Assembly (NCBI GenBank): GCA_017853315.1
Contig: JAFMJW010000003.1
Span: forward strand, 4,537 to 68,536
Direction: 5' to 3'
Length of the DNA stretch: 64,000 nucleotides
Origin: Alphaproteobacteria bacterium
GTDB lineage: Bacteria > Desulfobacterota > Binatia > UBA12015
The notes under the pieces are model-generated. The model made no database searches. It was given only the letters and a program-made list of their open reading frames with translations, and was not told the DNA's origin. Each line of letters opens with the position of its first letter. Positions within the stretch are counted from its first letter, which is position 1. Shown piece by piece: positions 1 to 64,000 of this stretch. The position numbers and the translations under genes are program-made.

Positions 1-736
1 CGAGCCCGATCTTCTGGAACAGGCTCCCGCGCTTGATCGCGAACAGCTTGAAGCCGTTGGTCCTGCCGTTCTCCTGGTTGGGCACGGCCCGCAGCTGCGT
101 GATCAGGTCCGAGAGGTTCGAGAGCGACTCGTCCACCTCGGCCTGCGCGACCATCCAGCGGTCGTCGCCGATCTTCTTCACGGCGTCGTCCGAGACCCCC
201 GACGGCGAGGCGCCGGGGGTGGGGATCGCGACGGGGTGCGACGCGTCGGCCGCGCCCGCGGCCGGGGCGTCGGTCACCGCCAGCACCTCCCGGGAGCCGC
301 CCCGGTCGAGCACGAGGCTCCGCCACCCGATCCGGGCGATCCGGGCGCCCCCGAGCGTCTCCCCGGTGCCGACGACGAGCTGCTTCTTCGCGACCGTGTC
401 CTCCACGATCGCGAAGCGCTGGCCGCCACGCCGCCCGGTGCCGAGCAGGCGCAGCGACGACGGCGCCGACGGCAGGCCGGCGGCGGGCGAGCTTGCGTCG
501 CTCGTCGAGGGCGCGGCGAAGACGTTGCGGCGAGAAAGGGAGAGGTAGTCGGACAGGGGGCGGGCCAGGACCGAGCGCGCCTCGGGGGCCGCGGAGGTCC
601 GCGCCGGCCGTCCCGAGACGGAGAGCCTGCTTCGCACGACGCTCGAGACCAGCGTCGCGGCGGAGATCGCCGCCAGCGCGAGCAGGACGAGCCGCGACGC
701 TGCCCAGTGCGCCGGGCGGATCCGGGTGATCACCAT
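1..736 (-). CDS. Partial membrane-anchored protein resembling a type II secretion GspC/PilP-like HR-domain protein. Its C-terminus lies beyond the window start.
   Basis: Not in the ORF track because it is truncated at the window edge. The reverse-complement reading from ATG (complement of cat 734..736) gives MVITRIRPAHWAASRLVLLALAAISAATLVSSVVRSRL (a TM anchor), then ...FAIVEDTVAKKQLVVGTGETLGGARIARIGWRSLVLDRGG...KLFAIKRGSLFQKIGL. This pattern looks HR/PilP-like. It is divergent from lysS. Confidence 0.35.
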   Translation of the reverse strand, partial: MVITRIRPAHWAASRLVLLALAAISAATLVSSVVRSRLSVSGRPARTSAAPEARSVLARPLSDYLSLSRRNVFAAPSTSDASSPAAGLPSAPSSLRLLGTGRRGGQRFAIVEDTVAKKQLVVGTGETLGGARIARIGWRSLVLDRGGSREVLAVTDAPAAGAADASHPVAIPTPGASPSGVSDDAVKKIGDDRWMVAQAEVDESLSNLSDLITQLRAVPNQENGRTNGFKLFAIKRGSLFQKIGL

Positions 737-923
737 TCGGTGAGGTATGCCAACCCTCGAAAACCTGCAAGCCGGACGCGAGGTTGCGGCCGCCGCGACG
801 CAGCGGCGCGCGGCGCGCGCCCGCGCCGTCGGCGCGGTTCGCGTCGCGCCGCGTCGAGGAATTGACCCCCGGCACGGGCTCCCGTAGAGGTTCGTTCGGC
901 GAGAGGCGGCGCAGGGCGAGCAC

Positions 924-2470
<1,547 letters not shown>

Positions 2471-2474
<4 letters not shown>

Positions 2475-3751
2475 GCGGCCTCTCGTCGCTGCCTTGGGAG
2501 CTCCAGGTGGGCCTGCGCTACCTGCGCGCCCGCCGTCGCGAGAAGTTCGTCTCGCTGATCTCGCTGATCGCCGGACTCGGCGTCGCGATCGGCGTCATGA
2601 CGCTCTGCATCGTGATGGCGGTCATGACCGGCTTCGAGGAGGATCTCCGGGACCGGATCCTCGGCTTCAACCCGCACGTGGTGCTGCTGAGCCACGGCGG
2701 CACGCTCGACGACTCGCCCGAGACGCTCGCGAAGGTCGCCGGCACGCCGGGCGTCGCCGCGGCCGCCCCGTTCGTCTACAGCCAGGTGATGGCGACGACC
2801 GGGCAGGCCGTCGCGGGAGCGGTCGTCCGCGGCGTCGACCCGGCGCACGTCGACGACGTGATCGACGTCTCGAGCCACGTCCGCGAGGGGTCGGCGAAGC
2901 ACCTGGGCCAGCCGATGACGGTCCAGACGATCGTCGACGGCAAGGAGACCCCGGTCGAGGCGAACCGCATCGTGATCGGCTTCGAGTTGGCGAAGCTGCT
3001 CGGCGTCCGGGTCGGCGACTGGGTGAACCTCATGTCGCCGCAGGGTGCTGCGAGCGCGCTCGGCTTCGTGCCGAGGGTGAAGCGCTTCGCGGTCGGAGGC
3101 ATTTTCGACTCCGGGATGTACGAGTACGACTCGACGATCGTCTTTCTCGCGATGGCCGACGCCCAGCGGATGTTCGAGCTGGGGCGCCGCGTGACCGGCA
3201 TCGAGGTCAAGGTCGACGACGTGCACGCGGCCGACCGGGTTGCGCGCGCCCTCGAAGTGCGCGGCGGCTTCCCGCTGTTCGCCCGCGACTGGATGGAGGT
3301 GAACCGCAACCTCTTCGCGGCCTTCAAGCTCGAGAAGTTCATCCAGTTCGTCGTCCTGCTGCTCATCGTGCTGGTCGCCGCCTTCAACATCGCGGCGACG
3401 CTCATCATGGTCGTCATGGAGAAGCGCAAGGACATCGCGATCCTGAAGTCGATGGGGGCGACCAACGGGGCGATCGGCTGGATCTTCGTCTTCAAGGGGG
3501 CGGTGATCGGGGTGCTCGGCACCCTGCTCGGGATCGCCGGGGGGCTGGGCGGGGCCTGGCTCCTGCAGCGCTACAAGTTCATCGACCTGCCCAAGGACGT
3601 GTTCTACGTCTCGACGGTCCCGGTCCGGATCTACCCCTGGAACTTCGCCGCCGTCGCCCTCGCCTCGATCCTGATCTGCATCCTCGCCACCCTCTACCCG
3701 GCCCGGCAGGCGGCGCGACTCGCCCCGGTCGAAGTCATCCGCTACGAGTAG
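2471..3751 (+). CDS. lolE: Lipoprotein-release ABC transporter permease (LolC/E family; single permease, so LolF-type)
   Basis: GTG start at 2471 overlaps the lysS stop (GTGA). The protein has FtsX-type TM helices and a periplasmic MacB-like domain. Its C-terminal motif is EKRKDIAILKSMGATNGAIGWIFVFKGAVIGVLGTLLG. It occupies the 3' part of ORF-track entry 1328..3751. Confidence 0.85.
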
Positions 3752-3760
3752 GGCGGCGCG

Positions 3761-4459
3761 GTGGCCGGTTCGGGAGAGGAGAGCGGTCCCTACGTGTCCG
3801 CGCGCGGGCTGGTGAAGGAATTCACCGATGGCCCGCGCACGGTCCGGGTGCTCTCGGGGGTCGACTTCGGCATCGCCGCGGGGGAGACGGTCGCGATCGT
3901 GGGTGAGTCCGGAGTCGGCAAGAGCACGCTGCTGCACCTGTTGGGGGGGCTGGAGCGCCCGACGTCGGGCAGCGTGGCGATCGGGGGCGTCGATCTCGCC
4001 TCGCAGACCGACCGCGACCTCGCGCACTTCCGCAACCGCGAGATCGGGTTCGTCTTCCAGTTCCACCACCTCCTGCCCGACTTCACCGCGCTCGAGAACG
4101 TCGCCATGCCGGCGCTCATCGCGGGAGATCCCGCGGTCGATGCCCGCGAGCAGGCGGCCGCGCTGCTCGAGCGGGTGGGCCTCGCCGAGCGCATGACGCA
4201 CCGACCGGGAGAGCTCTCCGGCGGGGAACAGCAGCGCGTCGCGGTCGCGCGCGCCGTGGTCCGCAAGCCGGGCCTCGTGCTCGCCGACGAGCCGACGGGA
4301 AACCTCGACCCCGACACCGGCGACGAGGTCGAGCGCCTGCTTCTCGACCTGAACCGCGAGAACGGTACGACCTGCATCGTCGTCACCCACAGCGATCGCC
4401 TCGCGAGAGCGATGGACACCCGCTTCCGCCTGGTCCACGGACAGCTCGAGGTCGTATGA
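3761..4459 (+). CDS. lolD: Lipoprotein-release ABC transporter ATP-binding protein
   Basis: 232 aa with Walker [13 protein letters not shown] signature [14 protein letters not shown], and Walker [13 protein letters not shown]. Confidence 0.9.
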
Positions 4460-7245
4460 GTTCCATGTCCCCCGAGAACCGTGCCCGCAGCGTGCTCGTC
4501 GCCGTGCTCGCGACGGCGCTCGCGGGCTGCGCGGCGAAGACCCCGGCAGGGCGCGGGGCACCGCGGGCCGGCGCGGCGGCGCCGGGCGGGGACGTCGCGG
4601 TCTCTGCGCCTTCCTCCCCGGCCGCGGCCGAGGGACTGCTCTCGCGGCTGCTCTCGCCCATCGCCGGCCTGTGGCCCTTCGGCGGGGGGAAGGGCGACTC
4701 CGCGGAGTCCGCCGACCGCGCGTCCGGCTCCGGATCGATCGCCGCCGCGGCCGGCGGCTCCGACAAGGACCTGCCGCCCGACCCGTCGAAGGCGTCGGTG
4801 CTGCGCCCGAGTCGCCGTGCGCCCGATCCCGACCGGTGGCTCTCCTCGCAGCCCGGGCTGCGCAGCCCGCTGCCGCTGCTGGCGGTGGTCGAGCCGGTCC
4901 GCAGGGTGGCGTCCGCCGCCGACGCGGCGGAGCCCGAGAGCGGGTTCCACGGTCGCGCGCCGCGCGTCTCGGGCGACGCGCCCGTGATCGGCGCGATCGC
5001 GATCGAGGGCAATCACCGCGTCGACAAGGAGGCGATCCGCGTCCACGTGAAGAGCCGCGCGGGCGAGCCCTACGACGCGCAGCGCGCCGACGAGGACCTC
5101 CGCGCGATCTACGCGATGGGCTTCTTCGACGACGTGTCGGTCGACCTCGAGGAGGGAGCCGGCCGGCCCGCGCTCGTCTTCCACGTGAAGGAGCGTCCCT
5201 ACGTCTCCTCGGTGAAGGTCGAGGGCACCGACAGCCTGAAGAAGGAGGACGTCGAGACCGCGCTCAAGACCCGCCCGCGCACGATCCACGACCCCGAGAA
5301 GGTCCGTCGCGGCATCGCCGACGCGCGCAAGTTGGCCGAGGAGAAGGGCTACCTCGACGCGAAGATCACGCCGGTCCTGAAGCCGATCCCCGGCACCGAC
5401 GACGTCGAGCTCGTCTACCAGGTCGACGAGGGCCGCAAGATCCTCATCGCGGACCTCGAGTTCGAGGGCAACGAGCACTTCAGCGACCGCAAGCTCGCGG
5501 GCGTGATGCAGACCTCGGAGAAGGGCTGGCTCTCGTTCCTCACCGGGTCGGGGACGCTCAACCGCGAGATCCTGAAGACCGACGTCGAGCGGCTCACCGC
5601 CTTCTACTACGACGACGGCTACGTCGGCGTGAAGATCGACGAGCCCGAGGTCACGCGAGACGGCGACCGGCTGAAGGTGCGGATCAAGATCGACGAGGGC
5701 GATCAGTTCGACTTCGGCGAGATCAAGCTCTCCGGCGACGTCCCGCCCGGACCCGAGGCCGACGAACTCGCCAAGGAGATCCAGTCGAAGAAGGGCGAGA
5801 CCTTCCGGGCGAGCGCGCTCCGCGAGGACGTGACGACGCTCACCGACCTCCTCGGCGACCAGGGCTACGCGTTCGCGAACGTCGAGCCCGAGACGCTGGT
5901 CCGCCCCGAGGAGAAGACCGTCGACGTCGCCTTCCGCGTGAGCAAGGGCAAGCCCGTCACGATCGGGCAGATCGACGTCACCGGCAACACGAAGACCCGC
6001 GACAAGGTCATCCGCCGCGAGTTGCGCGTGGCCGAGCAGGAGCCGTTCTCGGCGACCCAGTTGCGCAAGAGCAAGGAGGCCCTGCAGCGCCTCGGGTTCT
6101 TCTCGGAGGTCGACGTCACGACCCGCAAGGGGGCGACCGACGACCAGATCGACCTCGCGGTCGACGTGAAGGAGGGCTCGACCGGCGCCTTCAGCGCGGG
6201 CGCGGGCTACAGCTCGGGCGACCAGTTCCTGTTCAACGTCCGGCTCTCGGAGAACAACCTCTTCGGCCGCGGCCAGCGCGCGGTGCTGAACGCCGACTTC
6301 GGCACCATCCGGCGCAACATCTACCTCTCGTACACCGAGCCCTACCTGTTCGACACGCGCCTGCTCGGCCAGGGCACGATCTTCAACACCGGGCTCAACT
6401 ACGGCGACTTCACCCGCTCGGCGACCGGCTTCTCCCTGCGCGCCCTCTACCCCTTCGAGGAGATCGGCTTCGGGCGTCTGGGGTGGCTCTCGCTCGAGGA
6501 CACGAGCTTCGGCCTCGAGTACCGGCTGGAACAGGCGCGGATCTACGACATCTCCTACAACGCGCCGCCGGCGATCTGGGCCGAGCAGGGCGAGACGGCG
6601 ATCTCGGCGATCTCGCCGCAGATCCTCCGCAACACGCTGAATCACGCCTACGACCCGACGTCGGGCTCGTTCCAGGACATCTCGTTCGAGTTCGCGGGGC
6701 TGGGCGGCGACCAGACCTACTGGCTCGCGCAGGCGCGCACGCGCTTCTTCTGGCCGATCTACCGGATCCGCGACTTCGGGGCGTTCGTCTACTCGATCGG
6801 CGGCACGGTGGCCTACGGCAAGGGCGAGGCCGGCCTCTCGGGCAACGAGATCCCGCTCGTCCAGCGCTTCTTCCCCGGCGGCATCAACACCGTCCGCGGC
6901 TACAACATGCGCACGCTGGGCCCGCGCCAGGACACCTACAACCCGCAGGGAATCGTGATCAACAACCGGCCGATCGGCGGCACGAACGAGCTCGTCGTCC
7001 AGAACGAGATCATCTTCCCGATCTTCCAGCCGATGGGCATCCGCGGCGTGGTCTTCTTCGACGCCGGCAACGCGTTCCTCCAGGCGCAGGGCATCGACTT
7101 CGGCGACCTTCGCTACGGCGTCGGGGCCGGCATCCGCTGGCTTTCGCCCTTCGGCCCGCTCCGCATCGAGTACGGCATCCCCTTGAACCTCCAGGACAAC
7201 GAGTCGAAGAGCTCGGTCATGTTCTCGTTCGGCGCGCCGCTGTGA
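4456..7245 (+). CDS. bamA: Outer membrane protein assembly factor BamA (Omp85) with an unusual ~160-aa N-terminal low-complexity extension carrying a lipobox
   Basis: 929 aa. The ATG at 4456 overlaps the lolD stop (ATGA). The N-terminus reads [16 protein letters not shown] (a lipoprotein-type signal with Cys), followed by an Ala/Gly/Pro/Ser-rich tract. POTRA repeats then start ([21 protein letters not shown]...), and a C-terminal Omp85 barrel ends the protein (...[27 protein letters not shown]). Confidence 0.9.
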
Positions 7246-7289
7246 CGGTCCCGCCGGCGCCGATTCCCCAGAAGAAGGAGAAGAAGTCC

Positions 7290-7820
7290 ATGAAGACGGT
7301 CAGCTCGGTGCGCATCGCGGCAGTCGCCCTCCTGGCGGTCGCGACCCTTCCGGTCGCGGTTCGCGCGGCGGAGACGAAGATCGCGGTCGTCGACCTGCAG
7401 CGCGCGCTGAACGAGTCCGAGGCGGGCAAGCGGGCCAAGTCGGACTTCAAGGTCCGGGCCGACAAGCTCGAGTCCCAGCTGAAGGGCCAGAAGGACGAGC
7501 TCGACCGCATCAAGAACGACTTCGAGGCCAAGCAGTCGGTGCTGAAGGACGAGGAGCGCCGGAAGCTCGCCACCGACTTCGAGAAGAAGCGGCTCGACCT
7601 GAAGACCAAGTTCGAGGAGGCGCAGGGCGAACTCGCCAAGCGCGACCAGGAACTGACCGCGCCGATCATGAAGGGCCTCCAGGAGACCATCAAGCAGATC
7701 GCGGAGGTCGAGGGCTTCTCCCTCGTACTCGAGTCGAACTCGGCGGGCGTGGTCTACCACCTGCCGAGCGTGGACATCACCGACCGCGTCCTGTCGGCGT
7801 ACAACGCCAAGGGCAACTGA
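7290..7820 (+). CDS. skp: Periplasmic chaperone Skp (OmpH)
   Basis: ATG at 7290 lies in frame in the 3' part of ORF 4671..7820. The signal peptide is MKTVSSVRIAAVALLAVATLPVAVRAAE. The body is a Lys/Glu-rich coiled coil (KIAVVDLQRALNESEAGKRAKSDFK...) and the gene sits in the classical bamA-skp position. Confidence 0.85.
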   Translation: MKTVSSVRIAAVALLAVATLPVAVRAAETKIAVVDLQRALNESEAGKRAKSDFKVRADKLESQLKGQKDELDRIKNDFEAKQSVLKDEERRKLATDFEKKRLDLKTKFEEAQGELAKRDQELTAPIMKGLQETIKQIAEVEGFSLVLESNSAGVVYHLPSVDITDRVLSAYNAKGN

Positions 7821-7843
7821 GCGGGCGGCCCGCCGGGAGCGAC

Positions 7844-9115
7844 GTGTCGGACGGCGACGACATCCTGCGGCTGCTCCCGCATCGGCATCCCTTCCTGCTG
7901 GTCGACCGCGTCCTCGAGTTCGAGGCCGGGAGCCGGCTGGTGGCGCTGAAGAACGTGACCGTGAACGAGCCGCAGTTCGCGGGTCACTTTCCCGGGCGCG
8001 CGCTCATGCCGGGGGTCCTCGTGTGCGAGGCGCTGGCGCAGGCCGGCGGGCTGCTCGTGCACGGCACTCTGAACGGCGACCTGCGCCCCGACAGGCCCGA
8101 CGCCGAGCGACCGTTCCTCGTGCTCTCGGGGATCGACGAGGCCCGCTTTCGGCGGCCGGTCGTCCCCGGCGACCAGATGCGGCTCGAGGTGGAGCTCCTG
8201 CGCAAGCGGCGCCCGGTCTGGAAGATCCGCGGCGTCGCGACGGTCGAAGGGCAGGTCGCGGTCGAAGCCTCGTTCTCGGCCGTCGAGACGGCGGGCCCGA
8301 CGACCGGCCGCGGCGGCGAGCCGCGCGCGGGCGCCGCGACGGAGATCCACCCGACGGCGATCGTGGAGCGCGGCGCCGAGCTCGACGAAGGGGTCGTGGT
8401 CGGCCCGTTCGCGACGATCGGGCCGGAGGTGCGGATCGGCGCCGGGACGAGGATCGGAGCCCACGTCGTGGTCGAGGGGCGGACGACGCTCGGCCGCGAC
8501 AACCGCGTGTTCCCCTTCGCGACCGTGGGCTGCGTCCCGCAGGACTTGAAGTTCCACGGCGAGCCCGGCCGGCTCGAGATGGGCGACCGCAACCTCGTGC
8601 GCGAGTACGCCTCGCTCTCGATCGGCACCGAGGGCGGCGGGCTCGTCACCCGCGTCGGCCACGACAACCTGTTCATGAACTACTCGCACCTGGGCCACGA
8701 CTGCCAGGTGGACGACCACGTGCACCTGGTGAACGGCGTCGCCGTGGCCGGGCACGTGTCGCTGGGCAGCCACTCGATCGTGTCCGGTCTCGCGGCGGTC
8801 GCGCAGTTCGCGCGGATCGGGGAGGGCGCCTTCATCGGCGGTGGGTCGATGGTGGTGATGGACGTCCCGCCGTTCTGCATGGCCAACGGCGACCGTGCCC
8901 GGCTGGTCGGGCTGAACGCGGTCGGGCTGGAGCGCCGTGGCTTCGACGCCGCGCGCATCTCGGCCCTCCGCCGGGCCTACAAGACGCTCTTCCAGTCGAA
9001 GTTGCTGGCCCGCGACGCGATCGCGAAGATCCGCGCCGAGCAGTCCGACTCGCCCGAGGCGATCGCGATGGCCGACTTCGTCGCCGCGAGCGAGCGCGGC
9101 GTGACGCGGCCCTGA
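7844..9115 (+). CDS. In-frame fusion: 3-hydroxyacyl-ACP dehydratase FabZ (residues ~1-153) joined to UDP-GlcNAc O-acyltransferase LpxA (residues ~168-423)
   Basis: One 423-aa ORF. The N-terminal half is a FabZ hot-dog domain (HRHPFLLVDRVLEFEAGSRLVALKNVTVNEPQFAGHFPGRALMPGVL). A short linker TAGPTTGRGGEPRAGAAT follows. The C-terminal half is LpxA, starting at its canonical N-terminus (EIHPTAIVERGAELDEGVVVGPFATIGP), with left-handed beta-helix hexapeptide repeats and a C-terminal RRGF...ISALRRAYKTLF region. There is no stop codon and no plausible internal start or RBS at the junction. Confidence 0.85.
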   Translation: MSDGDDILRLLPHRHPFLLVDRVLEFEAGSRLVALKNVTVNEPQFAGHFPGRALMPGVLVCEALAQAGGLLVHGTLNGDLRPDRPDAERPFLVLSGIDEARFRRPVVPGDQMRLEVELLRKRRPVWKIRGVATVEGQVAVEASFSAVETAGPTTGRGGEPRAGAATEIHPTAIVERGAELDEGVVVGPFATIGPEVRIGAGTRIGAHVVVEGRTTLGRDNRVFPFATVGCVPQDLKFHGEPGRLEMGDRNLVREYASLSIGTEGGGLVTRVGHDNLFMNYSHLGHDCQVDDHVHLVNGVAVAGHVSLGSHSIVSGLAAVAQFARIGEGAFIGGGSMVVMDVPPFCMANGDRARLVGLNAVGLERRGFDAARISALRRAYKTLFQSKLLARDAIAKIRAEQSDSPEAIAMADFVAASERGVTRP

Positions 9116-9119
9116 GGGC

Positions 9120-9971
9120 GTGGCGGTGGAGCGCAACGCCGCGCGTCTCGGCCTGATCGCGGGCAACGGGATCTTTCCGGTGCTGGTCGCGCGCGGGGCG
9201 CGCGAGGCCGGCGTCGAGGTCGTGTGCTGCGCGCACGTCGGCGAGTCGGATCCCGCGATCGAGGCCGAGGTCGACGCCTGCACCTGGGTGCGCGTGGGCG
9301 AACTCGGCCGCATCCTCCGGACGTTCAAGGAGGCCGGCTGCAGCAGCGCGGTCATGGCGGGGGGCATCACGAAGGTCCGCCTCTTCTCGGGCTTCCGGCC
9401 CGATCTGCGCGGTGCCGCCTTCCTCGCCCGCATGCGGACGCTGCACGACGACAAGCTCCTGGTCGGGATCGCGGACGAGCTCGCCGCCGAGGGCATCCCG
9501 GTGGTGGCCTCCACGCTCTACCTGCCGCGGCTCGTGCCCGAGCCGGGAGTGCTGGGGCGCCGCGGTCCGAAGTCGAAGGAGCGCGAGGACATCCGCTTCG
9601 GCCTGCGGGTCGCGAAGGCGATCGGCGCGTTCGAGATCGGGCAGACCGTGGTCGTGAAGGACGGGCTCGTCCTCGCGGTCGAGGCGGTCGAGGGCACCGA
9701 CGCCGCGATCCGCCGCGGGGCCGAGCTCGCGCGCCGGGGTGCGGTGGTCGTGAAGGTGGCGAAGCCGGGACAGGACCTTCGCTTCGACGTGCCGGCGGTC
9801 GGGCCGGCGACGATCCGCCTCATGGCCGAGACGCATGCGACGGTGCTCGCGGTGGAGGCGGGGCGCACGCTGCTCCTCGAGCGCGAGAGCCTGATCGCGC
9901 TCGCCGACATGGCGGGCATCGCGGTGGTCGCCGTGGAGGCCGAGCCCGACGCCTCGGGGGCGCTTGCGTGA
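9120..9971 (+). CDS. lpxI: UDP-2,3-diacylglucosamine hydrolase LpxI (DUF1009 family)
   Basis: 283 aa. N-terminal LGLIAGNGIFPVLVARGARE, positioned between lpxA and lpxB as in organisms that lack lpxH. No lpxH-like calcineurin phosphoesterase is in the window. Confidence 0.8.
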   Translation: MAVERNAARLGLIAGNGIFPVLVARGAREAGVEVVCCAHVGESDPAIEAEVDACTWVRVGELGRILRTFKEAGCSSAVMAGGITKVRLFSGFRPDLRGAAFLARMRTLHDDKLLVGIADELAAEGIPVVASTLYLPRLVPEPGVLGRRGPKSKEREDIRFGLRVAKAIGAFEIGQTVVVKDGLVLAVEAVEGTDAAIRRGAELARRGAVVVKVAKPGQDLRFDVPAVGPATIRLMAETHATVLAVEAGRTLLLERESLIALADMAGIAVVAVEAEPDASGALA

Positions 9972-10927
9972 GCGCGTCCGGCGAGCGGGCCCAGGGCGCC
10001 CCGTTGCGCGCGGCGGTCGTCGGCGCGGGCTACCTCGGGACCTTCCACGCCGAGAAGTACGCCGCGGCGCAGGGCTGCGAGCTGGTCGGCGTGGCCGACG
10101 TCGACCTGCCGCGTGCGCGCGCGCTCGGCGAGCGTCTCGGCTGCCGGGCCGTCGGGGACTTCCGCGAGCTGATCGGCTCGATCGACTGTGCGAGCGTGGT
10201 CGTGCCCACCGGGCACCACCGGGAGGTGGGCGAGGCCCTGCTGCGGGCCGGCGTGGACTGTCTCGTCGAGAAGCCGCTCGCCGCGAACTCCGGGGAGGCG
10301 GCGAGCCTCGTCGAGACGGCGCGCGCGGGTGGCCGCATCCTGCAGGTCGGCCACCTCGAGAGGTTCAACCCCGCGCTCACCCGTCTCGCGGGCGTCATCG
10401 ACCGGCCGCGCTTCATCGAGTGCCACCGGCTCGCGCCCTTCACGGTGCGCGGAGCCGACGTCGACGTGGTCCGCGACCTGATGATCCACGACCTCGACCT
10501 CGTCCGGCTCCTCGTGCCCGACGAGATCGTCTCGGTCGAGGCGGTCGGCGTGCCGGTGGTGACGCACCAGGTGGACATCGCCAACGCACGGCTGCGCTTC
10601 GCCGGGGGCTGCATCGCGAACGTGACGGCGAGCCGGGTGTCGGCCAAGCGCGAGCGCAAGCTGCGGCTGTTCCAGCCCGATCTCTACGTCGCGATCGACC
10701 TGGCCGAGCGCTCGGTCCGGATCTGTCGCCGCCGCGTCGACGAGCGCGGGCAGCCCGAGATCGCGTGGGAGCAGGTCGACCTCGGCGAGGCCGACGCGCT
10801 CGCGCGGGAGATTCACGCCTTCCTCGCCTCGGTGCGCACCCGGGCGCGACCCGCCGTCACCGGCGAAGACGGGCTCGCGGCGCTCGAACTCGCGGAGCGG
10901 GTGCTCCGCGTGATGGAGCAGGGGTGA
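9968..10927 (+). CDS. Gfo/Idh/MocA-family NAD(P)-dependent oxidoreductase (GnnA-like)
   Basis: GTG at 9968 overlaps the lpxI stop (GTGA). It has an N-terminal Rossmann motif AAVVGAGYLGTFHAEKY and an EKPLA motif typical of the family. The gene is embedded in the lpx operon. Confidence 0.8.
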   Translation: MSASGERAQGAPLRAAVVGAGYLGTFHAEKYAAAQGCELVGVADVDLPRARALGERLGCRAVGDFRELIGSIDCASVVVPTGHHREVGEALLRAGVDCLVEKPLAANSGEAASLVETARAGGRILQVGHLERFNPALTRLAGVIDRPRFIECHRLAPFTVRGADVDVVRDLMIHDLDLVRLLVPDEIVSVEAVGVPVVTHQVDIANARLRFAGGCIANVTASRVSAKRERKLRLFQPDLYVAIDLAERSVRICRRRVDERGQPEIAWEQVDLGEADALAREIHAFLASVRTRARPAVTGEDGLAALELAERVLRVMEQG

Positions 10928-12165
10928 CGGCGCTCCCGCCGCGGGGGCGGTCGGCGGCCGCGATCCTCGACGACCTCGATCGTCTCTCGCGCGACGACGT
11001 CGACTGGCGGTCGGGCCGCGCCTTCAGCCTCGCCTACCACGCGGGCCCGGACGTCGAGGCGCTCGCGGAGCTCGCGCACGCGCGCTTCGCCGGCTCGAAC
11101 ATGCTGAACGTGGCCGCCTTCCCGAGCCTGCGCGCGATGCAGGCGGACGTGCTCGCGATGGTCGGGGACCTCCTGCACGCGGGGCCGGCCGCTGCCGGCT
11201 CGATCACCTCGGGCGGCACCGAGAGCCTGCTCCTCGCGGTGAAGGCGGCCCGCGGGCTCGCGCGCGCCGAGCGCGGCGTCGAGCGCCCCCGCATGGTCCT
11301 GCCCACGACCGCGCACGCGGCCTTCGAGAAGGCCGCTGCCGACTACGGCGTCGAGAGCGTGCGCGTCCCGGTCGGTCCCGACTTCCGCGCGGTGCCCGCG
11401 GCGATCGAGGCCGCGATCGACGACGACACGGTGCTGGTCGCGTGCTCCGCGCCGTCCTACCCGCAGGGGGTGGTCGACCCGGTCGCGGAGATCGCGGCAG
11501 TCGCCGCGTCGCGCGGGCTGCCGTGTCACGTGGACGCGTGCATGGGCGGGCTCGTGCTGCCGATGCTCGAGCGGGCGGGCGAGCCCGTGACGCCGTTCGA
11601 CTTCCGGGTGCCGGGGGTGACGTCGATGTCGGTCGACCTCCACAAGTACGGATACGCGCCGAAGGGCGTTTCGGTCCTGCTGCACCGCGACAAGCGCCGC
11701 CGCAGCTTCCAGGCGTTCTCGACCGACAACTGGCTCGGCGGCTTCTACGGCAGCCTGGGCGTGCTCGGCACCCGCGGCGGCGGCCCGCTCGCGGCGGCGT
11801 GGGCGGTGATGAACCGGCTCGGAGCCGAGGGCTACCTCGGGCTCGCGAGCGAGGCTCGCGCCGCCACGCTCGAGCTCGCCGGGGCGCTCCGGGAGCGGCG
11901 CGGCGTGCGGCTGCTCGCGCCGCCCGACGCGACGCTGCTCGCGTTCGGGTTCGACGACGCCGACGCGTTCGCCGTCGGGGCCGCGCTCGCCCGACGCGGC
12001 TTCTGGGTCGACCAGCAGTCTCCGCCGCCGAGCCTCCACTGCACGGTCAACGCCGTCCACCGAGGAGTGATCTGCGATTTCCTCGCAGCTCTCGACGAGG
12101 CGCACGAGGAGGTGCGACGGAGCGGCAGCCGGGCGGAGGCGAAGGCCTATGGCCGCGCCGAGTGA
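10924..12165 (+). CDS. PLP-dependent group II decarboxylase-fold enzyme of the sphingosine-1-phosphate lyase (SPL) subfamily; function unknown
   Basis: GTG at 10924 overlaps the oxidoreductase stop (GTGA). Key motifs are SITSGGTESLLLAVKAARG and the PLP-lysine segment VDLHKYGYAPKGVSVLLHRD, matching the SPL/Dpl1 hallmark HKYG[FY]APKG. Its 3' end overlaps the lpxB start. Confidence 0.8.
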   Translation: MTALPPRGRSAAAILDDLDRLSRDDVDWRSGRAFSLAYHAGPDVEALAELAHARFAGSNMLNVAAFPSLRAMQADVLAMVGDLLHAGPAAAGSITSGGTESLLLAVKAARGLARAERGVERPRMVLPTTAHAAFEKAAADYGVESVRVPVGPDFRAVPAAIEAAIDDDTVLVACSAPSYPQGVVDPVAEIAAVAASRGLPCHVDACMGGLVLPMLERAGEPVTPFDFRVPGVTSMSVDLHKYGYAPKGVSVLLHRDKRRRSFQAFSTDNWLGGFYGSLGVLGTRGGGPLAAAWAVMNRLGAEGYLGLASEARAATLELAGALRERRGVRLLAPPDATLLAFGFDDADAFAVGAALARRGFWVDQQSPPPSLHCTVNAVHRGVICDFLAALDEAHEEVRRSGSRAEAKAYGRAE

Positions 12166-13327
12166 CGTCTCGCACGGGCGCGCGCCGACGGTCCTCGTCG
12201 TCGCGGGCGAGGCGTCGGGCGACCTCCGCGGCGCGGAACTGGTCGCGGAGCTGCGTGCGCTCGTGCCCGGGCTGCGGGTGACCGGCGTCGGCGGCGAGCG
12301 CCTGCGCGCGCAGGGACAGGAGGCGATCGTCGACGCGGAGGAGATCTCGACGATGGGCCTGACCGAGGTCTTCTCGAGCGTCGGCCGCATCCTCGGGGCC
12401 TTCCGGCGGGTGCGCGACGCGATCGAGGGGCCGGCGGGCGAGCGCCCGGACCTCGTCGTGCTGATCGACCTGCCGGACTTCAACCTGCGACTCGCCCCGG
12501 TCGCGAAGCGGGCCGGGGTGCCCGTCCTCTACTACGTGAGCCCGCAGGTCTGGGCCTGGCGTCGCTGGCGGGTCCGGCAGCTCGCGCGCAACGTCGACCG
12601 CCTCGCGGTCGTCTTCCCGTTCGAGGAGGAGATCTACCGCGGGCTCGCGGACGTGACCTTCGTCGGCCATCCCGCGCTCGACACCGTGCGACCCTCGCGG
12701 CCGGCGGCCGAGACCCGCGCCCGTCACGGGCTCGACCCGGAGCGCCCGCTGGTGGCGCTGCTCCCCGGCAGCCGCGTCGCCGAGGTGCGCTCGCTCCTGC
12801 CCGAGATGGCCCGCGCGATCGACGTCCTGCGGGCCGACGTCCCGGTCGACGCGGTGGTCGCGCTCGCCAACGAGGGCCTGCGCCCGCTGGTCTCGCCGTT
12901 CGTCGGCCGCATGCCGGTCGTGACCGGCGAGACCTGGGACCTGGTCGCCGCTTCGGACCTGGTGCTCTGCGCCTCGGGGAGCGCGACGCTGGAGACCGCG
13001 CTGCTCGAGCGCCCGATGGTCGTCTCCTACCGCCTCTCGCCGCTCACCTGGGCGGTCGCCCGCCTGCTCGTGCGGGTCCCGTTCGTCGCGATGCCCAACC
13101 TGGTCCTCGGACGGCGCGCCGTGCCGGAGCTCCTGCAGGGGGACGCGACCGCGGTCCGGATGGCGGCCGAGGCGCGCTCGATCCTGCTCGAGCCCGGTCG
13201 CGCGGAGGCGATGCGGGCCGACCTCGCGACCGTGCGCGCGCGCCTCGGCGAGGGCGGCGCGGCCCGGCGTGCGGCCGTGATCGCGGCCGACATGCTGCGC
13301 GGGCGCGACCGGACCTCCGCGTCCTAG
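12149..13327 (+). CDS. lpxB: Lipid-A-disaccharide synthase
   Basis: 392 aa with N-terminal VLVVAGEASGDLRGAELV and an LpxB-like GT-B fold (PDFNLRLAPVAKRAGVPVLYYVSPQVWAWR). Confidence 0.9.
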   Translation: MAAPSDVSHGRAPTVLVVAGEASGDLRGAELVAELRALVPGLRVTGVGGERLRAQGQEAIVDAEEISTMGLTEVFSSVGRILGAFRRVRDAIEGPAGERPDLVVLIDLPDFNLRLAPVAKRAGVPVLYYVSPQVWAWRRWRVRQLARNVDRLAVVFPFEEEIYRGLADVTFVGHPALDTVRPSRPAAETRARHGLDPERPLVALLPGSRVAEVRSLLPEMARAIDVLRADVPVDAVVALANEGLRPLVSPFVGRMPVVTGETWDLVAASDLVLCASGSATLETALLERPMVVSYRLSPLTWAVARLLVRVPFVAMPNLVLGRRAVPELLQGDATAVRMAAEARSILLEPGRAEAMRADLATVRARLGEGGAARRAAVIAADMLRGRDRTSAS

Positions 13328-13412
13328 GTCGTCGCGCAGGCGCTCGGCGATCGAGCCCGCGAGGTCGCGTGGTTTGTCCGCCGCGGCGCTCTTCGCTACC
13401 CGACGGAGAGGC

Positions 13413-15260
13413 ATGGCGTCCACGGGGGTCTACCGCAGGCTGCTCGGCTACATGCGCCCCTACGTCTGGCCGCGCTTCGTGGCCGCGGTCGCCTGCATGC
13501 TGCTGTTCAGCGCGACGAACGGCATCCTGCCGTTTCTCGTCGAGCGGGTGTTCGACGACGTCTTCGCCCGCCACGACCTGGGCATGCTCGCGTGGCTCCC
13601 GGCCGGCGTGATCCTCCTGTTCGGGGTCCGCGCGCTCACGAACTACGGCAACAACTACCTGATGGAGTGGGTGGCCCAGAAGGTCGTGACCGACATCCGC
13701 GACGACGTGAACGCGCGGGTGCAGGAGCTGCCGCTCTCGTTCTTCAACCGCACTCCCACCGCGGCGATCGTCTCGCGGGTCTCGAGCGACGTCTACCAGC
13801 TGCGCAGCTCGCTCGTGGACGCGACCATCTCGATCGTCCGCGACTCGACCTCGCTGGTCGTGCTGCTGGTCTACGCGTTCTGGAAGGACACGGTCCTCGC
13901 GCTGATCGCGTTCGTCGCGTTTCCCCTGGTCGTGGCGCCGGTGCTCTCGCTGTCGCGAAAGCTCCGGAAGTTCTCGCGCAGCGGCCAGAACCAGCTCGGC
14001 GCCCTGACGGCGCTCCTGCAGGAGACGGTGCAGGGCAACCGGATCGTGAAGGCCTTCGGCATGGAGGCCTACGAGCGTGCCCGCTTCGACGCCGAGAGCG
14101 ACCGGCTGTTCCGCCTGCACATGAAAGCCTCGCAGGCGAAGGCGCTGATCCAGCCGCTCATGGAACTGATCGGCGCGATCGGGATCGCCGGCGTCGTCTG
14201 GTACGGCGGCTACAGCGTGATCGTCGGCGGGCGCACGCAGGGAGCGTTCTTCGCCTTCATGGCGACGCTGCTCCTGGTCTACGATCCGTTCAAGGGGCTC
14301 GCGAAGACGAACAGCGCGCTCCAGCAGGGGCTCGCCTCGGCGGAGCGGATCTTCGAGCTGCTCGACGAGCCGACGGAGATCGAGGACCGCCCCGGCGCGG
14401 TCGAGATCCCGCCGCTCGCCGACGCGATCCGCTTCGAGGGCGTCGACTTCCGCTACCCGGCCCGCGTCGGCGAGGACGGGCCCGCCGCCGCCTCGCCGCA
14501 GGCGGCCGGCCCCGAGGCGGACGCGCCCCGGGCCGGGGACGGGTTCGCGCTGCGCGGGATCGACCTCGAGCTGCGCCGGGGCGAGGTCGTGGCGCTGGTC
14601 GGCTCGAGCGGCGGGGGCAAATCGACGATCGCGGACATGATCCCGCGCTTCTGGGACCCGACCGAGGGCAGGATCACGATCGACGGCGTCGATCTCCGCG
14701 ACGCGACGCTCGCCTCGCTGCGCAGGCAGATCGGGATCGTCACCCAGTTCACCTTCCTCTTCAACGACACCGTCGGCGCCAACATCTCCTACGGGAACCC
14801 GGCGACGGACCGCGCCGAGGTGGAGGCGGCGGCGCGCGCGGCGCACGCGCACGAGTTCATCGTCGAGCTCCCGCGCGGCTACGACACGGTGGTCGGCGAG
14901 CTCGGCGTCACCCTCTCCGGCGGCCAGCGCCAGCGGCTCGCGATCGCGCGCGCGCTGCTCAAGAACGCCCCGATCCTGATCCTCGACGAGGCGACCTCGG
15001 CGCTGGACTCCGAGTCCGAGCGCCTGGTGCAGGATGCGATCGACCGGCTCATGGAGGGGCGCACCGTGCTGGTGATCGCCCACCGTCTCGCGACCATCCG
15101 GCGCGCCGACCGCATCGCGGTCGTGGTCGGCGGTCGCATCGTCGACGAGGGCAGCCACGAGGATCTGTATCGCCGCGGGGGCGTCTACCGGCGGCTGTGC
15201 GACCAGCAGATGTCGCCCGGCGCGGAGGCGACGCCGGTGGGGGAAGCCCTGCCGTCATGA
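13413..15260 (+). CDS. msbA: Lipid A export ABC transporter (fused TMD-NBD) MsbA
   Basis: Six-helix TMD followed by an NBD with Walker A GSSGGGKST, signature LSGGQRQRLAIARA, and Walker B ILILDEATSALD. The ATG at 13413 is preceded by GGAGAG; the ORF track also allows an upstream TTG at 13374. Confidence 0.9.
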   Translation: MASTGVYRRLLGYMRPYVWPRFVAAVACMLLFSATNGILPFLVERVFDDVFARHDLGMLAWLPAGVILLFGVRALTNYGNNYLMEWVAQKVVTDIRDDVNARVQELPLSFFNRTPTAAIVSRVSSDVYQLRSSLVDATISIVRDSTSLVVLLVYAFWKDTVLALIAFVAFPLVVAPVLSLSRKLRKFSRSGQNQLGALTALLQETVQGNRIVKAFGMEAYERARFDAESDRLFRLHMKASQAKALIQPLMELIGAIGIAGVVWYGGYSVIVGGRTQGAFFAFMATLLLVYDPFKGLAKTNSALQQGLASAERIFELLDEPTEIEDRPGAVEIPPLADAIRFEGVDFRYPARVGEDGPAAASPQAAGPEADAPRAGDGFALRGIDLELRRGEVVALVGSSGGGKSTIADMIPRFWDPTEGRITIDGVDLRDATLASLRRQIGIVTQFTFLFNDTVGANISYGNPATDRAEVEAAARAAHAHEFIVELPRGYDTVVGELGVTLSGGQRQRLAIARALLKNAPILILDEATSALDSESERLVQDAIDRLMEGRTVLVIAHRLATIRRADRIAVVVGGRIVDEGSHEDLYRRGGVYRRLCDQQMSPGAEATPVGEALPS

Positions 15261-16027
15261 GCGGCGAGCGCGGCATCGGGCCGGGCGGGCGCTCGCGCCG
15301 GCCGGGCCTGCGGCGCCTGCGGGACGGGGAGTTCGCGCTCGCGGCCGGGGGCTTCGCCATCTGGGCCGCGCTCCGCCTGCTGGGTGCGACCACGCGCCGC
15401 CGGTTCGTCGACCGCGGGGGGCTGCTGGAGCGCTTCGCGAGCGGCGAGCCGGCCGTCCTCTGCTTCTGGCACGGCCGCATGGTCATGATGCCGTTTGCCT
15501 ACTTCGGTCGGGGCGCCTGCATCATGAACAGCGCCCACCGCGACGGCGAGCTCATCAGCCGCGCGATCCGCCGCATGGGCATCGAGACCGTGCGCGGATC
15601 CTCGACGCGCGGCTGGGTGGGCGGCATGAAGGGACTGCTCGCCGCGCACCGGCGCGGCCGCGACGTGATCGTCGTGCCCGACGGCCCCCGCGGGCCGAGG
15701 TGCCGCGCGAAGACCGGGGCGCTGCAGCTCGCGCGCGCGACCGGCGCCCCGATCTGGCCGGTCTCCTACGCAGCCGACCGGGCGAAGGTGGTCTCGCGCA
15801 GCTGGGACCGCATGCTCCTGCCGCTGCCGTTCGCGCGCGTCGCCTACGTGTCGGGGCCGCCGATCGAGGTGCCGCGCGACGCGGGGCCGGAGGAGGTCGA
15901 GGCCTTGCGGCTCGAACTCGAGGCGCGGCTCGACGAGGCGACGCGCGAGGCCGGCCGGATCGTCGGCGCGGATCCGCGGGAGACCGAGGCGTTCCTGCGC
16001 GGGGTTGCGGGCACGGCGGAATCGTGA
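15257..16027 (+). CDS. DUF374-domain protein (lysophospholipid acyltransferase-like), commonly associated with kdtA
   Basis: The ATG at 15257 overlaps the msbA stop (ATGA). The 256-aa protein carries the conserved FWHGRMVMMPF...HRDGELISRAIRRMGIETVRGSS...VVPDGPRGP block typical of DUF374. Confidence 0.75.
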   Translation: MSGERGIGPGGRSRRPGLRRLRDGEFALAAGGFAIWAALRLLGATTRRRFVDRGGLLERFASGEPAVLCFWHGRMVMMPFAYFGRGACIMNSAHRDGELISRAIRRMGIETVRGSSTRGWVGGMKGLLAAHRRGRDVIVVPDGPRGPRCRAKTGALQLARATGAPIWPVSYAADRAKVVSRSWDRMLLPLPFARVAYVSGPPIEVPRDAGPEEVEALRLELEARLDEATREAGRIVGADPRETEAFLRGVAGTAES

Positions 16028-16097
16028 AAATCGCGAGTTCCGTCCCGGGCGTGCGCTCCGGCGCGCCTGGGCCCTCGCGCTCCGGGGAGGAAGGATC

Positions 16098-16640
16098 ATG
16101 AGGAGGTTCGTGGGTCGGCTCGCATGCGCGGTTCTCGCCGCGCTCGCCGTGTCGAGCGGTCCGGTCGCCCGGGCGGCCGCGGCCGACGGGCTGTCCGTCG
16201 CGATCGAGCCGCCGTCGCCGGAGTACGAGGCCGAGCGGGCCCGCCGCGACGATCGCGCCGCGAAGGCGGGGGGGAAGACCGCGGCCACGTCGCCCGCGGC
16301 GAAGGTCGAGGACCTGCAGCGGACCTTCGCGTCGTTCTGCACGGGCTGGGCCGGGAAGCTGCGCCAGCGGCAGACGGACAACCTCGCGCAGGCGAAGTGG
16401 CAGACCGGGGGCGACGGATCGGTCTACGCCGAGTACGTCGGCTACGACACCGACCACCTGGGTCCGCAGACGGTCACCCACCCGGACACGAACCCGATCG
16501 GCAAGATGGTGTACGTCGAGCAGAGGCTGCGGCGCTCGGGTCGCTCGAAGGAGGAGGCGCTCGCCGCGCAGCCTTCGATCGTCGACCAGGTCGAGGTGAC
16601 CGAGATCTTCCGCTACGACGGGCGGGGTTGGGTCTACTGA
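16098..16640 (+). CDS. Hypothetical secreted protein
   Basis: Internal ATG at 16098 preceded by GGAGGAAGGA. The signal peptide is MRRFVGRLACAVLAALAVSSGPVARAAAA. I do not recognise a family. Confidence 0.5.
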   Translation: MRRFVGRLACAVLAALAVSSGPVARAAAADGLSVAIEPPSPEYEAERARRDDRAAKAGGKTAATSPAAKVEDLQRTFASFCTGWAGKLRQRQTDNLAQAKWQTGGDGSVYAEYVGYDTDHLGPQTVTHPDTNPIGKMVYVEQRLRRSGRSKEEALAAQPSIVDQVEVTEIFRYDGRGWVY

Positions 16641-17938
16641 GCCGTCCGCGCACGCGCCGCCTCCCGTCGCTACGCGCGTACAACGCGCTGCTGGTCGCCG
16701 CCGGCGCGGCGGCGGCTCCGGCCGCGGGCGTGCTCGCCCTCGCCAGGCCCGGCTGGCGGCGGGGACTCGGCGATCGCCTGGGCCGCGGCTGGCGTCGGCC
16801 GGCCGGGCATCCCGTCCTCTGGGCGCACGCGGCCTCGGTCGGCGAGGTCGAGGGCCTGGTTCCGCTGGTCGAGCGGTGGCGCGAGCGGCACCCGCGCGGA
16901 GGCGTGGTCGCCTCCTCGCTCACCGCCACCGGGGCCGACGCGGCGAGGCGCAGGCTGCCGGGCGTCGACGTGCGGGTGCTGCCGCTCGACGTGCCCTGGC
17001 TGGTCCGCTCGGTCGTGCGCCGCGTCGCGCCGGACCTCTTCCTGTTCAGCGAGAACGAGATCTGGCCGAACCTGCTGCGGGAACTCGCGCGACGAGGCTG
17101 CCCGACGGTCCAGGTGAGTGGGCGGATGTCGGAGCGCGCCTCGCGCACGCTGGGCCGCTTTCCTCGCTTCGCGGCCGACCTGCTGGGCTGCGTGTCCCTG
17201 TTCTGCGTCCAGGGGGAGGACCACCGCCGGAGGCTCCTCTCCCTGGGCGTCCGCGAGGACCGGGTGGTCGTCACGGGTTCGCTGAAGGGCGACGGCGTCG
17301 CCGCCGAGCCGCCGTGGTTCGTGCCGACGCTGCGCGACGCGGGACGGCCGGTGTTCGTCGCGGGCGCGACGCGGCCGGGCGAGGAGTCGGTGATCTTGGA
17401 CGCATGTTCGTCCCTCGCGCCGGGTGCGCCGCTGCTCGTGCTCGCTCCGCGTCACCCGGAGCGGTTCGACGAGGTGGCGCGACTCGCGGCCGGTCGCGGG
17501 CTGCGCGTCCTGCGGCGCAGCGCGCTGCGCGAGCCCGAGTCCTTCGACCCGGCCGCAGTCGACGTCTTCCTGCTCGACTCCCTGGGCGAGCTCGCGGGCG
17601 TGTACGCCGCGGCGGACGTCGCCTTCGTCGGAGGGACCCTCGTCCCGGTCGGCGGCCACAACCTGCTCGAAGCCGCGCGGGCAGGCGTGCCGGTGGTGGT
17701 GGGCCCGCACCGCGAGAAGGTCCTCGCGTTCTCGGACGCGCTCGTCGCGGCCGGCGCGGGCGCGGTCGTGCCCGACGCGGACGGGCTCGCCGACGCGCTG
17801 CGACGTTTCCTCGCACCGGGGGCGGGACGTCTCGCGGGAGAGGCGGCGCGAACTCTCGCCGCGCGCGAGTCCGGCGGACTCGAGGCGACGTGGCGGGCGA
17901 TCGAGTCGCTCGAGGCTTCGCGCGTGGGCGAGGCCTGA
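16628..17938 (+). CDS. waaA: 3-deoxy-D-manno-octulosonic acid (Kdo) transferase
   Basis: Lies in the 3' part of ORF 16124..17938. The KdtA N-terminal pattern is LRAYNALLVAAGAAAAPAAGVL...VLWAHAASVGEVEGLVPLVE, and the C-terminal GT-B fold includes GGTLVPVGGHNLLEAARAGVPVVVGPH. The start is uncertain. TTG at 16628 is the nearest in-frame candidate, since no ATG or GTG lies close upstream. Confidence 0.8.
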   Translation: MGLLSRPRTRRLPSLRAYNALLVAAGAAAAPAAGVLALARPGWRRGLGDRLGRGWRRPAGHPVLWAHAASVGEVEGLVPLVERWRERHPRGGVVASSLTATGADAARRRLPGVDVRVLPLDVPWLVRSVVRRVAPDLFLFSENEIWPNLLRELARRGCPTVQVSGRMSERASRTLGRFPRFAADLLGCVSLFCVQGEDHRRRLLSLGVREDRVVVTGSLKGDGVAAEPPWFVPTLRDAGRPVFVAGATRPGEESVILDACSSLAPGAPLLVLAPRHPERFDEVARLAAGRGLRVLRRSALREPESFDPAAVDVFLLDSLGELAGVYAAADVAFVGGTLVPVGGHNLLEAARAGVPVVVGPHREKVLAFSDALVAAGAGAVVPDADGLADALRRFLAPGAGRLAGEAARTLAARESGGLEATWRAIESLEASRVGEA

Positions 17939-17940
17939 GC

Positions 17941-19095
17941 ATGGAGGCCTCGCGCCGTCCGCCCTGGGAGAGGGGCGCGCTCGTCCAGGCTCTCGCGTGG
18001 CCGGTGGGGCTGGCCTTCGGCGCCGTCGCGCGGGCGCGCGGCGCCGCGTTCGACGGCGGGCTCCTGCACAGCGTCCGGCTCGACGTGCCGGTCGTGTCGA
18101 TCGGCAACCTGAGCGTCGGCGGCACGGGGAAGACCCCGGCGGCGCTCTGGCTCGGCGCGAGGCTCCGTTCGCTCGGGTGGACGCCCGCGATCGTGACCCG
18201 CGGCTACGGCGGGCAACTCGGCGGACGCGTCCTGCGCGCAGCCGCTCCCGGGGCGACGGCAGGCGAAGGGTGGGGTGACGTCGCCGCGGTGGGCGACGAG
18301 GCCGTGCTGCTCGCGGAGCGCTTCCCGGGACCGGTCGTCTGCGGCGTCGACCGGGTCGCCGCCGCGCGCCAGGCGATCGAGCGGTGGGGCGCGGATCTCG
18401 TGGTGCTCGACGACGGCTTCCAGCATCGGCGGCTCGCACGATGCTTCGACCTGGTCCTGGTCGACGGGGGAGCCGGCCTCGGCAACGGGCGGGTGCTGCC
18501 CGCGGGACCGCTGCGCGAGCCCGCTTCCGCGTTGCGCCGCGCCGACGCGATCGTCGCGACCAAGGTCGAATCGCTTCCACCCGCGCTCGAGCGCGAGCTC
18601 GGGCACCTGGCGCCGGGCGTGCCGATCTTTCATGCGGCCCTCGAGCCTCGCTGCCTGGTCGCGGCCGAAGGTCCGGCGACGATCGAGCGGCCGCTCGCGG
18701 ACGTCGCCGGGCGCGCGGTGGTCGCGGTTTCGGGGCTCGCCCGGGCCGAGTCGTTCTGGCAGGCGCTCGACCGCCTGGGCGCCCGGGTCGTCGAGGTGAT
18801 GGAGTACCCCGACCACCATGCATACTCGCACGCCGACTGGCAGCGGATCGGTCACGCCGGGAGGTCGGCCGACCTGGTGGTCTGCACCGAGAAGGACCTC
18901 GTGAAGCTGCGACGGTTCCCGTTCGCCCGCGGAGGGCTGCTCGCCGTGCGGGTCGACTTCGCGCTCGCTGCCGAGGCGGAGCGCGACCTCGTCGACCGGA
19001 TCCTCCTGCGGACCGGGTCGGGTGCACGGCTGCGCGACGAAGGCGGCCGTGTTACCCCGACGGTTCGTCGCCCCGTGCCGGACGCGGGCGTCTGA
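17941..19095 (+). CDS. lpxK: Tetraacyldisaccharide 4'-kinase
   Basis: ATG at 17941, 3 nt after the waaA stop. P-loop SIGNLSVGGTGKTP. The typical kdtA-lpxK synteny is present. Confidence 0.85.
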   Translation: MEASRRPPWERGALVQALAWPVGLAFGAVARARGAAFDGGLLHSVRLDVPVVSIGNLSVGGTGKTPAALWLGARLRSLGWTPAIVTRGYGGQLGGRVLRAAAPGATAGEGWGDVAAVGDEAVLLAERFPGPVVCGVDRVAAARQAIERWGADLVVLDDGFQHRRLARCFDLVLVDGGAGLGNGRVLPAGPLREPASALRRADAIVATKVESLPPALERELGHLAPGVPIFHAALEPRCLVAAEGPATIERPLADVAGRAVVAVSGLARAESFWQALDRLGARVVEVMEYPDHHAYSHADWQRIGHAGRSADLVVCTEKDLVKLRRFPFARGGLLAVRVDFALAAEAERDLVDRILLRTGSGARLRDEGGRVTPTVRRPVPDAGV

Positions 19096-19149
19096 GAGCG
19101 TCCGTCGCGGTCGCCGGGGCCTCCGGGGCGCGGACGGGAAGGTGGATCG

Positions 19150-20100
19150 GTGCAGGTTCTTGTCACGGGAGCGGCGGGCTTCATCGGCTCGAACGCGGTG
19201 GACGCTCTGCTCGCGCGCGGGGACCGCGTGCGCGGCGTCGACGCCTTCCTCGACTACTACCCGCGCGCGGTGAAGGAGCGGAACCTCCGCGCCGCCCGTG
19301 CGCATCCCGCCTTCGAGTTCGTCGAGGCCGACCTCGTGACCGCGGAGCTCGCTCCCCTGCTCGACGGGGTGGACGCGGTGCTCCACTTCGCGGCGCAGGC
19401 CGGCGTGCGCGCGAGCTGGGGCCGGGACTTCCGGATCTATGCCGACGTCAACGTGCTCGGAACGCAGCGGCTGCTCGAGGCCTGCACGGCGCGCCGGCCC
19501 CGCTTCGTGTACTCGTCGTCCTCGTCGATCTACGGCGACGCGCCCGACCTCCCGACGGTGGAGACGACGCTGCCGCGGCCGGTGTCTCCCTACGGGGTCA
19601 CCAAGCTCGCCGGAGAGCACCTCTGCCGCCTCTATGCGCAATCGGCAGGGGTGCCGACCGTCTCGCTGCGGTACTTCACGGTGTACGGTCCTCGCCAGCG
19701 CCCCGACATGGCCTTCCACCGGTTCGTCCGCTCGCACCTCGAGGGGCGCGCGGTGACGGTCTACGACGACGGCCTGCAGACGCGCGACTTCACCTACGTG
19801 GGGGACGCGGTCGCGGCGAACCTGCTCGCGATCGAACGCGGCTCCGCGGGTTCGGTCTACAACGTCGGCGGGGGATCGCGGGTGAGCGTGAACGACGTCC
19901 TCGGGATGATCGGCGAGCTCACCGGGCGTCCCGTCGAGGTCCGTCGCGAGGAGCGGCAGCGGGGCGACGTGCGCGACACGCACGCCTCGACCGAGCTGGC
20001 CCGGGCCGAGCTCGGATGGCGTCCCGCGACGGCGCTCCGCGAGGGGCTCGCCGCCGAAATCGAGTGGCTTCGCGGCGAGATCGCCGCGGCCCGTGCCTGA
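19150..20100 (+). CDS. NAD-dependent epimerase/dehydratase family protein (a UDP-sugar 4-epimerase or HldD-like nucleotide-sugar epimerase)
   Basis: 316 aa. Rossmann motif VLVTGAAGFIGSNAVDALL and catalytic YGVTK (YxxxK). The protein sits in the LPS core cluster. I cannot determine its substrate specificity by eye. Confidence 0.85.
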   Translation: MQVLVTGAAGFIGSNAVDALLARGDRVRGVDAFLDYYPRAVKERNLRAARAHPAFEFVEADLVTAELAPLLDGVDAVLHFAAQAGVRASWGRDFRIYADVNVLGTQRLLEACTARRPRFVYSSSSSIYGDAPDLPTVETTLPRPVSPYGVTKLAGEHLCRLYAQSAGVPTVSLRYFTVYGPRQRPDMAFHRFVRSHLEGRAVTVYDDGLQTRDFTYVGDAVAANLLAIERGSAGSVYNVGGGSRVSVNDVLGMIGELTGRPVEVRREERQRGDVRDTHASTELARAELGWRPATALREGLAAEIEWLRGEIAAARA

Positions 20101-20110
20101 GGAGGAATCC

Positions 20111-20293
20111 ATGGCCATCGACCCCGAGCTGCTCGAAATCCTCCGCTGCCCGAAGTGCCAGGAGGAGAAGCGGGAAGGGCGCCTCGTGCTCGCTCCCGCG
20201 GGGGACTCTCTCGAATGCGGCGCGTGCCGACTTCGCTACCGGGTCTCCGAGGGCATCCCGGAGATGGTCGTCGACGAGGCGACGCCGTTCTGA
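20111..20293 (+). CDS. Trm112-family small zinc-ribbon protein (YcaR-like)
   Basis: 60 aa. The ATG at 20111 is preceded by GAGGAGG. It has CxxC...CxxC (CPKCQ...CGAC) and the motif LRCPKC...L.C..C...Y.V.EGIP.M. In E. coli, ycaR lies in the lpxK-ycaR-kdsB operon. Confidence 0.7.
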   Translation: MAIDPELLEILRCPKCQEEKREGRLVLAPAGDSLECGACRLRYRVSEGIPEMVVDEATPF

Positions 20294-21426
20294 CTCGCCC
20301 GGACGCAGCGGCGGCAGGACGCCCGCTCCGCGTCCTGCTCGCGCAGACGAGCTTCCTCGGCGACGTCGTCCTGGCCACGCCGCTCGCCGAGGCGATCGCG
20401 GCGGCGATCCCGGGCGCGGACCTCCGGTGGCTCGTGCGCCCCGACGCAGCCGCGCTCGTGGCCCCCGCCGTCGGCCGCGACCGGGTGATCGCGTTCGACA
20501 AGCGCGGTGGTGCGGCCGGCGTGGCGGGGATCGTGCGCACGGCGCGCGCGGTCCGGGAGGCCGGATTCGACGCGGCGATCGCCGTGCAGCGCTCGCTCCG
20601 CACCGCGCTCGTCCTCGCACTCGCCGGCGTTCCCCGGCGCATCGGTTTCGCCGGCGCGCCCGGCGCTCCGTTCTACCACCGACGGGTCGTCGCATCGGGC
20701 CGGCACGCGCGCGATCGGCTCCTGTCGCTGGTCGAGGGGCTGGACGTGCCGCGGCCCGACCCGCCACCGGACCCGCGCCTCGTCGTCGATCCGGCGGCCT
20801 CCCGCGCGGTGGCGACGCTGCTCTCCGAGGCGGGGCTCGCCCCCTCGGATCGTCTCCTGGTCGTCGCGCCGGGCTCGGCCTGGGCGACCAAGCGCTGGCC
20901 CGCGCAGCGGTTCGGCTCGCTCGCCCGGGCGCTCGCGCCGGAGTTCGACGCCGTCGCGATCGTCGGGGCGGGCGGCGATGCCGCGCTCGCCGCGGCGGTC
21001 GTCCGCGGGCTCTCGGCGGGCGGAGGGAAGACCCCTCTCGCGATCGACCTGTGCGGCCGCACCGACACGGCCGGGCTCGTCGCGGCGATCGAGCGCTCGG
21101 GGCTCGTGGTCGCGAACGACAGCGCCGCGGGGCACGTCGCGGGCGCGCTCGGACGCCCGGTGGTCTCGCTGTTCGGCCCGACGGTGCCCGCGTTCGGCTT
21201 CGCCCCGATCGGCCCGCGCGTCCGCGTGGTCGAGCGGGATCTCGAGTGCCGCCCCTGCGCACGCCACGGCGGCGACGCCTGCCCGATCCGGACGCATGCC
21301 TGCATGGAGTCGATCGAGGTCGCGCAGGTCGCGGCGGCGGCGCGCGAGGCGCTCGCCGATCCGGGCCCGGGGATTCCCGCGGCGGGCGGCGTGGCGGCTC
21401 GGCGCACGTCCGGGGACCGGCCGTGA
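20290..21426 (+). CDS. Glycosyltransferase family 9 (LPS heptosyltransferase, WaaC/WaaF-like)
   Basis: Lies in the 3' part of ORF 20155..21426. N-terminal LRVLLAQTSFLGDVVLATPL and C-terminal GLVVANDSAAGHVAGALGRPVVSLFGPT motifs match heptosyltransferases. The start codon is uncertain: candidates are CTG at 20290, or ATG at 20215 / GTG at 20224 overlapping the trm112-like gene. Confidence 0.75.
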   Translation: MTRPDAAAAGRPLRVLLAQTSFLGDVVLATPLAEAIAAAIPGADLRWLVRPDAAALVAPAVGRDRVIAFDKRGGAAGVAGIVRTARAVREAGFDAAIAVQRSLRTALVLALAGVPRRIGFAGAPGAPFYHRRVVASGRHARDRLLSLVEGLDVPRPDPPPDPRLVVDPAASRAVATLLSEAGLAPSDRLLVVAPGSAWATKRWPAQRFGSLARALAPEFDAVAIVGAGGDAALAAAVVRGLSAGGGKTPLAIDLCGRTDTAGLVAAIERSGLVVANDSAAGHVAGALGRPVVSLFGPTVPAFGFAPIGPRVRVVERDLECRPCARHGGDACPIRTHACMESIEVAQVAAAAREALADPGPGIPAAGGVAARRTSGDRP

Positions 21427-22070
21427 GTTCGCCGCCGACGGTCGCCCTCCTCGCGGGCGAGCCCGCGAGCGATTCGCCGCTGCGGCCCGAGGATCTCGCG
21501 GACCGGGTCGCCTCGTTCGCCGACGGGGTCGGCTTGCGCGAGGTCCGCGAGCTTTCGGCCGACTCCGAGCTGCTGTGGCTTCCGCCGTGGGCCTTCCTCG
21601 ACCAGGCGCTCGCCCGGTCGATCGAGCGCTTCCGGGCCGGCCCGGCGACGGTCGCCGCGACGGCGGCGTTGCTGCGCGACCCGGATGCGACGATCCGCCT
21701 GCCGCGCGCCGTGCTGCTCGCGAAGCCGGGCGCGGTCGAGGTGCGTGCAACGGGCCTTGCCGCGCGCCCCGGCGTGGCCGTCGTCGAATTCGAGGGAAAC
21801 CTCGAGGCGAGGCCTCCCGGGCTCTCCGCCCACCTGCGCGGCATCGACCGCCAGGCGGCGACCTTCGCGCGGCTGCTCGAGGAGGCGGGCGAGCGACCGG
21901 GCAGGGTGCGTCTCGCACTCGTGCCGCTGGGCCGGCTCGCGGCGGCGATGCTCCGCTCTTCCGGGGACCGGCGTGCGGCACTCGCGCGCGCGACGCTCGA
22001 GTCGTTCCGCGAGGTGCTCGTTCAGGCGAAGCTCTGGGAGCGGTCGTCGGTCGATGCGGGGGTGCCGTGA
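21423..22070 (+). CDS. Hypothetical protein, translationally coupled inside the LPS core cluster
   Basis: GTG at 21423 overlaps the GT9 stop. It lies in frame in the 3' part of ORF 18384..22070, and its stop overlaps the start of the next gene (GTGA). No recognisable motif. Confidence 0.45.
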   Translation: MSSPPTVALLAGEPASDSPLRPEDLADRVASFADGVGLREVRELSADSELLWLPPWAFLDQALARSIERFRAGPATVAATAALLRDPDATIRLPRAVLLAKPGAVEVRATGLAARPGVAVVEFEGNLEARPPGLSAHLRGIDRQAATFARLLEEAGERPGRVRLALVPLGRLAAAMLRSSGDRRAALARATLESFREVLVQAKLWERSSVDAGVP

Positions 22071-22816
22071 GCCCCGTGTCGTCGTCGTCGCGGCTCGCCG
22101 GGGACGCGCTCGTCCGGGTCGCCGAGGGCGTCTGGTCGGTTCCCGGCTGCGACGACGAGGCGCTCTCCTGGCGCGAGTCCCTCGACGCGCCGCCGCCGCC
22201 GCCGGAGCCCGGCACGGCGGGGCGAGGCGGGGCCAGGCCCGTGCCGCTGCCGGGCGGTGGCCGCGGATGGCTCAAGGCGTACCGCCACGGCGGCCTCCTG
22301 CGGGGGCTGCTCGGCGAGGTCTACTGGGAGCGTCCGGAGCGCCCGCTTCGCGAGGCGTCGGCGATCGCGGCGGCGCGAACCTGCGGCGTGCTCGTGCCCG
22401 AGGTGCTGGCCGCGATCGTCCTGCCGCTTCCGCCGCCGCTCGGGCGGCTCTACCGCGCGGGACTCGTCACGCGGGAGATCCCCGCGCGGCGATCGCTCGC
22501 GGAGGCTCTGCGCACGACTCCCGGGAGCGCGGCGCGGGCGGAGATCGTCGGTCGCTGCTGGGACGTGATGCGTAGACTGCACGACGGCGGCGTGCGGCAC
22601 CGGGACGCGAACGCGACCAACTTCCTGGTCGGCGAGCCCGCGGACGACGTCGCCCTGATCGACTTCGACGGCGCGGTGGTGGGCGACGGCCCGGTCGGCG
22701 AGCGCGGTCGGCTGTTCGCCCGACGCCGGCTCGCTCGGTCGGTCGCGAAACTCGGGCTCCCCGGGCTCGATCGGCGCGGGGTCAAGGCGATCCTCGACGC
22801 GAGGGACTCGCGGTGA
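22067..22816 (+). CDS. Lipopolysaccharide kinase family protein (Kdo kinase KdkA / WaaP-like, PF06293-like)
   Basis: 249 aa. ...GGRGWLKAYRHGG... and RHRDANATNFLV resemble the HRDxxxxN catalytic loop of the Kdo/WaaP kinase family. GTG at 22067 overlaps the upstream stop. Confidence 0.65.
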   Translation: MSPVSSSSRLAGDALVRVAEGVWSVPGCDDEALSWRESLDAPPPPPEPGTAGRGGARPVPLPGGGRGWLKAYRHGGLLRGLLGEVYWERPERPLREASAIAAARTCGVLVPEVLAAIVLPLPPPLGRLYRAGLVTREIPARRSLAEALRTTPGSAARAEIVGRCWDVMRRLHDGGVRHRDANATNFLVGEPADDVALIDFDGAVVGDGPVGERGRLFARRRLARSVAKLGLPGLDRRGVKAILDARDSR

Positions 22817-24363
22817 GCGTCGGCGATCCCTGGCGCGGCGACACGGTCGTCGCGCTCGCTCTCGCGATGGCCGCGGGCTCCCCGGGCGAGGGCCGCGTGC
22901 TCAAGCGGGGCCGCCGCGGCTCGGTGGTCTGGCTCGACGGCGCCGGACCCGACGGCGAGGCGGTGGTGGTGAAGACGTCCCGGCAGGACGGCGTGCGCCG
23001 CCTCGCGGCCCGGTTCGTGGGTTCGCCGGCGGAGCGGCAGATGCGGGCCGCGCGCGCTCTCGCGGCGGCAGGAGTCGGCACGCCGGTCCCGCTCGCGGCG
23101 GTCGACCGGGTCGGCCCGGACGGCGCGACGAGCAGCTTCGTCGCCCGCGCGGAGGCCGAGGCCCAGCCTCTGGATGCATTCCTGCCCGGGATCGACGGGG
23201 GCGATCGCAAGGTCTTCGCCCGCGAACTGGGTCGCTTCCTCGCCGCGGTCCATCGCAGCGGCGTGTGGGTGCCGGACCTGCGGGACAAGAACCTGCTCGC
23301 GGCGCGCGTTCCGGGCGGCGGCTTCCGCTTCTCGATCGTCGACCTCGACCGCGCGCGCACGGTGTCGCGCGCCCTCTCCTGGCGGCGGCGACGCCGCAGC
23401 CTCGTGCAGCTCGACCGGACGCTCGGCTGGATCGCGACCGAGCGCGAGCGCATCGCGACCGCGGTCGCCTACTGGCGGGCCTGGCCGCGCCCGCGCCCGC
23501 CTCTCGGCCCGATGGTCGGCGAGATCGACGCCGTGCGCCGGCGCAAGGACGCGCAGGTCGCCCGGCGGCGCGCGCGCGCCGGGATCGTCCCCGAGGAGCG
23601 CCAGAAGCTCTCCTGCATCGTCGTGACCGGCAACGAGATGGCGCACATCCGCGGCTGCCTCGAGAGCGTGTCGTTCGCGGACGAGGTGGTGGTCGTCGAC
23701 TCGTTCTCGACCGACGGCACGTGGGACGTGTGCCGGGAGTTCACGCCGCGGGTCCTGCGACGGGCGTGGACCGGGTACCGCGACCAGAAGGCCTTCGCCC
23801 TCTCGCAGTCCACCCATCCGTGGATCCTGAACGTCGATGCCGACGAGCGGGTGTCGCCGGAGCTCCGGGCGGACGTCGAGAGGGTGCTCACGAGCGACGG
23901 CCGGGGCTACGACGGCTTCGAGATCCCGCGGCTCGTGCACTACCTCGGGCGCTGGTGGCGTTACGGCGGCTGGTATCCCGACCTCCGGCTGCGGCTGTTC
24001 CGCCGCGAGCGCGCGACCTGGGGCGGCACCGACCCGCACGAGCACGTGATCCTGCGCGGCCGGATCGGCCGCCTCGACTCCCCACTCTGGCACTTCACCT
24101 ACGACGACGTCGCCGACCACGTGTCGACGATCGACCGCTTCACGACCATCGCGAGCCGCAGCGGGACGCGACCCCCGCGACGCGCCTCGTGGGGCTCGCT
24201 CGTCCTGCGGCCGGCGGGGCGCTTCCTGCGCTTCTACCTGCTGAAGGGTGGTTTCCGCATGGGCTTTCCCGGGCTGTTCGCGGGGATCTCGGCCGCGGTC
24301 TACGGGCACCTGAAGTACGCCAAGCGCGACGAACGGGCCCGCGCTCGGACGGAGGCGCCGTGA
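22813..24363 (+). CDS. Fusion protein: N-terminal LPS kinase-like domain (Kdo/WaaP family) plus C-terminal family-2 glycosyltransferase (WaaE/KdtX-like)
   Basis: 516 aa. The N-terminal ~250 aa contain WLDGAGPDGEAVVVKTSRQ... and SGVWVPDLRDKNLLA (kinase catalytic-loop-like). The C-terminal ~265 aa contain LSCIVVTGNEMAHIRGCLESVSFADEVVVVDSFSTDGT (GT2 DxD region) and ILNVDADERVSPEL. Confidence 0.75.
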   Translation: MSVGDPWRGDTVVALALAMAAGSPGEGRVLKRGRRGSVVWLDGAGPDGEAVVVKTSRQDGVRRLAARFVGSPAERQMRAARALAAAGVGTPVPLAAVDRVGPDGATSSFVARAEAEAQPLDAFLPGIDGGDRKVFARELGRFLAAVHRSGVWVPDLRDKNLLAARVPGGGFRFSIVDLDRARTVSRALSWRRRRRSLVQLDRTLGWIATERERIATAVAYWRAWPRPRPPLGPMVGEIDAVRRRKDAQVARRRARAGIVPEERQKLSCIVVTGNEMAHIRGCLESVSFADEVVVVDSFSTDGTWDVCREFTPRVLRRAWTGYRDQKAFALSQSTHPWILNVDADERVSPELRADVERVLTSDGRGYDGFEIPRLVHYLGRWWRYGGWYPDLRLRLFRRERATWGGTDPHEHVILRGRIGRLDSPLWHFTYDDVADHVSTIDRFTTIASRSGTRPPRRASWGSLVLRPAGRFLRFYLLKGGFRMGFPGLFAGISAAVYGHLKYAKRDERARARTEAP

Positions 24364-25457
24364 GGCCGGCGAGCGTCCTGCACGTCGATCCCGAGCGGGG
24401 CTTCAGCGGCGGCGAGACCCAAGTGCTGGCGCTCGCGGAGGAGCTTCTTCGCATGGGCGTCCGCGGCTGGATCGCCTGCGATCCCGCGGGCGGGCTCGCC
24501 GCCCGGGCCCGGGCGTGCGGGATCGACGTCGTGGATCTTCGGGTCCGACGCGGGCACGACCCGGGGGCGGGGCTCCGGCTCCGCGCGATCGTGCGGGAGC
24601 GCCGGCCCGAGGTGGTCCACTTCCACACCGCCCGCGCGCTCACGCTCGCGCCGTTCGTGCCGCGCCCCGCGTTTCGCGTCGTGACGCGACGGATGGACCA
24701 GGCGCCCCGCGGCGCCGGTGCCTACGTGCGCTGGCTCTACGCCCGGGTCGACGCGATCATCGCGATCTCGACTGCGGCTCGCGGAGGCCTCGTCGCGCGT
24801 GGCGTGCCCGCGGCTCGCATCGATCTCGTGCACAGCGGCGTCGACGTCTCGCGCTTCGCCGGGCTGCCGGGTCGCGACGCGGCGGCCCGCGAGGCGATGG
24901 AGGTGCCGGCCGGTCGGTCCGTGGTGGCGATCGTCGCACAACTGCACCGCCGCAAGGGGCACGACGTCCTGCTCCACGCCCTCGCCCGGATGCCGCGGGA
25001 GGGAAGGCCGCTCTGCCTCGCGGCGGGGACGGGGCCCGAGGGGGACGCGTTGCTCGACCTCTCCCGTTCGCTCGGCCTCTCTTCCGAGGTCCGCTGGCTC
25101 GGGCAGGTGGCCGACGTGCGAGGTGTGCTGCGCGCCGCGGACGTGGTCGCGATGCCGTCGCGGGCCGAGGGGCTCGGGGTCGCCGCGATCGAGGCACTCG
25201 CGGCGGCCCGGCCGCTCGTGGCGAGCGCGGTGGGCGGCTTGCCGGAGATCGTCCGCGACGGGATCGAAGGCGTGCTCGTGCCGCCGGAGGACGCGGGGGC
25301 GCTCGGCACGGCACTGGCGCGCTGTCTCTCGGACGAGGGCCTGCGGGAGCGCATGGGGGAGGCCGGGCTGCGTCGCGCGGCGGCCTTCTCGACGGCGGCG
25401 ATGGCGCGGGGAACCCTCGCGGTGTACGAACGCCTGCTCGCACGGCCGGTCCGCTAG
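24360..25457 (+). CDS. Glycosyltransferase family 4 (GT-B, RfaG-like)
   Basis: GTG at 24360 overlaps the upstream stop. The C-terminal motif VVAMPSRAEGLGVAAIEALAAARPLVASAVGGLPEIVRDGIEGVLV matches the GT4 E-x7-E region. Confidence 0.85.
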   Translation: MRPASVLHVDPERGFSGGETQVLALAEELLRMGVRGWIACDPAGGLAARARACGIDVVDLRVRRGHDPGAGLRLRAIVRERRPEVVHFHTARALTLAPFVPRPAFRVVTRRMDQAPRGAGAYVRWLYARVDAIIAISTAARGGLVARGVPAARIDLVHSGVDVSRFAGLPGRDAAAREAMEVPAGRSVVAIVAQLHRRKGHDVLLHALARMPREGRPLCLAAGTGPEGDALLDLSRSLGLSSEVRWLGQVADVRGVLRAADVVAMPSRAEGLGVAAIEALAAARPLVASAVGGLPEIVRDGIEGVLVPPEDAGALGTALARCLSDEGLRERMGEAGLRRAAAFSTAAMARGTLAVYERLLARPVR

Positions 25458-25536
25458 GGCGGGCGCGAGTCGCGAACCCGCGACGGCGCCGATGCCCGGG
25501 AGTTCGCATCCGGCCGGACGGAGCGTCCGAGGGAGC

Positions 25537-26721
25537 ATGGCGAGCCGCCGATCGAAGACCGGGAGCACCGCGCCGACGGACGCGCGACGCGCGCGACGAC
25601 CGGCCGCGGGACGCTCCCGTGGCGCGGCTCGCGACCGCCTCGGCCGCCTCGTGCTCCGCTTCGCGGGCGCGCGGGTGCTGGTCGTCGGCGACCTGATGCT
25701 CGACCGCTTCGTCCGCGGGGACGTCTGGCGGATCTCGCCGGAGGCGCCGGTGCCGGTCGTGCAGGTGCGGTCCGAGGACGTGCATCCCGGCGGGGCGGGC
25801 AACGTGGTGGCGAACCTCGCCGCCCTCGGCGCGCGGCCGGCCGTGGTCGGGTGGGTCGGGCGCGACGCGGCCGGGCGCGAACTGCGCTCGCTGCTCGAAG
25901 AGCTCGGCGCCGACGCCTCGGGGGTGGTCGCCTCCGACGGCGTCGTCACGATCGAGAAGACGCGGATCGTCGCCCACGCGCAGCAGATGGTCCGGCTCGA
26001 CCGGGAGCCGACGCGGCCGGGCGAGGCCCTGCGCCGGGCCGTGGTCGAGCGCGTCGTCCGCTCGCTCGGGCGCGCCGACGCCGTCGTGGTGTCCGACTAC
26101 GGCAAGGGCGCGATCGGGCCCGAGCTCCTCGGACGCCTCGGCGACGAGCGCACGCGCGGCCGTCGTCCGCTCCTGATCGACCCCAAGCAGTCGAACTTCG
26201 CGCACTACCGCGGCGCGACGCTCGTCAAGCCGAACGCGATGGAAGCGCGCGAGGCCACCGGGATCGCGATCGTGGACGACGCCACGCTCGAGGCGGCGGG
26301 GGCCGACCTGATCGAGCGCTGGGCCTGCGAGAACGTCCTGCTGTCGCGCGGGGAGCACGGGATCTCGTTGTTTCGACGCGGGCGCGGATCGGCGCACTTC
26401 CCGACCGCGGCCCGGGAGGTGTTCGACGTGACCGGAGCCGGCGACACCGTCATCGCCGTGGCGGCGCTGGCGCTCGCGCGCGGCGGGAGCCCCGAAGAGG
26501 CGGCGTGGCTCGCGAACGTCGCGGCAGGCGTCGTGGTCGGCAAGGTGGGAACCGCGACGCTCGACGGGGGCGAACTGCTCCGCGCCGTCGACGAGGCGCT
26601 GGCCGCGGGCATGGACGCGCCGGGAGCGAAGGCCGGTCGCGCGATCCCGGCGGGGGGCTCGGGCGCGCGACGCGCGGCACGGACGGGGACGGCCGGGCGC
26701 GGGACGGGGAGAGCGACGTGA
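25537..26721 (+). CDS. hldA: D-glycero-beta-D-manno-heptose-7-phosphate kinase (HldE domain I / HldA, PfkB family), with a low-complexity C-terminal tail
   Basis: ATG at 25537 preceded by GAGGGAG. Diagnostic motifs are VLVVGDLMLDRFVRG, PGGAGNVVANLAALG, and FDVTGAGDTVIAVAALALARG. No adenylyltransferase domain is attached. Confidence 0.85.
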   Translation: MASRRSKTGSTAPTDARRARRPAAGRSRGAARDRLGRLVLRFAGARVLVVGDLMLDRFVRGDVWRISPEAPVPVVQVRSEDVHPGGAGNVVANLAALGARPAVVGWVGRDAAGRELRSLLEELGADASGVVASDGVVTIEKTRIVAHAQQMVRLDREPTRPGEALRRAVVERVVRSLGRADAVVVSDYGKGAIGPELLGRLGDERTRGRRPLLIDPKQSNFAHYRGATLVKPNAMEAREATGIAIVDDATLEAAGADLIERWACENVLLSRGEHGISLFRRGRGSAHFPTAAREVFDVTGAGDTVIAVAALALARGGSPEEAAWLANVAAGVVVGKVGTATLDGGELLRAVDEALAAGMDAPGAKAGRAIPAGGSGARRAARTGTAGRGTGRAT

Positions 26722-27596
26722 AGAGCATGACCGGGTTCGGCAGCGCGGCGGCCACGGTGTCCGGGGGGCGCCTGGTCGCCGAGGTGCGGAGCGTGAACGC
26801 GCGCTTCCTCGACCTGAAGATCTCGCTCCCGCGCGAGCACGCGTCGGTCGAGGGCGAGGTCCGCGAGTCGGTGCAGGCCGCGATCGAACGCGGTCGGGTC
26901 GAGGTGTCGGTCCGGCGGGAGGGCGCCGCGAAGCGGCGCTCCCGGGTCGAGGTCGATCTCGACCTGGCGCGGGCCCATGCCGAAGCCTGGCGCAAGGTCC
27001 AGCAGGCGCTCGGTCTCTCGGGCGGCGTGGACCTGGCGCTGCTGCGGGCGAGCGGCTCCGAGATCGTCCGGGTGGTCGATGCGCCCGTCGACCCGGCCGA
27101 CGAGCAGCCGGCGCTGCGTCGGGCGGTTTCGAAGGCTCTCGTGGCGCATGCCCGCGACCGCGCACGCGAGGGGGCCCATCTCCGCGACGACATGCGCAAG
27201 CGCCTCGACGCGATCGACGGGCTGCGCTCCGACTGCATGCGCGAGGCGGGCAGACTGCGCGGCCATCTCGCCGAGCGCCTGACGAACCGGGTCGCCGCGC
27301 TCCTCGGCGGGCAGGCGCCCGACCCGGCGCGCATCGTGCAGGAGGTGGCGATCGCGCTCGAGCGCAGCGACTTCACCGAGGAGCTGACCCGGCTGGGCAG
27401 CCACGTCGACGCGTTCCGCAAGCTGCTGCGCGAGGCCGCTCCCGTCGGCAAGCGCATCGAGTTCCTCCTGCAGGAGATGCTGCGCGAGGTGAACACGATC
27501 GGCTCCAAGGCGGGCCACCTGCCGGTCACGCAGGCGGTGCTCGCCGCCAAGGGCGAGCTCGAGAAGTTGCGCGAGCAGGCGGCGAACGTGGAATGA
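26718..27596 (+). CDS. yicC: YicC-family protein (DUF1732; stress-induced)
   Basis: GTG at 26718 overlaps the hldA stop. N-terminal KSMTGFGSAAATVSGGRLVAEVRSVNARFLDLKISLP and C-terminal VNTIGSKAGHLPV...ELEKLREQAANVE. Confidence 0.8.
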   Translation: MKSMTGFGSAAATVSGGRLVAEVRSVNARFLDLKISLPREHASVEGEVRESVQAAIERGRVEVSVRREGAAKRRSRVEVDLDLARAHAEAWRKVQQALGLSGGVDLALLRASGSEIVRVVDAPVDPADEQPALRRAVSKALVAHARDRAREGAHLRDDMRKRLDAIDGLRSDCMREAGRLRGHLAERLTNRVAALLGGQAPDPARIVQEVAIALERSDFTEELTRLGSHVDAFRKLLREAAPVGKRIEFLLQEMLREVNTIGSKAGHLPVTQAVLAAKGELEKLREQAANVE

Positions 27597-28210
27597 GCGA
27601 GTTGCGGGAAGCCTCGGACGCTCGCCGCGGGGTCCTGTTCGTCGTCTCGGCGCCCTCGGGCGCGGGCAAGACGACGCTCGTGCGCTCGGCGCTCGAGAGG
27701 CTGCCCGACCTCGAGCTCTCCGTCTCGTTCACGACCCGGCGTCCCCGCGTCGGCGAGGTCGACGGCCGGGACTACTTCTTCGTCGAGGAGGGCGAGTTCG
27801 TGCGCCGGCTCGCGGCGGGCGAGTTCGTCGAGTGGGCGTCGGTGTTCGACCACTCCTACGCGACCCCGCGGGCGCCGCTCGACGCGGCGATCGCGGCCGG
27901 GCACGACGTCCTGCTCGACGTCGACATCCAGGGCGCCCGCTCGATCAAGGCGGCCTACCCCCGCGACGCGGTCGGCGTGTTCGTCGTGCCGCCGTCGCTC
28001 GACGAGCTCGAGGTCCGGCTGCGGGCGCGCGGCACCGATGGCGAGGAGCAGGTGCGACGGCGCCTCGAGCGCGCCCGCCTCGAGCTCCAGGCGCTCGCCG
28101 AGCCCGGCATCTACGACTACCGCGTGGTGAACCGCGAGCGCGCCCGGGCGGGCGAGGACCTGCGATCGATCATCCTCGCCGAGCGCTGCCGCAACGACCG
28201 GGCTCGCTGA
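27593..28210 (+). CDS. gmk: Guanylate kinase
   Basis: P-loop SAPSGAGKTTL. The yicC-gmk order is conserved, with an ATGA overlap. Confidence 0.95.
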   Translation: MSELREASDARRGVLFVVSAPSGAGKTTLVRSALERLPDLELSVSFTTRRPRVGEVDGRDYFFVEEGEFVRRLAAGEFVEWASVFDHSYATPRAPLDAAIAAGHDVLLDVDIQGARSIKAAYPRDAVGVFVVPPSLDELEVRLRARGTDGEEQVRRRLERARLELQALAEPGIYDYRVVNRERARAGEDLRSIILAERCRNDRAR

Positions 28211-28273
28211 GCGACCGGCCGGGCGGTCGCCGCTGCTTGCGGGCCGGCGGCGCCGGCCCTAGGCTTTCCCCGC

Positions 28274-30418
28274 GTGCGCATCGACGACCTCTGCACCAAG
28301 GTCCAGGCCTACCTGCCGGCTGCGCCGGTCGAGGTGATCCGGCGCGCCTACGAGTTCTCGGCCGAGAAGCACAAGAAGCAGCGGCGCGCGTCCGGCGAAC
28401 CCTACGTGTCGCATCCGCTCGAGGTGGCGCACATCATCGCGGACCTGCGCCTCGACGTGCCGAGCGTCGCCTCGGGGCTCCTGCACGACACCGTGGAGGA
28501 CACGCTCACGACGGTCGCCCACCTCGAGTCCGACTTCGGCGCCGAGGTCGCGACGCTGGTCGACGGCGTGACGAAGATCAGCCGCATCAACTTCACGAGC
28601 CGCGAGGAGCACCAGGCCGAGAACTTCCGCAAGATGGTGCTCGCGATGGCGCAGGACATCCGCGTCATCCTGATCAAGCTCGCCGACCGGACCCACAACA
28701 TGCGGACCCTGCAGGGCCTGCCGCCGGCCAAGCAGGAGTCGGTCGCCCAGGAGACGCTCGACGTCTACGCGCCTCTCGCCCACCGTCTCGGCATCCAGTG
28801 GATGAAGACCGAGATGGAGGACGCGGCGCTCCGCGCGCTCCACCCGGAGGTCTACTACCAGCTGAAGCGCGCCGTCGCGAAGAAGAAGGCCGAGCGCGAG
28901 CGCTACATCCGCGACACCCAGGCGATCCTGAAGCGGCAGTTCGACGCGGCCGAGATCGACGCGGACATCACCGGCCGGCCCAAGCACTTCTACTCGATCT
29001 ACCAGAAGATGCGGGCGCAGAACCTGCTCTACGAGCAGGTGAACGACCTGATCGCCTTCCGCGTGATCGTCGATTCCGTTCGCGACTGCTACGAGGCGCT
29101 CGGCGTCGTCCACCAGAACTGGAAGCCGGTCCCCGGGCGCTTCAAGGACTACGTCGCGCTGCCGAAGGCGAACATGTACCAGTCGCTGCACACGACGATC
29201 ATCGGGCCGCGCGGCGAGCGCATCGAGGTTCAGATCCGCACGCGCGAGATGCACCGGATCGCGGAGGAGGGCGTCGCCGCCCACTGGAAGTACAAGAGCG
29301 GCAGCGGGATCGACCTCGAGGACGTCCAGCGCTTCCAGTGGCTGCGCCAGATGCTCGAGTGGCAGCAGCAGGTGAAGGACCCGCAGGAGTTCCTGCACGG
29401 CTTCAAGGAGGACCTCTTCCCCGACGAGGTCTTCGTGTTCACGCCGAAGGGCGACCTCCTGAACTTCCCGCAGGGCGCGACGGTGATCGACTTCGCCTAC
29501 CGGATCCACACCCAGGTCGGGCACCAGTGCACGGGGGCGCGCGTCGGCGGCCGCATCGTGCCGCTGCGCTACCAGCTTCAGAGCGGCGACACCGTCGAGA
29601 TCATCACGACCCAGAAGCAGACGCCGAGCCGCGACTGGATCAAGATCGTCAAGACGGTCCGCGCGAAGCAGAAGATCCGGGCCTGGGTGAAGCAGCAGCA
29701 GGCGACCCGCAGCATCGCGGTCGGGCGCGAGATCCTCGCCCGCGACTTCGCGCGCCACGGCCTCGACCTCGCCAAGATGCAGCGCGACGGGAGCCTCGAG
29801 AGGGCGGCCTGGCAGATCGGCTCGCGCGGCCTCGACGCCCTCATCGCCGACGTCGGCTACGGCAAGGTCGCGCCCCGGCAGGTGATCGAGACGGTCGCGC
29901 CGGAGGCGGTCGAGCGCCGTGGACCCGAGCGCGAGGGTACCCTGCAGCGGCTGTTCCGGGCGGTCTCCCGCCGGCCGGGCGCGGGCATCCGCGTGAGCGG
30001 GATCGACGACGTGCTGGTTCGTTTCGCGCGCTGCTGCGACCCGCTTCCCGGCGAGCGCATCACCGGTTTCATCACCCGCGGGCGCGGCGTCACCGTCCAC
30101 GCGATGGACTGCGTGAAGGTGCTCGAAGCCGACCCGCAGCGACGCGTCGACTGCGTTTGGGCCGCCGACGGCCGGGCGCCGCGGCCGATCCGCCTCGAGG
30201 TGACGAGCATCGACGAACCGGGCCAGCTCGCCGCGATCACGAAGACCATCGCGCAGACCGGAATCAACATCGCGAAGGCGGAGGTGCGCGGCATCGCGGA
30301 CCGCAAGGCGCTGCACGCCTTCGAGCTCATGATCGCCAACGTCGACGACCTGAGCCGCCTCATGCGGAGCCTGACCCGCGTGAAGGGCGTCATGCGGGTG
30401 GAGCGACTGCGCGCCTGA
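28274..30418 (+). CDS. rel: Bifunctional (p)ppGpp synthetase/hydrolase (RelA/SpoT homologue)
   Basis: 714 aa with an HD hydrolase domain ([15 protein letters not shown]), a synthetase domain ([23 protein letters not shown]), and TGS and ACT domains C-terminally. Confidence 0.95.
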
Positions 30419-30450
30419 GCGCGCGCGGCCGTGGCGGAAGGGGGGCGACG

Positions 30451-30861
30451 GTGTCGAAGGAGCCGGTCGTGGAGACCGTGGCGGTCGCGACGGAGCGGGC
30501 CCCCGGCGCGATCGGGCCGTATTCCCAGGCGATCGCGACCGGCGACCTCGTGTTCTGCTCGGGCCAGATCGGGCTCGACCCGGCCACGGGCGAGATCGTC
30601 CCCGGCGGGATCGAGGCCGAGACGCGTCGCGTGCTCGCGAACCTCTCCGCGGTCCTCTCGGCGGCGGGCTCGAGCCCGGCCGAGGTCGTCCGCACGACCA
30701 TCTTCCTGGCCGACCTCGCCGACTTCGCGACCGTGAACGCGCTCTATGGCGCCTGGGTCGGGGTGCCCGCGCCCGCCCGGGCGACCGTGGGGGTGGCGGC
30801 CCTGCCCCGGGGGGCCCGGGTCGAGATCGACGCCATCGCGCGCCGGCGCGGGCGGGCCTGA
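30451..30861 (+). CDS. ridA: RidA (YjgF/TdcF) enamine/imine deaminase
   Basis: GTG at 30451. Motifs [29 protein letters not shown] and [17 protein letters not shown]. Confidence 0.85.
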
Positions 30862-30974
30862 CTCGTCGACTTTACATCGCCGTTCTCGACCGTTACCCGC
30901 TGGACTTCATCGATCGGCCCGGTTCCGCCGCATCCCGGCGACCCTCGGGACGGTCCACCCTGGAGATTCGACCC

Positions 30975-31196
30975 ATGGCGCGCGCGTGCGAGATCTGTGG
31001 CAAGGCCCGTTCGGTGGGCAACAACGTGAGCCACGCGAACAACAAGACCAAGCGCGTGTGGCGTCCGAACCTCCAGCCGGCCCGCGCCTCGATCGACGGC
31101 GGCACGCGCCGGGTACTGGTCTGCACGCGCTGCCTGCGCTCGGGCAAGGTCGCGAAGGTCAGCGGCTCGCGCCCCGCGGCTTCCGCTTCGGCCTGA
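30975..31196 (+). CDS. rpmB: 50S ribosomal protein L28
   Basis: 73 aa, [34 protein letters not shown]. Confidence 0.9.
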
Positions 31197-31737
31197 CCCG
31201 GGCCGCGGCCTTTCGGCCCGCTGCCGGAAGGGCCCGGACTTCGCCACGCGACCGGGCGACGAGCCGGGTGGTGGACTCGCCGGGCACGAGAGCGACCCGA
31301 AGCACCTTGCCGCCGCGAGCCCGCACCTCGTCGGCTCCGACGATCGCGTCGGCCTTCCAGTCGGCGCCCTTGGCGAGCACGTCCGGTTCGATCGCGCGGA
31401 TCGCCTCGAGCGGCGTGTCCTCGTCGAACACGACCACGAGGTCGACGGCCGCGAGCCCGGCCAGCACCTCGGCGCGCGCTGCTTCGTGCTGCACCGGTCG
31501 GTCCGGTCCCTTCAGGCGACGCACGGAGCGGTCCGAGTTGATCGCGACGACGAGCAGGTCGCCCGCCCGTCGTGCCGCCGCCAGGTAGCGGACGTGGCCC
31601 GGGTGGAGCAGGTCGAAGCAGCCGTTCGTGAAGACGACGCGACGCCCCGAGCGCCGGGCGGCGCGGCAGCGCCGGGCGGCGGCGGCGAGCGTGGTCAGCT
31701 TGGTGCGATGGTCGGGGATCCTCGCGCGCGGGGCCAT
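31159..31737 (-). CDS. hldC: D-beta-D-heptose-1-phosphate adenylyltransferase (HldE domain II / HldC, cytidylyltransferase-like)
   Basis: Only the 3' 579 nt of - ORF 31159..34152 make a coherent protein: [82 protein letters not shown]... (the HxGH nucleotidyltransferase motif). The ATG is the complement of 31735..31737. The 3' end overlaps rpmB convergently by ~38 bp. Confidence 0.85.
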
Positions 31738-31794
31738 GGCGGGGGAGGCTAGCGATGTTTGGTCGCGCCCGCAGCCGGTGGTACGGGGGCGGCG

Positions 31795-33753
<1,959 letters not shown>

Positions 33754-33754
33754 C

Positions 33755-33782
33755 GCGCGCCGGAGACCGAGCGCCGGCGCGC
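33755..33782 (+). terminator. GC-rich hairpin immediately after the mutL stop (possible intrinsic terminator without a U-tract)
   Basis: Perfect 9-bp inverted repeat gcgcgccgg / ccggcgcgc (33755-33763 / 33774-33782) with a 10-nt loop. A second 9-bp hairpin ccgcgggga-gcacc-tccccgcgg lies at 33802..33824. Confidence 0.3.
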
Positions 33783-33923
33783 CTCGCGCGGGTCGGTCGC
33801 GCCGCGGGGAGCACCTCCCCGCGGTGACGCTCCGGGCCGGCCCGGGAAGCGGCGCGCGGCGCGCCGGGCAGGGCGGTGGCTCGCGGGTTTCGCGCGGCGG
33901 GCGGCGATTGCTAGCGTCGCGGG

Positions 33924-34862
33924 ATGCCGAGGCCCCGCCTCCTCGCGCTGGTCGGCCCGACCGCGGCCGGCAAGACGGCGCTCGCGATCCGCCTCGCGGA
34001 GCGGACCTCGGCGGAGATCGTCTCGATCGACTCGCGGCAAGTGTTCCGCGGCCTCGACGTCGGCACCGCGAAGCCGACCCGCGAGGAGCGCGCGCGGGTC
34101 CCTCACCAACTGCTCGACGTCGCGGACCCGGGCGAGCGGTGGGATGCGGCACGGCACGCCGAAGAGGCCCGGCGCGCGATCGCCGGCATCGAGGCGCGCG
34201 GGCGTCCGGCGCTCCTCTGCGGCGGGAGCGGTCTCTACCTTCGCGCGCTCGCGGACGGGTTGTGCCCGGCGCCGCCGGCCGACCCCTCGCTGCGCGACCA
34301 ACTCCGGCGCGAGATCGGTGCGGGGGGAGCGGAGCGCTTGCGGGGCGAGCTCGAGTCGGGCGACCCCGAGGCGGCGCGGCGCATCGCGCCGGCGGATCAC
34401 GCGCGGCTCGTGCGGGCGGTCGAGGTGCTGCGTCTCACCGGGCGCCCGCTGTCGGCCTGGCAGGAGGAACACCGCTGCGCTGCGCGACCGTTCGACGTGG
34501 TGGTCGCCGTGCTCTCGCCGCCGGTCGAGGAACTCGATCGCCGCATCGCGGAGCGCACCGCGGCGATGTTCCGCGGAGGTCTGCTCGAGGAGACGAGCGC
34601 GGCTCTCGCCTCGGGCGTACCCGCCGACTCGGCCGCCCTGCAGTCGATCGGCTACCGCGAGGCCCAGCTCGTCCTCGCGGGGCGCTCCGGGATCGAGGAG
34701 GCCGTCGCCGCGGCGACGCTCGCGACGCGCCGTTACGCGAAGCGCCAGCGTACCTGGTTCCGCGGCCTCGCCGACGCCCACTGGCTCGATCCCGCCGACC
34801 CGGACGCCGAGCTGCTCCGCCGGGCGGCGGCGATCCGCGACGGCGGACTCCATGCCGCGTAG
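33924..34862 (+). CDS. miaA: tRNA dimethylallyltransferase
   Basis: P-loop [16 protein letters not shown] and [19 protein letters not shown]. The mutL-miaA order is conserved. Confidence 0.9.
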
Positions 34863-35826
34863 CTACCTCGACTTCGAGGAACCGCTGCGCGAACTCGATC
34901 GCCGTCGCGACGCGGCGGCGATCGCGGGCGACGAGATGCAGGTCGAGGCGCTGGACCGAGAGATCGCGAGCGTCGCGCGGGCGATCTCGGCCGGGCTCGG
35001 GGCCTGGCAGCGCATCGCGCTCGCGCGGCATCCCGACCGGCCCACGGCGATCGAAGCCTTCCGGGTGCTCTGCACCGACTTCGTCGAGTTGCGCGGCGAC
35101 CGTTGCTTCGGCGACGACCCGGCGGTGGTCGCGGGACTCGCCCGCCGCAACGGCCGACCGCTCGCGGTGGTCGGCCACCAGCGTGGCCGCGATCCGGGCG
35201 ACCGGGTGCGGCGGAACTTCGGGATGGCGAGGCCGGAGGGCTTCCGCAAGGCGCGCCGCGTGTTCGACCTCGCGGGACGGATGGGCCTCCCGATCCTCAC
35301 CCTCGTCGACACCCAGGGTGCATGGCCGGGCACGGAGAGCGAGGAGAGGGGCATCGCCGAGTCGATCTCGGGTTGTCTCGCGGCCCTCGCGGGGGCCCCG
35401 GTCCCGGTCGTGGCCGCGCTCCTCGGCGAGGGGGGCAGCGGGGGCGCGCTCGCGTTCGCGGTCGCAGACCGGCTGCTCGCGCTCGAGAACGGCTGCCTCT
35501 CGGTGATCACGCCCGAGGGCTGCGCTTCGATCCTCGACCGCAAGCGCACGCCCGAGGGGGTCGCGCGTGCGGCGGAGTCGCTGCGGATGGGGGCGAGCGA
35601 CCTCCTGCGGCTCGGGGTCGTCGACGTCGTGGTGCCCGAGCCCGAGGGCGGCGCGCACCGCGACCCGGACGCCGCCGTGCAGGCGCTGGGGCGGGAGATC
35701 GACCGGGCGTTCGCGGATCTCTCGGAGATCTCGCCCGCCGCGTTGCGCTCGCTTCGCGACGAGCGCCTGCGCCGTCTCGGCCGCTCCGAGCTCGCCGTCT
35801 TGGTCGAGCCCGAGCAGGTGTGCTAG
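34852..35826 (+). CDS. accA: Acetyl-CoA carboxylase carboxyltransferase subunit alpha
   Basis: ATG at 34852, in the 3' part of ORF 34144..35826. Motifs LDFEEPLRELD, ARHPDRPTAIEAF and GGSGGALAFAVAD. It overlaps the miaA end by 11 bp. Confidence 0.9.
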   Translation: MPRSYLDFEEPLRELDRRRDAAAIAGDEMQVEALDREIASVARAISAGLGAWQRIALARHPDRPTAIEAFRVLCTDFVELRGDRCFGDDPAVVAGLARRNGRPLAVVGHQRGRDPGDRVRRNFGMARPEGFRKARRVFDLAGRMGLPILTLVDTQGAWPGTESEERGIAESISGCLAALAGAPVPVVAALLGEGGSGGALAFAVADRLLALENGCLSVITPEGCASILDRKRTPEGVARAAESLRMGASDLLRLGVVDVVVPEPEGGAHRDPDAAVQALGREIDRAFADLSEISPAALRSLRDERLRRLGRSELAVLVEPEQVC

Positions 35827-35837
35827 CGACCGCCGTC

Positions 35838-36980
35838 GTGGCGAAACCGTCGACGAGGCCGGCGCGGCCCGCCGCGCGGAGACCGGCCCGCGACCGCGAG
35901 TCGCTTGCCCGGCTGCGGTCGCGGATCGACCGGATCGACGACTCGATCCTGCGCCTGCTCGTCGAGCGCTTCCGCGTCGTCGAGGAGGTGTTGCAGGCGA
36001 AGCAGCGCAGCGGCGGCGCAGTCTACCGGCCGCTGCGCGAGCACGTCCAGCTCGCCCGGCTGGAGAAGCTCGCCGCGACGGCGGCCGGCCCGCTTTCCGG
36101 CGAGGCGGTGCGGGCGATCTTCGGAGAGGTCCTCTCCGCGTCCCGCGCGCTCCAGGGCTCGCCCTCGATCGCCTACCTCGGGCCGAAGGGGACCTTCTCG
36201 GAGCGCGCCGCCCAGGCGCAGTTCGGCAGCGCGGCGCGACTGGTGCCGGTCGCCTCGATCCCCGAGGTGTTCGCGGCCGTGGAGCGCAAGCGTGCGCGCC
36301 TCGGCATCGTCCCGATCGAGAACTCGACGGAGGGCATGGTCGGACCGACGCTCGACTCGCTCGTCGCTTCGCCGCTGCGCATCGTCGCGGAGCGCGGCCT
36401 CGCCGTCCGCCAGGCCCTGCTTTCCCGGGCCCCGTCGCTCGACGGCATCCGCCGGGTCGTCTCGCACCCGCAGTCGCTCGCGCAGTGCCGCGAGTGGCTC
36501 GCCCGCCGCCTGCCCGACGTGCAGGCGATCGAGGTCGCGAGCAACGCGGCCGCCGCCGCGCGCGCCGCGCGTTCGCCGAGCACCGCGGCGATCGCGTCCC
36601 GCGACGCCGCCCCCCGCTACGGGCTCCGGGTGCTGGCCGAAGACATCCAGGACGCGGCGAACAACGTGACCCGCTTCGTCGTGCTGGCCCCGGAGGGCAC
36701 GCCGTCCGAGCCCGGCGCGGACAAGCTGTCGGTGCTGTTCTCGGTCCGGAACAAGCCGGGCGCTCTCTACCGGGCGCTCGAGCCGCTCGCGCGCGCAGGC
36801 GTCGATCTCTGCAAGCTCGAGTCGCGCCCGATGCGGGGCCGCTCCTGGGAATACCTCTTCTTCGTCGACTTGCGGGGCGCGATCGAGGGGGCCCGGGTGC
36901 GCCGCGCGCTCGCTGCCATGGAGCGCGAGTGCATCCTCTTCAAGGTGCTCGGCGCCTACGCGGAAGCGCGCTCGGCGTGA
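35838..36980 (+). CDS. pheA: Bifunctional chorismate mutase / prephenate dehydratase (P-protein)
   Basis: GTG at 35838. The CM domain is LARLRSRIDRIDDSILRLLVERFRVVEEV. The PDT domain is SIAYLGPKGTFSERAA...VPIENSTEGMV, and an ACT domain closes the protein (LSVLFSVRNKPGALYRAL). Confidence 0.9.
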   Translation: MAKPSTRPARPAARRPARDRESLARLRSRIDRIDDSILRLLVERFRVVEEVLQAKQRSGGAVYRPLREHVQLARLEKLAATAAGPLSGEAVRAIFGEVLSASRALQGSPSIAYLGPKGTFSERAAQAQFGSAARLVPVASIPEVFAAVERKRARLGIVPIENSTEGMVGPTLDSLVASPLRIVAERGLAVRQALLSRAPSLDGIRRVVSHPQSLAQCREWLARRLPDVQAIEVASNAAAAARAARSPSTAAIASRDAAPRYGLRVLAEDIQDAANNVTRFVVLAPEGTPSEPGADKLSVLFSVRNKPGALYRALEPLARAGVDLCKLESRPMRGRSWEYLFFVDLRGAIEGARVRRALAAMERECILFKVLGAYAEARSA

Positions 36981-37017
36981 GAACGCGCCCTCCAGGCCGA
37001 CGGACGGGCGTCCGCCC

Positions 37018-39210
37018 GTGATCGACCGGCTCGGCATCGCGGGCGTCGGCCTGATCGGGGGATCGCTCGCGCTCGCGGCTCGTCGCGCCGGGATCGCGCG
37101 CGAGGTGGTCGGCTTCGGGCGAACCCGGGCGAACCTCGACGTCGCCCTGTCGCGCGGCATCGTCGACCGGGCCGGGACCGAGCCCTCCGTCCTCGAGGGG
37201 GCGGACTTCGTGCTGCTCGCGACCCCGGTCGGGCTGCTCGCGCCGACCGCCGCCGCGGTGGCGCCCTGGCTCGCTCCGGGCGCGATCGTCACCGACGCCG
37301 GCAGCGTGAAGGCGCCGGTCGTGCGGGCGGCGGCATCGCTCCCCGGCGGGATCCGCTTCGTCGGCGGACACCCGATCGCCGGCACCGAGGACTCGGGCGC
37401 GGCCGCGGCCGACGCGGATCTCTTTCGCGGCGCGCGCTGCGTGCTCACGCCGGTCTCCTCGACCGACGCCGACGCGCGCGCGCGCGTGCGGCGGCTCTGG
37501 GAAGCCGTCGGCATGGAGGTCGTGGAGATGTCGCCGGAGGAGCACGACGCGGTGCTGGCGCTCACGAGCCACGTGCCGCACGTGCTGGCCTTCGCGCTGG
37601 CGATCGAGGCGGGGGAGACGGCGGCGCGCGACGGCGTCGACGCGCTTTCCTTCGCGGGGCCGTCCTTCCGCAGCGCGACCCGCGTCGCGGCGAGCTCGCC
37701 GGAGACCTGGCGCGACGTGCTGTCCGCGAACGCGGCGTCGCTCTCGCTCGCCCTGGGGCGCCTGCGCGCGCGGATCGACGAGATCGAGAGCGCTGCGCGG
37801 ACCGACCCGGCCGCGCTCGAGAGGCTCGTCGCCCGGGCCCGCTCCGTGCGGCGGTCGCTCGACGCGGCCTCGCTCGCCGCGGGCCGGGGGACGAGCGGCG
37901 GCTCGGGGACGGGGCCCGCGTCGGTGCGCGTCGAGCCGGCCGGCGGTCCCCTCTCCGGCGAGGTGCGCGTGCCCGGCGACAAGTCGATCGCGCACCGCGC
38001 GATCCTGTTCGGCGCGATCGCCGAGGGGCCGACCGTGGTGCGCGGGGTCGGCGGCGGCGAGGACAATGCGTCCACGATCCGCGTCCTGCGCTCGCTCGGC
38101 GTCCGGATCGACCGCGACGGCGACGTCGTGCGGGTCGACGGCCGCGGCTTCGACGGCCTGCGCGAGCCCGCGGGCACGCTCGACTGCGGCAACTCGGGCA
38201 CGACGATGCGGCTCGTCGCAGGGGTCCTCTCGGGCAGGCCGTTCGCCTCGCGGCTCGACGGGGACGCCTCCCTGCGCAAGCGGCCGATGCGGCGCGTGAT
38301 GGAGCCGCTCGCGCGCATGGGCGCGCGCTTCGAGAGCGAGGACGGTCGCCCGCCGGTCGAGGTGCGCGGGGGAGTGCTGCGGCCGGCGAGCTTCGAGCTC
38401 GCGGTCGCGAGCGCGCAGGTGAAGACGGCGCTCGTGCTGGCCGGGCTGCAAGCCGAGGGCGAGACCGTCGTGCGCGAGCCCGCGCTCTCCCGCGATCACA
38501 CCGAGCGACTCCTGCCGGTCTTCGGCGGGCGGGTCGAGCGCCGCTCGCCGACCGAGATCGCGGTGCGCGGTCCGCAGCGGCTGCGGGGCGCCGAGGTCGT
38601 CGTCCCGGGGGATCCGAGTGCCGCCGCCTTCTGGCTCGTCGCGGGCTCGATCGTCCCGGGATCGCGCGTGGTCGTGCGCGACGTGTGCGTGAACCCGACC
38701 CGCACCGGGGCGATCGACGCGCTCCGCGCGATGGGAGCCCGCATCGCGCTGCGGTCTCGTCCCCCGGTCGGGGAGGAGGAGGTCGCGGACCTCGAGGTCG
38801 AGGCGGCGCGACTGCGGTCGGCCGAGATCTCGGGCGAGACGATGCTGCGGGCGATCGACGAGTTCCCGGTGCTCGCGGTGGCGGCCGCGCTCGCCTCGGG
38901 CGAGACGCGTTTCCGCGACGCCGGGGAATTGCGGGTGAAGGAGAGCGACCGGATCGCGGCGATGGCGGTCGGGCTCCGGGCGCTCGGCGCCGAGGTCTCG
39001 GAGCTGCCCGACGGGCTCGTCGTGCGCGGGCCGACGGTGCTCGGCGGCGGCGTGGTCGAGAGCCACGGCGACCACCGGATCGCGATGGCCTTCGCGATCG
39101 CCGCGCTCGCCGCGCGCGCGGCGGTCGAGATCCGCGGCGCCGAGGCGATCGCGGTCTCCGACCCGGGCTTCCTCGACACGCTCGCGCGCCTGCGGGGAGC
39201 GAGGGCATGA
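37018..39210 (+). CDS. Fusion of prephenate/arogenate dehydrogenase (TyrA) and 3-phosphoshikimate 1-carboxyvinyltransferase (AroA, EPSP synthase)
   Basis: 730 aa. The N-terminal ~290 aa have a Rossmann fold (GIAGVGLIGGSLALAARRAG) and the TyrA core. The C-terminal ~440 aa are EPSP synthase (LSGEVRVPGDKSIAHRAILFGAIAEGPTVV...LDCGNSGTTMRL...ESDRIAAMA). Confidence 0.9.
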   Translation: MIDRLGIAGVGLIGGSLALAARRAGIAREVVGFGRTRANLDVALSRGIVDRAGTEPSVLEGADFVLLATPVGLLAPTAAAVAPWLAPGAIVTDAGSVKAPVVRAAASLPGGIRFVGGHPIAGTEDSGAAAADADLFRGARCVLTPVSSTDADARARVRRLWEAVGMEVVEMSPEEHDAVLALTSHVPHVLAFALAIEAGETAARDGVDALSFAGPSFRSATRVAASSPETWRDVLSANAASLSLALGRLRARIDEIESAARTDPAALERLVARARSVRRSLDAASLAAGRGTSGGSGTGPASVRVEPAGGPLSGEVRVPGDKSIAHRAILFGAIAEGPTVVRGVGGGEDNASTIRVLRSLGVRIDRDGDVVRVDGRGFDGLREPAGTLDCGNSGTTMRLVAGVLSGRPFASRLDGDASLRKRPMRRVMEPLARMGARFESEDGRPPVEVRGGVLRPASFELAVASAQVKTALVLAGLQAEGETVVREPALSRDHTERLLPVFGGRVERRSPTEIAVRGPQRLRGAEVVVPGDPSAAAFWLVAGSIVPGSRVVVRDVCVNPTRTGAIDALRAMGARIALRSRPPVGEEEVADLEVEAARLRSAEISGETMLRAIDEFPVLAVAAALASGETRFRDAGELRVKESDRIAAMAVGLRALGAEVSELPDGLVVRGPTVLGGGVVESHGDHRIAMAFAIAALAARAAVEIRGAEAIAVSDPGFLDTLARLRGARA

Positions 39211-39920
39211 GCCGCCCGCGGCCGATCGTCACGATCGACGGCCCCGCCGGCGCCGGCAAGAGCACGGTCAGCCGCGCGCTCGCCGATCGGCTGGGCTTCG
39301 TCTACCTCGACACCGGGGCGATCTACCGCACGGTCGCGCTCGCGGCCGACGACGAGGGGCTCGGCGAGGCCATCGACCGGTCGGACCTCGCGCCCGGGGC
39401 CTCGCCCGCGGAGATCGCGCGGCTCGAGGCGATCGCCGCGGGGCTCGCGATCGGGTTCGAGGACGGCGGGCGGCGGGTGCGGCTCGCGGGTCGCGACGTC
39501 AGCGCGGAGATCCGCCGCCCCGAGGTGGGACAGCGGGCCTCGAAGGTCTCGGCGATCCCCGAGGTGAGGCGGGCCCTCCTCGACCTGCAGCGCCGGATCG
39601 CCGCCGGCGGCGGGGTCGTTGCCGAGGGGCGGGACGTGGGGACGGTGGTCTTTCCCGACGCGGAGGTGAAGTTCTTCCTCACCGCGGCCCCCCTCGTCCG
39701 GGCGGAGCGGCGGGTCGGGGACCTTCGCGAGCGGGGGATCCCGGCCGACGTGGACCAGGTCCTGGCCGAGATCGAGGCGCGCGACGCCCGCGACTCGAAG
39801 CGGGCCGTGGCGCCGCTCGCGTGCCCCGTCGACGCGGTCACGATCGACAGCAGCGGTCTCGACGCGCACGCCGTGGTCGCCCGGATGGAGGAAGTCCTAA
39901 CCTCCCGCAAGAACGCTTGA
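39207..39920 (+). CDS. cmk: Cytidylate kinase
   Basis: The ATG at 39207 overlaps the aroA stop (ATGA). P-loop IVTIDGPAGAGKSTVSRALA. The aroA-cmk-rpsA-ihfB synteny matches E. coli. Confidence 0.9.
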   Translation: MSRPRPIVTIDGPAGAGKSTVSRALADRLGFVYLDTGAIYRTVALAADDEGLGEAIDRSDLAPGASPAEIARLEAIAAGLAIGFEDGGRRVRLAGRDVSAEIRRPEVGQRASKVSAIPEVRRALLDLQRRIAAGGGVVAEGRDVGTVVFPDAEVKFFLTAAPLVRAERRVGDLRERGIPADVDQVLAEIEARDARDSKRAVAPLACPVDAVTIDSSGLDAHAVVARMEEVLTSRKNA

Positions 39921-40001
39921 AATGCCGGTGGGGCGGGGGTATGCCCTTTCGAGCGCGCGGGGTCTCTCCGCGGGCGAAATCCCCCCGGAGGACTCCGCTG
40001 C

Positions 40002-41723
40002 ATGATGATTGGGAACGACGATCCGTCGTCTCTGGACGACGATTTTGGCCGGCTTTTCGAGGCGAGCCTCACTTCCGTCAAGCCAGGTGAAGTCGTCAAG
40101 GGACGGGTCGTCCAGGTCGCGAACGGATTCGTCACCGTCGACATCGGGTACAAGTCCGAAGGGCAGGTGCCGATCGGCGAGTTCCGCGACCGCGAGGGCG
40201 TGATCGACGTCAAGCCCGGCGACGAGGTCGACGTCTACTTCGAGGCCACCGAGAGCGACGGCGGCGGCGTGAGCCTCTCGCGCGCGAAGGCCGAGCAGGT
40301 CAAGGTCTGGCGCGACATCGAGATCGCCTACAACGACGGCCAGCCGATCGAAGGGCTGATCGTCGGCAAGGTGAAGGGCGGACTCAAGGTCGACATCGGC
40401 GTCCCGGCGTTCCTTCCCGGCTCCCACGCGGACCTGCGCCCGACCCGAAACCTCGACCGCTTCATCGGCCAGAAGGGCCGCTTCCAGATCCTCAAGTTCA
40501 ACCGCTCGCGCGGCAACGTCGTGGTGTCGCGGCGCGCGGTGCTCGAGCGCGAGCGCTCGGCGCTGAAGGAAGAGACGCTGCGCGTGCTCGAGGAAGGCAT
40601 CATCCTCGAGGGCGTGGTGAAGAACATCACGGACTACGGCGCCTTCGTGGACCTGGGCGGGCTCGACGGCCTGCTGCACATCACCGACATGTCGTGGGGC
40701 CGCATCTCGCACCCCTCCGAAGTCATCGCGGTGGGCGACCAGCTGAAGGTCGTCGTGCTCAAGTACGACCCCGAGCGCGAGCGTGTCTCGCTGGGCATGA
40801 AGCAGATCATGCCCGACCCGTGGACCACGGCGGCCGACCGCTTCCCGGTCGGTACCCGCATCCGCGGCAAGGTCGTGAGCATCACCGACTACGGCGCATT
40901 CGTCGAACTCGAGAAGGGGGTCGAGGGGCTGATCCACGTCTCGGAGATGTCGTGGACCAAGCGGGTCACGCATCCCTCGAAGATCCTCGAGGTCGGTGCC
41001 GAGGTCGAGGTGCAGGTGCTCGACGTGGACCCCGGCAACCGCCGCATCTCGCTCGGGCTGAAGCAGGTCGAGCCGAATCCCTGGGAGATGGTCCGCGTCA
41101 ACCACCCGATCGGCAGCCGCATCACCGGCAAGGTGAAGAGCATCACCGACTTCGGCGTGTTCGTCGGCGTCGAGGACGGGATCGACGGACTGGTCCACAT
41201 CTCGGACCTCCACTGGACCAAGAAGGTCAAGCACCCGTCCGAGATCTACAAGAAGGGCGACGACATCGAGGCCGTGGTTCTGGGCGTCGACGTCGACAAC
41301 GAGCGCATTTCGCTCGGCGTGAAGCAGCTCGCCGGCGATCCGTGGCAGGCTCTGCCCCAGCGCTTCCCGATCGGGACGCGGGTGAAGGGCCCGATCACGA
41401 GCGTGACCGACTTCGGCGTGTTCGTGGAGATCGAGGACGGGATCGAGGGTCTGATCCACGTCTCGCAGATCTCGCACGAGCGGGTCGACAAGCCGAGCCA
41501 GCTGTTCAAGGTCGGCGACGAGGTCGAGGCGGAGGTCACCAACGTCGACCCGCGCGAGAAGAAGATCGGGCTCTCGGTGAAGGCGCTGCAGCGCACCCAG
41601 GAGCGCGAGGAGATGAACGCGTACATGAGCCGCGAGGGACAGTCCGCGCGGTTCTCGCTCGAAGACGTGGTGGGGGCGGATCTGCAGCGGGCGGTGGGCG
41701 ACAAGGCGAAGCCGCAGGGCTGA
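40002..41723 (+). CDS. rpsA: 30S ribosomal protein S1
   Basis: 573 aa with six S1 repeats (VKGRVV...; LEGVVKNITDYGAFVDLGG; GKVVSITDYGAFVELEKG; GKVKSITDFGVFVGVEDG; GPITSVTDFGVFVEIEDG ...). Confidence 0.95.
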   Translation: MMIGNDDPSSLDDDFGRLFEASLTSVKPGEVVKGRVVQVANGFVTVDIGYKSEGQVPIGEFRDREGVIDVKPGDEVDVYFEATESDGGGVSLSRAKAEQVKVWRDIEIAYNDGQPIEGLIVGKVKGGLKVDIGVPAFLPGSHADLRPTRNLDRFIGQKGRFQILKFNRSRGNVVVSRRAVLERERSALKEETLRVLEEGIILEGVVKNITDYGAFVDLGGLDGLLHITDMSWGRISHPSEVIAVGDQLKVVVLKYDPERERVSLGMKQIMPDPWTTAADRFPVGTRIRGKVVSITDYGAFVELEKGVEGLIHVSEMSWTKRVTHPSKILEVGAEVEVQVLDVDPGNRRISLGLKQVEPNPWEMVRVNHPIGSRITGKVKSITDFGVFVGVEDGIDGLVHISDLHWTKKVKHPSEIYKKGDDIEAVVLGVDVDNERISLGVKQLAGDPWQALPQRFPIGTRVKGPITSVTDFGVFVEIEDGIEGLIHVSQISHERVDKPSQLFKVGDEVEAEVTNVDPREKKIGLSVKALQRTQEREEMNAYMSREGQSARFSLEDVVGADLQRAVGDKAKPQG

Positions 41724-41798
41724 GCCGATGCCTCCCACGGGCGCCCCGGAGCCGTCGCCCCCAGCGGGGCGGACCGCGACGCGGTCCGTCGGCGATCC

Positions 41799-42767
41799 GT
41801 GAGCGCCCCGGTCGCTGGGCCGGTCGCGCGGGCGGCCCGCCTGCTCGGCGGGTTCCTCGGGCTCTTCTTCCTCTCCTCGCTCGCGGTGAGCCTGCTGCAC
41901 GGTCGCACCGGGGGGCGGCTCGGCCTGGGATCGGACCGGGTCGTGGCGGTCGTCCCGGTCGAGGGCGAGATCGCCCGCAGCGACGACTTCGTCGAGACGC
42001 TGCAGGACCTGCGCGACGACGGCGGCGTGGCGGCGGTCGTCCTCCGGGTCAACTCTCCCGGTGGCGGCGTCGCTCCCTCGCAGGAGATGTACGGAGCGAT
42101 CCGCGACCTCGCGGCCACGAAGCCCGTCGTCGCCTCGCTCGGCTCGGTCGCGGCGTCGGGGGGCTACTACGTGGCCGCCGCAGCGGACGAGATCGTTGCG
42201 AGCCCGGGCACGCTCACGGGATCGATCGGCGTCATCATGTCGCTCACCAACGTGAGCGGACTGCTCGAAAAGCTCGGCGTCCAGGCCGACGTGCTGAAGG
42301 CGGGCGCGCGCAAGGACATGGGCTCGCCGTTCCGGGCGCTCTCGACGGAGGACCGCAAGCTCTTCCAGCAGATGCTCGACCAGGTCCACGGCCAGTTCAT
42401 CGAGGCGGTCGCGGCCGGGCGGAAGATGGACGTCGAGACGATGCGCAAGCTCGCCGACGGCCGGGTCTACACCGGCCAGCAGGCGAAGGAGTTGGGGCTG
42501 GTCGACCGGCTCGGCGGGCTCCAGGACGCGGTCCGGATCGCGGCCGGACGGGCCGGGGTCGAGGGCGAGCCGACGGTCGAGACCCGGCGCCCCTCCCGCC
42601 GTCCTTGGTGGCTTCGCGCCGTCGTCGGCCAGGAGTCCGAGACCCCGATCGAGCCGTCCCTGGCAGGCCTGCTCGGCCGGCTGGCCCGGTCCGGGGGGGA
42701 CGCGGGTACGGGGGCGGGCGACCTTCTCTGGCTTGCGCCGCTTGCAACGGACGGGCTTCGCTGGTGA
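41799..42767 (+). CDS. sppA: Signal peptide peptidase SppA (36K type, protease IV family S49)
   Basis: N-terminal TM segment. Motifs GGVAAVVLRVNSPGGGVAPSQEMY and active-site region ASLGSVAASGGYYVAAAADEIVASPGTLTGSIGVI. Confidence 0.85.
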   Translation: MSAPVAGPVARAARLLGGFLGLFFLSSLAVSLLHGRTGGRLGLGSDRVVAVVPVEGEIARSDDFVETLQDLRDDGGVAAVVLRVNSPGGGVAPSQEMYGAIRDLAATKPVVASLGSVAASGGYYVAAAADEIVASPGTLTGSIGVIMSLTNVSGLLEKLGVQADVLKAGARKDMGSPFRALSTEDRKLFQQMLDQVHGQFIEAVAAGRKMDVETMRKLADGRVYTGQQAKELGLVDRLGGLQDAVRIAAGRAGVEGEPTVETRRPSRRPWWLRAVVGQESETPIEPSLAGLLGRLARSGGDAGTGAGDLLWLAPLATDGLRW

Positions 42768-42792
42768 AGGATCGGTTCCGGAGACCCGAGCG

Positions 42793-43227
42793 ATGACCAA
42801 GCGAGAGCTCATCGAGGAAGTCGTCCACGCCCGCACCGATCTTCCGCGGCGCGAGGTGGAGGCGCTCGTGAACGGCGTGTTCGACACGCTGTCGGACGCG
42901 CTCGCGCGCGGCGAGCGCATCGAGATCCGCGGCTTCGGCAGTTTCATCGTGAAGCGGCGCAACGCGCGCGAGGGGCTGAACCCGAAGACCGGCCAGGTCG
43001 TCGCGGTGCACGCGAAGCGCGTCGCCTTCTTCAAGGCCGGCAAGGAGCTCAAGCAGCGAGTCGACTCGCGGCCGGTCGACGGCGTCGCAGTCGACGGCGT
43101 CGCGGTCGAGGCGACGCGCAAGGCGGAGCCCGCGCGCACGCGCACGCCGTCGCGCAAGCCCGCGTCGGCGACGCCCGAGGTCGCGCGCGCGTCCTACGGA
43201 ATGGCGGCCGCCGGGGGCGAAGAGTAG
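42793..43227 (+). CDS. ihfB: Integration host factor subunit beta, with a ~50-aa C-terminal extension
   Basis: The ATG at 42793 lies in frame in ORF 42733..43227. Motifs MTKRELIEEV...GERIEIRGFGSF...NPKTGQVV...FKAGKELKQRV, and it follows rpsA as in E. coli. The extension contains the tandem repeat PVDGVAVDGVAVE. Confidence 0.8.
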   Translation: MTKRELIEEVVHARTDLPRREVEALVNGVFDTLSDALARGERIEIRGFGSFIVKRRNAREGLNPKTGQVVAVHAKRVAFFKAGKELKQRVDSRPVDGVAVDGVAVEATRKAEPARTRTPSRKPASATPEVARASYGMAAAGGEE

Positions 43228-43303
43228 CCGGGGCCGCGCCGCGCCGATCGGCCGCGACGGCGGTCCCTCGGCCCGCGCCGCCGCCGATGGAGCGGGAAGC
43301 GCC

Positions 43304-44707
43304 GTGATGGGTGCCGCGACGACGCTAGGAGGGCTCCGCGCCGCCGGCGTCCGGACCCGCCGGGTCCGCGACGAACTCCGTCGCAACCTGCTCGACCGGC
43401 TGTCGCGGGGCGAGCGCATCCTTCCCGGGATCGTCGGCTACGACGACACGGTCGTGCCCGACGTCGAGAACGCGATCCTCGCCGGGCACCACATGGTGCT
43501 GCTCGGGGAGCGCGGGCAGGCGAAGTCGCGCATCATCCGCGGGCTCGTCGAGCTGCTGGACGAGGAGGTGCCGGCGGTCGCGGGCTGCGAGATCCACTGC
43601 GACCCCTACGCGCCGATCTGCGCGCCCTGCCGAGCGCGGGCCGCGGAACTCGGCGAGGAGCTCCCGGTCGCCTGGCTGAGGCGGGAGGACCGCTACGGCG
43701 AGAAACTCGCGACGCCGGACGTCTCGATTGCCGACCTGATCGGCGAGATCGACCCGATCAAGGTGGCCGAGGGGCGCTACCTCGCCGACGAGACGACCAT
43801 CCACTACGGTCTCGTGCCCCGGACGAACCGCGGCATCTTCGCCATCAACGAGCTGCCCGACCTGATGGAGAAGATCCAGGTCGGACTGTTCAACCTGATG
43901 GAGGAGCGCGACGTCCAGGTGAAGGGGTTCAAGATCCGGCTGCCCCTCGACGTCGTCATCGTCGCGAGCGCGAACCCCGAGGACTACACGAGCCGCGGTC
44001 GCATCGTCACGCCGCTGAAGGACCGCTTCGACGTCCAGATCCGCACCCACTACCCGCGGTCGGTCGAGGAGGAGATCGCGATCCTCGAGCAGGAGGTCCC
44101 GCTCGGCGAACGCGACGGGCGCGAGGTGCGCCTGCCGGGCTTCATGCGGGAGATCGTCGCGCAGCTCACGTTCGAGGCGCGGCGCTCCCCGGAGGTGAAC
44201 CAGTCGTCGGGCGTGAGCGTCCGCATGACGATCAACAACCTGGAGACGCTGGTCGCGAACGCGGAGCGGCGGGCCGCCCGGCTGGGCGAGCCCGAGATCG
44301 TCCCGCGGCCCTGCGACCTGCACGCGCTCTCCGCGTCGATGGCCGGCAAGCTCGAGATGGAGGTCGGCGGCGACGACCGCGTCGACGAGAACGCGGCCCT
44401 CGAGCGGTTGGTGAGCCGGGCCGTGCTCGCCGTGTTCGACCGCGCCACCTCGGTCGAGCGCCTGCGCCGCGTGGCCGAGTGGTTCGAGGGCGGCGGCGGC
44501 GTCGAGATCTCCGACGCCATGCGCGCCGAGGAATACCTCGAGGGTGTGCGGGGCATCCCCGGGCTCCGCGAGGCGATCGCGGAGATCGGGCCCTTCGAGT
44601 CGCCCGCGCTCGTGGCCGCGGCGACGGAGTTCCTGCTCGAGGGCCTCCACCTCCACCAGAAGCTCAACAAGGATCTCGAAGGCGGGCGCGCGACCTACCG
44701 CGCCTGA
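43304..44707 (+). CDS. ChlI/BchI-like (Mg-chelatase-type) AAA+ ATPase with a cysteine-cluster insertion
   Basis: 467 aa. It has a degenerate Walker A HHMVLLGERGQAKSRI (Ala in place of the second Gly). A CEIHCDPYAPICAPC insert follows. The sensor/arginine-finger region is FAINELPDLMEKIQVGLFNLMEER...IVASANPEDYTSRGRIVTPLKDRFD. It is paired with a downstream vWA protein. Confidence 0.75.
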   Translation: MMGAATTLGGLRAAGVRTRRVRDELRRNLLDRLSRGERILPGIVGYDDTVVPDVENAILAGHHMVLLGERGQAKSRIIRGLVELLDEEVPAVAGCEIHCDPYAPICAPCRARAAELGEELPVAWLRREDRYGEKLATPDVSIADLIGEIDPIKVAEGRYLADETTIHYGLVPRTNRGIFAINELPDLMEKIQVGLFNLMEERDVQVKGFKIRLPLDVVIVASANPEDYTSRGRIVTPLKDRFDVQIRTHYPRSVEEEIAILEQEVPLGERDGREVRLPGFMREIVAQLTFEARRSPEVNQSSGVSVRMTINNLETLVANAERRAARLGEPEIVPRPCDLHALSASMAGKLEMEVGGDDRVDENAALERLVSRAVLAVFDRATSVERLRRVAEWFEGGGGVEISDAMRAEEYLEGVRGIPGLREAIAEIGPFESPALVAAATEFLLEGLHLHQKLNKDLEGGRATYRA

Positions 44708-44734
44708 GCCCGCGAAGGCACCGGGACCGTCGAC

Positions 44735-46339
44735 GTGGTCCGGATCCGCTACACCGCCTGGGACGGGACGCAGACGGTCCGGCTCGACCCGGACCGCGTC
44801 TTCGACGCGCTCGCCGACCTGCTCTCGCGCACGGACGACCTCCGCCAGGCCCTCGACTGGCTGCTGCGCGAGGGCCTCGACATGGACGGCGTCCGCGTCA
44901 TGGGCCTCGACGAGGCGCTCGAGCGACTCCGCGAAGCGATCCGCTCGCGCGAGCGCGACCTGAATCTCGACCACGCGCTCGACGAGCCGCGGAAGAGGCT
45001 CGACGAGATCCTCGCGCGCGAGCGGGAGACGCTCGACGAGGGCATCGAGGGGGACGCCGACGGCACGCTCGCGCGGGAGAAGAAGGCGCTCCTCGACGAC
45101 CTCCCGGCCGACCTCGCCGGCGCGATGGAGCGGCTGGCGCGCGACTACCGCTTCGAGGACGAAGAGGCCGAGCGGGCCTTCCGTGAGCTGATGGAAAGCC
45201 TCGACGACGTGCGCTCGGTCGAGGACTTCCGGCGCGCGGAAGGCGACCGCTTCCGCGGTCCGCGCGACCTCGACTTCCGCGAGGCCGCCGACCTCGTGCG
45301 GGAGATCGCGGCGCTGCGCGACCTCGAGCGACGCCTCGCGAGCGGCGACCTGCCGGGCCTCGACATGGACGTCGTCCGGCGGATGCTGGGCGAGGACGTC
45401 GCCCGCGACCTCGAACGACTCGGGCAGGTGATGCTGCTCCTGCAGGGGGCCGGCTACCTCCGCGAGCGCGAGGGGCGGGTCGAGCTTTCGGCCCGGGGAG
45501 TCCGGCGGATCGGCGCGCTCGCCCTGCGCGACATCTACGACGCGCTGGTCCGCGACCGGCCGGGAGGCCACCCGAGCGGAGCCCGCGGCCCCGGCGAGCC
45601 GCGGCACGACCGGACCCGCCGCTGGGAACAGGGGGATGCGCTCGACGTGGCGCTCGTCCCGACCCTCCTGAAAGCGCTCACCCGCTGGGGTGGCACCCCG
45701 GTCTCCATCGAGCCCCGGGACTTCGAGGTCCGTGAGACCGACCAGGCCGCGACGACCTCGACGGTCCTGCTGCTCGACATGAGCTGGTCGATGAGCTGGG
45801 AGGGTCGATTCGCGGCGGCGAAGAAGGTCGCGCTCGCGCTCGAGAGCCTCGTGCGCACCCGCTTCCCGCGCGATTACTTCGGGATCGTCGGCTTCTACAC
45901 GCGCGCCGTCGAGCTCCGTGCGCGCGACCTGCCGGAGGCGACCTGGAACGTCGGCGACCCGTTCACCAACCTGCAGGACGGTCTCCGGTTGGCCGGGCGG
46001 ATGCTCGCGAAGCACCCGAGCCGCAACCAGCACGTGATCGTCGTCACCGACGGGCAGCCGACCGCGTACTTCCACCGCGGGCGGCTGCACTGCGAGTGGC
46101 CGCTCTCCTACGGCGGGGTCTCGCTGCGCGCGTCGGCCGAGACCCTGCGCGAGGTCGAGCGGGTCACGCGTCGTGGCATCACGATCAACACGTTCATGCT
46201 CGACGACTCGCCCGGCCTGCGGGCCTTCGTCGAGCGCATGACGCGCATCAATCGCGGCCGCGCCCTCTACAGCCGCCCGGACCGGCTCGGCGAGTACCTC
46301 CTGGTCGACTACCTCGGTCGCAAGCGCAAGCGGATCTGA
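44735..46339 (+). CDS. von Willebrand factor A (vWA) domain protein (CoxE/BchD-C-terminal-like), with an acidic coiled-coil N-terminal region
   Basis: 534 aa. The GTG at 44735 lies 27 bp after the ATPase stop. The C-terminal vWA has the MIDAS motif VLLLDMSWSMS and HVIVVTDGQPT. The N-terminal ~330 aa are rich in D/E/R/L. Confidence 0.75.
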   Translation: MVRIRYTAWDGTQTVRLDPDRVFDALADLLSRTDDLRQALDWLLREGLDMDGVRVMGLDEALERLREAIRSRERDLNLDHALDEPRKRLDEILARERETLDEGIEGDADGTLAREKKALLDDLPADLAGAMERLARDYRFEDEEAERAFRELMESLDDVRSVEDFRRAEGDRFRGPRDLDFREAADLVREIAALRDLERRLASGDLPGLDMDVVRRMLGEDVARDLERLGQVMLLLQGAGYLREREGRVELSARGVRRIGALALRDIYDALVRDRPGGHPSGARGPGEPRHDRTRRWEQGDALDVALVPTLLKALTRWGGTPVSIEPRDFEVRETDQAATTSTVLLLDMSWSMSWEGRFAAAKKVALALESLVRTRFPRDYFGIVGFYTRAVELRARDLPEATWNVGDPFTNLQDGLRLAGRMLAKHPSRNQHVIVVTDGQPTAYFHRGRLHCEWPLSYGGVSLRASAETLREVERVTRRGITINTFMLDDSPGLRAFVERMTRINRGRALYSRPDRLGEYLLVDYLGRKRKRI

Positions 46340-46501
46340 ACGAGCCGTCGCGCCCGGCGCTTCGGGGGGGGAGCGCTCGCACGCGTCACGTCGGCGCGCC
46401 GTCGCGGCCGTCGCGAGGCTCTCGCCGGGGGAGGTTTGCGGACCTCGGCCGGGGCGTGCAAGAGAGGTGACGCGGTGTTCCGCGACGGGCGGCGCACCGC
46501 G

Positions 46502-46535
46502 GGCGAATGCGGGGCGATTCGTTCCCGCATTCGCC
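46502..46535 (+). promoter_or_regulatory. Perfect 12-bp inverted repeat (hairpin) in the vWA-mutS intergenic region
   Basis: ggcgaatgcggg-gcgattcgtt-cccgcattcgcc. It lies ~160 nt after the vWA stop and ~110 nt before the preferred mutS ATG. It could act as a terminator or an operator-like element. Confidence 0.3.
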
Positions 46536-46642
46536 GGGAGCGCGGGCGGGTGGGGCGCCGCGCAACGGTCGGGAAGGCGGGGGCGAGGTTGACCGCAGCG
46601 TCGCAGTCGGAGCAGGGGCGGAGACCGGCCAAGCTCACGCCG

Positions 46643-49207
46643 ATGCTCGTCCAGTACCTCGACGTGAAGCGTCGGGCGGGCGATGCCGTCCTGTTTTTCC
46701 GGCTCGGCGACTTCTACGAGATGTTCTTCGAGGACGCCGAGCGCGTGGCACCGCTCCTCGACCTGACGCTCACCTCCCGCAACAAGGACGATCCGAACCC
46801 GATCCCGATGTGCGGGGTGCCGGTCCACGCGGCGCAGGGATACGTGAGCCGGCTGGTGCAGCTCGGCGTGAAGGTCGCGATCTGCGACCAGATCGGGGAC
46901 CCTGCGACGCAGCCCGGCCTGGTCGAGCGGGGGCTCACCCGCATCATCACCGCCGGCACGGTGCTCGACGAGGACGAGGGCCTCTCGGGCGGGCAGCCGG
47001 GCTACCTGGTTGCCGTCGGTCCCGGGCGCGGCGACGGCACGATCCCCATCGCGACGGTGGACGTCTCGACGGGCGAGGTGCGGTGCTGCCGCGCGCCGGA
47101 CTTCGCGCGCGCGCGCGAGGAGATCGGCCGGCTCGCGCCACGCGAGGTGCTGCTCGAGCCGGGCGACGATGCCCTCGCCGCGGCGGCCACGGAGGCCGGC
47201 TCCGTGGTGACGCGCCCCTCGGCCGTGGGCTCGACTCCCTCGGAGGCGGGGGACCCGCTCCTCGAGGGGCTCGACGAGGATCTCTCCGCCTCGCTGGGCC
47301 GGGCGCTCGCCTATCTCCGCGACACGGTGCGCGGGGGACTCGGTCACCTCCGGCGGCCCGTGGTCTACGAGGTGAGCCGGCATCTCGCGATCGACGACCG
47401 CACCCGGCGCAACCTGGGCGTCCTCGAGGGGCCGCGCGGCGGGCGCCACGGCTCGCTCTGGTGGGCGCTCGACGACACGCGCACGGCGATGGGGTCGCGC
47501 GTGCTCCGCGACTGGCTCGTCGCGCCTTCGGTCGAGCTTCCCGTCGTCCTGGCGCGGCAGGACGCGATCGCGGCGCTGGTCGATGCCCCGGGCTGGCGCA
47601 CCGATCTGGCCGACGCGATCGCACCGGTCGGCGACCTCGAGCGACTCGTGGGCCGGCTCGCGGTGGGACGCGGTGGCCCGCGCGAGGTGGCCCGGCTCGG
47701 CCGCGCGCTGGCGGCCGCCGCCGCGGTGGCGGCCCTGCTGCCGGCGGGCGGCCTCCCCGCGCCGCTGGGCGAGATCCGCGCCACGGTCGACCCGCCGCCC
47801 GGGCTCGCCGAGCGGATCGCGTCGACGCTCGCCGACGAGCTCCCGCTGCAGGCGAGCGAGGGCGGGCTCGTGCGCAGCGGGGCCGACGCGGAGGTCGACC
47901 GCCTGCGGGCGTTGCGCGGGGACGCGCAGGCCCTGCTCGCGGCCCTCGAGGCGCGCGAGCGGGAGGCGACCGGCATCGGGTCGCTGCGCATCCGCTACCA
48001 GCGGGTCTTCGGCTACTTCTTCGAGGTCACGAAGGCGAACCTGAAGCTCGTCCCGCCGCACTTCACGCGTCGCCAGACGCTCGCCTCGGCCGAGCGCTTC
48101 ACGACCCCGGAACTGCTGGAGCTCGAGCGCGAGCTCGCCGGGGCCGAGGATCTCTGTCGCCGCCGCGAGGCGGCGATCTTCGCGGCGCTGCTCTCCGAGG
48201 TGGTCGGCGAGCAGGCGCGGCTCGCGACGCTCGCGCACGCGATGGCGGAGCTCGATGCGCTGGTCGGACTCGCGTCGGTCGCCCACGAACGCGGCTACGT
48301 CCGGCCGGAGGTCCACCGCGGCCGGCGCCTCGAGATCCGCGACGGCCGCCACCCGGTCGTCGAGCGCACGTCCGCGGCCGGGAAGTTCGTGCCCAACGAC
48401 ACGGTGCTCGACGACGACCGCGAGCAGATCGTCGTGCTGACCGGGCCGAACATGGCGGGCAAGAGCACCTACCTGCGACAGGTCGCGCTGGTCGTGCTGC
48501 TCGCGCACGCGGGCAGCTTCGTCCCGGCCGGCTCCGCGAGCGTCCCGCTCACCGACCGCATCTGGACCCGCGTCGGCGCCGCGGACGACCTCGTGGCCGG
48601 CGACTCGACCTTCATGGTCGAGATGAAGGAGACGGCCGCGATCCTCGCCGACCTGACGCCGCGCACGCTGGTCGTGCTCGACGAGATCGGCCGAGGCACG
48701 AGCACCTACGACGGGATCGCGATCGCGTGGGCGGTCGCGGAGCATCTCCACGACCTGGAGCCGGTGCCCGGCTCGCGGGTGAAGACGCTGTTCGCGACGC
48801 ACTTCCACGAACTGACGGCGCTTGCCGACCACCTGCCGCGGGTCCGCAACCAGTCCGTCGCGGTGCGGGAGTGGCGCGACGACGTGCTGTTCCTCCGCAA
48901 GGTGGTGGCGGGGCCGGCGAGCCGGAGCTTCGGCGTCTCGGTGGCGCGACTCGCCGGCGTGCCGGACGCGGTGGTCGCGCGTGCACGCGCGCTCCTGCAG
49001 GGCCTCGAGGCGGGCTCGCCGCTCGCCGGCGGGCCGCCGGTCCATCCGCGCCGGGCGGCGGCGCCGACGAATCAGCTCGACCTGTTCGCCGCGGGGCCGA
49101 GCGGGCTCGAGGCGGAGGTCGCGTCGATCGACGTCGACCGGATGACGCCGATCGAGGCGCTCGCGCGCCTCCACGAACTCGTCGAGCGGGCCAAGGGCGG
49201 CCGATGA
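46643..49207 (+). CDS. mutS: DNA mismatch repair protein MutS
   Basis: MLVQYLDVKRRAGDAVLFFRLGDFYEMFFEDAERVAPLLDLTLTSR (mismatch-binding domain). Walker A GPNMAGKSTYLRQ and STFMVEM...DEIGRGTST. The ATG at 46643 is preferred; the ORF track extends upstream to 46436. Confidence 0.9.
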   Translation: MLVQYLDVKRRAGDAVLFFRLGDFYEMFFEDAERVAPLLDLTLTSRNKDDPNPIPMCGVPVHAAQGYVSRLVQLGVKVAICDQIGDPATQPGLVERGLTRIITAGTVLDEDEGLSGGQPGYLVAVGPGRGDGTIPIATVDVSTGEVRCCRAPDFARAREEIGRLAPREVLLEPGDDALAAAATEAGSVVTRPSAVGSTPSEAGDPLLEGLDEDLSASLGRALAYLRDTVRGGLGHLRRPVVYEVSRHLAIDDRTRRNLGVLEGPRGGRHGSLWWALDDTRTAMGSRVLRDWLVAPSVELPVVLARQDAIAALVDAPGWRTDLADAIAPVGDLERLVGRLAVGRGGPREVARLGRALAAAAAVAALLPAGGLPAPLGEIRATVDPPPGLAERIASTLADELPLQASEGGLVRSGADAEVDRLRALRGDAQALLAALEAREREATGIGSLRIRYQRVFGYFFEVTKANLKLVPPHFTRRQTLASAERFTTPELLELERELAGAEDLCRRREAAIFAALLSEVVGEQARLATLAHAMAELDALVGLASVAHERGYVRPEVHRGRRLEIRDGRHPVVERTSAAGKFVPNDTVLDDDREQIVVLTGPNMAGKSTYLRQVALVVLLAHAGSFVPAGSASVPLTDRIWTRVGAADDLVAGDSTFMVEMKETAAILADLTPRTLVVLDEIGRGTSTYDGIAIAWAVAEHLHDLEPVPGSRVKTLFATHFHELTALADHLPRVRNQSVAVREWRDDVLFLRKVVAGPASRSFGVSVARLAGVPDAVVARARALLQGLEAGSPLAGGPPVHPRRAAAPTNQLDLFAAGPSGLEAEVASIDVDRMTPIEALARLHELVERAKGGR

Positions 49208-50910
49208 GGGCCTCCCGGGCGACGATCGGCCTGCTCGCGGCCCGTGCGATGGCGGTGGTCGCCCTCGTCGCACGATCGGCCGTGGCGGCCCCGGTCCCCC
49301 CGAAGGCGACGGTGAACCGCGTCGACTGGTCCACGACGCCCGGCGGGGCCCGGGTCTCCGTCCAGGTGGGCGGCGGCGAGGTGCGATGGAGCGGGGGGCG
49401 TGCGGCGGCGAGCCCGGCCGACGGCCTCCCCGAGCGGGCCTTCGTCGACGTCCGGCCGGCCGTGCTGTCGCCGTCCCTCACGCGCTCGCCGGTGTCGATC
49501 GACAAGGGGCTGCTGAAGCGGGTCCGCGTGGGACAGAACGACCCGGAGACCGTCCGGGTCGCGATCGAGCTCGCCGGGCCGGTGGTGGTGGAGATCCGGG
49601 GCGAGAAGTCGCCGCCGCGGATCGTGATCGACCTGCGCGCGAACGCGGACGCGCCGGGTGCGACGGTGTCGTCGCCGCCGGCGACGACGGGTGCGGGAGC
49701 GCGTCCGCCCGCGGCGGCGGTGGGCGCCCCGGCCGCGGTCGCACCGATCCTCCCTCGCGTGGCGAGCGAAGCCCCGACGCCGACGCGCACGCCGGGGGCC
49801 GCGACGCCGACGCCCTGGGCGCCGACCGCGACGCCGCCGTGGTCCTGGACGCCGACGCCGTGGGCGCCGACGCCCACGCCGTGGATCCCGACCCCGACGC
49901 CGACGCACTGGATCCCGACCCCGACTCCGACCCGGACCCCGTGGCTTCCGACTCCGACGTTCCCGGCTCCTGTGCTCGTCTCGCCGACTCCCGCTGCGAC
50001 TGCATGGATCCCGACCCCGACGCCGGCGGCGTGGGTGGCGACCTCGGCCACGCCGACACCGGGCGAGGGCGGCCCCCGAGACTGGCGCGACATGTACGGC
50101 GGGGTGGCGACCTCGCCCTCGCCGGTCCCGACCGCTCCCGATGCGGGCCGCGGCGAGACCCTGCTCCTACCGACCGTTCCCGAGGAGGTGGTTCCGCATC
50201 GTTCCCGCGGCCACCGCGTCGTCGTGCTCGACCCGGGGCACGGCGGCAAGGATCCCGGGGCGCAGGGCCCCTCCGCCGTCGAGGAGAAGCGCATCACGCT
50301 CGCGGTCGCCCGCCTCGCCGCGGCGCGCCTGCGCAAGCTCGACCCGAACGTCAAGGTGCTGCTCACCCGCGGCGGCGACTCCTACGTCGCCCTGAAGGAC
50401 CGGACGGCCTTCGCCAACGCGAAGGGTGCGGATCTCTTCGTCTCGATCCACGTGAACGCGGCCGAGAACGCGGACTCCTCGGGGATCGAGACCTACACGC
50501 TGAACAACAGCAACGACCGCGCGACCAAGCGGCTCGCGGCGATGGAGAACGGGCTCTCCGAGGCCGGGATCGAGCGCGACGACAAGGACCTCGCGTGGAT
50601 CGTGAGCGACCTCCTGCAGACCGGGAAGGAGGGCGAGTCGATCGTGCTCGCGGAGAGCCTGCAGCGCGAGACGGTGCGGTCGGTTCGGCGGCGGTGGTCC
50701 GATGCCGAGAGCCTCGGCGTGAAGAAGGGCCCGTTCTTCGTGCTGGTCGGCGCCTACATGCCGTGTGCGCTGATCGAGACCGGGTTCCTCACCAACTCCC
50801 GGGAGTCCGGGAGGATCGGGACCCAGCCCTACCAGGAGGCGCTGGCCGACGGGATCGCGAGGGGCATCCTCGCGTTCTTCGCCTCCGGGGAGGCCAACTC
50901 GAACCTGTGA
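49204..50910 (+). CDS. amiC: N-acetylmuramoyl-L-alanine amidase (AmiC-like): signal peptide, AMIN domain, Pro/Thr/Trp-repeat linker, then Amidase_3 catalytic domain
   Basis: The ATG at 49204 overlaps the mutS stop (ATGA). The signal peptide is MRASRATIGLLAARAMAVVALVARSAVAA. The AMIN domain shows VRVAIELAGPVVVEIRGEKSPPRIVIDL. The linker is TPTPWAPTATPPWSWTPTPWAPTPTPWIPTPTPTHWIPTPTPTRTPWLPTPT. The catalytic domain has VVLDPGHGGKDPGAQG...LFVSIHVNAAEN...GPFFVL. Confidence 0.85.
   Translation: MRASRATIGLLAARAMAVVALVARSAVAAPVPPKATVNRVDWSTTPGGARVSVQVGGGEVRWSGGRAAASPADGLPERAFVDVRPAVLSPSLTRSPVSIDKGLLKRVRVGQNDPETVRVAIELAGPVVVEIRGEKSPPRIVIDLRANADAPGATVSSPPATTGAGARPPAAAVGAPAAVAPILPRVASEAPTPTRTPGAATPTPWAPTATPPWSWTPTPWAPTPTPWIPTPTPTHWIPTPTPTRTPWLPTPTFPAPVLVSPTPAATAWIPTPTPAAWVATSATPTPGEGGPRDWRDMYGGVATSPSPVPTAPDAGRGETLLLPTVPEEVVPHRSRGHRVVVLDPGHGGKDPGAQGPSAVEEKRITLAVARLAAARLRKLDPNVKVLLTRGGDSYVALKDRTAFANAKGADLFVSIHVNAAENADSSGIETYTLNNSNDRATKRLAAMENGLSEAGIERDDKDLAWIVSDLLQTGKEGESIVLAESLQRETVRSVRRRWSDAESLGVKKGPFFVLVGAYMPCALIETGFLTNSRESGRIGTQPYQEALADGIARGILAFFASGEANSNL
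49780..50075 (+). repeat. Imperfect tandem nucleotide repeat (acgccgacgccgtgg-type units) encoding a (T/P)n-W periodic linker inside the amidase gene
   Basis: Repeated units such as gacgccgacgccgtgggcgccgac, gcccacgccgtggatcccgaccccgacgccgacgcactggatcccgaccccgac, and ccgtggcttccgactccgacg are visible. A Trp recurs every 6-10 residues in a Pro/Thr background. Confidence 0.7.
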
Positions 50911-50963
50911 GCGCCGCTGCAAGCGGGGGAGCGGACGGCTAGAAACCGCTCGACGGGGGCCTG

Positions 50964-53741
50964 GTGGAGATGGAGCGCGAAGCAGCGAACGGGGCAGGCC
51001 GGCAGGCGGCGACGGTCGCACCGGCTCCGCCCCCGGTGCCGCTTCCGGACGTCGTCCCCGGAGGGCCGGCCGTGGACGTGGACGGGGAGGCCCGGCGCTT
51101 CCTCGCGGCGTCCCGCGAGGCGATCCGGGACTGGCACGCGCGCGGCGCGGGCGGAGTGGCCCTGGTCGAGAGGAACTCCGAGGACGTCGACCGGCTGGTG
51201 CGGTTCCTCTTCGATGCGGCGACCGCGCGGTACCGCGAGCGCTACGTGCAACTCGACCAGCGCTGCGCGGTGCTGTCGCAGGGCGGCTACGGCCGCCGCG
51301 AGATGAATCCGTTCTCGGACATCGACCTGCTCTTCCTCCACCCGCACAAGGTGACGCCCTACGTCGAGACGGTCACCGAGACGATCCTCTACCAGCTCTG
51401 GGATCTCCGCTTCGAGGTCGGCCACGCGGTGCGCAGCGTGCGCGAGTGCGTGGCGCTGGCAGCGACCGACTCGCAGATCAAGACGGCGCTGATCGACGCG
51501 CGCCCGGTCTGCGGCGACGAGCAGCTCTGGCTGGACTTCGAGGCCGCTCGCGAGCGCGACATCAAGCCGCGCGGCACGGCGAAGTACGTCCGCGAGAAGC
51601 TCGACGAAGCCGAGCGCCGCCACCAGCGCTACGGCGACTCGGTCTACCTGCTCGAGCCGCAGGTGAAGGAGGGCGCCGGCGGACTGCGCGATCTCCACAC
51701 GGCGATGTGGGTCGCGAAGATCACCTTCAAGGTCGAGAGTTCCCGGGAACTGTCCGTGAAGGGAGTCCTCTCCGACGCCGAGCTCGCGGAATTCGAGAGC
51801 GCGCGCGACTTCCTGCTCCGCGTCCGGAACTCCCTGCACTTCCTCGCGGGCGGGCACCAGGACCAGCTCGTCTTCGACCTGCAGGAGACGGTGGCCGAGG
51901 ACCTGGGCTACCGCTCCCGCCCGGGCGACCCGATGAAGGGCGTCGAGCGCTTCCTGAAGGACTACTACCTGCACGCCGCGGGGGTGACGCGGATCGCGCG
52001 CTCGATCGTCGAGCGGGCGACGAACCCGTCGCGGCCCTACCGCCTCCTCGGCAGGATGCTCGCGCGGACGGTGCGACCCGGCGTCCAGGTGATCGCCGGC
52101 CAGCTCGCGGTGACCCGCAGCGAGATCGTGCGCGAGGACCCGACCGAGCTCGTGCGCCTGTTCGCGACGGCGCAGGCCCACGACGTCCCGTTCTCGCCGC
52201 GGCTCGCGGACCTGGTGCGCACGGAGGCGGGCCTCCTCGACGACGGCGTTCGGGGCGATCCGCGCATCGCGGAGAACTTCCTCTCGATCCTGCGCGCCCC
52301 GGGCCGGGTGTACGAGACCCTGCACGAGATGCACCGCCTGGGCGTTCTGACCCGCGTGATCCCGGAGTGGGAGCACCTGCGCTGCCTCGTGCTCCACGAC
52401 CAGTACCACATCTACACGGTCGACGAGCATTCGCTCCGGGGGATCCGGGAGCTCGAGAGCCTTCGCGGCGGCGATCTGGCCGAGTCGTCGCCGCTGCTCA
52501 CCCAGGCGATGCGGGACGTCGACAAGGTCGAGCTGCTGTTCCTCGGCATGATCCTGCACGACAGCGGCAAGGGGCTCGGCGGCGGCCACTCGGAGAAGGG
52601 GGCGGTCATCGCCCGCGACGTCGCCGGGCGGCTCGGGCTGAACGAGGACGAGTCGCGCGAGCTCGAGTTCCTCGTGCGCCACCACCTCGTGATGTCCCAC
52701 CTCTCGCAGCGCCGCGACATCCACGACGACAAGCTCGTGGTCGACTTCGCCCGCCGGGTCGGAAGCCCCGAGGCTCTGAAGCGCCTCTACCTCCTCACCT
52801 ACGCCGACATGCGCGCGACCGGCCCGAAGGTCTGGAACAACTGGAAGGACATGCTCCTCGCGGAGGCGTACCTCCGGGTGCAGGAGGTGTTCGCCTGCGG
52901 CTTCGAGCCCGAGGACCGGGCGGCGCGGATCGCCCGCATCCGGGAGCGGGTCCCGGCGGAGGTCGGCGCCGCACGGGGAGACGACTCCGCTCTGGAGTGC
53001 GCGGAGTTCCTCGCGGCGATGCCGGACCACTACCTCCTCACCACGCCGGAGGCGGTGCTGCCCGCGCACGCGGAGATGATCCATCGCCTGCGGGGAGGGG
53101 AGGACCCGGTCACCTCGGTCGAGCACCGGCCGCAGAACGAGTTCAGCGAATTCACCGTGGTCACGCGCGACCGCCCGGGTCTCTTCGCCACGATCACCGG
53201 CGTGCTCGCGGCGAGCGGCATGAACATCGTCGCCGCGCGGATCGCGACCTCGGACGACGGCATCGTCGTCGACGCGTTCCGGGTCTCGCACCTCGAGCGG
53301 CGAGAGATCGCGCTCGACGACGAGCGCTGGCAGAGGGCACGCGACCTGCTGGACGACGTGCTGGCCGGCAAGCGCGATCTCGCGGGCATCCTCGCCCGGG
53401 CCGAGAAGCCGGGGATCCTCGATCGCCGCAAGGCGCGCCCGATGGCGGTGCAGGTCGTGGCCGACAACGAGGTGTCCGACGCCCACACGGTGCTGGAGAT
53501 CTACGCCCGGGACCGCGTCGGCCTGCTGCACCGGATCGCGACCGCGCTGCTCGCGCTCGGCCTCGACATCCACCTCGCGCTGATCACGACGAACGTCGAC
53601 CAGGTCCTCGACGTGTTCTACGTGAACGAGGCGGACGGCCGGAAGAGCTCGCGGCTCGACGAGATCCGCGCGGTCGTGACGGCAGCGCTCGAAGAACCGG
53701 GAGCCGACGAGGCGACGGCCCCCGCGACGGTTCCCGCGTGA
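50964..53741 (+). CDS. glnD: [Protein-PII] uridylyltransferase/uridylyl-removing enzyme
   Basis: 925 aa. The nucleotidyltransferase domain contains GGYGRREMNPFSDIDLLFLHP, the HD domain contains ILHDSGKG...HH, and there are two C-terminal ACT domains. Confidence 0.9.
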   Translation: MEMEREAANGAGRQAATVAPAPPPVPLPDVVPGGPAVDVDGEARRFLAASREAIRDWHARGAGGVALVERNSEDVDRLVRFLFDAATARYRERYVQLDQRCAVLSQGGYGRREMNPFSDIDLLFLHPHKVTPYVETVTETILYQLWDLRFEVGHAVRSVRECVALAATDSQIKTALIDARPVCGDEQLWLDFEAARERDIKPRGTAKYVREKLDEAERRHQRYGDSVYLLEPQVKEGAGGLRDLHTAMWVAKITFKVESSRELSVKGVLSDAELAEFESARDFLLRVRNSLHFLAGGHQDQLVFDLQETVAEDLGYRSRPGDPMKGVERFLKDYYLHAAGVTRIARSIVERATNPSRPYRLLGRMLARTVRPGVQVIAGQLAVTRSEIVREDPTELVRLFATAQAHDVPFSPRLADLVRTEAGLLDDGVRGDPRIAENFLSILRAPGRVYETLHEMHRLGVLTRVIPEWEHLRCLVLHDQYHIYTVDEHSLRGIRELESLRGGDLAESSPLLTQAMRDVDKVELLFLGMILHDSGKGLGGGHSEKGAVIARDVAGRLGLNEDESRELEFLVRHHLVMSHLSQRRDIHDDKLVVDFARRVGSPEALKRLYLLTYADMRATGPKVWNNWKDMLLAEAYLRVQEVFACGFEPEDRAARIARIRERVPAEVGAARGDDSALECAEFLAAMPDHYLLTTPEAVLPAHAEMIHRLRGGEDPVTSVEHRPQNEFSEFTVVTRDRPGLFATITGVLAASGMNIVAARIATSDDGIVVDAFRVSHLERREIALDDERWQRARDLLDDVLAGKRDLAGILARAEKPGILDRRKARPMAVQVVADNEVSDAHTVLEIYARDRVGLLHRIATALLALGLDIHLALITTNVDQVLDVFYVNEADGRKSSRLDEIRAVVTAALEEPGADEATAPATVPA

Positions 53742-54682
53742 GCGTCGCGACGACCATCGACCAGCTCGTCGACCGCCACCTGGCTCGGCTCCGCGGCGAG
53801 GTCGGCGTCTCGCCGCACACGGCGGCCGCCTACGGGGACGACCTCGCCCGCTTCGCGCGCTTCGCCGCGGAGTCCTTCGGCGTCACGGACGCCGCGCGGC
53901 TGTCGCGGGAGCTCGTGCTGGCGTTCCAGGCGGCGGAGGCCGCCCGGGGGATCGGGGCCCGCACGCAGGCGCGGCGGCTCTCCGCCCTGCGGGGCCTCTG
54001 CCGGTTCGCGGTCGCCGAAGGGGTCCTGCCGGAGAGCCCGCTCGCGGACCTACGCCAGCCGCGCCAGCCGAGGCGACTTCCGGGCACGCTCGGGGGCGGC
54101 GAGGTGGAGCGCCTGCTCGCGGCCTCCGACGCCGGACCGACCCCGCTGCGCGACCGGGCGCTGTTCGAGATGCTCTACGGGGCCGGGGTCCGCGTGAGCG
54201 AGGCGATCGGCCTCACCGTCGACCTGTTCCTCGCCCGGGAGCGGGCGATCCGCGTTCGCGGCAAGGGCGACAAGGAGCGGATCGTGCCGCTCGGGCGGCC
54301 GGCCTGCGCCGCCCTGGTCCGCTACCTCGAGGGCGAGCGGCCGAGGCTGCTGCGGGATTCGCGCCGCCGCGAGGTGTTCCTGTCGGCCCGCGGCACCCGG
54401 CTCACCCGGCAGGCGGTCTTCGCGCTGGTCCGGCGGGTCGCGGCCCGGGCGGGGCTCGACGCTCCCCTCTCGCCGCACGGTCTCCGGCACGCGTTCGCGA
54501 CCCACCTGGTCGAGCGGGGCGCGGACCTCCGGGTCGTGCAGTCGCTGCTCGGGCATGCGAGCATCGCCACGACGGAGGTCTACACGCACGTGAGTCGCGC
54601 CCACCTGAGTCGGATCCACGCCGCCCACCACCCGCGGGAGCGGAGCCGCCGCGCCGCGGCGTCGAGGAGGCCGCGCGCGTGA
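53738..54682 (+). CDS. xerD: Tyrosine site-specific recombinase, XerC/XerD family (XerD-like)
   Basis: The GTG at 53738 overlaps the glnD stop. The catalytic region HGLRHAFATHLVERGADLRVVQSLLGHASIATTEVYTHV (R..H..R..H..Y) is closest to XerD. The C/D assignment is tentative. Confidence 0.8.
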   Translation: MSVATTIDQLVDRHLARLRGEVGVSPHTAAAYGDDLARFARFAAESFGVTDAARLSRELVLAFQAAEAARGIGARTQARRLSALRGLCRFAVAEGVLPESPLADLRQPRQPRRLPGTLGGGEVERLLAASDAGPTPLRDRALFEMLYGAGVRVSEAIGLTVDLFLARERAIRVRGKGDKERIVPLGRPACAALVRYLEGERPRLLRDSRRREVFLSARGTRLTRQAVFALVRRVAARAGLDAPLSPHGLRHAFATHLVERGADLRVVQSLLGHASIATTEVYTHVSRAHLSRIHAAHHPRERSRRAAASRRPRA

Positions 54683-55704
54683 GCGCCGGGCAGCCCGGGC
54701 GCCCGGGCGTGGTCGTGAGCGGCATGCGCCCCACGGGGCGGCTGCACCTCGGCCACCTGCTCGGCACGCTCCGCAACTGGGTCGCGCTGCAGGCCGACCA
54801 CCGATGCCACTTCTTCGTCGCCGACTGGCACGTGCTCACGACCGACTACGAGAAGCCCCGCGACGTGGGCGGATTCGCCGAGGAGATGGTGCTGGACTGG
54901 CTCGCCGCGGGGATCGACCCCGAGCGCTCGATCGTGTTCCGGCAGTCGGCGATCGCCGAGCACGCGGAGCTGGCGCTGCTCTTCGGGATGTTCACGCCGG
55001 TGCCGTGGCTCGAGCGCAACCCGACCTACAAGGAACAGCGCGAACAGCTCGTCGACCGCGACCTCTCGACCTACGGTTTCCTCGGCTACCCGGTCCTGCA
55101 GGCGGCGGACATCCTGCTCTACAAGGCGAACGGCGTCCCGGTCGGCGTGGACCAGGCGCCGCACGTCGAGCTCACGCGGGAGATCGCCCGGCGCTTCAAC
55201 CATCTCTACGGCGAGACCTTTCCCGAGCCGCAGGCGTTGCTGTCACCGGTGTCGAAGGTTCCGGGCACCGACGGCCGCAAGATGAGCAAGAGTTACGGCA
55301 ACGCGATCCAGCTCGACGAGGATCCCGGCCAGATCGAGGCGCGCCTCGGCCGGATGGCGACCGATCCGCGCCGTGCGCGCCGGACCGACCCGGGGGACCC
55401 GGCCGACTGCCCCGCTCATGCGCTCCACCGCGTCTACGACACCCCCGACGAACTCGAGTGGGTCGACCGCGGCTGCAAGACGGCCGGGATCGGTTGCCTC
55501 GAGTGCAAGAAGGTGATGATCCGCCACGTGGTCGAGGATCTCGAGCCCTTCCGCGAGAAGCGGCGGGAGCTCGCGGCGCGGCCGGGCTGGGTGCGCGAAG
55601 TGATCGAGGACGGAACGTCGAAGGCGCGCGCGATCGCGCGCACGACCATGGCGGAGGTGCGGTCGGCGATCGGCTTCGCCGTGCCCGGCGGAGGGGACTC
55701 GTGA
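54679..55704 (+). CDS. trpS: Tryptophanyl-tRNA synthetase (class I)
   Basis: HIGH-type motif GRLHLGHLLGTL and KMSKS motif GRKMSKSYGN. Confidence 0.95.
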   Translation: MSAGQPGRPGVVVSGMRPTGRLHLGHLLGTLRNWVALQADHRCHFFVADWHVLTTDYEKPRDVGGFAEEMVLDWLAAGIDPERSIVFRQSAIAEHAELALLFGMFTPVPWLERNPTYKEQREQLVDRDLSTYGFLGYPVLQAADILLYKANGVPVGVDQAPHVELTREIARRFNHLYGETFPEPQALLSPVSKVPGTDGRKMSKSYGNAIQLDEDPGQIEARLGRMATDPRRARRTDPGDPADCPAHALHRVYDTPDELEWVDRGCKTAGIGCLECKKVMIRHVVEDLEPFREKRRELAARPGWVREVIEDGTSKARAIARTTMAEVRSAIGFAVPGGGDS

Positions 55705-56483
55705 GCTCGGGCCAGGGCGACGCCTGGACGGTCCGCCTCGACGCCTTCGAGGGACCGCTCGACCTGCTGCTCCACCTGATCAAGAAGCACGAGGTCGACG
55801 TCCACGAGATCCGCATCGCGGAGATCACCGACCGCTACCTCGAGTACCTGCGTGCGGCGGCCGACCTCGACCTCGACGTCGCGGGCGAGTTCCTCGTCAT
55901 GGCCGCGACGCTGATCTACCTGAAGTCGAGGGCCCTGCTGCCGCCCGAGGAGCGGGAGGAGCTGGAGGAAGAGGAGCCGCTGGACCCCGAGGCCGAGCTC
56001 GTCCGCCAGCTGATCGAGCACGCCCGCTTCAAGGAAGTCGCGAGCGCGCTCGCCGTGCGCCCGGTCCTCGGCCGCGACGTGTTCGCGCGCCCGGTCGCCG
56101 AGCCGACTCCCGGCGAGCACGTGGTCCCGCTGCGGCCGGTCACGGCCGGCGAGCTCCTCTCGGCGCTCGAGAAGCTGCTCGCCCGACGGGCGACGACCGC
56201 CGTCCACCGGGTGCAGGGCGAGAAGCTCGACATCCGCGACGGGCTGCGCATGGTGCTCGCGTACCTGCGGCTCGTGCCGCGCGCGCGCTTCGACGACCTG
56301 TTTCCCGAGGAGGCCTCGCGGATGCAGATCGTCGTGATCTTCATCGCGCTGCTCGAACTCGTGAAGAACGGGGCCGTCGCCGCGGCGCAGGACGCGACCT
56401 GCGGCGCCATCGAGATCGCGCTGGTCCACGACGTGGACCCCGAGAAGCTGCTGGAAGCCGCGGCGGGGGAGGGGACGCCTTGA
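55701..56483 (+). CDS. scpA: Segregation and condensation protein A
   Basis: The GTG at 55701 overlaps the trpS stop. FEGPLDLLLHLIKKHEVDVHEIRIAEITDRYLEYL and MAATLIYLKSRALLP. Confidence 0.85.
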   Translation: MSSGQGDAWTVRLDAFEGPLDLLLHLIKKHEVDVHEIRIAEITDRYLEYLRAAADLDLDVAGEFLVMAATLIYLKSRALLPPEEREELEEEEPLDPEAELVRQLIEHARFKEVASALAVRPVLGRDVFARPVAEPTPGEHVVPLRPVTAGELLSALEKLLARRATTAVHRVQGEKLDIRDGLRMVLAYLRLVPRARFDDLFPEEASRMQIVVIFIALLELVKNGAVAAAQDATCGAIEIALVHDVDPEKLLEAAAGEGTP

Positions 56484-57253
56484 GCGCGCAGGACGAAGAG
56501 CCGGTCGGCGAAGAAGAAGGAGTCGAGGCGCAGGGGGAAGCGATCGAGGGGGCCCCGCCGCTCGAGACCATCCTCGAGGCGGTCCTGTTCGCGTCGGCCG
56601 AGCCGATCCAGACGCTGCGCCTGGTGCGGCTCTTCCATGCCTGGCCGCGCGGCGCCGTGTCCGAGGCGCTCGGCGCGCTCGCGCGCCGTCTCGCCGAGGA
56701 CGGGCGGGGACTTCGGCTGCTCGAGAGCGCGGGCGGCTGGCAGCTGCGCTCGGCGCCCGAGTGCGCGGCCTGGGTGCGGCGGTTCTTCACCGACAAGCCG
56801 CCGCGGCTTTCGCGCGCGATGCTCGAGACGGTCGCGGTGATCGCCTACCGGCAGCCGGTGACCCGCGGCGAGATCGAGGCGGTGCGCGGCGTGAACTGCG
56901 ACGCGGTTCTGAACGCACTGCTCGCGCGCTCGCTCGTGCGCGTGTGCGGCCGCAGGCCGACGCCGGGGCGGCCGGTCGAGTACGGCACGACCGAGGAGTT
57001 CCTCGATCTCTTCAGCCTGCGCGACCTGACCGAGCTGCCGCCGCTGCCCGACCCGATGGCGCTGGCCGAGCTCGTCGAGGCGGCCGAGGAATCCGGGGAG
57101 GAGGCCGGCGACGATGGCGGAGAAGACGGAGAGGCTGCAGAAGCTGCTGAGCCAGTCGGGGATCGCCTCGCGCAGGGCGGCGGAGGACCTGATCCGGGAG
57201 GGGCGGGTCCAGGTGAACGGGAAGACGGTCCGGGAGCTGGGGACGAAGGCTGA
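56480..57253 (+). CDS. scpB: Segregation and condensation protein B
   Basis: LEAVLFASAEPI...YRQPVTRGEIEAVRGVNCDAVLNALLARSLVRV...GRPVEYGTTEEFLDLFSLRDLTELP, with an acidic Gly-rich tail. The TTG start overlaps the scpA stop. Confidence 0.85.
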   Translation: MSAQDEEPVGEEEGVEAQGEAIEGAPPLETILEAVLFASAEPIQTLRLVRLFHAWPRGAVSEALGALARRLAEDGRGLRLLESAGGWQLRSAPECAAWVRRFFTDKPPRLSRAMLETVAVIAYRQPVTRGEIEAVRGVNCDAVLNALLARSLVRVCGRRPTPGRPVEYGTTEEFLDLFSLRDLTELPPLPDPMALAELVEAAEESGEEAGDDGGEDGEAAEAAEPVGDRLAQGGGGPDPGGAGPGEREDGPGAGDEG

Positions 57254-57911
57254 CCCGACCCGCGACCGCGTCACGATCGACGGCCGCCCGGTGCGGCCGG
57301 GGCGACTCCGCTACCTCGCCTTCCACAAGCCCGTCGGCATGGTCTGCTCGATGGCCGATCCCGAGGGACGGCCCTCGATCGGCGACGTGGTGCGCGAGAT
57401 GCGCGAGCACGTCTTCCCGGTGGGGCGGCTCGACTGGGAGTCGAGCGGGCTCGTGCTGCTGACCAACGACGGGGACCTGGCGCAGCGTCTCACCCACCCG
57501 CGCTACGGCGTCGAGAAGGTGTACCGCGTGAAGGTGCGTGGTCTTCCCGACGAGGAGGCGCTCGCTCGCCTGCGGCGCGGGGTGCGCCTCGCCGACGGCC
57601 CGACCGCGCCGGCGGAGGTGGTCGTCGAGCGACGGCTCGACCGCAAGATGCGGCTCCGCATCACGGTGCGCGAGGGGCGCAACCGGCTCGTGCGCCGCAT
57701 GTGCGAGGCGATCGGGACCCCGGTCGACCGGCTCTCTCGGGAGGCGATCGGGACGCTGCGCCTCGGCTCGCTGCGCGCGGGGGAAGTCCGCGAGTTGACC
57801 GACGGCGAGGTCCTGGCGCTGCGGCGGGCGACCCGGCTGGAGCGCGCGCGAAGCGCGCGACCGGTCGCGGGCGAGGCGGCGAGCCCGCAGCGCCGCAGGG
57901 CGCGCGCCTAG
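57114..57911 (+). CDS. rluB: 23S rRNA pseudouridine synthase (RsuA/RluB family)
   Basis: S4 domain RLQKLLSQSGIASRRAAEDLIREGRVQVNG and catalytic GRLDWESSGLVLLTNDGDL. The start at 57114 overlaps the scpB 3' end by 140 nt in another frame. Confidence 0.85.
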   Translation: MAEKTERLQKLLSQSGIASRRAAEDLIREGRVQVNGKTVRELGTKADPTRDRVTIDGRPVRPGRLRYLAFHKPVGMVCSMADPEGRPSIGDVVREMREHVFPVGRLDWESSGLVLLTNDGDLAQRLTHPRYGVEKVYRVKVRGLPDEEALARLRRGVRLADGPTAPAEVVVERRLDRKMRLRITVREGRNRLVRRMCEAIGTPVDRLSREAIGTLRLGSLRAGEVRELTDGEVLALRRATRLERARSARPVAGEAASPQRRRARA

Positions 57912-59425
57912 AGCGTCGTCGCCCGCATCTGGTCGTAGAGTTCCCGCCAGCGCGCGTAGTGCGCGTCCCACGCGTCGCGCGCGCGATCGTCGGGAGGCAG
58001 CGGGCGCAGCCGCACCATCGCGTCGGCCGCGGCGGAGATCGACGGGTGGAGGCCCGCGCCCGCGGCCGCGAGCACCGCGGCCCCCAGCGCGGTCGCGTTG
58101 GGCTCCTCGGAGACCAGGATCGGGCGGTGGAGGATGCGCGCGAAGGCCGCGAGCAGCCCGGGGCTCCGCGTCATCCCGCCCGAGATCGTGAGCGACTCGA
58201 CCGGAGCGCCGAGGAGCGACTCGACCTGCTCGAGGTTCGCCCGCACCGCGCACACGACGTTCTCCTGGAAGGAGCGCAGCAGCGTCGCGCGGCCCGGCCG
58301 CGGCGTGAACGGCGGCATGCGGAGCAGGAAACCGAAGGCCTGGTTCGGGTTGAAGGACAACAGGTCGAAGACCTGCGGGCCGACCACCCCGAACGCCGGC
58401 TGCGGGTCGCCGGGCAGGAGCGCGATCTCGGCCTCGGCGGTCTCGAACGCCGACGGGTCGCGCAGTCCCACGAGCTCGAGCAGCCACTCCCAGGTGATGC
58501 CGGTGTCGCCCGAGTTGCTCTCGAGGGTGAAGCGCCCGGGCAGGACGTGGCAGCCGCTCCAGAGTCGCCCGGCGGGGTCGATCGTGGGCTCGGCGAGGAC
58601 GCTCATGACGGGCGTCGTCGTGCCCAGCACCGCACCCGCCCGGCCCGGGGCGACGACGTCCGACCCGAGCAGCGCGCACTGGGTGTCGCCGCCGCCGGCG
58701 AAGACCGGCGTGCCCTCGCGAAGGCCGGTGGTCCGGGCCGCGGCGGCGGTCACCCGGCCGACCCGGGTCGCGGGCTCGACGATCGGCGGCAGGAGGCTCG
58801 GGTCGACCTCGAAGGCGGCCTGCACCTCGCGGCTCCAGGCGCGCGTCGGGAAGTCGAGCAGCATCGTCTCGCAGGCGTTCGAGGGCTCGGAGAAGAGTTC
58901 GCCCGAGAGGCGCCAGCCGATCCAGTCGCTGAGCGTCAGCATCTTCGCGACCGGCGGGGTGCCGTCGCGCGCGCGGTGGACGAGGAGGCGGGCGAGGCTC
59001 GAGACGAAGGGCGGCCAGTGTCCGCCGATCGCGACCGCGCGATCGAGCCCGAGCGTCCCCATGATCTTCATCGCGCCGTCGAAGCCGCGGCCGTCCATGT
59101 TGGGGCCGGCGTAGATTTCGCGCCCTCGCTCGTCGAGGAACACGCTGCCGAGTCGCTGCGCCGTGGCGGAGACGCCGACGATCGCCTCGGCGGGAATCCC
59201 CGCGGCCGCGAGCGCCGCTCGCGTGCAGCGCCCCAGCGCCTCCCAGAAGGCTTCCGGGTCGAAGGAGTAGCCGCGCGTGAACCCCGGGGGGTCGACCGGC
59301 TCCTCGCGGTAGCCCCAGGGCTCCCGCGCGACGGCCAGGCAGCGGCCGGTCGCGTCGACCAGCATGCACTTCCCGCCGCCGGTGCCGAAGTCGAGTGCGG
59401 CGAGGACGGGGCCGGAAGCGGTCAC
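57908..59425 (-). CDS. FGGY-family carbohydrate kinase (xylulokinase/LsrK/fuculokinase-like; substrate unknown)
   Basis: 505 aa. N-terminal LAALDFGTGGGKCMLVD (the FGGY ATPase motif) and C-terminal SGGMTRSPGLLAAFARILHRPI. Confidence 0.85.
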   Translation of the reverse strand: MTASGPVLAALDFGTGGGKCMLVDATGRCLAVAREPWGYREEPVDPPGFTRGYSFDPEAFWEALGRCTRAALAAAGIPAEAIVGVSATAQRLGSVFLDERGREIYAGPNMDGRGFDGAMKIMGTLGLDRAVAIGGHWPPFVSSLARLLVHRARDGTPPVAKMLTLSDWIGWRLSGELFSEPSNACETMLLDFPTRAWSREVQAAFEVDPSLLPPIVEPATRVGRVTAAAARTTGLREGTPVFAGGGDTQCALLGSDVVAPGRAGAVLGTTTPVMSVLAEPTIDPAGRLWSGCHVLPGRFTLESNSGDTGITWEWLLELVGLRDPSAFETAEAEIALLPGDPQPAFGVVGPQVFDLLSFNPNQAFGFLLRMPPFTPRPGRATLLRSFQENVVCAVRANLEQVESLLGAPVESLTISGGMTRSPGLLAAFARILHRPILVSEEPNATALGAAVLAAAGAGLHPSISAAADAMVRLRPLPPDDRARDAWDAHYARWRELYDQMRATTL

Positions 59426-59465
59426 CCGCGGGTTGTCCGCGATCGCCGCACGCAGTGCAAGCGCC

Positions 59466-60602
59466 TCACGGAGAAGGGACGGGGACGCCCGAGGCCCGCA
59501 ACATGCCGCGGAAGAACGCGAGGCTCACGAGGAAGGGCACGGCGTAGTACGCGAACCGGAAGATCAGCACCGCGACCACCGCGGTCTCGAGCGGGATCCC
59601 GAGCGTCACGAAGACCCCGGTCATCGAGCCCTCGAGGATGCCGATCCCCCCCGGCGCCAGCGACACCAGCGACGCGAGCATGCCGATCGCGAAGCCCACC
59701 GCGACCTCGCCGAAGGGCAGCGACCGCCCCGCGCACCAGAACGAGGCCTTGAGCACGCCGAGCGTCGCGAGCCAGTCGAGCACGATCCAGCCGGCGGGGC
59801 CGAGCATCGAGCGCCAGCGCGACAGCATGAAGTCGAGCCCGGAGTTCACGTTGTGGGCCACCCGCCAGAGGTGGATCCGTCGCGGAAGGCGGTGGCTCGG
59901 CAGGAAGCGCCGCGCGAGCCGGTGGCCCGCCACGACCGAGCGGACGAGGAAGCGCCGCCGGGCCTGCGGCCGGACCAGGAGCACGAGGCAGAGGACGGTG
60001 AGGAGCACGAAGGCTCCGAGCATCGTCGCGGCCGTCGCCAGCGCTGCCGTGCCGAGCGAGGCATGGGCGATCAGGAAGTAGAAGCCCATCGCGAGGAAGA
60101 CGAGCAGCGTCAGGTTCGTCAGCAGTCCCTGGACGAAGGAGATCGTGACCGCGTTCCCCATGGGGATTCCGTGCTGGGTGAAGAAGTACATGCGGAACGC
60201 GAAGCCGGAGAGGCCGCCCGTCGCGACGAGGTAGTTCACGGTGTTCGAAACGAAGGTGATTCGCAGCATCGGCCAGAGCCCGATCGGGGTGCCGGCCGCT
60301 CGCGCGATGCCCTCGTAGGAGAGCGCCATGAGGACGTAGGAGAGGAGCGTCAGGCCGATCGGGAGGAGCAGGCGCAGCCACGACACGTTGCGGGCGGCCT
60401 CGAGCAGGGCCTTGCCGTCGCTGTAGAAGAACATGAGCCCCAGCGCCGCGAGCGCGAAGAAGGCGGCGAGCAGGGCGAGGCTGCGGCTCGGGCGGGTCGA
60501 GATGCCGGACTCGGGCACCAGCTCGGCTCCCTCGTCGGGGGCCAGGGGCGGCGCGGTGCGGGTGGTCGGTCCCCCGCCCCAGGATTCGGGGGTCGGTCTC
60601 AT
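59466..60602 (-). CDS. Integral membrane protein with an MprF/lysyl-phosphatidylglycerol-synthase TM-region-like (flippase-like, PF03706-type) fold
   Basis: Corresponds to the 3' ~379 codons of - ORF 59466..61523, starting at ATG (complement of 60600..60602). It has multiple TM helices and a C-terminal LAPGGIGILEGSMTGVFVTLGIPLETAVVAVLIFRFAYYAVPFLVSL motif. The upstream part of that ORF overlaps the DSD1 gene and was rejected. Confidence 0.65.
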   Translation of the reverse strand: MRPTPESWGGGPTTRTAPPLAPDEGAELVPESGISTRPSRSLALLAAFFALAALGLMFFYSDGKALLEAARNVSWLRLLLPIGLTLLSYVLMALSYEGIARAAGTPIGLWPMLRITFVSNTVNYLVATGGLSGFAFRMYFFTQHGIPMGNAVTISFVQGLLTNLTLLVFLAMGFYFLIAHASLGTAALATAATMLGAFVLLTVLCLVLLVRPQARRRFLVRSVVAGHRLARRFLPSHRLPRRIHLWRVAHNVNSGLDFMLSRWRSMLGPAGWIVLDWLATLGVLKASFWCAGRSLPFGEVAVGFAIGMLASLVSLAPGGIGILEGSMTGVFVTLGIPLETAVVAVLIFRFAYYAVPFLVSLAFFRGMLRASGVPVPSP

Positions 60603-60655
60603 CTCGGGCGGTATCGCGGCCGGGCGGACGCGACCCCCGGACCCTAGCACGGGGC

Positions 60656-61648
60656 TCACCAGCCCCGCAGATCGACTTCCCAGGACTCGAGCACGTCGTC
60701 GCCGTCCACCAGGTGCAGTCTCTCGTGGTAGGCGACGGTCGGATCGACGTGGGCCGGTCGCAGGCGGATTCGCTCGCCCACCCGCGGCGGTTTGGTCCCT
60801 GCACCCCCTGCGAAGGTCACGTGCTCGTCGGAGCAGAACCACACCTTGCACCCGTCGATCGAGGGCGGGCCGTGATCCATGCCGAGCGCCTTCAGTCCCG
60901 CGTCCGCGACCGCCCAGCCGGGCGACGTCGAGATCACCGTGGAGAGGAGGAAGAGCGCGGGACGGAAGGGCAGGCCGAGCACGTCGTAGGCCGTGTCCAT
61001 GAGCGCGTAGGAGCCGGCCTGGATCTCGGTCGCGTCGCGGTGGAGGTCCCAGGTCCCCGTGCCGCCGGCGGAGACGACCGGTCCGCCGACCTGCGCGTGG
61101 GCCTCGACGAGCGATCGCATCGAGGTCTCGACTCCGGCGCGCCGCGCCTCGGGATCCCCCAGGCCGACGACGTGGCCCTCGTATCCCATGACGCCGCGCA
61201 CGAGGAGGCCCGCTCTCCGGGCGAGGTCGGCGATCCGGCCGGCGTCGCCGGGAGCACAGCCGCAGCGCGGGAGGCCGACGTTCACGTCGACCAGCACCTC
61301 GCGGACGCCGCCTTCGGCCGCGGCCGCGATCGTCTCCGGGGAGTCGACGGCGACGGTCACGCGCGCGTCGAGCGCACCGAGCCGTCGCGCGTCGAGGACC
61401 TCGTTCGCGAGCAGGAGATCGTCGCCGAGGCCCGCGCGCGCCATGCCTTCCATCTCGCGGACGGTCGCGCAGGTGAAGCCCGCGTGGCCGCGTGCCGCCT
61501 GCAGGCGTGCGAGCGCCGTGCACTTGTGGGCCTTCACGTGGGGCCGGAGCCGTGTGCCGGGAAGCGCCCGGGACATCGTGTCGAGGTTGTGCTCGAGGGC
61601 CGGTCGCTCCACCACGAGCGCCGGGGTCGGCAGGTCGTGGAGCTTCAT
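60656..61648 (-). CDS. PLP-dependent fold-type III enzyme of the alanine-racemase-N-terminal / DSD1 family (D-serine dehydratase or D-threonine aldolase-like)
   Basis: 330 aa. LPTPALVVERPALEHNLDTM, then the PLP-lysine motif LRPHVKAHKCTALARLQ. The C-terminal beta-domain contains HVTFAGG...PAHVDPTVAYHERL. Confidence 0.8.
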   Translation of the reverse strand: MKLHDLPTPALVVERPALEHNLDTMSRALPGTRLRPHVKAHKCTALARLQAARGHAGFTCATVREMEGMARAGLGDDLLLANEVLDARRLGALDARVTVAVDSPETIAAAAEGGVREVLVDVNVGLPRCGCAPGDAGRIADLARRAGLLVRGVMGYEGHVVGLGDPEARRAGVETSMRSLVEAHAQVGGPVVSAGGTGTWDLHRDATEIQAGSYALMDTAYDVLGLPFRPALFLLSTVISTSPGWAVADAGLKALGMDHGPPSIDGCKVWFCSDEHVTFAGGAGTKPPRVGERIRLRPAHVDPTVAYHERLHLVDGDDVLESWEVDLRGW

Positions 61649-61691
61649 GCCGCGCGTCCGGCCCGCGCGGTCGCGCCGCCCGTCGCCCTGC

Positions 61692-63047
61692 TCATCGCCC
61701 CGCGATCGTCATGCGGCCGATCCGGACGGTCGGCGCTGCGACGCTCGTGCGCGGTGCGAGGTCGTCGCCGACCATCTCGATGCCTCGCAGCATGTCGAGC
61801 AGGTTGCCTGCGATCGTGACTTCCTCGACCGGGTGGACGACCTCGCCGCGCTCGATCCAGAGGCCCGATGCGCCGCGCGAGTAGTCGCCGGTCACCGGGT
61901 TCACGCCGAAGCCCGAGAGCGAGGTCACCCAGAGGCCGCGGTCGACCGAGCGCAGGATCTCCGCGGGAGGCGTCGTGCCGGCCTGGAGGTGGAAGTTCGT
62001 CGGCGAGGCGCCTGGAACGTCGCCGACCGAGCGCGCGGCGCTTCCCGTGGTGGCGAGTCCGAGGCGGGACGCGGCGTAGGTGTCGAGCAGGTAGCTTCGC
62101 AGCACGCCCGCCTCGACGACCACCGTGCGCCGGGTGGCGACGCCCTCGCCGTCGAAGGGCCGCGAAGCGAGGCCGCCGGGAAGGCGTCCGTCGTCGACCA
62201 GGGTCACCAGCGGCGAGGCGACGGCCTCGCCCAGGCGATCGAGCAGGAACGAGGTGCGCCGGTAGAGGGCGCCGCCGCACACCGCCGAGGCGACGTGGCC
62301 GACCAGGCTCGCCGCCGTCTGCGGGTCGAACACGACCGTCGCCTCCTGGGTCGGGACCGGACGTGCGCCGAGCCGCCGGAGCGCGCGCTCTGCTGCGATT
62401 CGCCCGATCGACCCGGGATCCTCCAGGCGTGCGAGCGAGCGCCGCGTGTCGAACCAGGAGCCGGACTGCATCGCGCCGTCGGCGCCCGCGACCGGGGCCG
62501 CCCAGAGCGTGTAGCCCGTGCCGCGGTACTCGCCGGCGAAGCCGCGGCTCGACGCGTAGGCGACTCTCGACGAGCGCGCGGAGAAGCCGGCCCCGTCCGA
62601 GTTCACGATGCGCGGGTCCGCGTCGAGTGCGGCCGCCTCGCAGAGCCGCGCGAGCTCGACGCGCTCCTCGGGCGAGGTGGCGAGGCCGGCGGGGTCGTCG
62701 AGCCCGAGGTCGGGCACGTCGCGCGCGAGCAGGGACGCGTCGGCCAGCGCGGAGACCGGGTCCGGGGCCACGATGCGCGCCATCCCGACGACGTCGGCGG
62801 CGAAGCGCCCGACGGCGTCGCCGTCGAGGTCCGCGGTCGAGGCCGCGGCGGAGCGGTGGTCGACGAAGCAGCGCAGCCCGAGGCGTCGCTCCCTCGACAG
62901 GACCACGTTCTCGACCTCGCGCAGCCGGACGCTCGCGGTCGACGACTCGCCCTCGACGAAGACCGCGTCGCAGTCGGTCGCCCCCGCGCGCCGCGCCGCC
63001 TCGATCGCGCGCTCGACGAGCGCGGCCCCGTCTTCCCGGGTGCTCAA
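61692..63047 (-). CDS. pmbA: Metalloprotease PmbA (TldE)
   Basis: Corresponds to the 3' 452 codons of - ORF 61692..63728. The TTG start overlaps the tldD stop. [28 protein letters not shown]..., [12 protein letters not shown]...DLGLDDP, and C-terminal [29 protein letters not shown]. Confidence 0.85.
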
Positions 63048-64000
63048 GCGCGCGTCCCTCCCACCGTGATGCCGTCGATCCGCAGCGTGGGCTGGCCCAC
63101 CCCGACGGGCACCGACTGCCCGTCCTTGCCGCAGGTGCCGATCCCGTCGTCGAGGCGGAGGTCGGCGCCGACCCGGCTGATCCGGGTGAGCACGTCGGGC
63201 CCGTTGCCGATCAGCGTCGCGCCCTTCACGGGACGGCCGATCTTCCCGCCCTCGAGAAGGTAGGCCTCGCTCGCCGAGAAGACGAACTTGCCGTTGGTGA
63301 TGTCGACCTGTCCGCCGCCGAAGGCGACGGCATAGAGTCCGCGGTCGACCGAGCGGATCACGTCCTCGGGTGCGTCCGTGCCGGCGAGCATGAAGGTGTT
63401 GGTCATTCGCGGCAGCGGGTAGTGCATGAAGCTCTCGCGGCGGCCGTTGCCGGTCGCGGGCACGCCCATCAGGCGCGCGTTCAGCCGGTCGTGGAGGTAG
63501 CCCACGAGCCGGCCCTTCTCGATCAGGACGTTGCGGCGGGTCGGCGTGCCCTCGTCGTCGACGTTGAGCGAGCCGCGGCGCGACGCGATCGTGCCGTCGT
63601 CGACCACGGTGCAGAGCTCCGAGGCGACGCGCTCTCCCATGAGCTTCGCGAACGCGGACGTGCCCTTGCGGTTGAAGTCGCCCTCGAGGCCGTGCCCGAC
63701 GGCTTCGTGGAGGAGGATTCCGGGCCATCCGGCTCCCAGGACGACGGTCATCGGCCCGGCCGGGGCGTCGACCGCGTCGAGATTCACGATCGCCTGCCGT
63801 GCGGCCTCGCGGGCGAAGCGGAGCGCGCGCTCCTCGTCGTCGACCAGCCAGGCGAAGGCATGCCTTCCGCCGCCGCCGGCGCTGCCCTGCTGGCGGCGGT
63901 CGCCGTCCTCGGCGATGCAGGCGACGTTCACGCGCAGCAGCGGCTGCACGTCCGCGACCAGTTCGCCCTCGGAGTTCGCCACGAGGACCAGCTTCTGCTC
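63044..64000 (-). CDS. tldD: Metalloprotease TldD (partial; the N-terminus lies beyond the window end)
   Basis: HExxxGH-type motif [24 protein letters not shown], and C-terminal [25 protein letters not shown]. Confidence 0.85.

Follow-up and report, generated by a model that had tools for sequence, protein, structure and literature searches.

In an uncultured Binatia bacterium, the gene for a soluble homologue of sphingosine-1-phosphate lyase (SPL) lies within the lipid A operon, between the gene for a GnnA-like dehydrogenase and lpxB. The 413-aa protein, a fold-type-I PLP enzyme, truly belongs to the SPL clade (EC 4.1.2.27-type) as a short cytoplasmic form, and the placement of its gene is kept in related genomes. 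It is probably, though with moderate confidence, an ordinary SPL-type lyase co-expressed with the lipid A genes, its role lying in envelope-lipid turnover or housekeeping co-expression and not in a step of the Raetz pathway.

Organization of the locus and its gene junctions

The stretch of DNA analyzed, referred to here as the window, is 64,000 nucleotides long and contains the following features.

2471-20293, + strand: envelope cluster on one strand, with lolCE, lolD, bamA, skp, fabZ-lpxA, lpxI, the gnnA-like gene, the SPL gene, lpxB, msbA, a DUF374 gene, a hypothetical gene, waaA, lpxK, an epimerase gene and a Trm112-like gene
7844-9115, + strand: fabZ-lpxA fusion, 423 aa, an upstream member of the operon (Pfam FabA at aa 11-142, plus Hexapep/Acetyltransf_11)
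9120-9971, + strand: lpxI, UDP-2,3-diacylglucosamine hydrolase, 283 aa (Pfam LpxI_N 1.2e-36, LpxI_C 1e-49)
9968-9971, + strand: GTGA overlap of the lpxI stop and the dehydrogenase start, read from the sequence
9968-10927, + strand: GnnA-like, NAD-dependent Gfo/Idh/MocA (GFO) dehydrogenase, 319 aa, GTG start (Pfam PF01408, PF22725 and PF02894, N and C domains)
10915-10918, + strand: GGAG, Shine-Dalgarno-like, followed by a 5-nt spacer and the GTG of the SPL gene
10924-10927, + strand: GTGA overlap of the dehydrogenase stop and the SPL start, read from the sequence
10924-12165, + strand: PLP enzyme of the SPL family, short and soluble, 413 aa, GTG start (Pfam Pyridoxal_deC, PF00282)
12149-12165, + strand: 3′ end of the SPL gene, overlapping the 5′ end of lpxB by 17 nt
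12149-13327, + strand: lpxB, lipid-A-disaccharide synthase, 392 aa (Pfam LpxB 1.6e-88)

The two ORFs at 9968-10927 and 10924-12165, which a sequence-only reading had placed between lpxI and lpxB, are real, and in a GC3 frame plot (the sequence is ~74% GC) both show the coding phase of the called ORFs. The fusion protein exceeded the cut-offs of both the LpxA (334 bits) and the FabZ (167 bits) equivalog models of NCBIfam, and LpxI scored 162 bits against its model, under the cut-off of 400. A promoter and terminator scan from lolD to lpxK found no intergenic terminator-like site on the + strand and no sigma-70-like promoter, and Rfam and tRNA scans returned nothing relevant. The envelope operon also holds two Kdo/WaaP-family kinase-like genes and several glycosyltransferase genes.

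Both genes had been described as joined to their neighbors by 4-bp overlaps, which is correct for the lpxI/dehydrogenase and dehydrogenase/SPL junctions and not for the junction with lpxB, where the overlap is 17 nt. There, the lpxB ATG at 12149 is built from the codons TAT GGC for the Tyr-Gly of the SPL, which ends at a TGA stop at 12163-12165, and a GTG at 12162 is in the wrong frame for lpxB. This TATGG start arrangement is common to the related loci L001, L006, L166, and L172; in L169, TAC is found at this position and lpxB starts 10 nt past the SPL stop. The GTGA overlap of dehydrogenase and SPL recurs in L001 and takes the form TGATG in L006. From this arrangement, the SPL gene would be translationally coupled to lpxB, so that the lyase would be made together with the lipid A enzymes.

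Family and active site of the PLP protein and its dehydrogenase neighbor

In a phmmer search of the PDB, the PLP protein matched human SPL (5.3e-91), Symbiobacterium thermophilum StSPL (1.2e-85), and Burkholderia S1PL (3.3e-76) far ahead of MfnA (3.4e-30) and glutamate decarboxylase (GAD, 6e-19); the scores were 308-239 bits against the human, StSPL, Aspergillus, Burkholderia, and yeast SPLs, 108 against MfnA, and 71 against GAD. An AlphaFold2 model of the monomer (pLDDT 91, pTM 0.90) was compared by Foldseek and gave query TM-scores of 0.92-0.94 with rmsd of 1.9-2.1 Å to StSPL and human SPL, compared to 0.80-0.85 to decarboxylases. An amino-acid decarboxylase such as MfnA, GAD, or DABA decarboxylase is ruled out by these score gaps together with the SPL-specific residues. 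The NCBIfam equivalog scores were all under their cut-offs (MfnA, 209 vs 299.4; GAD, 98 vs 380; DABA decarboxylase, 48 vs 900), and MfnA was the best NCBIfam match because no SPL model was among the matches. The earlier assignment to the SPL family thus agrees with both sequence and structure scores, and the motifs quoted for it were found at aa 96-108 (SGGTESLLLAVKA) and aa 240-248 (HKYGYAPKG). An exact-sequence look-up of the protein gave no match. The N-terminal transmembrane or hydrophobic segment of eukaryotic SPLs and StSPL is absent, as the first residue of the protein aligns to human Lys114 and to about residue 70 of StSPL, and the frame upstream of the gene is taken up by the dehydrogenase gene. 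Against two relatives, dN/dS of the SPL gene was 0.19-0.20, equal to that of lpxB and bamA, indicating that the gene is under purifying selection.

Residues of the PLP protein were mapped against Table 3 of PMC6148460. The tabulated G98, T99, H240, H131, C206, Y38, N59, and K247 are retained, as are the PLP lysine K241 and D204, the Asp that pairs with the pyridine N. From the human phosphate pocket (Tyr150, Asn171, His174, Lys359), Y38, N59, and K247 are present, and His174 is replaced by Asn62 throughout the subfamily; human Ser395 of the PLP phosphate cup is Thr283 family-wide. The predicted phosphate site comprises Tyr38, Asn59, Asn62, and Lys247, alongside PLP Lys241 and a C-terminal Tyr409-Gly410, the latter part of an A-Y-G motif found in 113 of 120 family members. 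The His-to-Asn change at the phosphate site and the absent N-terminal segment could alter specificity. All 13 of the catalytic and phosphate-binding positions checked are identical to those of 113 relatives at 62-69% identity, and at 44-58% more distant homologues are found in the lipid-A-free Actinomycetota, Chloroflexota, and haloarchaea; new chemistry, as had been proposed for this enzyme, is therefore unsupported. Likewise, the lpx-embedded group is set apart by only five diagnostic positions, none a known catalytic or binding residue, so neofunctionalization is not supported. One lineage-specific Ser-to-Leu change, at aa 278, falls within the loop bearing Thr283.

The 319-aa dehydrogenase is probably a GnnA orthologue and UDP-GlcNAc 3-dehydrogenase. 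Its top NCBIfam match is the UDP-GlcNAc 3-dehydrogenase model NF040723, an archaeal equivalog, at 176 bits against a cut-off of 450. Of 80 metagenome loci, about three quarters have the homologue following lpxI or lpxA; in 7 a DegT-type aminotransferase gene comes next after the GFO gene, and in five of these (L094, L100, L108, L135, L158) it lies between the GFO gene and lpxB. This match and the presence of orthologues beside DegT aminotransferase and lpx genes elsewhere are in line with the GnnA-like call made for the oxidoreductase.

Conservation of the placement and the role of the enzyme

An lpx-embedded SPL gene was seen in the window, in loci L001-L003, L006, L166, L169, and L172, and on the P0011 contig. 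The placement is found within one subclade of Candidatus Binatia, with SPL identity down to 67%, and the embedding in the lipid A operon that had been read from this one locus is real and kept in related genomes. Clustering with amino-acid decarboxylases and a lack of lpx synteny in relatives had been named as an outcome that would undo that reading, and the opposite was found, since the PLP protein belongs to the SPL clade and its embedding is conserved. The conserved junction is that of SPL and lpxB; the dehydrogenase-SPL junction is interrupted in relatives, where the two genes stand 66 bp apart, or 687 bp apart with repeats between them, or have a gene on the opposite strand inserted between them. 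Among the 113 relatives, the five with context examined (L004, L005, L007, L167, L168) all lie outside lpx clusters. Neighborhood clustering of 80 genome loci with SPL homologues showed no lpx neighbor beyond close relatives, and Actinomycetota SPL loci showed no convincing conserved operon, their neighbors being FKBP, WhiB-like, threonine-aldolase-like, and luciferase-like genes. In a neighbor-joining phylogeny built to see whether lpx embedding arose once, the core group had 100% bootstrap, but only 8 of 100 replicates set all known lpx-embedded copies apart from those outside lpx clusters.

The SPL gene occupies the exact slot, between the GFO gene and lpxB, that a DegT gene holds in five of the 80 loci, and no DegT homologue was found in the window or in the L001-L006 flanks. 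This would fit the proposal that the SPL-fold enzyme replaces GnnB non-orthologously, transaminating UDP-3-keto-GlcNAc to UDP-GlcNAc3N for 2,3-diamino lipid A, but the resemblance is positional only. The DegT model PF01041 scored 17.6 bits against a cut-off of 19.8, and a tblastn search of the window with the L094 GnnB found nothing better than E 1.5-2.7. The protein carries the active site of a phosphate-binding retro-aldol lyase, matching that of the 113 relatives, and its more distant homologues include some from organisms that lack lipid A; the coupling that is conserved is to lpxB and not to the dehydrogenase. Most lpxI-GFO-lpxB loci have no adjacent aminotransferase, including those of sister Binatia (L086, L170, L171), in which the GFO gene and lpxB are directly adjacent, and gnnA and gnnB can sit apart in some genomes (PMC5644692). 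Replacement of GnnB is thus very improbable, and the functional part of the sequence-only reading, be it a partnership with GnnA, a substitute for GnnB, or an undescribed lipid A chemistry, is not supported.

The fold is common to group II decarboxylases (MfnA, 209 bits; TM 0.82-0.85), phosphoethanolamine has been found bound at the SPL product site (PMC10243590), and the coupling to lpxB is conserved in an operon with kinase-like and glycosyltransferase genes. These observations are consistent with the enzyme catalyzing some other reaction of a small phospho-amine, such as decarboxylation of O-phosphoserine or a reversed aldol reaction, yielding phosphoethanolamine or an amino-lipid with which lipid A, Kdo, or the outer membrane would be decorated. 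However, the SPL-specific Tyr38, Lys247, and C-terminal Tyr-Gly are kept, the decarboxylase equivalog scores are far under their cut-offs, and the family is widespread among monoderm bacteria. Known lipid A phosphoethanolamine transferases, moreover, take phosphatidylethanolamine as donor and not free phosphoethanolamine, and such a reaction appears quite improbable. Somewhat less so, though still unlikely, is that the gene is a neutral passenger that moved or was inserted between overlapping operon genes and is kept only since its disruption abolishes lpxB translation, with no link to the envelope. Consistent with a passenger, the GFO gene and lpxB overlap by 4 bp in the ancestral state seen in sister lineages, the start codon of lpxB has come to lie within SPL coding sequence, repeat elements or an inserted gene mark the upstream junction in relatives, and related SPL genes occur in unrelated contexts. 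Against this, the arrangement persists down to 67-68% SPL identity, and the whole-gene dN/dS together with the invariant catalytic residues indicates selection on the SPL protein itself and not merely on read-through.

In the lyase explanation that we favor, an otherwise free-standing SPL gene lies, in one Candidatus Binatia subclade, just upstream of lpxB and downstream of the GnnA-like gene. As for the substrate, products, and physiological role that we infer, a lipid of the 1-phospho-2-amino-3-hydroxy type (a long-chain-base phosphate or something closely similar) would displace Lys241 from PLP through its free amine, the substrate phosphate would be held by Tyr38, Asn59, Asn62, and Lys247, and retro-aldol C2-C3 cleavage would give a fatty aldehyde and phosphoethanolamine. 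We know of no member of the short SPL subfamily with a known substrate, which counts against this explanation, and a tight, conserved SPL-lpxB coupling with no functional lipid A link is hard to explain under it. About 40 window proteins were scanned with Pfam and NCBIfam, about 13 housekeeping-size ORFs lying outside the scan, and neither a DegT protein nor an Spt-type oxoamine synthase of sphingolipid synthesis was detected. A literature search on Binatota or Binatia and sphingolipids found no relevant paper, Binatia not being known sphingolipid makers, and one linking SPL with lpxB likewise found nothing relevant.

That the enzyme takes an active part in building the outer-membrane lipids of this Binatia subclade is rather doubtful. 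It might do so through sphingoid or amino-lipid phosphate turnover coupled to lipid A disaccharide synthesis, in an echo of the interplay of lipid A and anionic sphingolipid in Caulobacter (PMC9393093), through a free-amine 1-phosphorylated lipid A precursor as substrate, or through GnnB replacement; if true, this would reveal a PLP-dependent step tied to the Raetz pathway and not known before. SPL homologues are scattered across bacteria that make no known sphingolipids, and an SPL translationally locked to lpxB and retained across a clade is a testable hint that some of them serve envelope-lipid metabolism. Were the SPL-lpxB link functional, lipid A biogenesis in an uncultured phylum would gain a PLP-dependent step or a tie to sphingoid lipids; otherwise the locus would be a clean case of a gene captured in an essential operon, its own conserved codons providing the downstream start codon.

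Comparison with known systems

The Binatia protein shares 38-41% identity across the catalytic core with StSPL (PDB 3MAD/3MAU) and human SGPL1 (PDB 4Q6R/8AYF), at the TM-scores given above, and has in common with them the PLP lysine of the HK motif, the PLP phosphate cup, the His/Cys sandwich, the Tyr/Asn/Lys set for the substrate phosphate, and the C-terminal Tyr-Gly (PMC6148460). It differs in being shorter at the N-terminus by ~65 (StSPL) to ~113 (human) residues, with loss of the membrane anchor, in carrying Asn for His174 and Thr for Ser395 (human numbering), in ending four residues past the Tyr-Gly, and in being encoded within a lipid A operon. Archaeal MfnA and glutamate decarboxylase share its fold and PF00282, with sequence and structure scores far below those of the SPLs. 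In the GnnA/GnnB pathway to UDP-GlcNAc3N of Acidithiobacillus, Leptospira, and Mesorhizobium, a GnnA-type dehydrogenase occupies the same usual lpx position (PMC5644692), but the slot before lpxB that holds the DegT-type GnnB in other lineages is filled in these Binatia by an SPL-fold enzyme in which no similarity to GnnB could be detected (tblastn E 2.7). Burkholderia pseudomallei S1PL2021 (BPSS2021, PDB 5K1R; 37-38% identity) is likewise soluble and has hardly any N-terminal extension, its chain residue 23 corresponding to query residue 4, and likewise lacks the phosphate-site His, having Gln at the His174 position, yet it cleaves S1P in vitro (PMC6148460), indicating that the N-terminal segment is not required for activity. 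Its host also has no known sphingolipid synthesis; unlike the Binatia SPL, S1PL2021 is the product of a virulence-associated pathogen gene outside any lpx operon and is thought to act on host S1P.

Gene order and junctions of the operon

The window has a GC content of ~74%, and a GC3 frame plot showed clean coding phases for a long series of forward-strand genes, whose identities were assigned with Pfam and NCBIfam. These run in the order lolCE, lolD, bamA, skp, fabZ-lpxA, lpxI, a Gfo/Idh/MocA oxidoreductase, a PLP enzyme, lpxB, msbA, a DUF374 gene, a hypothetical gene, waaA, lpxK and an epimerase, followed by core-sugar transferases and kinases. The two genes that had been placed between lpxI and lpxB by inspection were therefore borne out by sequence and domain searches.

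Central genes of the operon, identified with Pfam and NCBIfam
7844-9115, forward strand: fabZ-lpxA fusion
9120-9971, forward strand: lpxI
9968-10927, forward strand: Gfo/Idh/MocA oxidoreductase (the dehydrogenase), 319 aa
10924-12165, forward strand: PLP enzyme, 413 aa
12149-13327, forward strand: lpxB

The sequence-only reading had described 4-bp overlaps at all junctions, which holds for the GTGA overlaps read at 9968-9971 and 10924-10927 but not for the PLP gene and lpxB, which overlap by 17 nt (lpxB ATG at 12149, PLP gene stop at 12163-12165). A GGAG lies five bases 5′ of the GTG start of the PLP gene, and the lpxB ATG is built from the conserved C-terminal Tyr-Gly codons of that gene (TAT GGC). 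A scan of the window found no terminator-like or promoter-like sites between operon genes.

The fabZ-lpxA gene, directly after skp, is a single 423-aa ORF with a FabA-like domain (aa 11-142) and LpxA (aa 166-422); the Binatia loci L001 and L169-L172 likewise have a single gene call for it, and L006, L086 and a number of more distant loci match it in one continuous stretch. Among the window proteins scanned there was neither an LpxD nor an LpxC. An ORF of ~150-210 aa (16005-16640), flanked by the DUF374 gene and waaA, had no Pfam or NCBIfam match, yet L001, L170 and L171 each have a gene call in that position. Two adjoining Kdo/WaaP-family kinase-like genes occupy 22067-24363, the second of which (516 aa) includes a fused family-2 glycosyltransferase domain. 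A reverse-strand gene for a lysyl-phosphatidylglycerol-synthase-TM-family (PF03706) membrane protein (59466-60659) adjoins a D-serine-dehydratase-like PLP enzyme (60656-61648), both unconnected with the PLP gene of the operon.

Identity of the 413-aa PLP protein

Solved sphingosine-1-phosphate lyases (SPLs) matched the PLP protein far better than any other target, with E values of 5e-91 for human SPL, 1e-85 for Symbiobacterium StSPL, 6e-79 for Aspergillus SPL, 3e-76 for Burkholderia S1PL2021 and 8e-70 for yeast Dpl1, compared to 3e-30 for MfnA and 6e-19 for glutamate decarboxylase. The top NCBIfam matches were MfnA and GAD, all under the cut-off, because there was no SPL model among them. An AlphaFold model (pLDDT 91, pTM 0.90) superimposed on human SPL and StSPL with TM scores of 0.92-0.94 and an rmsd of about 2 Å, and on decarboxylases with 0.80-0.85, confirming the SPL family membership first suggested by motif.

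When mapped onto a table of key SPL residues (PMC6148460), the protein was found to keep the PLP lysine (K241) and preceding His, the G-T phosphate cup, the His/Cys sandwich and the Asp, as well as the substrate-phosphate residues Tyr38, Asn59 and Lys247. His174 (human numbering) is replaced by Asn, a position occupied by Gln in an active Burkholderia S1PL (PMC6148460), and Ser395 by Thr. The N-terminus coincides with the start of the ordered SPL core (human Lys114). The protein also has a C-terminal A-Y-G motif, shared by 113 of 120 family members, which is similar to the C-terminal Tyr of SPLs and may be its equivalent.

The family has thousands of homologues of 409-413 aa. Copies 63-67% identical, at loci L004, L005, L007, L167 and L168, lie in unrelated contexts (msrA, PhyH, fatty-acid desaturase, GST). 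Three of these (L004, L167, L168) share msrA or a PhyH dioxygenase upstream, and a convergent gene for a 310-aa protein of no assigned family downstream, with a fatty-acid desaturase close by and PGI and transketolase at a greater distance. Homologues 44-58% identical occur in Actinomycetota, Chloroflexota, Myxococcota and haloarchaea, none beside an lpx gene. In eight Chloroflexota loci (L038, L039, L042, L054, L056, L070, L071, L072), a conserved MFS_2 (PF13347) transporter gene lies 190-350 bp downstream of the SPL homologue, in the same orientation, and may serve the family in substrate uptake.

All 13 PLP-binding, catalytic and phosphate-binding positions checked were identical between the lpx-embedded group and 113 other members, and the five positions that set the group apart include no known functional residue. 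There is thus no sign, at the level of sequence, that the operon copy acquired a new activity, and the earlier proposal of undescribed lipid A chemistry lacks support.

The operon in related genomes

Synteny with lpx genes extends to relatives: the window arrangement, with the SPL gene flanked by the dehydrogenase gene and lpxB, recurs in L001-L003, L006, L169 and L172 and, as far as the records reach, in L166 and the P0011 contig.

SPL gene junctions in the window and related loci (SPL identity to window; dehydrogenase-SPL junction; SPL-lpxB junction)
Window: not applicable; 4-bp overlap; 17-nt overlap
L001-L003: 85%; 4-bp overlap; 17-nt overlap
L006: 78%; 1-nt overlap (TGATG); TATGG arrangement as in window
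L166: 77-78%; beyond contig; 17-nt overlap
L169: 68%; 687-bp gap with 151-nt inverted repeats; 10-nt gap
L172: 67%; 66-bp gap; 17-nt overlap
P0011 contig: 69%; opposite-strand 580-aa gene between; 4-bp overlap with the next gene, whose identity is not on record

The lpxB ATG derived from Tyr-Gly codons (TAT GGx) is common to the window (12149-12165), L001, L006, L166 and L172; L169 instead has TAC for this Tyr, with the lpxB start 10 nt beyond the SPL stop. In the sister Binatia L086, L170 and L171, the dehydrogenase gene directly adjoins lpxB, with a 4-bp overlap in L170 and L171. Taken together, these junctions indicate that the stable feature is the coupling of SPL to lpxB, not of dehydrogenase to SPL. 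The SPL gene has diverged in step with its neighbours (SPL/lpxB identity to the window of 85/87% in L001, 78/81% in L006 and 68/74% in L169), and its dN/dS of 0.19-0.20 is that of lpxB and bamA. In a neighbour-joining tree the closest lpx-embedded group had 100% support, with no resolution as to one origin for all lpx-embedded copies.

The L169 repeat arms (6997-7147 and 7380-7530) are 87% complementary, each with its own internal hairpin, and look like a MITE- or REP-type element or insertion scar. L006 (CAMBZJ010000009.1), a contig of a high-GC lake MAG, is titled 'Klebsiella pneumoniae' in the public record, a wrong label, since its genes share 75-89% identity with the Binatia window.

The dehydrogenase carries GFO_IDH_MocA domains, and its top NCBIfam match, under cut-off, is UDP-GlcNAc 3-dehydrogenase; homologues 84% and 76% identical bear the NCBI label Candidatus Binatia, from which the window's organism is placed in that group. 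Of 80 metagenome loci with a dehydrogenase homologue, about three quarters have it after lpxI or lpxA, and lpxB is close downstream in 33, many contigs ending before that point. The SPL gene is absent from all 80. In seven (L094, at 5936-7033, and L100, L102, L108, L122, L135, L158), the next gene 3′ is a DegT-type sugar aminotransferase with top NCBIfam matches to PseC, WecE and ArnB; five of the seven have lpxB next, giving a compact lpxA-gnnA-gnnB-lpxB order. Given this arrangement, a GnnA orthologue is the best reading of the dehydrogenase, in agreement with its initial assignment, and the SPL gene sits in the slot that GnnB holds in other loci.

Possible role of the lyase

The 413-aa protein is probably an ordinary short-form SPL-type lyase. 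Such an enzyme would attach a 1-phospho-2-amino-3-hydroxy lipid to PLP through its amine and break the C2-C3 bond, yielding phosphoethanolamine and a fatty aldehyde. In one Binatia subclade its gene has joined the lipid A operon and is co-translated with lpxB. The comparisons establish the family and the operon placement; we infer the substrate and role. That it replaces GnnB, as also suggested earlier, is very improbable: the two points in favour are its position in the GnnB slot and the absence of a DegT gene within the 64 kb examined, against which stand an active site of lyase type, relatives in organisms that lack lipid A, a dehydrogenase-SPL junction that varies between loci, the many lpxI-GFO-lpxB loci where no aminotransferase is adjacent, and the unlinked gnnA and gnnB of some published cases (PMC5644692). 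A different reaction on a small phospho-amine is unlikely, and that the gene is a passenger in the operon is only slightly less so.

A literature search turned up no description of an SPL gene within an lpx operon. The enzyme is of a known kind, in an operon position that is unusual and conserved. Like the soluble Burkholderia enzyme, the window protein has no membrane anchor. A true link to outer-membrane lipid biogenesis is doubtful, though if real it would be of interest given the interplay of lipid A and sphingolipid in Caulobacter (PMC9393093).

Follow-up and report, generated by a model that had tools for sequence, protein, structure and literature searches.

A co-conserved AAA+ ATPase and MIDAS-vWA protein of the Rv0958/Rv0959 family in a Binatia genome: a candidate two-component protein-remodelling machine

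Important enzymes matured or repaired by AAA+/vWA protein pairs include Rubisco, nitric oxide reductase, CO dehydrogenase and the chelatases for chlorophyll and B12. A two-gene module of this general design was present in a 64,000-nucleotide stretch of DNA from a member of the Binatia (the window) and raised the question of what this pair acts upon. The AAA+ ATPase gene occupied positions 43304 to 44707 of the + strand, and the gene for a vWA partner of 534 amino acids occupied positions 44735 to 46339 of the same strand. An initial reading from the sequence alone (the sequence-only reading) had placed both ORFs there, and both were matched by the ORF list and public gene calls, with 100% identical proteins (P0001 and P0127, respectively). 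The ATPase ORF opened at a GTG at 43304 and the public gene call at an ATG at 43307, giving products of 467 and 466 amino acids. The partner gene began 27 bp past the ATPase stop codon and no terminator-like site was found in the gap; the two genes are probably cotranscribed. The setting between ihfB and mutS described earlier was confirmed with Pfam, which identified an IHF/HU-type DNA-binding protein gene upstream (42793 to 43227, + strand; Bac_DNA_binding) and mutS downstream (46475 to 49207, + strand; MutS_I to MutS_V), both of which lie outside the module and provide context only.

At least 597 species genomes contained a match to the family. For comparative analyses, 80 loci spanning at least six phyla were kept, and a set of 81 sequences and loci was used for ATPase motif counts and ORF clustering. 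The pair was present in Binatia, Thermodesulfobacteriota, Rokubacteria, Chloroflexota, Dormibacterota and Actinomycetota. ATPase and partner occurred together in 67 of the 77 loci with sufficient flank, a strong co-conservation; in most of these the partner gene followed that of the ATPase immediately, on the same strand, and the ORFs overlapped in several. Ten loci had no partner within the 8 kb or less searched on each side (four Dormibacterota, three labelled Chloroflexi and three singles from other groups). Gene order was stable within lineages and sequence conservation was high, with the ATPase of the window being 54 to 72% identical to those of the other sampled phyla and 49% identical to a Mycobacteriales orthologue. 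The rpsA/IHF/mutS context was confined to Binatia-like loci, and an upstream same-strand IHF/HU ORF was detected only in the Binatia-like loci L002 to L028 and L049, mostly within ~1.2 kb. When the ORFs of the 81 loci were clustered, over at most 8 kb to either side of the pair, no third gene family was conserved beside it across phyla. A conserved third partner, which the sequence-only reading had hoped to find by co-occurrence, did not emerge, and its remark that nothing nearby points to a client held true. Neither a cobalamin riboswitch nor any other Rfam family was detected in the window or in eight loci from several phyla.

The catalytic motifs of the ATPase were intact across this family. 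The Walker A motif, GERGQAKS (residues 68 to 75; positions 43505 to 43528, + strand), carried an Ala where Gly is usual before the Lys. The family pattern was GERGQ[AG]K[ST], with Ala in 73 of the 81 ATPases and the canonical Gly in 8, and residues G68, G71, Q72 and K74 were invariant in a divergent set (A3). The term 'degenerate' in the earlier description of this P-loop was too strong for a mild variant. The Walker B motif, IFAINELPD (residues 178 to 186; positions 43835 to 43861, + strand), had Asn182 in place of the canonical Asp and retained Glu183. Asn was found at position 182 (INELPD) in 81/81 family ATPases and was replaced by Asp or Gln in two divergent relatives, while E183 and D186 were invariant in set A3. 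This Asn is more unusual than the Walker A Ala and had been overlooked. Sensor 1 (ASANPEDY, N224) and the arginine finger (LKDRF, R241), at positions 43958 to 44035 (+ strand), were both present in 81/81 sequences and aligned with the GSGNPEE...LLDRF stretch of ChlI; R307 of the sensor 2 region in the lid domain (QSSGVSVRM; positions 44201 to 44227, + strand) was present in 81/81 and invariant in A3. GERGQ[AG]K[ST] and NELPD were found together in every one of the 81 ATPases, and the residues K74, E183, N224, R241 and R307, each at 81/81, were kept even in relatives at 42 to 57% identity. The toggling between Ala and Gly in Walker A and the canonical Walker B Asp of one divergent relative argue for a working rather than a dead nucleotide site. 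Judged by its residues, the site looks functional and would be competent despite Ala73 and Asn182; the replacement of Asp by Asn in Walker B could result in altered or very slow hydrolysis. A family-specific helical extension formed the C terminus (approximately residues 355 to 467; positions 44366 to 44704, + strand). AlphaFold2 (AF2) modelled residues 360 to 455 with a pLDDT of ~85 to 95, and a motif, FESP...EF.LEGLH.HQKLNK, was conserved in this extension, which had no Pfam match and no HTH match.

Pfam matches to the ATPase were weak, the best being AAA_5 (28.7 bits), with Mg_chelatase at 25.8 bits; AAA_3 (MoxR) and bpMoxR, at 20.3 and 20.4 bits, were both below their cutoffs of 27. The best curated models were those for BchI/ChlI and a 'putative cobaltochelatase,' each scoring ~48 bits against cutoffs of 467 and 779, respectively (TIGR02030, the BchI/ChlI equivalog, 48.3 bits versus 466.95). 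The closest solved structure was ChlI (8osf; E value of 4.6e-10), and LonB was a weaker match than ChlI/BchI. Pairwise alignments with ChlI 8osf and BchI 1g8p spanned the helix-2 insert and pre-sensor-1 hairpin regions, where the AF2 model had a pLDDT of <50. Fold searches were uninformative because the models were poor (pLDDT of <50) for both the AAA+ core, at residues 132 to 249 of the ATPase, and the vWA domain of the partner. The NPE sensor 1 and DRF arginine finger of BchI/ChlI recur in the ATPase, as do, by prediction from these alignments, the insertion that follows the Walker A helix and the pre-sensor-1 hairpin; the ATPase differs in its Walker A Ala, its Walker B Asn and an extra C-terminal helical domain of ~100 residues. 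It probably represents a distinct family within the chelatase/MoxR branch of AAA+ proteins, whose hallmarks are a helix-2 insert and a pre-sensor-1 hairpin. This classification agreed with the earlier description of an AAA+/vWA pair of chelatase/MoxR type that contains no true BchI. A true BchI/ChlI identity was rejected, given the score of 48 bits against 467 and a partner lacking an AAA+ module; a Pfam scan of the partner returned VWA_2 only, with no AAA match, and TIGR02031 did not match.

A cysteine cluster, C95-x3-C99-x6-C106-x2-C109 (positions 43586 to 43630, + strand), was located in the insertion behind the Walker A helix, in a stretch that aligned with the equivalent BchI/ChlI insertion. 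Both CEIHCDPYAPICAPC and GERGQAKS were found in the ATPase of the window, and to this extent the reported Cys4 cluster was real; in the family, however, the fourth cysteine (C99) was rare, being present in only 4 of the 81 ATPases. The triad C95/C106/C109 behaved as an all-or-none element (all three residues in 42 sequences, none in 36 and a partial set in 3; n = 81). Conservation of the cluster was therefore divided, with the triad in about half of the family and block replacement in the rest, including sampled actinobacterial ATPases with Ser/Ser/Ala or similar residues at these positions. The triad may be an optional, lineage-specific element that binds zinc in a structural role or acts as a redox switch, and it would be dispensable for the core mechanism. 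A cysteine pair near the P-loop of NorQ is a redox switch and offers a possible parallel.

The partner protein combined an acidic helical half with a basic MIDAS domain. The N-terminal 270 residues (positions 44735 to 45544, + strand) contained 25% Asp plus Glu, with a pI of 4.68, and residues 20 to 250 were predicted to be helical at an AF2 pLDDT of 80 to 95, in agreement with the long acidic helical region noted from the sequence. For what the sequence-only reading had called a coiled coil, the model showed helical domains that include two helix-plus-beta-hairpin units, at approximately residues 36 to 56 and 211 to 251 (hairpins E47-56 and E242-251). In the model these units look winged-helix-like, an assignment that comes from the secondary-structure pattern alone and was backed by neither Pfam nor a fold search. 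A motif, GY..REGR.ELS.KG.R.IG, was conserved in short and long forms of the partner. The protein of the window is a short form, without the ~130-residue Gln/Met-rich segment found in long forms of ~670 amino acids. A middle region (approximately residues 271 to 340; positions 45545 to 45754, + strand) separated the helical part from the vWA domain and is the likely location of the match to Rv0959_3rd (PF27098); residues 290 to 441 aligned weakly with positions 419 to 582 of the TIGR02442 cobaltochelatase model. The C-terminal part (positions 45755 to 46339, + strand) comprised a vWA domain with a pI of 10.5 and a basic tail, GRKRKRI. The VWA_2 match covered residues 343 to 441 (33.9 bits), and the complete MIDAS (D348-x-S350-x-S352, T411 and D439) was identical in 20/20 checked family members, bearing out the C-terminal MIDAS-containing vWA domain ascribed to this protein. 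The vWA domain was the most conserved stretch of the partner, and the tail was conserved across forms. No long finger insertion was evident in the low-confidence model of this domain.

Precomputed Pfam matches on the partner were Mb0984_helical (PF27532), Rv0959_3rd and VWA_2 (PF13519), and nearly all of the 120 homologues listed for it carried the same three. As it carries these domains, the partner falls in the Mycobacterium tuberculosis Rv0959 family, and two of the Pfam entries already take their names from Rv0959 of M. tuberculosis and Mb0984 of M. bovis. The pair belongs to this large and already catalogued Rv0958/Rv0959 family, to which the window adds one more member. The closest known proteins are M. 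tuberculosis Rv0958 ('possible magnesium chelatase') and Rv0959 (a conserved hypothetical vWA protein) and M. smegmatis MSMEG_5512 and MSMEG_5511; the Rv0959 family has the same partner architecture, with an ATPase of ~465 amino acids immediately upstream, as in the window. A Tsukamurella (Mycobacteriales) pair served as a proxy for Rv0958/Rv0959 in sequence comparisons. This pair was located ~3 kb downstream of purN-purH, and in M. tuberculosis Rv0956/Rv0957 are purN/purH. Between Tsukamurella and the window, the ATPases shared 49% and the partners 29% identity, and conservation in the partner extended to the vWA domain and the basic tail. We infer that the ATPase is an orthologue of Rv0958; it differs from the sampled actinobacterial ATPases in having the Cys triad and the fourth Cys. 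Several omics studies include the mycobacterial orthologues, but none assigns them a function, and in the literature no function has been demonstrated for an Rv0958-type or an Rv0959-type protein in any organism. The ATPase is called 'magnesium chelatase' in public annotation, and the orthologues from Thermomicrobium and Tsukamurella carry the PGAP name 'sigma 54-interacting transcriptional regulator.' Both names are contradicted by the tests performed here.

Comparison with characterized systems suggested how the pair may operate. An acidic region combined with a MIDAS vWA domain is found in BchD/ChlD, but the partner lacks the AAA+ module of those proteins and no H subunit gene was linked to it. 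NorQ-NorD, CbbQ-CbbO and CobS-CobT have the same design, a small ring ATPase and a second protein in which a linker connects an N-terminal domain to a MIDAS vWA domain at the C terminus; this C terminus is functionally important in NorD and CbbO and is conserved in the partner. These pairs adjoin the operons of their clients (cNOR, Rubisco and cob genes), whereas the pair in the window does not. MoxR-class ATPases differ in that the window's protein scored below the AAA_3 cutoff. In midasin/Rea1, a eukaryotic ribosome assembly factor, an Asp/Glu-rich region precedes the MIDAS domain as it does in the partner, the MIDAS domain docks on the protein's own AAA+ ring, and AAA_5 is the best Pfam match of the ATPase; midasin carries its six AAA modules on one giant polypeptide, and the likeness is at the domain level only. 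In AAA+/vWA pairs, a client peptide is caught at the vWA MIDAS, and charged helical linkers carry the force of the ATPase (PMC7159879), and in CobST the shaft of CobT inserts into the CobS ring (bioRxiv 10.64898/2026.07.21.739949). The explanation that we favour, and consider reasonably probable, is a two-component protein-remodelling machine in which an AAA+ motor and a MIDAS-vWA adaptor remodel or mature a client protein. The ATPase would be expected to form a hexameric ring, onto which the partner may dock, by analogy, through the basic vWA domain and the C-terminal tail, both of which are conserved. The MIDAS metal site would grip an acidic residue of the client, and ATP hydrolysis in the ring would be passed through the acidic helical region so that the client is pulled or twisted, resulting in cofactor insertion or the release of a bound factor.

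A more specific version of the remodelling explanation names the client class, with the pair remodelling a universal nucleic-acid-associated machine (RNA polymerase or the ribosome) as a two-protein bacterial counterpart of midasin/Rea1. The acidic region followed by a MIDAS domain does resemble midasin, and ATPase identities of 49% (Mycobacteriales) and 54 to 72% (other phyla) fit a conserved client. The winged-helix-like units, the high pI of the vWA domain and the Lys/Arg tail point the same way, although the first of these is a call from modelled secondary structure. The housekeeping context (rpsA, IHF and mutS) is also suggestive but is limited to Binatia-like loci, and Tsukamurella has purine biosynthesis genes upstream. 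An RNA-polymerase-centred AP-MS set included M. smegmatis MSMEG_5512 (PMC7092591), but AP-MS lists are noisy and no DNA was pulled down with FLAG-tagged MSMEG_5512. We regard this version as tentative and fairly unlikely. Similarly speculative, and held with little confidence, is the fuller proposal of a housekeeping remodeller of RNA polymerase, the ribosome or another nucleoprotein complex, in which the MIDAS would extract or load a factor and the Cys triad would be zinc or redox sensitive in some lineages. Distinctly unlikely is a role in a class I ATP-dependent tetrapyrrole chelatase, to which the pair would supply an I/D-like or CobS/CobT-like motor and adaptor and of which the large, CobN/BchH-type subunit would be encoded elsewhere in the genome. 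The top curated models, the weak TIGR02442 alignment of the partner's pre-vWA/vWA region and the 'magnesium chelatase' annotation favour such a role, as does a single transposon insertion 49 bp upstream of the orthologue in an M. marinum B12 resistance screen (PMC11237697). The scores, however, were ~10-fold under the equivalog cutoffs, the partner lacks the AAA+ module present in BchD, and no cobalamin riboswitch was detected in the window or in the eight loci scanned. As no gene family was conserved beside the pair across phyla in the 81 loci (flank of 8 kb or less), a CobN/BchH-like neighbour was also lacking. Mycobacterial B12 gene lists place the ChlI-type component at Rv2850c, beside cobO, and do not include Rv0958 (PMC8192938).

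The PGAP name and a Pfam Sigma54_activat match of 20.6 bits (cutoff, 20.2) would make the ATPase a sigma-54-dependent transcriptional activator. This match covered 59/168 profile positions, corresponding to a generic stretch from Walker B to sensor 1; the GAFTGA loop motif was missing from the sequence, and no C-terminal DNA-binding domain was found with Pfam. The obligate partner is a vWA protein, foreign to enhancer-binding proteins, and the family is abundant in Actinomycetota, which generally lack sigma-54. The motif and domain tests effectively refuted an activator, which we rate as extremely improbable. An equally slight chance is given to the pair being the core of an anti-phage or conflict system of the MoxR-vWA type; MoxR-vWA pairs form the core of known systems of this kind (PMC7159879), and weak precomputed bpMoxR (PF20030) matches were present on some homologues. 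Against this, the bpMoxR score of the ATPase was below the cutoff, neither protein matched any PADLOC model, and no third component or effector gene was conserved across phyla in the 81 loci. There were zero matches in IMG/VR viral contigs and four among 72,556 plasmid records, all non-mobilizable and of 0.4 to 11.9 Mb; the two with annotation examined carried chromosome-type genes (purN/purH, ribosomal proteins and citrate synthase). The high conservation and stable gene order within lineages are also unlike those of defence islands. Overall, no support was found for a tetrapyrrole chelatase, sigma-54 activator or phage defence role.

With ATPase identities of 49 to 72% between the window and the other sampled phyla, this family is among the most conserved AAA+/vWA pairs, and M. 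tuberculosis is included in it, judged by the partner Pfam domains and gene synteny. The window itself contributes one further member, with a rare four-Cys form of the cluster. Identification of the client would explain a part of the core physiology of Actinomycetota, Chloroflexota, Binatia and their relatives and would also correct a widespread annotation error. If the housekeeping remodeller proposal is true, it would provide a function for a gene pair that is conserved in M. tuberculosis and several little-studied soil phyla.

The sequence-only reading had placed a two-gene AAA+/vWA module between an IHF gene and mutS, and this arrangement was confirmed by ORF analysis of the window (∼74% G+C) and by independent gene calls on the public contig, which comprised the same two genes. 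The ATPase ORF (43304-44707, + strand) encodes 467 amino acids (aa) from a GTG codon, and the public call (P0001) is a 466-aa protein from the ATG at 43307; the partner ORF (44735-46339, + strand) encodes a 534-aa vWA protein identical to public protein P0127. On the public contig, the pair is preceded by rpsA, an S49 peptidase gene, and an IHF/HU gene and is followed by mutS, an AMIN-amidase gene, glnD, and a tyrosine recombinase gene. As the two ORFs are separated by 27 bp with no terminator-like site found between them, and as the ORFs overlap in several related loci, the genes are likely to be cotranscribed. No Rfam family was detected at gathering score in the whole 64-kb window (no tRNA, rRNA, riboswitch, or known small RNA), and no Rfam match was found in eight loci spanning several phyla. 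Located 3' of mutS, the AMIN/Amidase_3 cell wall amidase gene (49204-50910, + strand) was observed to contain, between the regions for its AMIN and catalytic domains, a long Pro/Thr/Trp-rich low-complexity stretch with TPTPTPW-like repeats.

Pfam matches to the ATPase were weak and generic for AAA+ proteins (AAA_5, 28.7 bits; Mg_chelatase, 25.8 bits; Sigma54_activat, 20.6 bits; AAA_3, 20.3 bits). The nearest solved structures were those of ChlI/BchI (E values of 5e-10 to 3e-7), with archaeal LonB being weaker, and no solved structure of a family member was found among the PDB sequence matches. The BchI/ChlI equivalog model scored 48 bits versus a cutoff of 467, in agreement with the earlier view that this protein is unlikely to be a bona fide BchI/ChlI. 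A C-terminal helical extension of ∼100 residues, absent from BchI, was modeled confidently by AlphaFold2; a Pfam scan of this extension at an E value of ≤10 produced nothing usable and matched no family. The AAA domain of PrkA/YeaG exhibited weak subthreshold similarity to some family ATPases (∼20 bits versus a cutoff of 25), and archaeal LonB had weak similarity to the window ATPase, the PrkA/LonB region being approximately residues 145 to 295 (43736-44188). Kinship with PrkA/YeaG-YeaH was rejected, as all PrkA-AAA and LonB scores were below threshold and confined to the generic stretch from Walker B to the arginine finger. As a vWA-like protein (YeaH/YhbH) is the partner of PrkA too, a distant relationship of the ATPase family to PrkA is conceivable.

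The nucleotide site was examined in an alignment of 81 family ATPases, each from a different genome. The Walker A motif, GERGQ[AG]K[ST], had been described as noncanonical, which held for the 73 proteins with Ala but not for the 8 with Gly. Walker B was NELPD in all 81 proteins, with Asn in place of the canonical Asp and with retention of the catalytic Glu; sensor 1 (N224), the arginine finger (R241), and sensor 2 (R307) were each present in 81/81. The residues of the site were unchanged in relatives with 42 to 57% identity to the ATPase, and the canonical Walker B Asp was found in one relative in this range. Since the motif residues are invariant and are kept at this distance, and since one relative has the canonical Asp, these patterns fit better with a nucleotide site that is working but unusual than with a dead one. 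Asn at the same Walker B position is also tolerated by Rubisco activase.

The cysteine cluster reported for the ATPase (C95-x3-C99-x6-C106-x2-C109) lies in an insertion after the Walker A helix that is shared with BchI/ChlI, and its conservation was partial. C99 was present in only 4 of the 81 proteins, and on this alignment the four-Cys form is peculiar to a small clade. The C95/C106/C109 triad was complete in 42 proteins, absent in 36, and partial in 3. Most Binatia, Rokubacteria, and Dormibacterota loci and some Chloroflexota had the triad; nearly all sampled actinobacterial loci and several others had it swapped jointly for Ser/Ser/Ala or similar residues. Such all-or-none behavior would be expected of residues that form a site together, for instance a metal site. 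As the triad is absent as a unit from so many members, the alignment shows that the core function of the ATPase would not need the site. In NorQ, a disulfide between two cysteines near the P-loop blocks ATP binding (PMC13036017), and by this analogy the cluster might well be a redox switch instead of a structural zinc site.

An acidic helical N-terminal region and a C-terminal MIDAS-containing vWA domain had been predicted for the partner, and both were observed. Residues 1 to 270 are acidic (pI 4.7; Asp plus Glu, 25%) and were modeled by AlphaFold2 as helices with high confidence, including two helix-plus-hairpin units resembling winged helices, a resemblance for which Pfam and Foldseek provided no supporting profile or fold match. 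Residues 341 to 534 form a basic vWA domain (pI 10.5) with a complete MIDAS motif that was identical in 20/20 relatives; this half is the best-conserved part of the protein and ends in a conserved Lys/Arg tail. Precomputed Pfam matches were to PF27532 and PF27098, families named for Mycobacterium bovis Mb0984 and Mycobacterium tuberculosis Rv0959. The partner encoded in the window and those of Binatia-like genomes are of a short form of ∼530 aa, and a long form of ∼670 aa, with an additional Gln- and Met-rich helical segment of ∼130 residues, is found in Actinomycetota, Chloroflexota, and Rokubacteria. Pfam scans of the N-terminal and middle regions at an E value of ≤10 yielded nothing usable, and a profile search of PDB sequences detected no solved relative. 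Fusions in longer homologues were considered as a clue to function and were rejected as too weak, the sole extra domain being a MASE10 domain in one partial metagenomic protein. The AlphaFold2 models of the ATPase and partner were built on shallow alignments (15 and 18 sequences), and pLDDT values were <50 for the AAA+ core (ATPase residues 132 to 249) and the partner vWA domain. Because these domains were poorly modeled, Foldseek searches of both models against the PDB detected nothing at an E value of ≤0.001; for the partner, some weak matches of vWA type were seen, NorD among them.

The ATPase family is large: clustering at 90% left more than 8,000 close homologues, and "magnesium chelatase" is the label of most of those that have a name, while clustering at 50% left 978 representatives with E values of ≤1e-30. 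A one-genome-per-species scan identified at least 597 confirmed ATPase loci, of which 80 were kept, from Binatia, Thermodesulfobacteriota, Rokubacteria, Chloroflexota, Dormibacterota, Limnocylindria, and Actinomycetota. Linkage was examined in these 80 loci plus the window's own region, with sufficient flank in 77. The partner was present in 67/77 loci, mostly on the same strand and directly downstream of the ATPase gene, and hence the pair is co-conserved in other genomes. The 10 loci with no partner within flanks of up to 8 kb per side comprised four from Dormibacterota, three with a Chloroflexi label, and three singles elsewhere (L043, L061, L062, L068, L071, L072, L079, L042, L044, and L047).

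All-against-all clustering of flanking ORFs from the 81 loci detected no third gene conserved across phyla beside the pair, which upheld the view that no nearby gene points to a client. Synteny was lineage specific, with IHF, HIT, and mutS genes in Binatia-like loci, purN/purH in Mycobacteriales, a class III cyclase gene in some Acidimicrobiia, and GDPD-type, DinB-like, and EVE-like genes (named by eye) in Dormibacterota-type loci. In Tsukamurella, purN-purH lie ∼3 kb upstream of the pair, and four small genes occupy the interval; the order of Rv0956 to Rv0959 in M. tuberculosis is presumably the same.

Several local arrangements were observed. A HIT family gene (Pfam HIT, 49 bits) was present just 5' of the ATPase gene in 20 Binatia-like loci among L002 to L028 and L049 (e.g., L007:7158-7670), mostly between the IHF/HU and ATPase genes; the window has no HIT gene, the IHF/HU-ATPase distance being ∼79 bp (gap, 43228-43303). 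Conserved ORFs that are DinB-like and EVE/PUA-like by eye follow the ATPase gene in L043, L062, and L079, three partner-less loci of Dormibacterota type. Seven loci (L043, L061, L062, L066, L068, L071, and L079) have a glycerophosphodiester phosphodiesterase (GDPD)-like gene upstream of the ATPase gene and on the other strand. Four actinobacterial loci, most of them labeled as Acidimicrobiia types, had a gene on the opposite (−) strand between the ATPase and vWA genes (L074:9447-9998, L070:9436-10002, L078:2998-3561, and L052:6245-6778); its product of ∼183 aa is a class III nucleotidyl cyclase catalytic domain (Guanylate_cyc, 25.8 bits). This gene might tie the pair to cyclic-nucleotide signaling in that lineage or may be a coincidence. 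The pair and cyclase of L052 (CAMBWL010000009.1, "MAG: Bifidobacterium breve") are nearly identical to those of L074, on a contig labeled Acidimicrobium ferrooxidans, and the L052 partner shares ∼80% identity with its counterpart in an Ilumatobacteraceae MAG (L076); the taxonomic label of L052 is probably wrong. In Thermomicrobium roseum, the ATPase gene is preceded at a distance of 27 bp, on the same strand, by a gene of 302 aa (L082:6964-7872) with the annotation "type II secretion system protein E." This gene had no Pfam match at an E value of ≤0.001; it may be misannotated or may be an accessory gene specific to the lineage.

Neither protein was matched by PADLOC, and no viral contig of IMG/VR matched the family. 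The ATPase was found in only four of 72,556 plasmid records, all nonmobilizable and of 0.4 to 11.9 Mb, two of which were inspected and had chromosome-type genes. These results indicated that the family is not mobile, and a defense system was effectively excluded. Three PLSDB records filed as plasmids (NZ_LT559118.1, NZ_LN868939.1, and NZ_LR134465.1; handles L083 and H2 to H4), from Nonomuraea (11.85 Mb), Nocardia (2.66 Mb), and Tsukamurella ("plasmid 23," with purN, purH, and a ribosomal protein gene block), look like chromosomes or chromosome fragments.

In AAA+/vWA machines, the MIDAS captures an acidic residue of the client and force comes from the ring ATPase via charged helical linkers (PMC7159879); in CobST, a shaft occupies the ring hole (bioRxiv 10.64898/2026.07.21.739949). 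The anatomy of the pair fits this general design, and because of this fit and of recent structures of vWA adaptors on rings, we consider it fairly probable, by analogy, that the pair is a remodeling or maturation machine of the AAA+/vWA type. The partner would likely dock on the ring via its conserved basic vWA domain and C-terminal tail, with its acidic helical part likely being a lever or a second client contact.

No functional study of the Rv0958/Rv0959 family (mycobacterial or Streptomyces members) was found in the literature, the mycobacterial orthologues appearing in omics lists only. That the pair is the motor and adaptor of a class I ATP-dependent tetrapyrrole chelatase is unlikely: in mycobacterial B12 gene lists, the ChlI-type chelatase component is Rv2850c, beside cobO, with Rv0958 not included (PMC8192938). 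One paper assumed that Rv0958 makes Mg-porphyrin (PMC10774309). A transposon insertion upstream of the Mycobacterium marinum orthologue was obtained from a B12 resistance screen, without follow-up there (PMC11237697). Remodeling of a conserved nucleoprotein machine, such as RNA polymerase or the ribosome, is an unlikely reading with some weak hints in its favor and is the most interesting one still standing. The Mycobacterium smegmatis ATPase, MSMEG_5512, was in an RNA polymerase AP-MS set and pulled down no DNA (PMC7092591). The same protein is a high-scoring ClpC1 interactor and is listed as found earlier in ClpC1/ClpP2 knockdown and two-hybrid studies (PMC10433963), and its partner, MSMEG_5511, was slightly lower in a pafBC mutant (PMC5656591). 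A sigma-54 activator was effectively excluded: the Sigma54_activat match spans just 59 of 168 profile positions, and the sequence lacks a GAFTGA motif. In Tsukamurella, NCBI names the two products "sigma 54-interacting transcriptional regulator" and "VWA domain-containing protein."

Overall, the sequence-only description of the pair was largely accurate. The pair belongs to an orphan family that has already been catalogued and is not a new kind of system, and the names "magnesium chelatase" and "sigma-54-interacting regulator" are contradicted by the tests performed here. The window by itself adds little, and the value of these results lies in the question raised at the level of the family and in the contradicted annotations.
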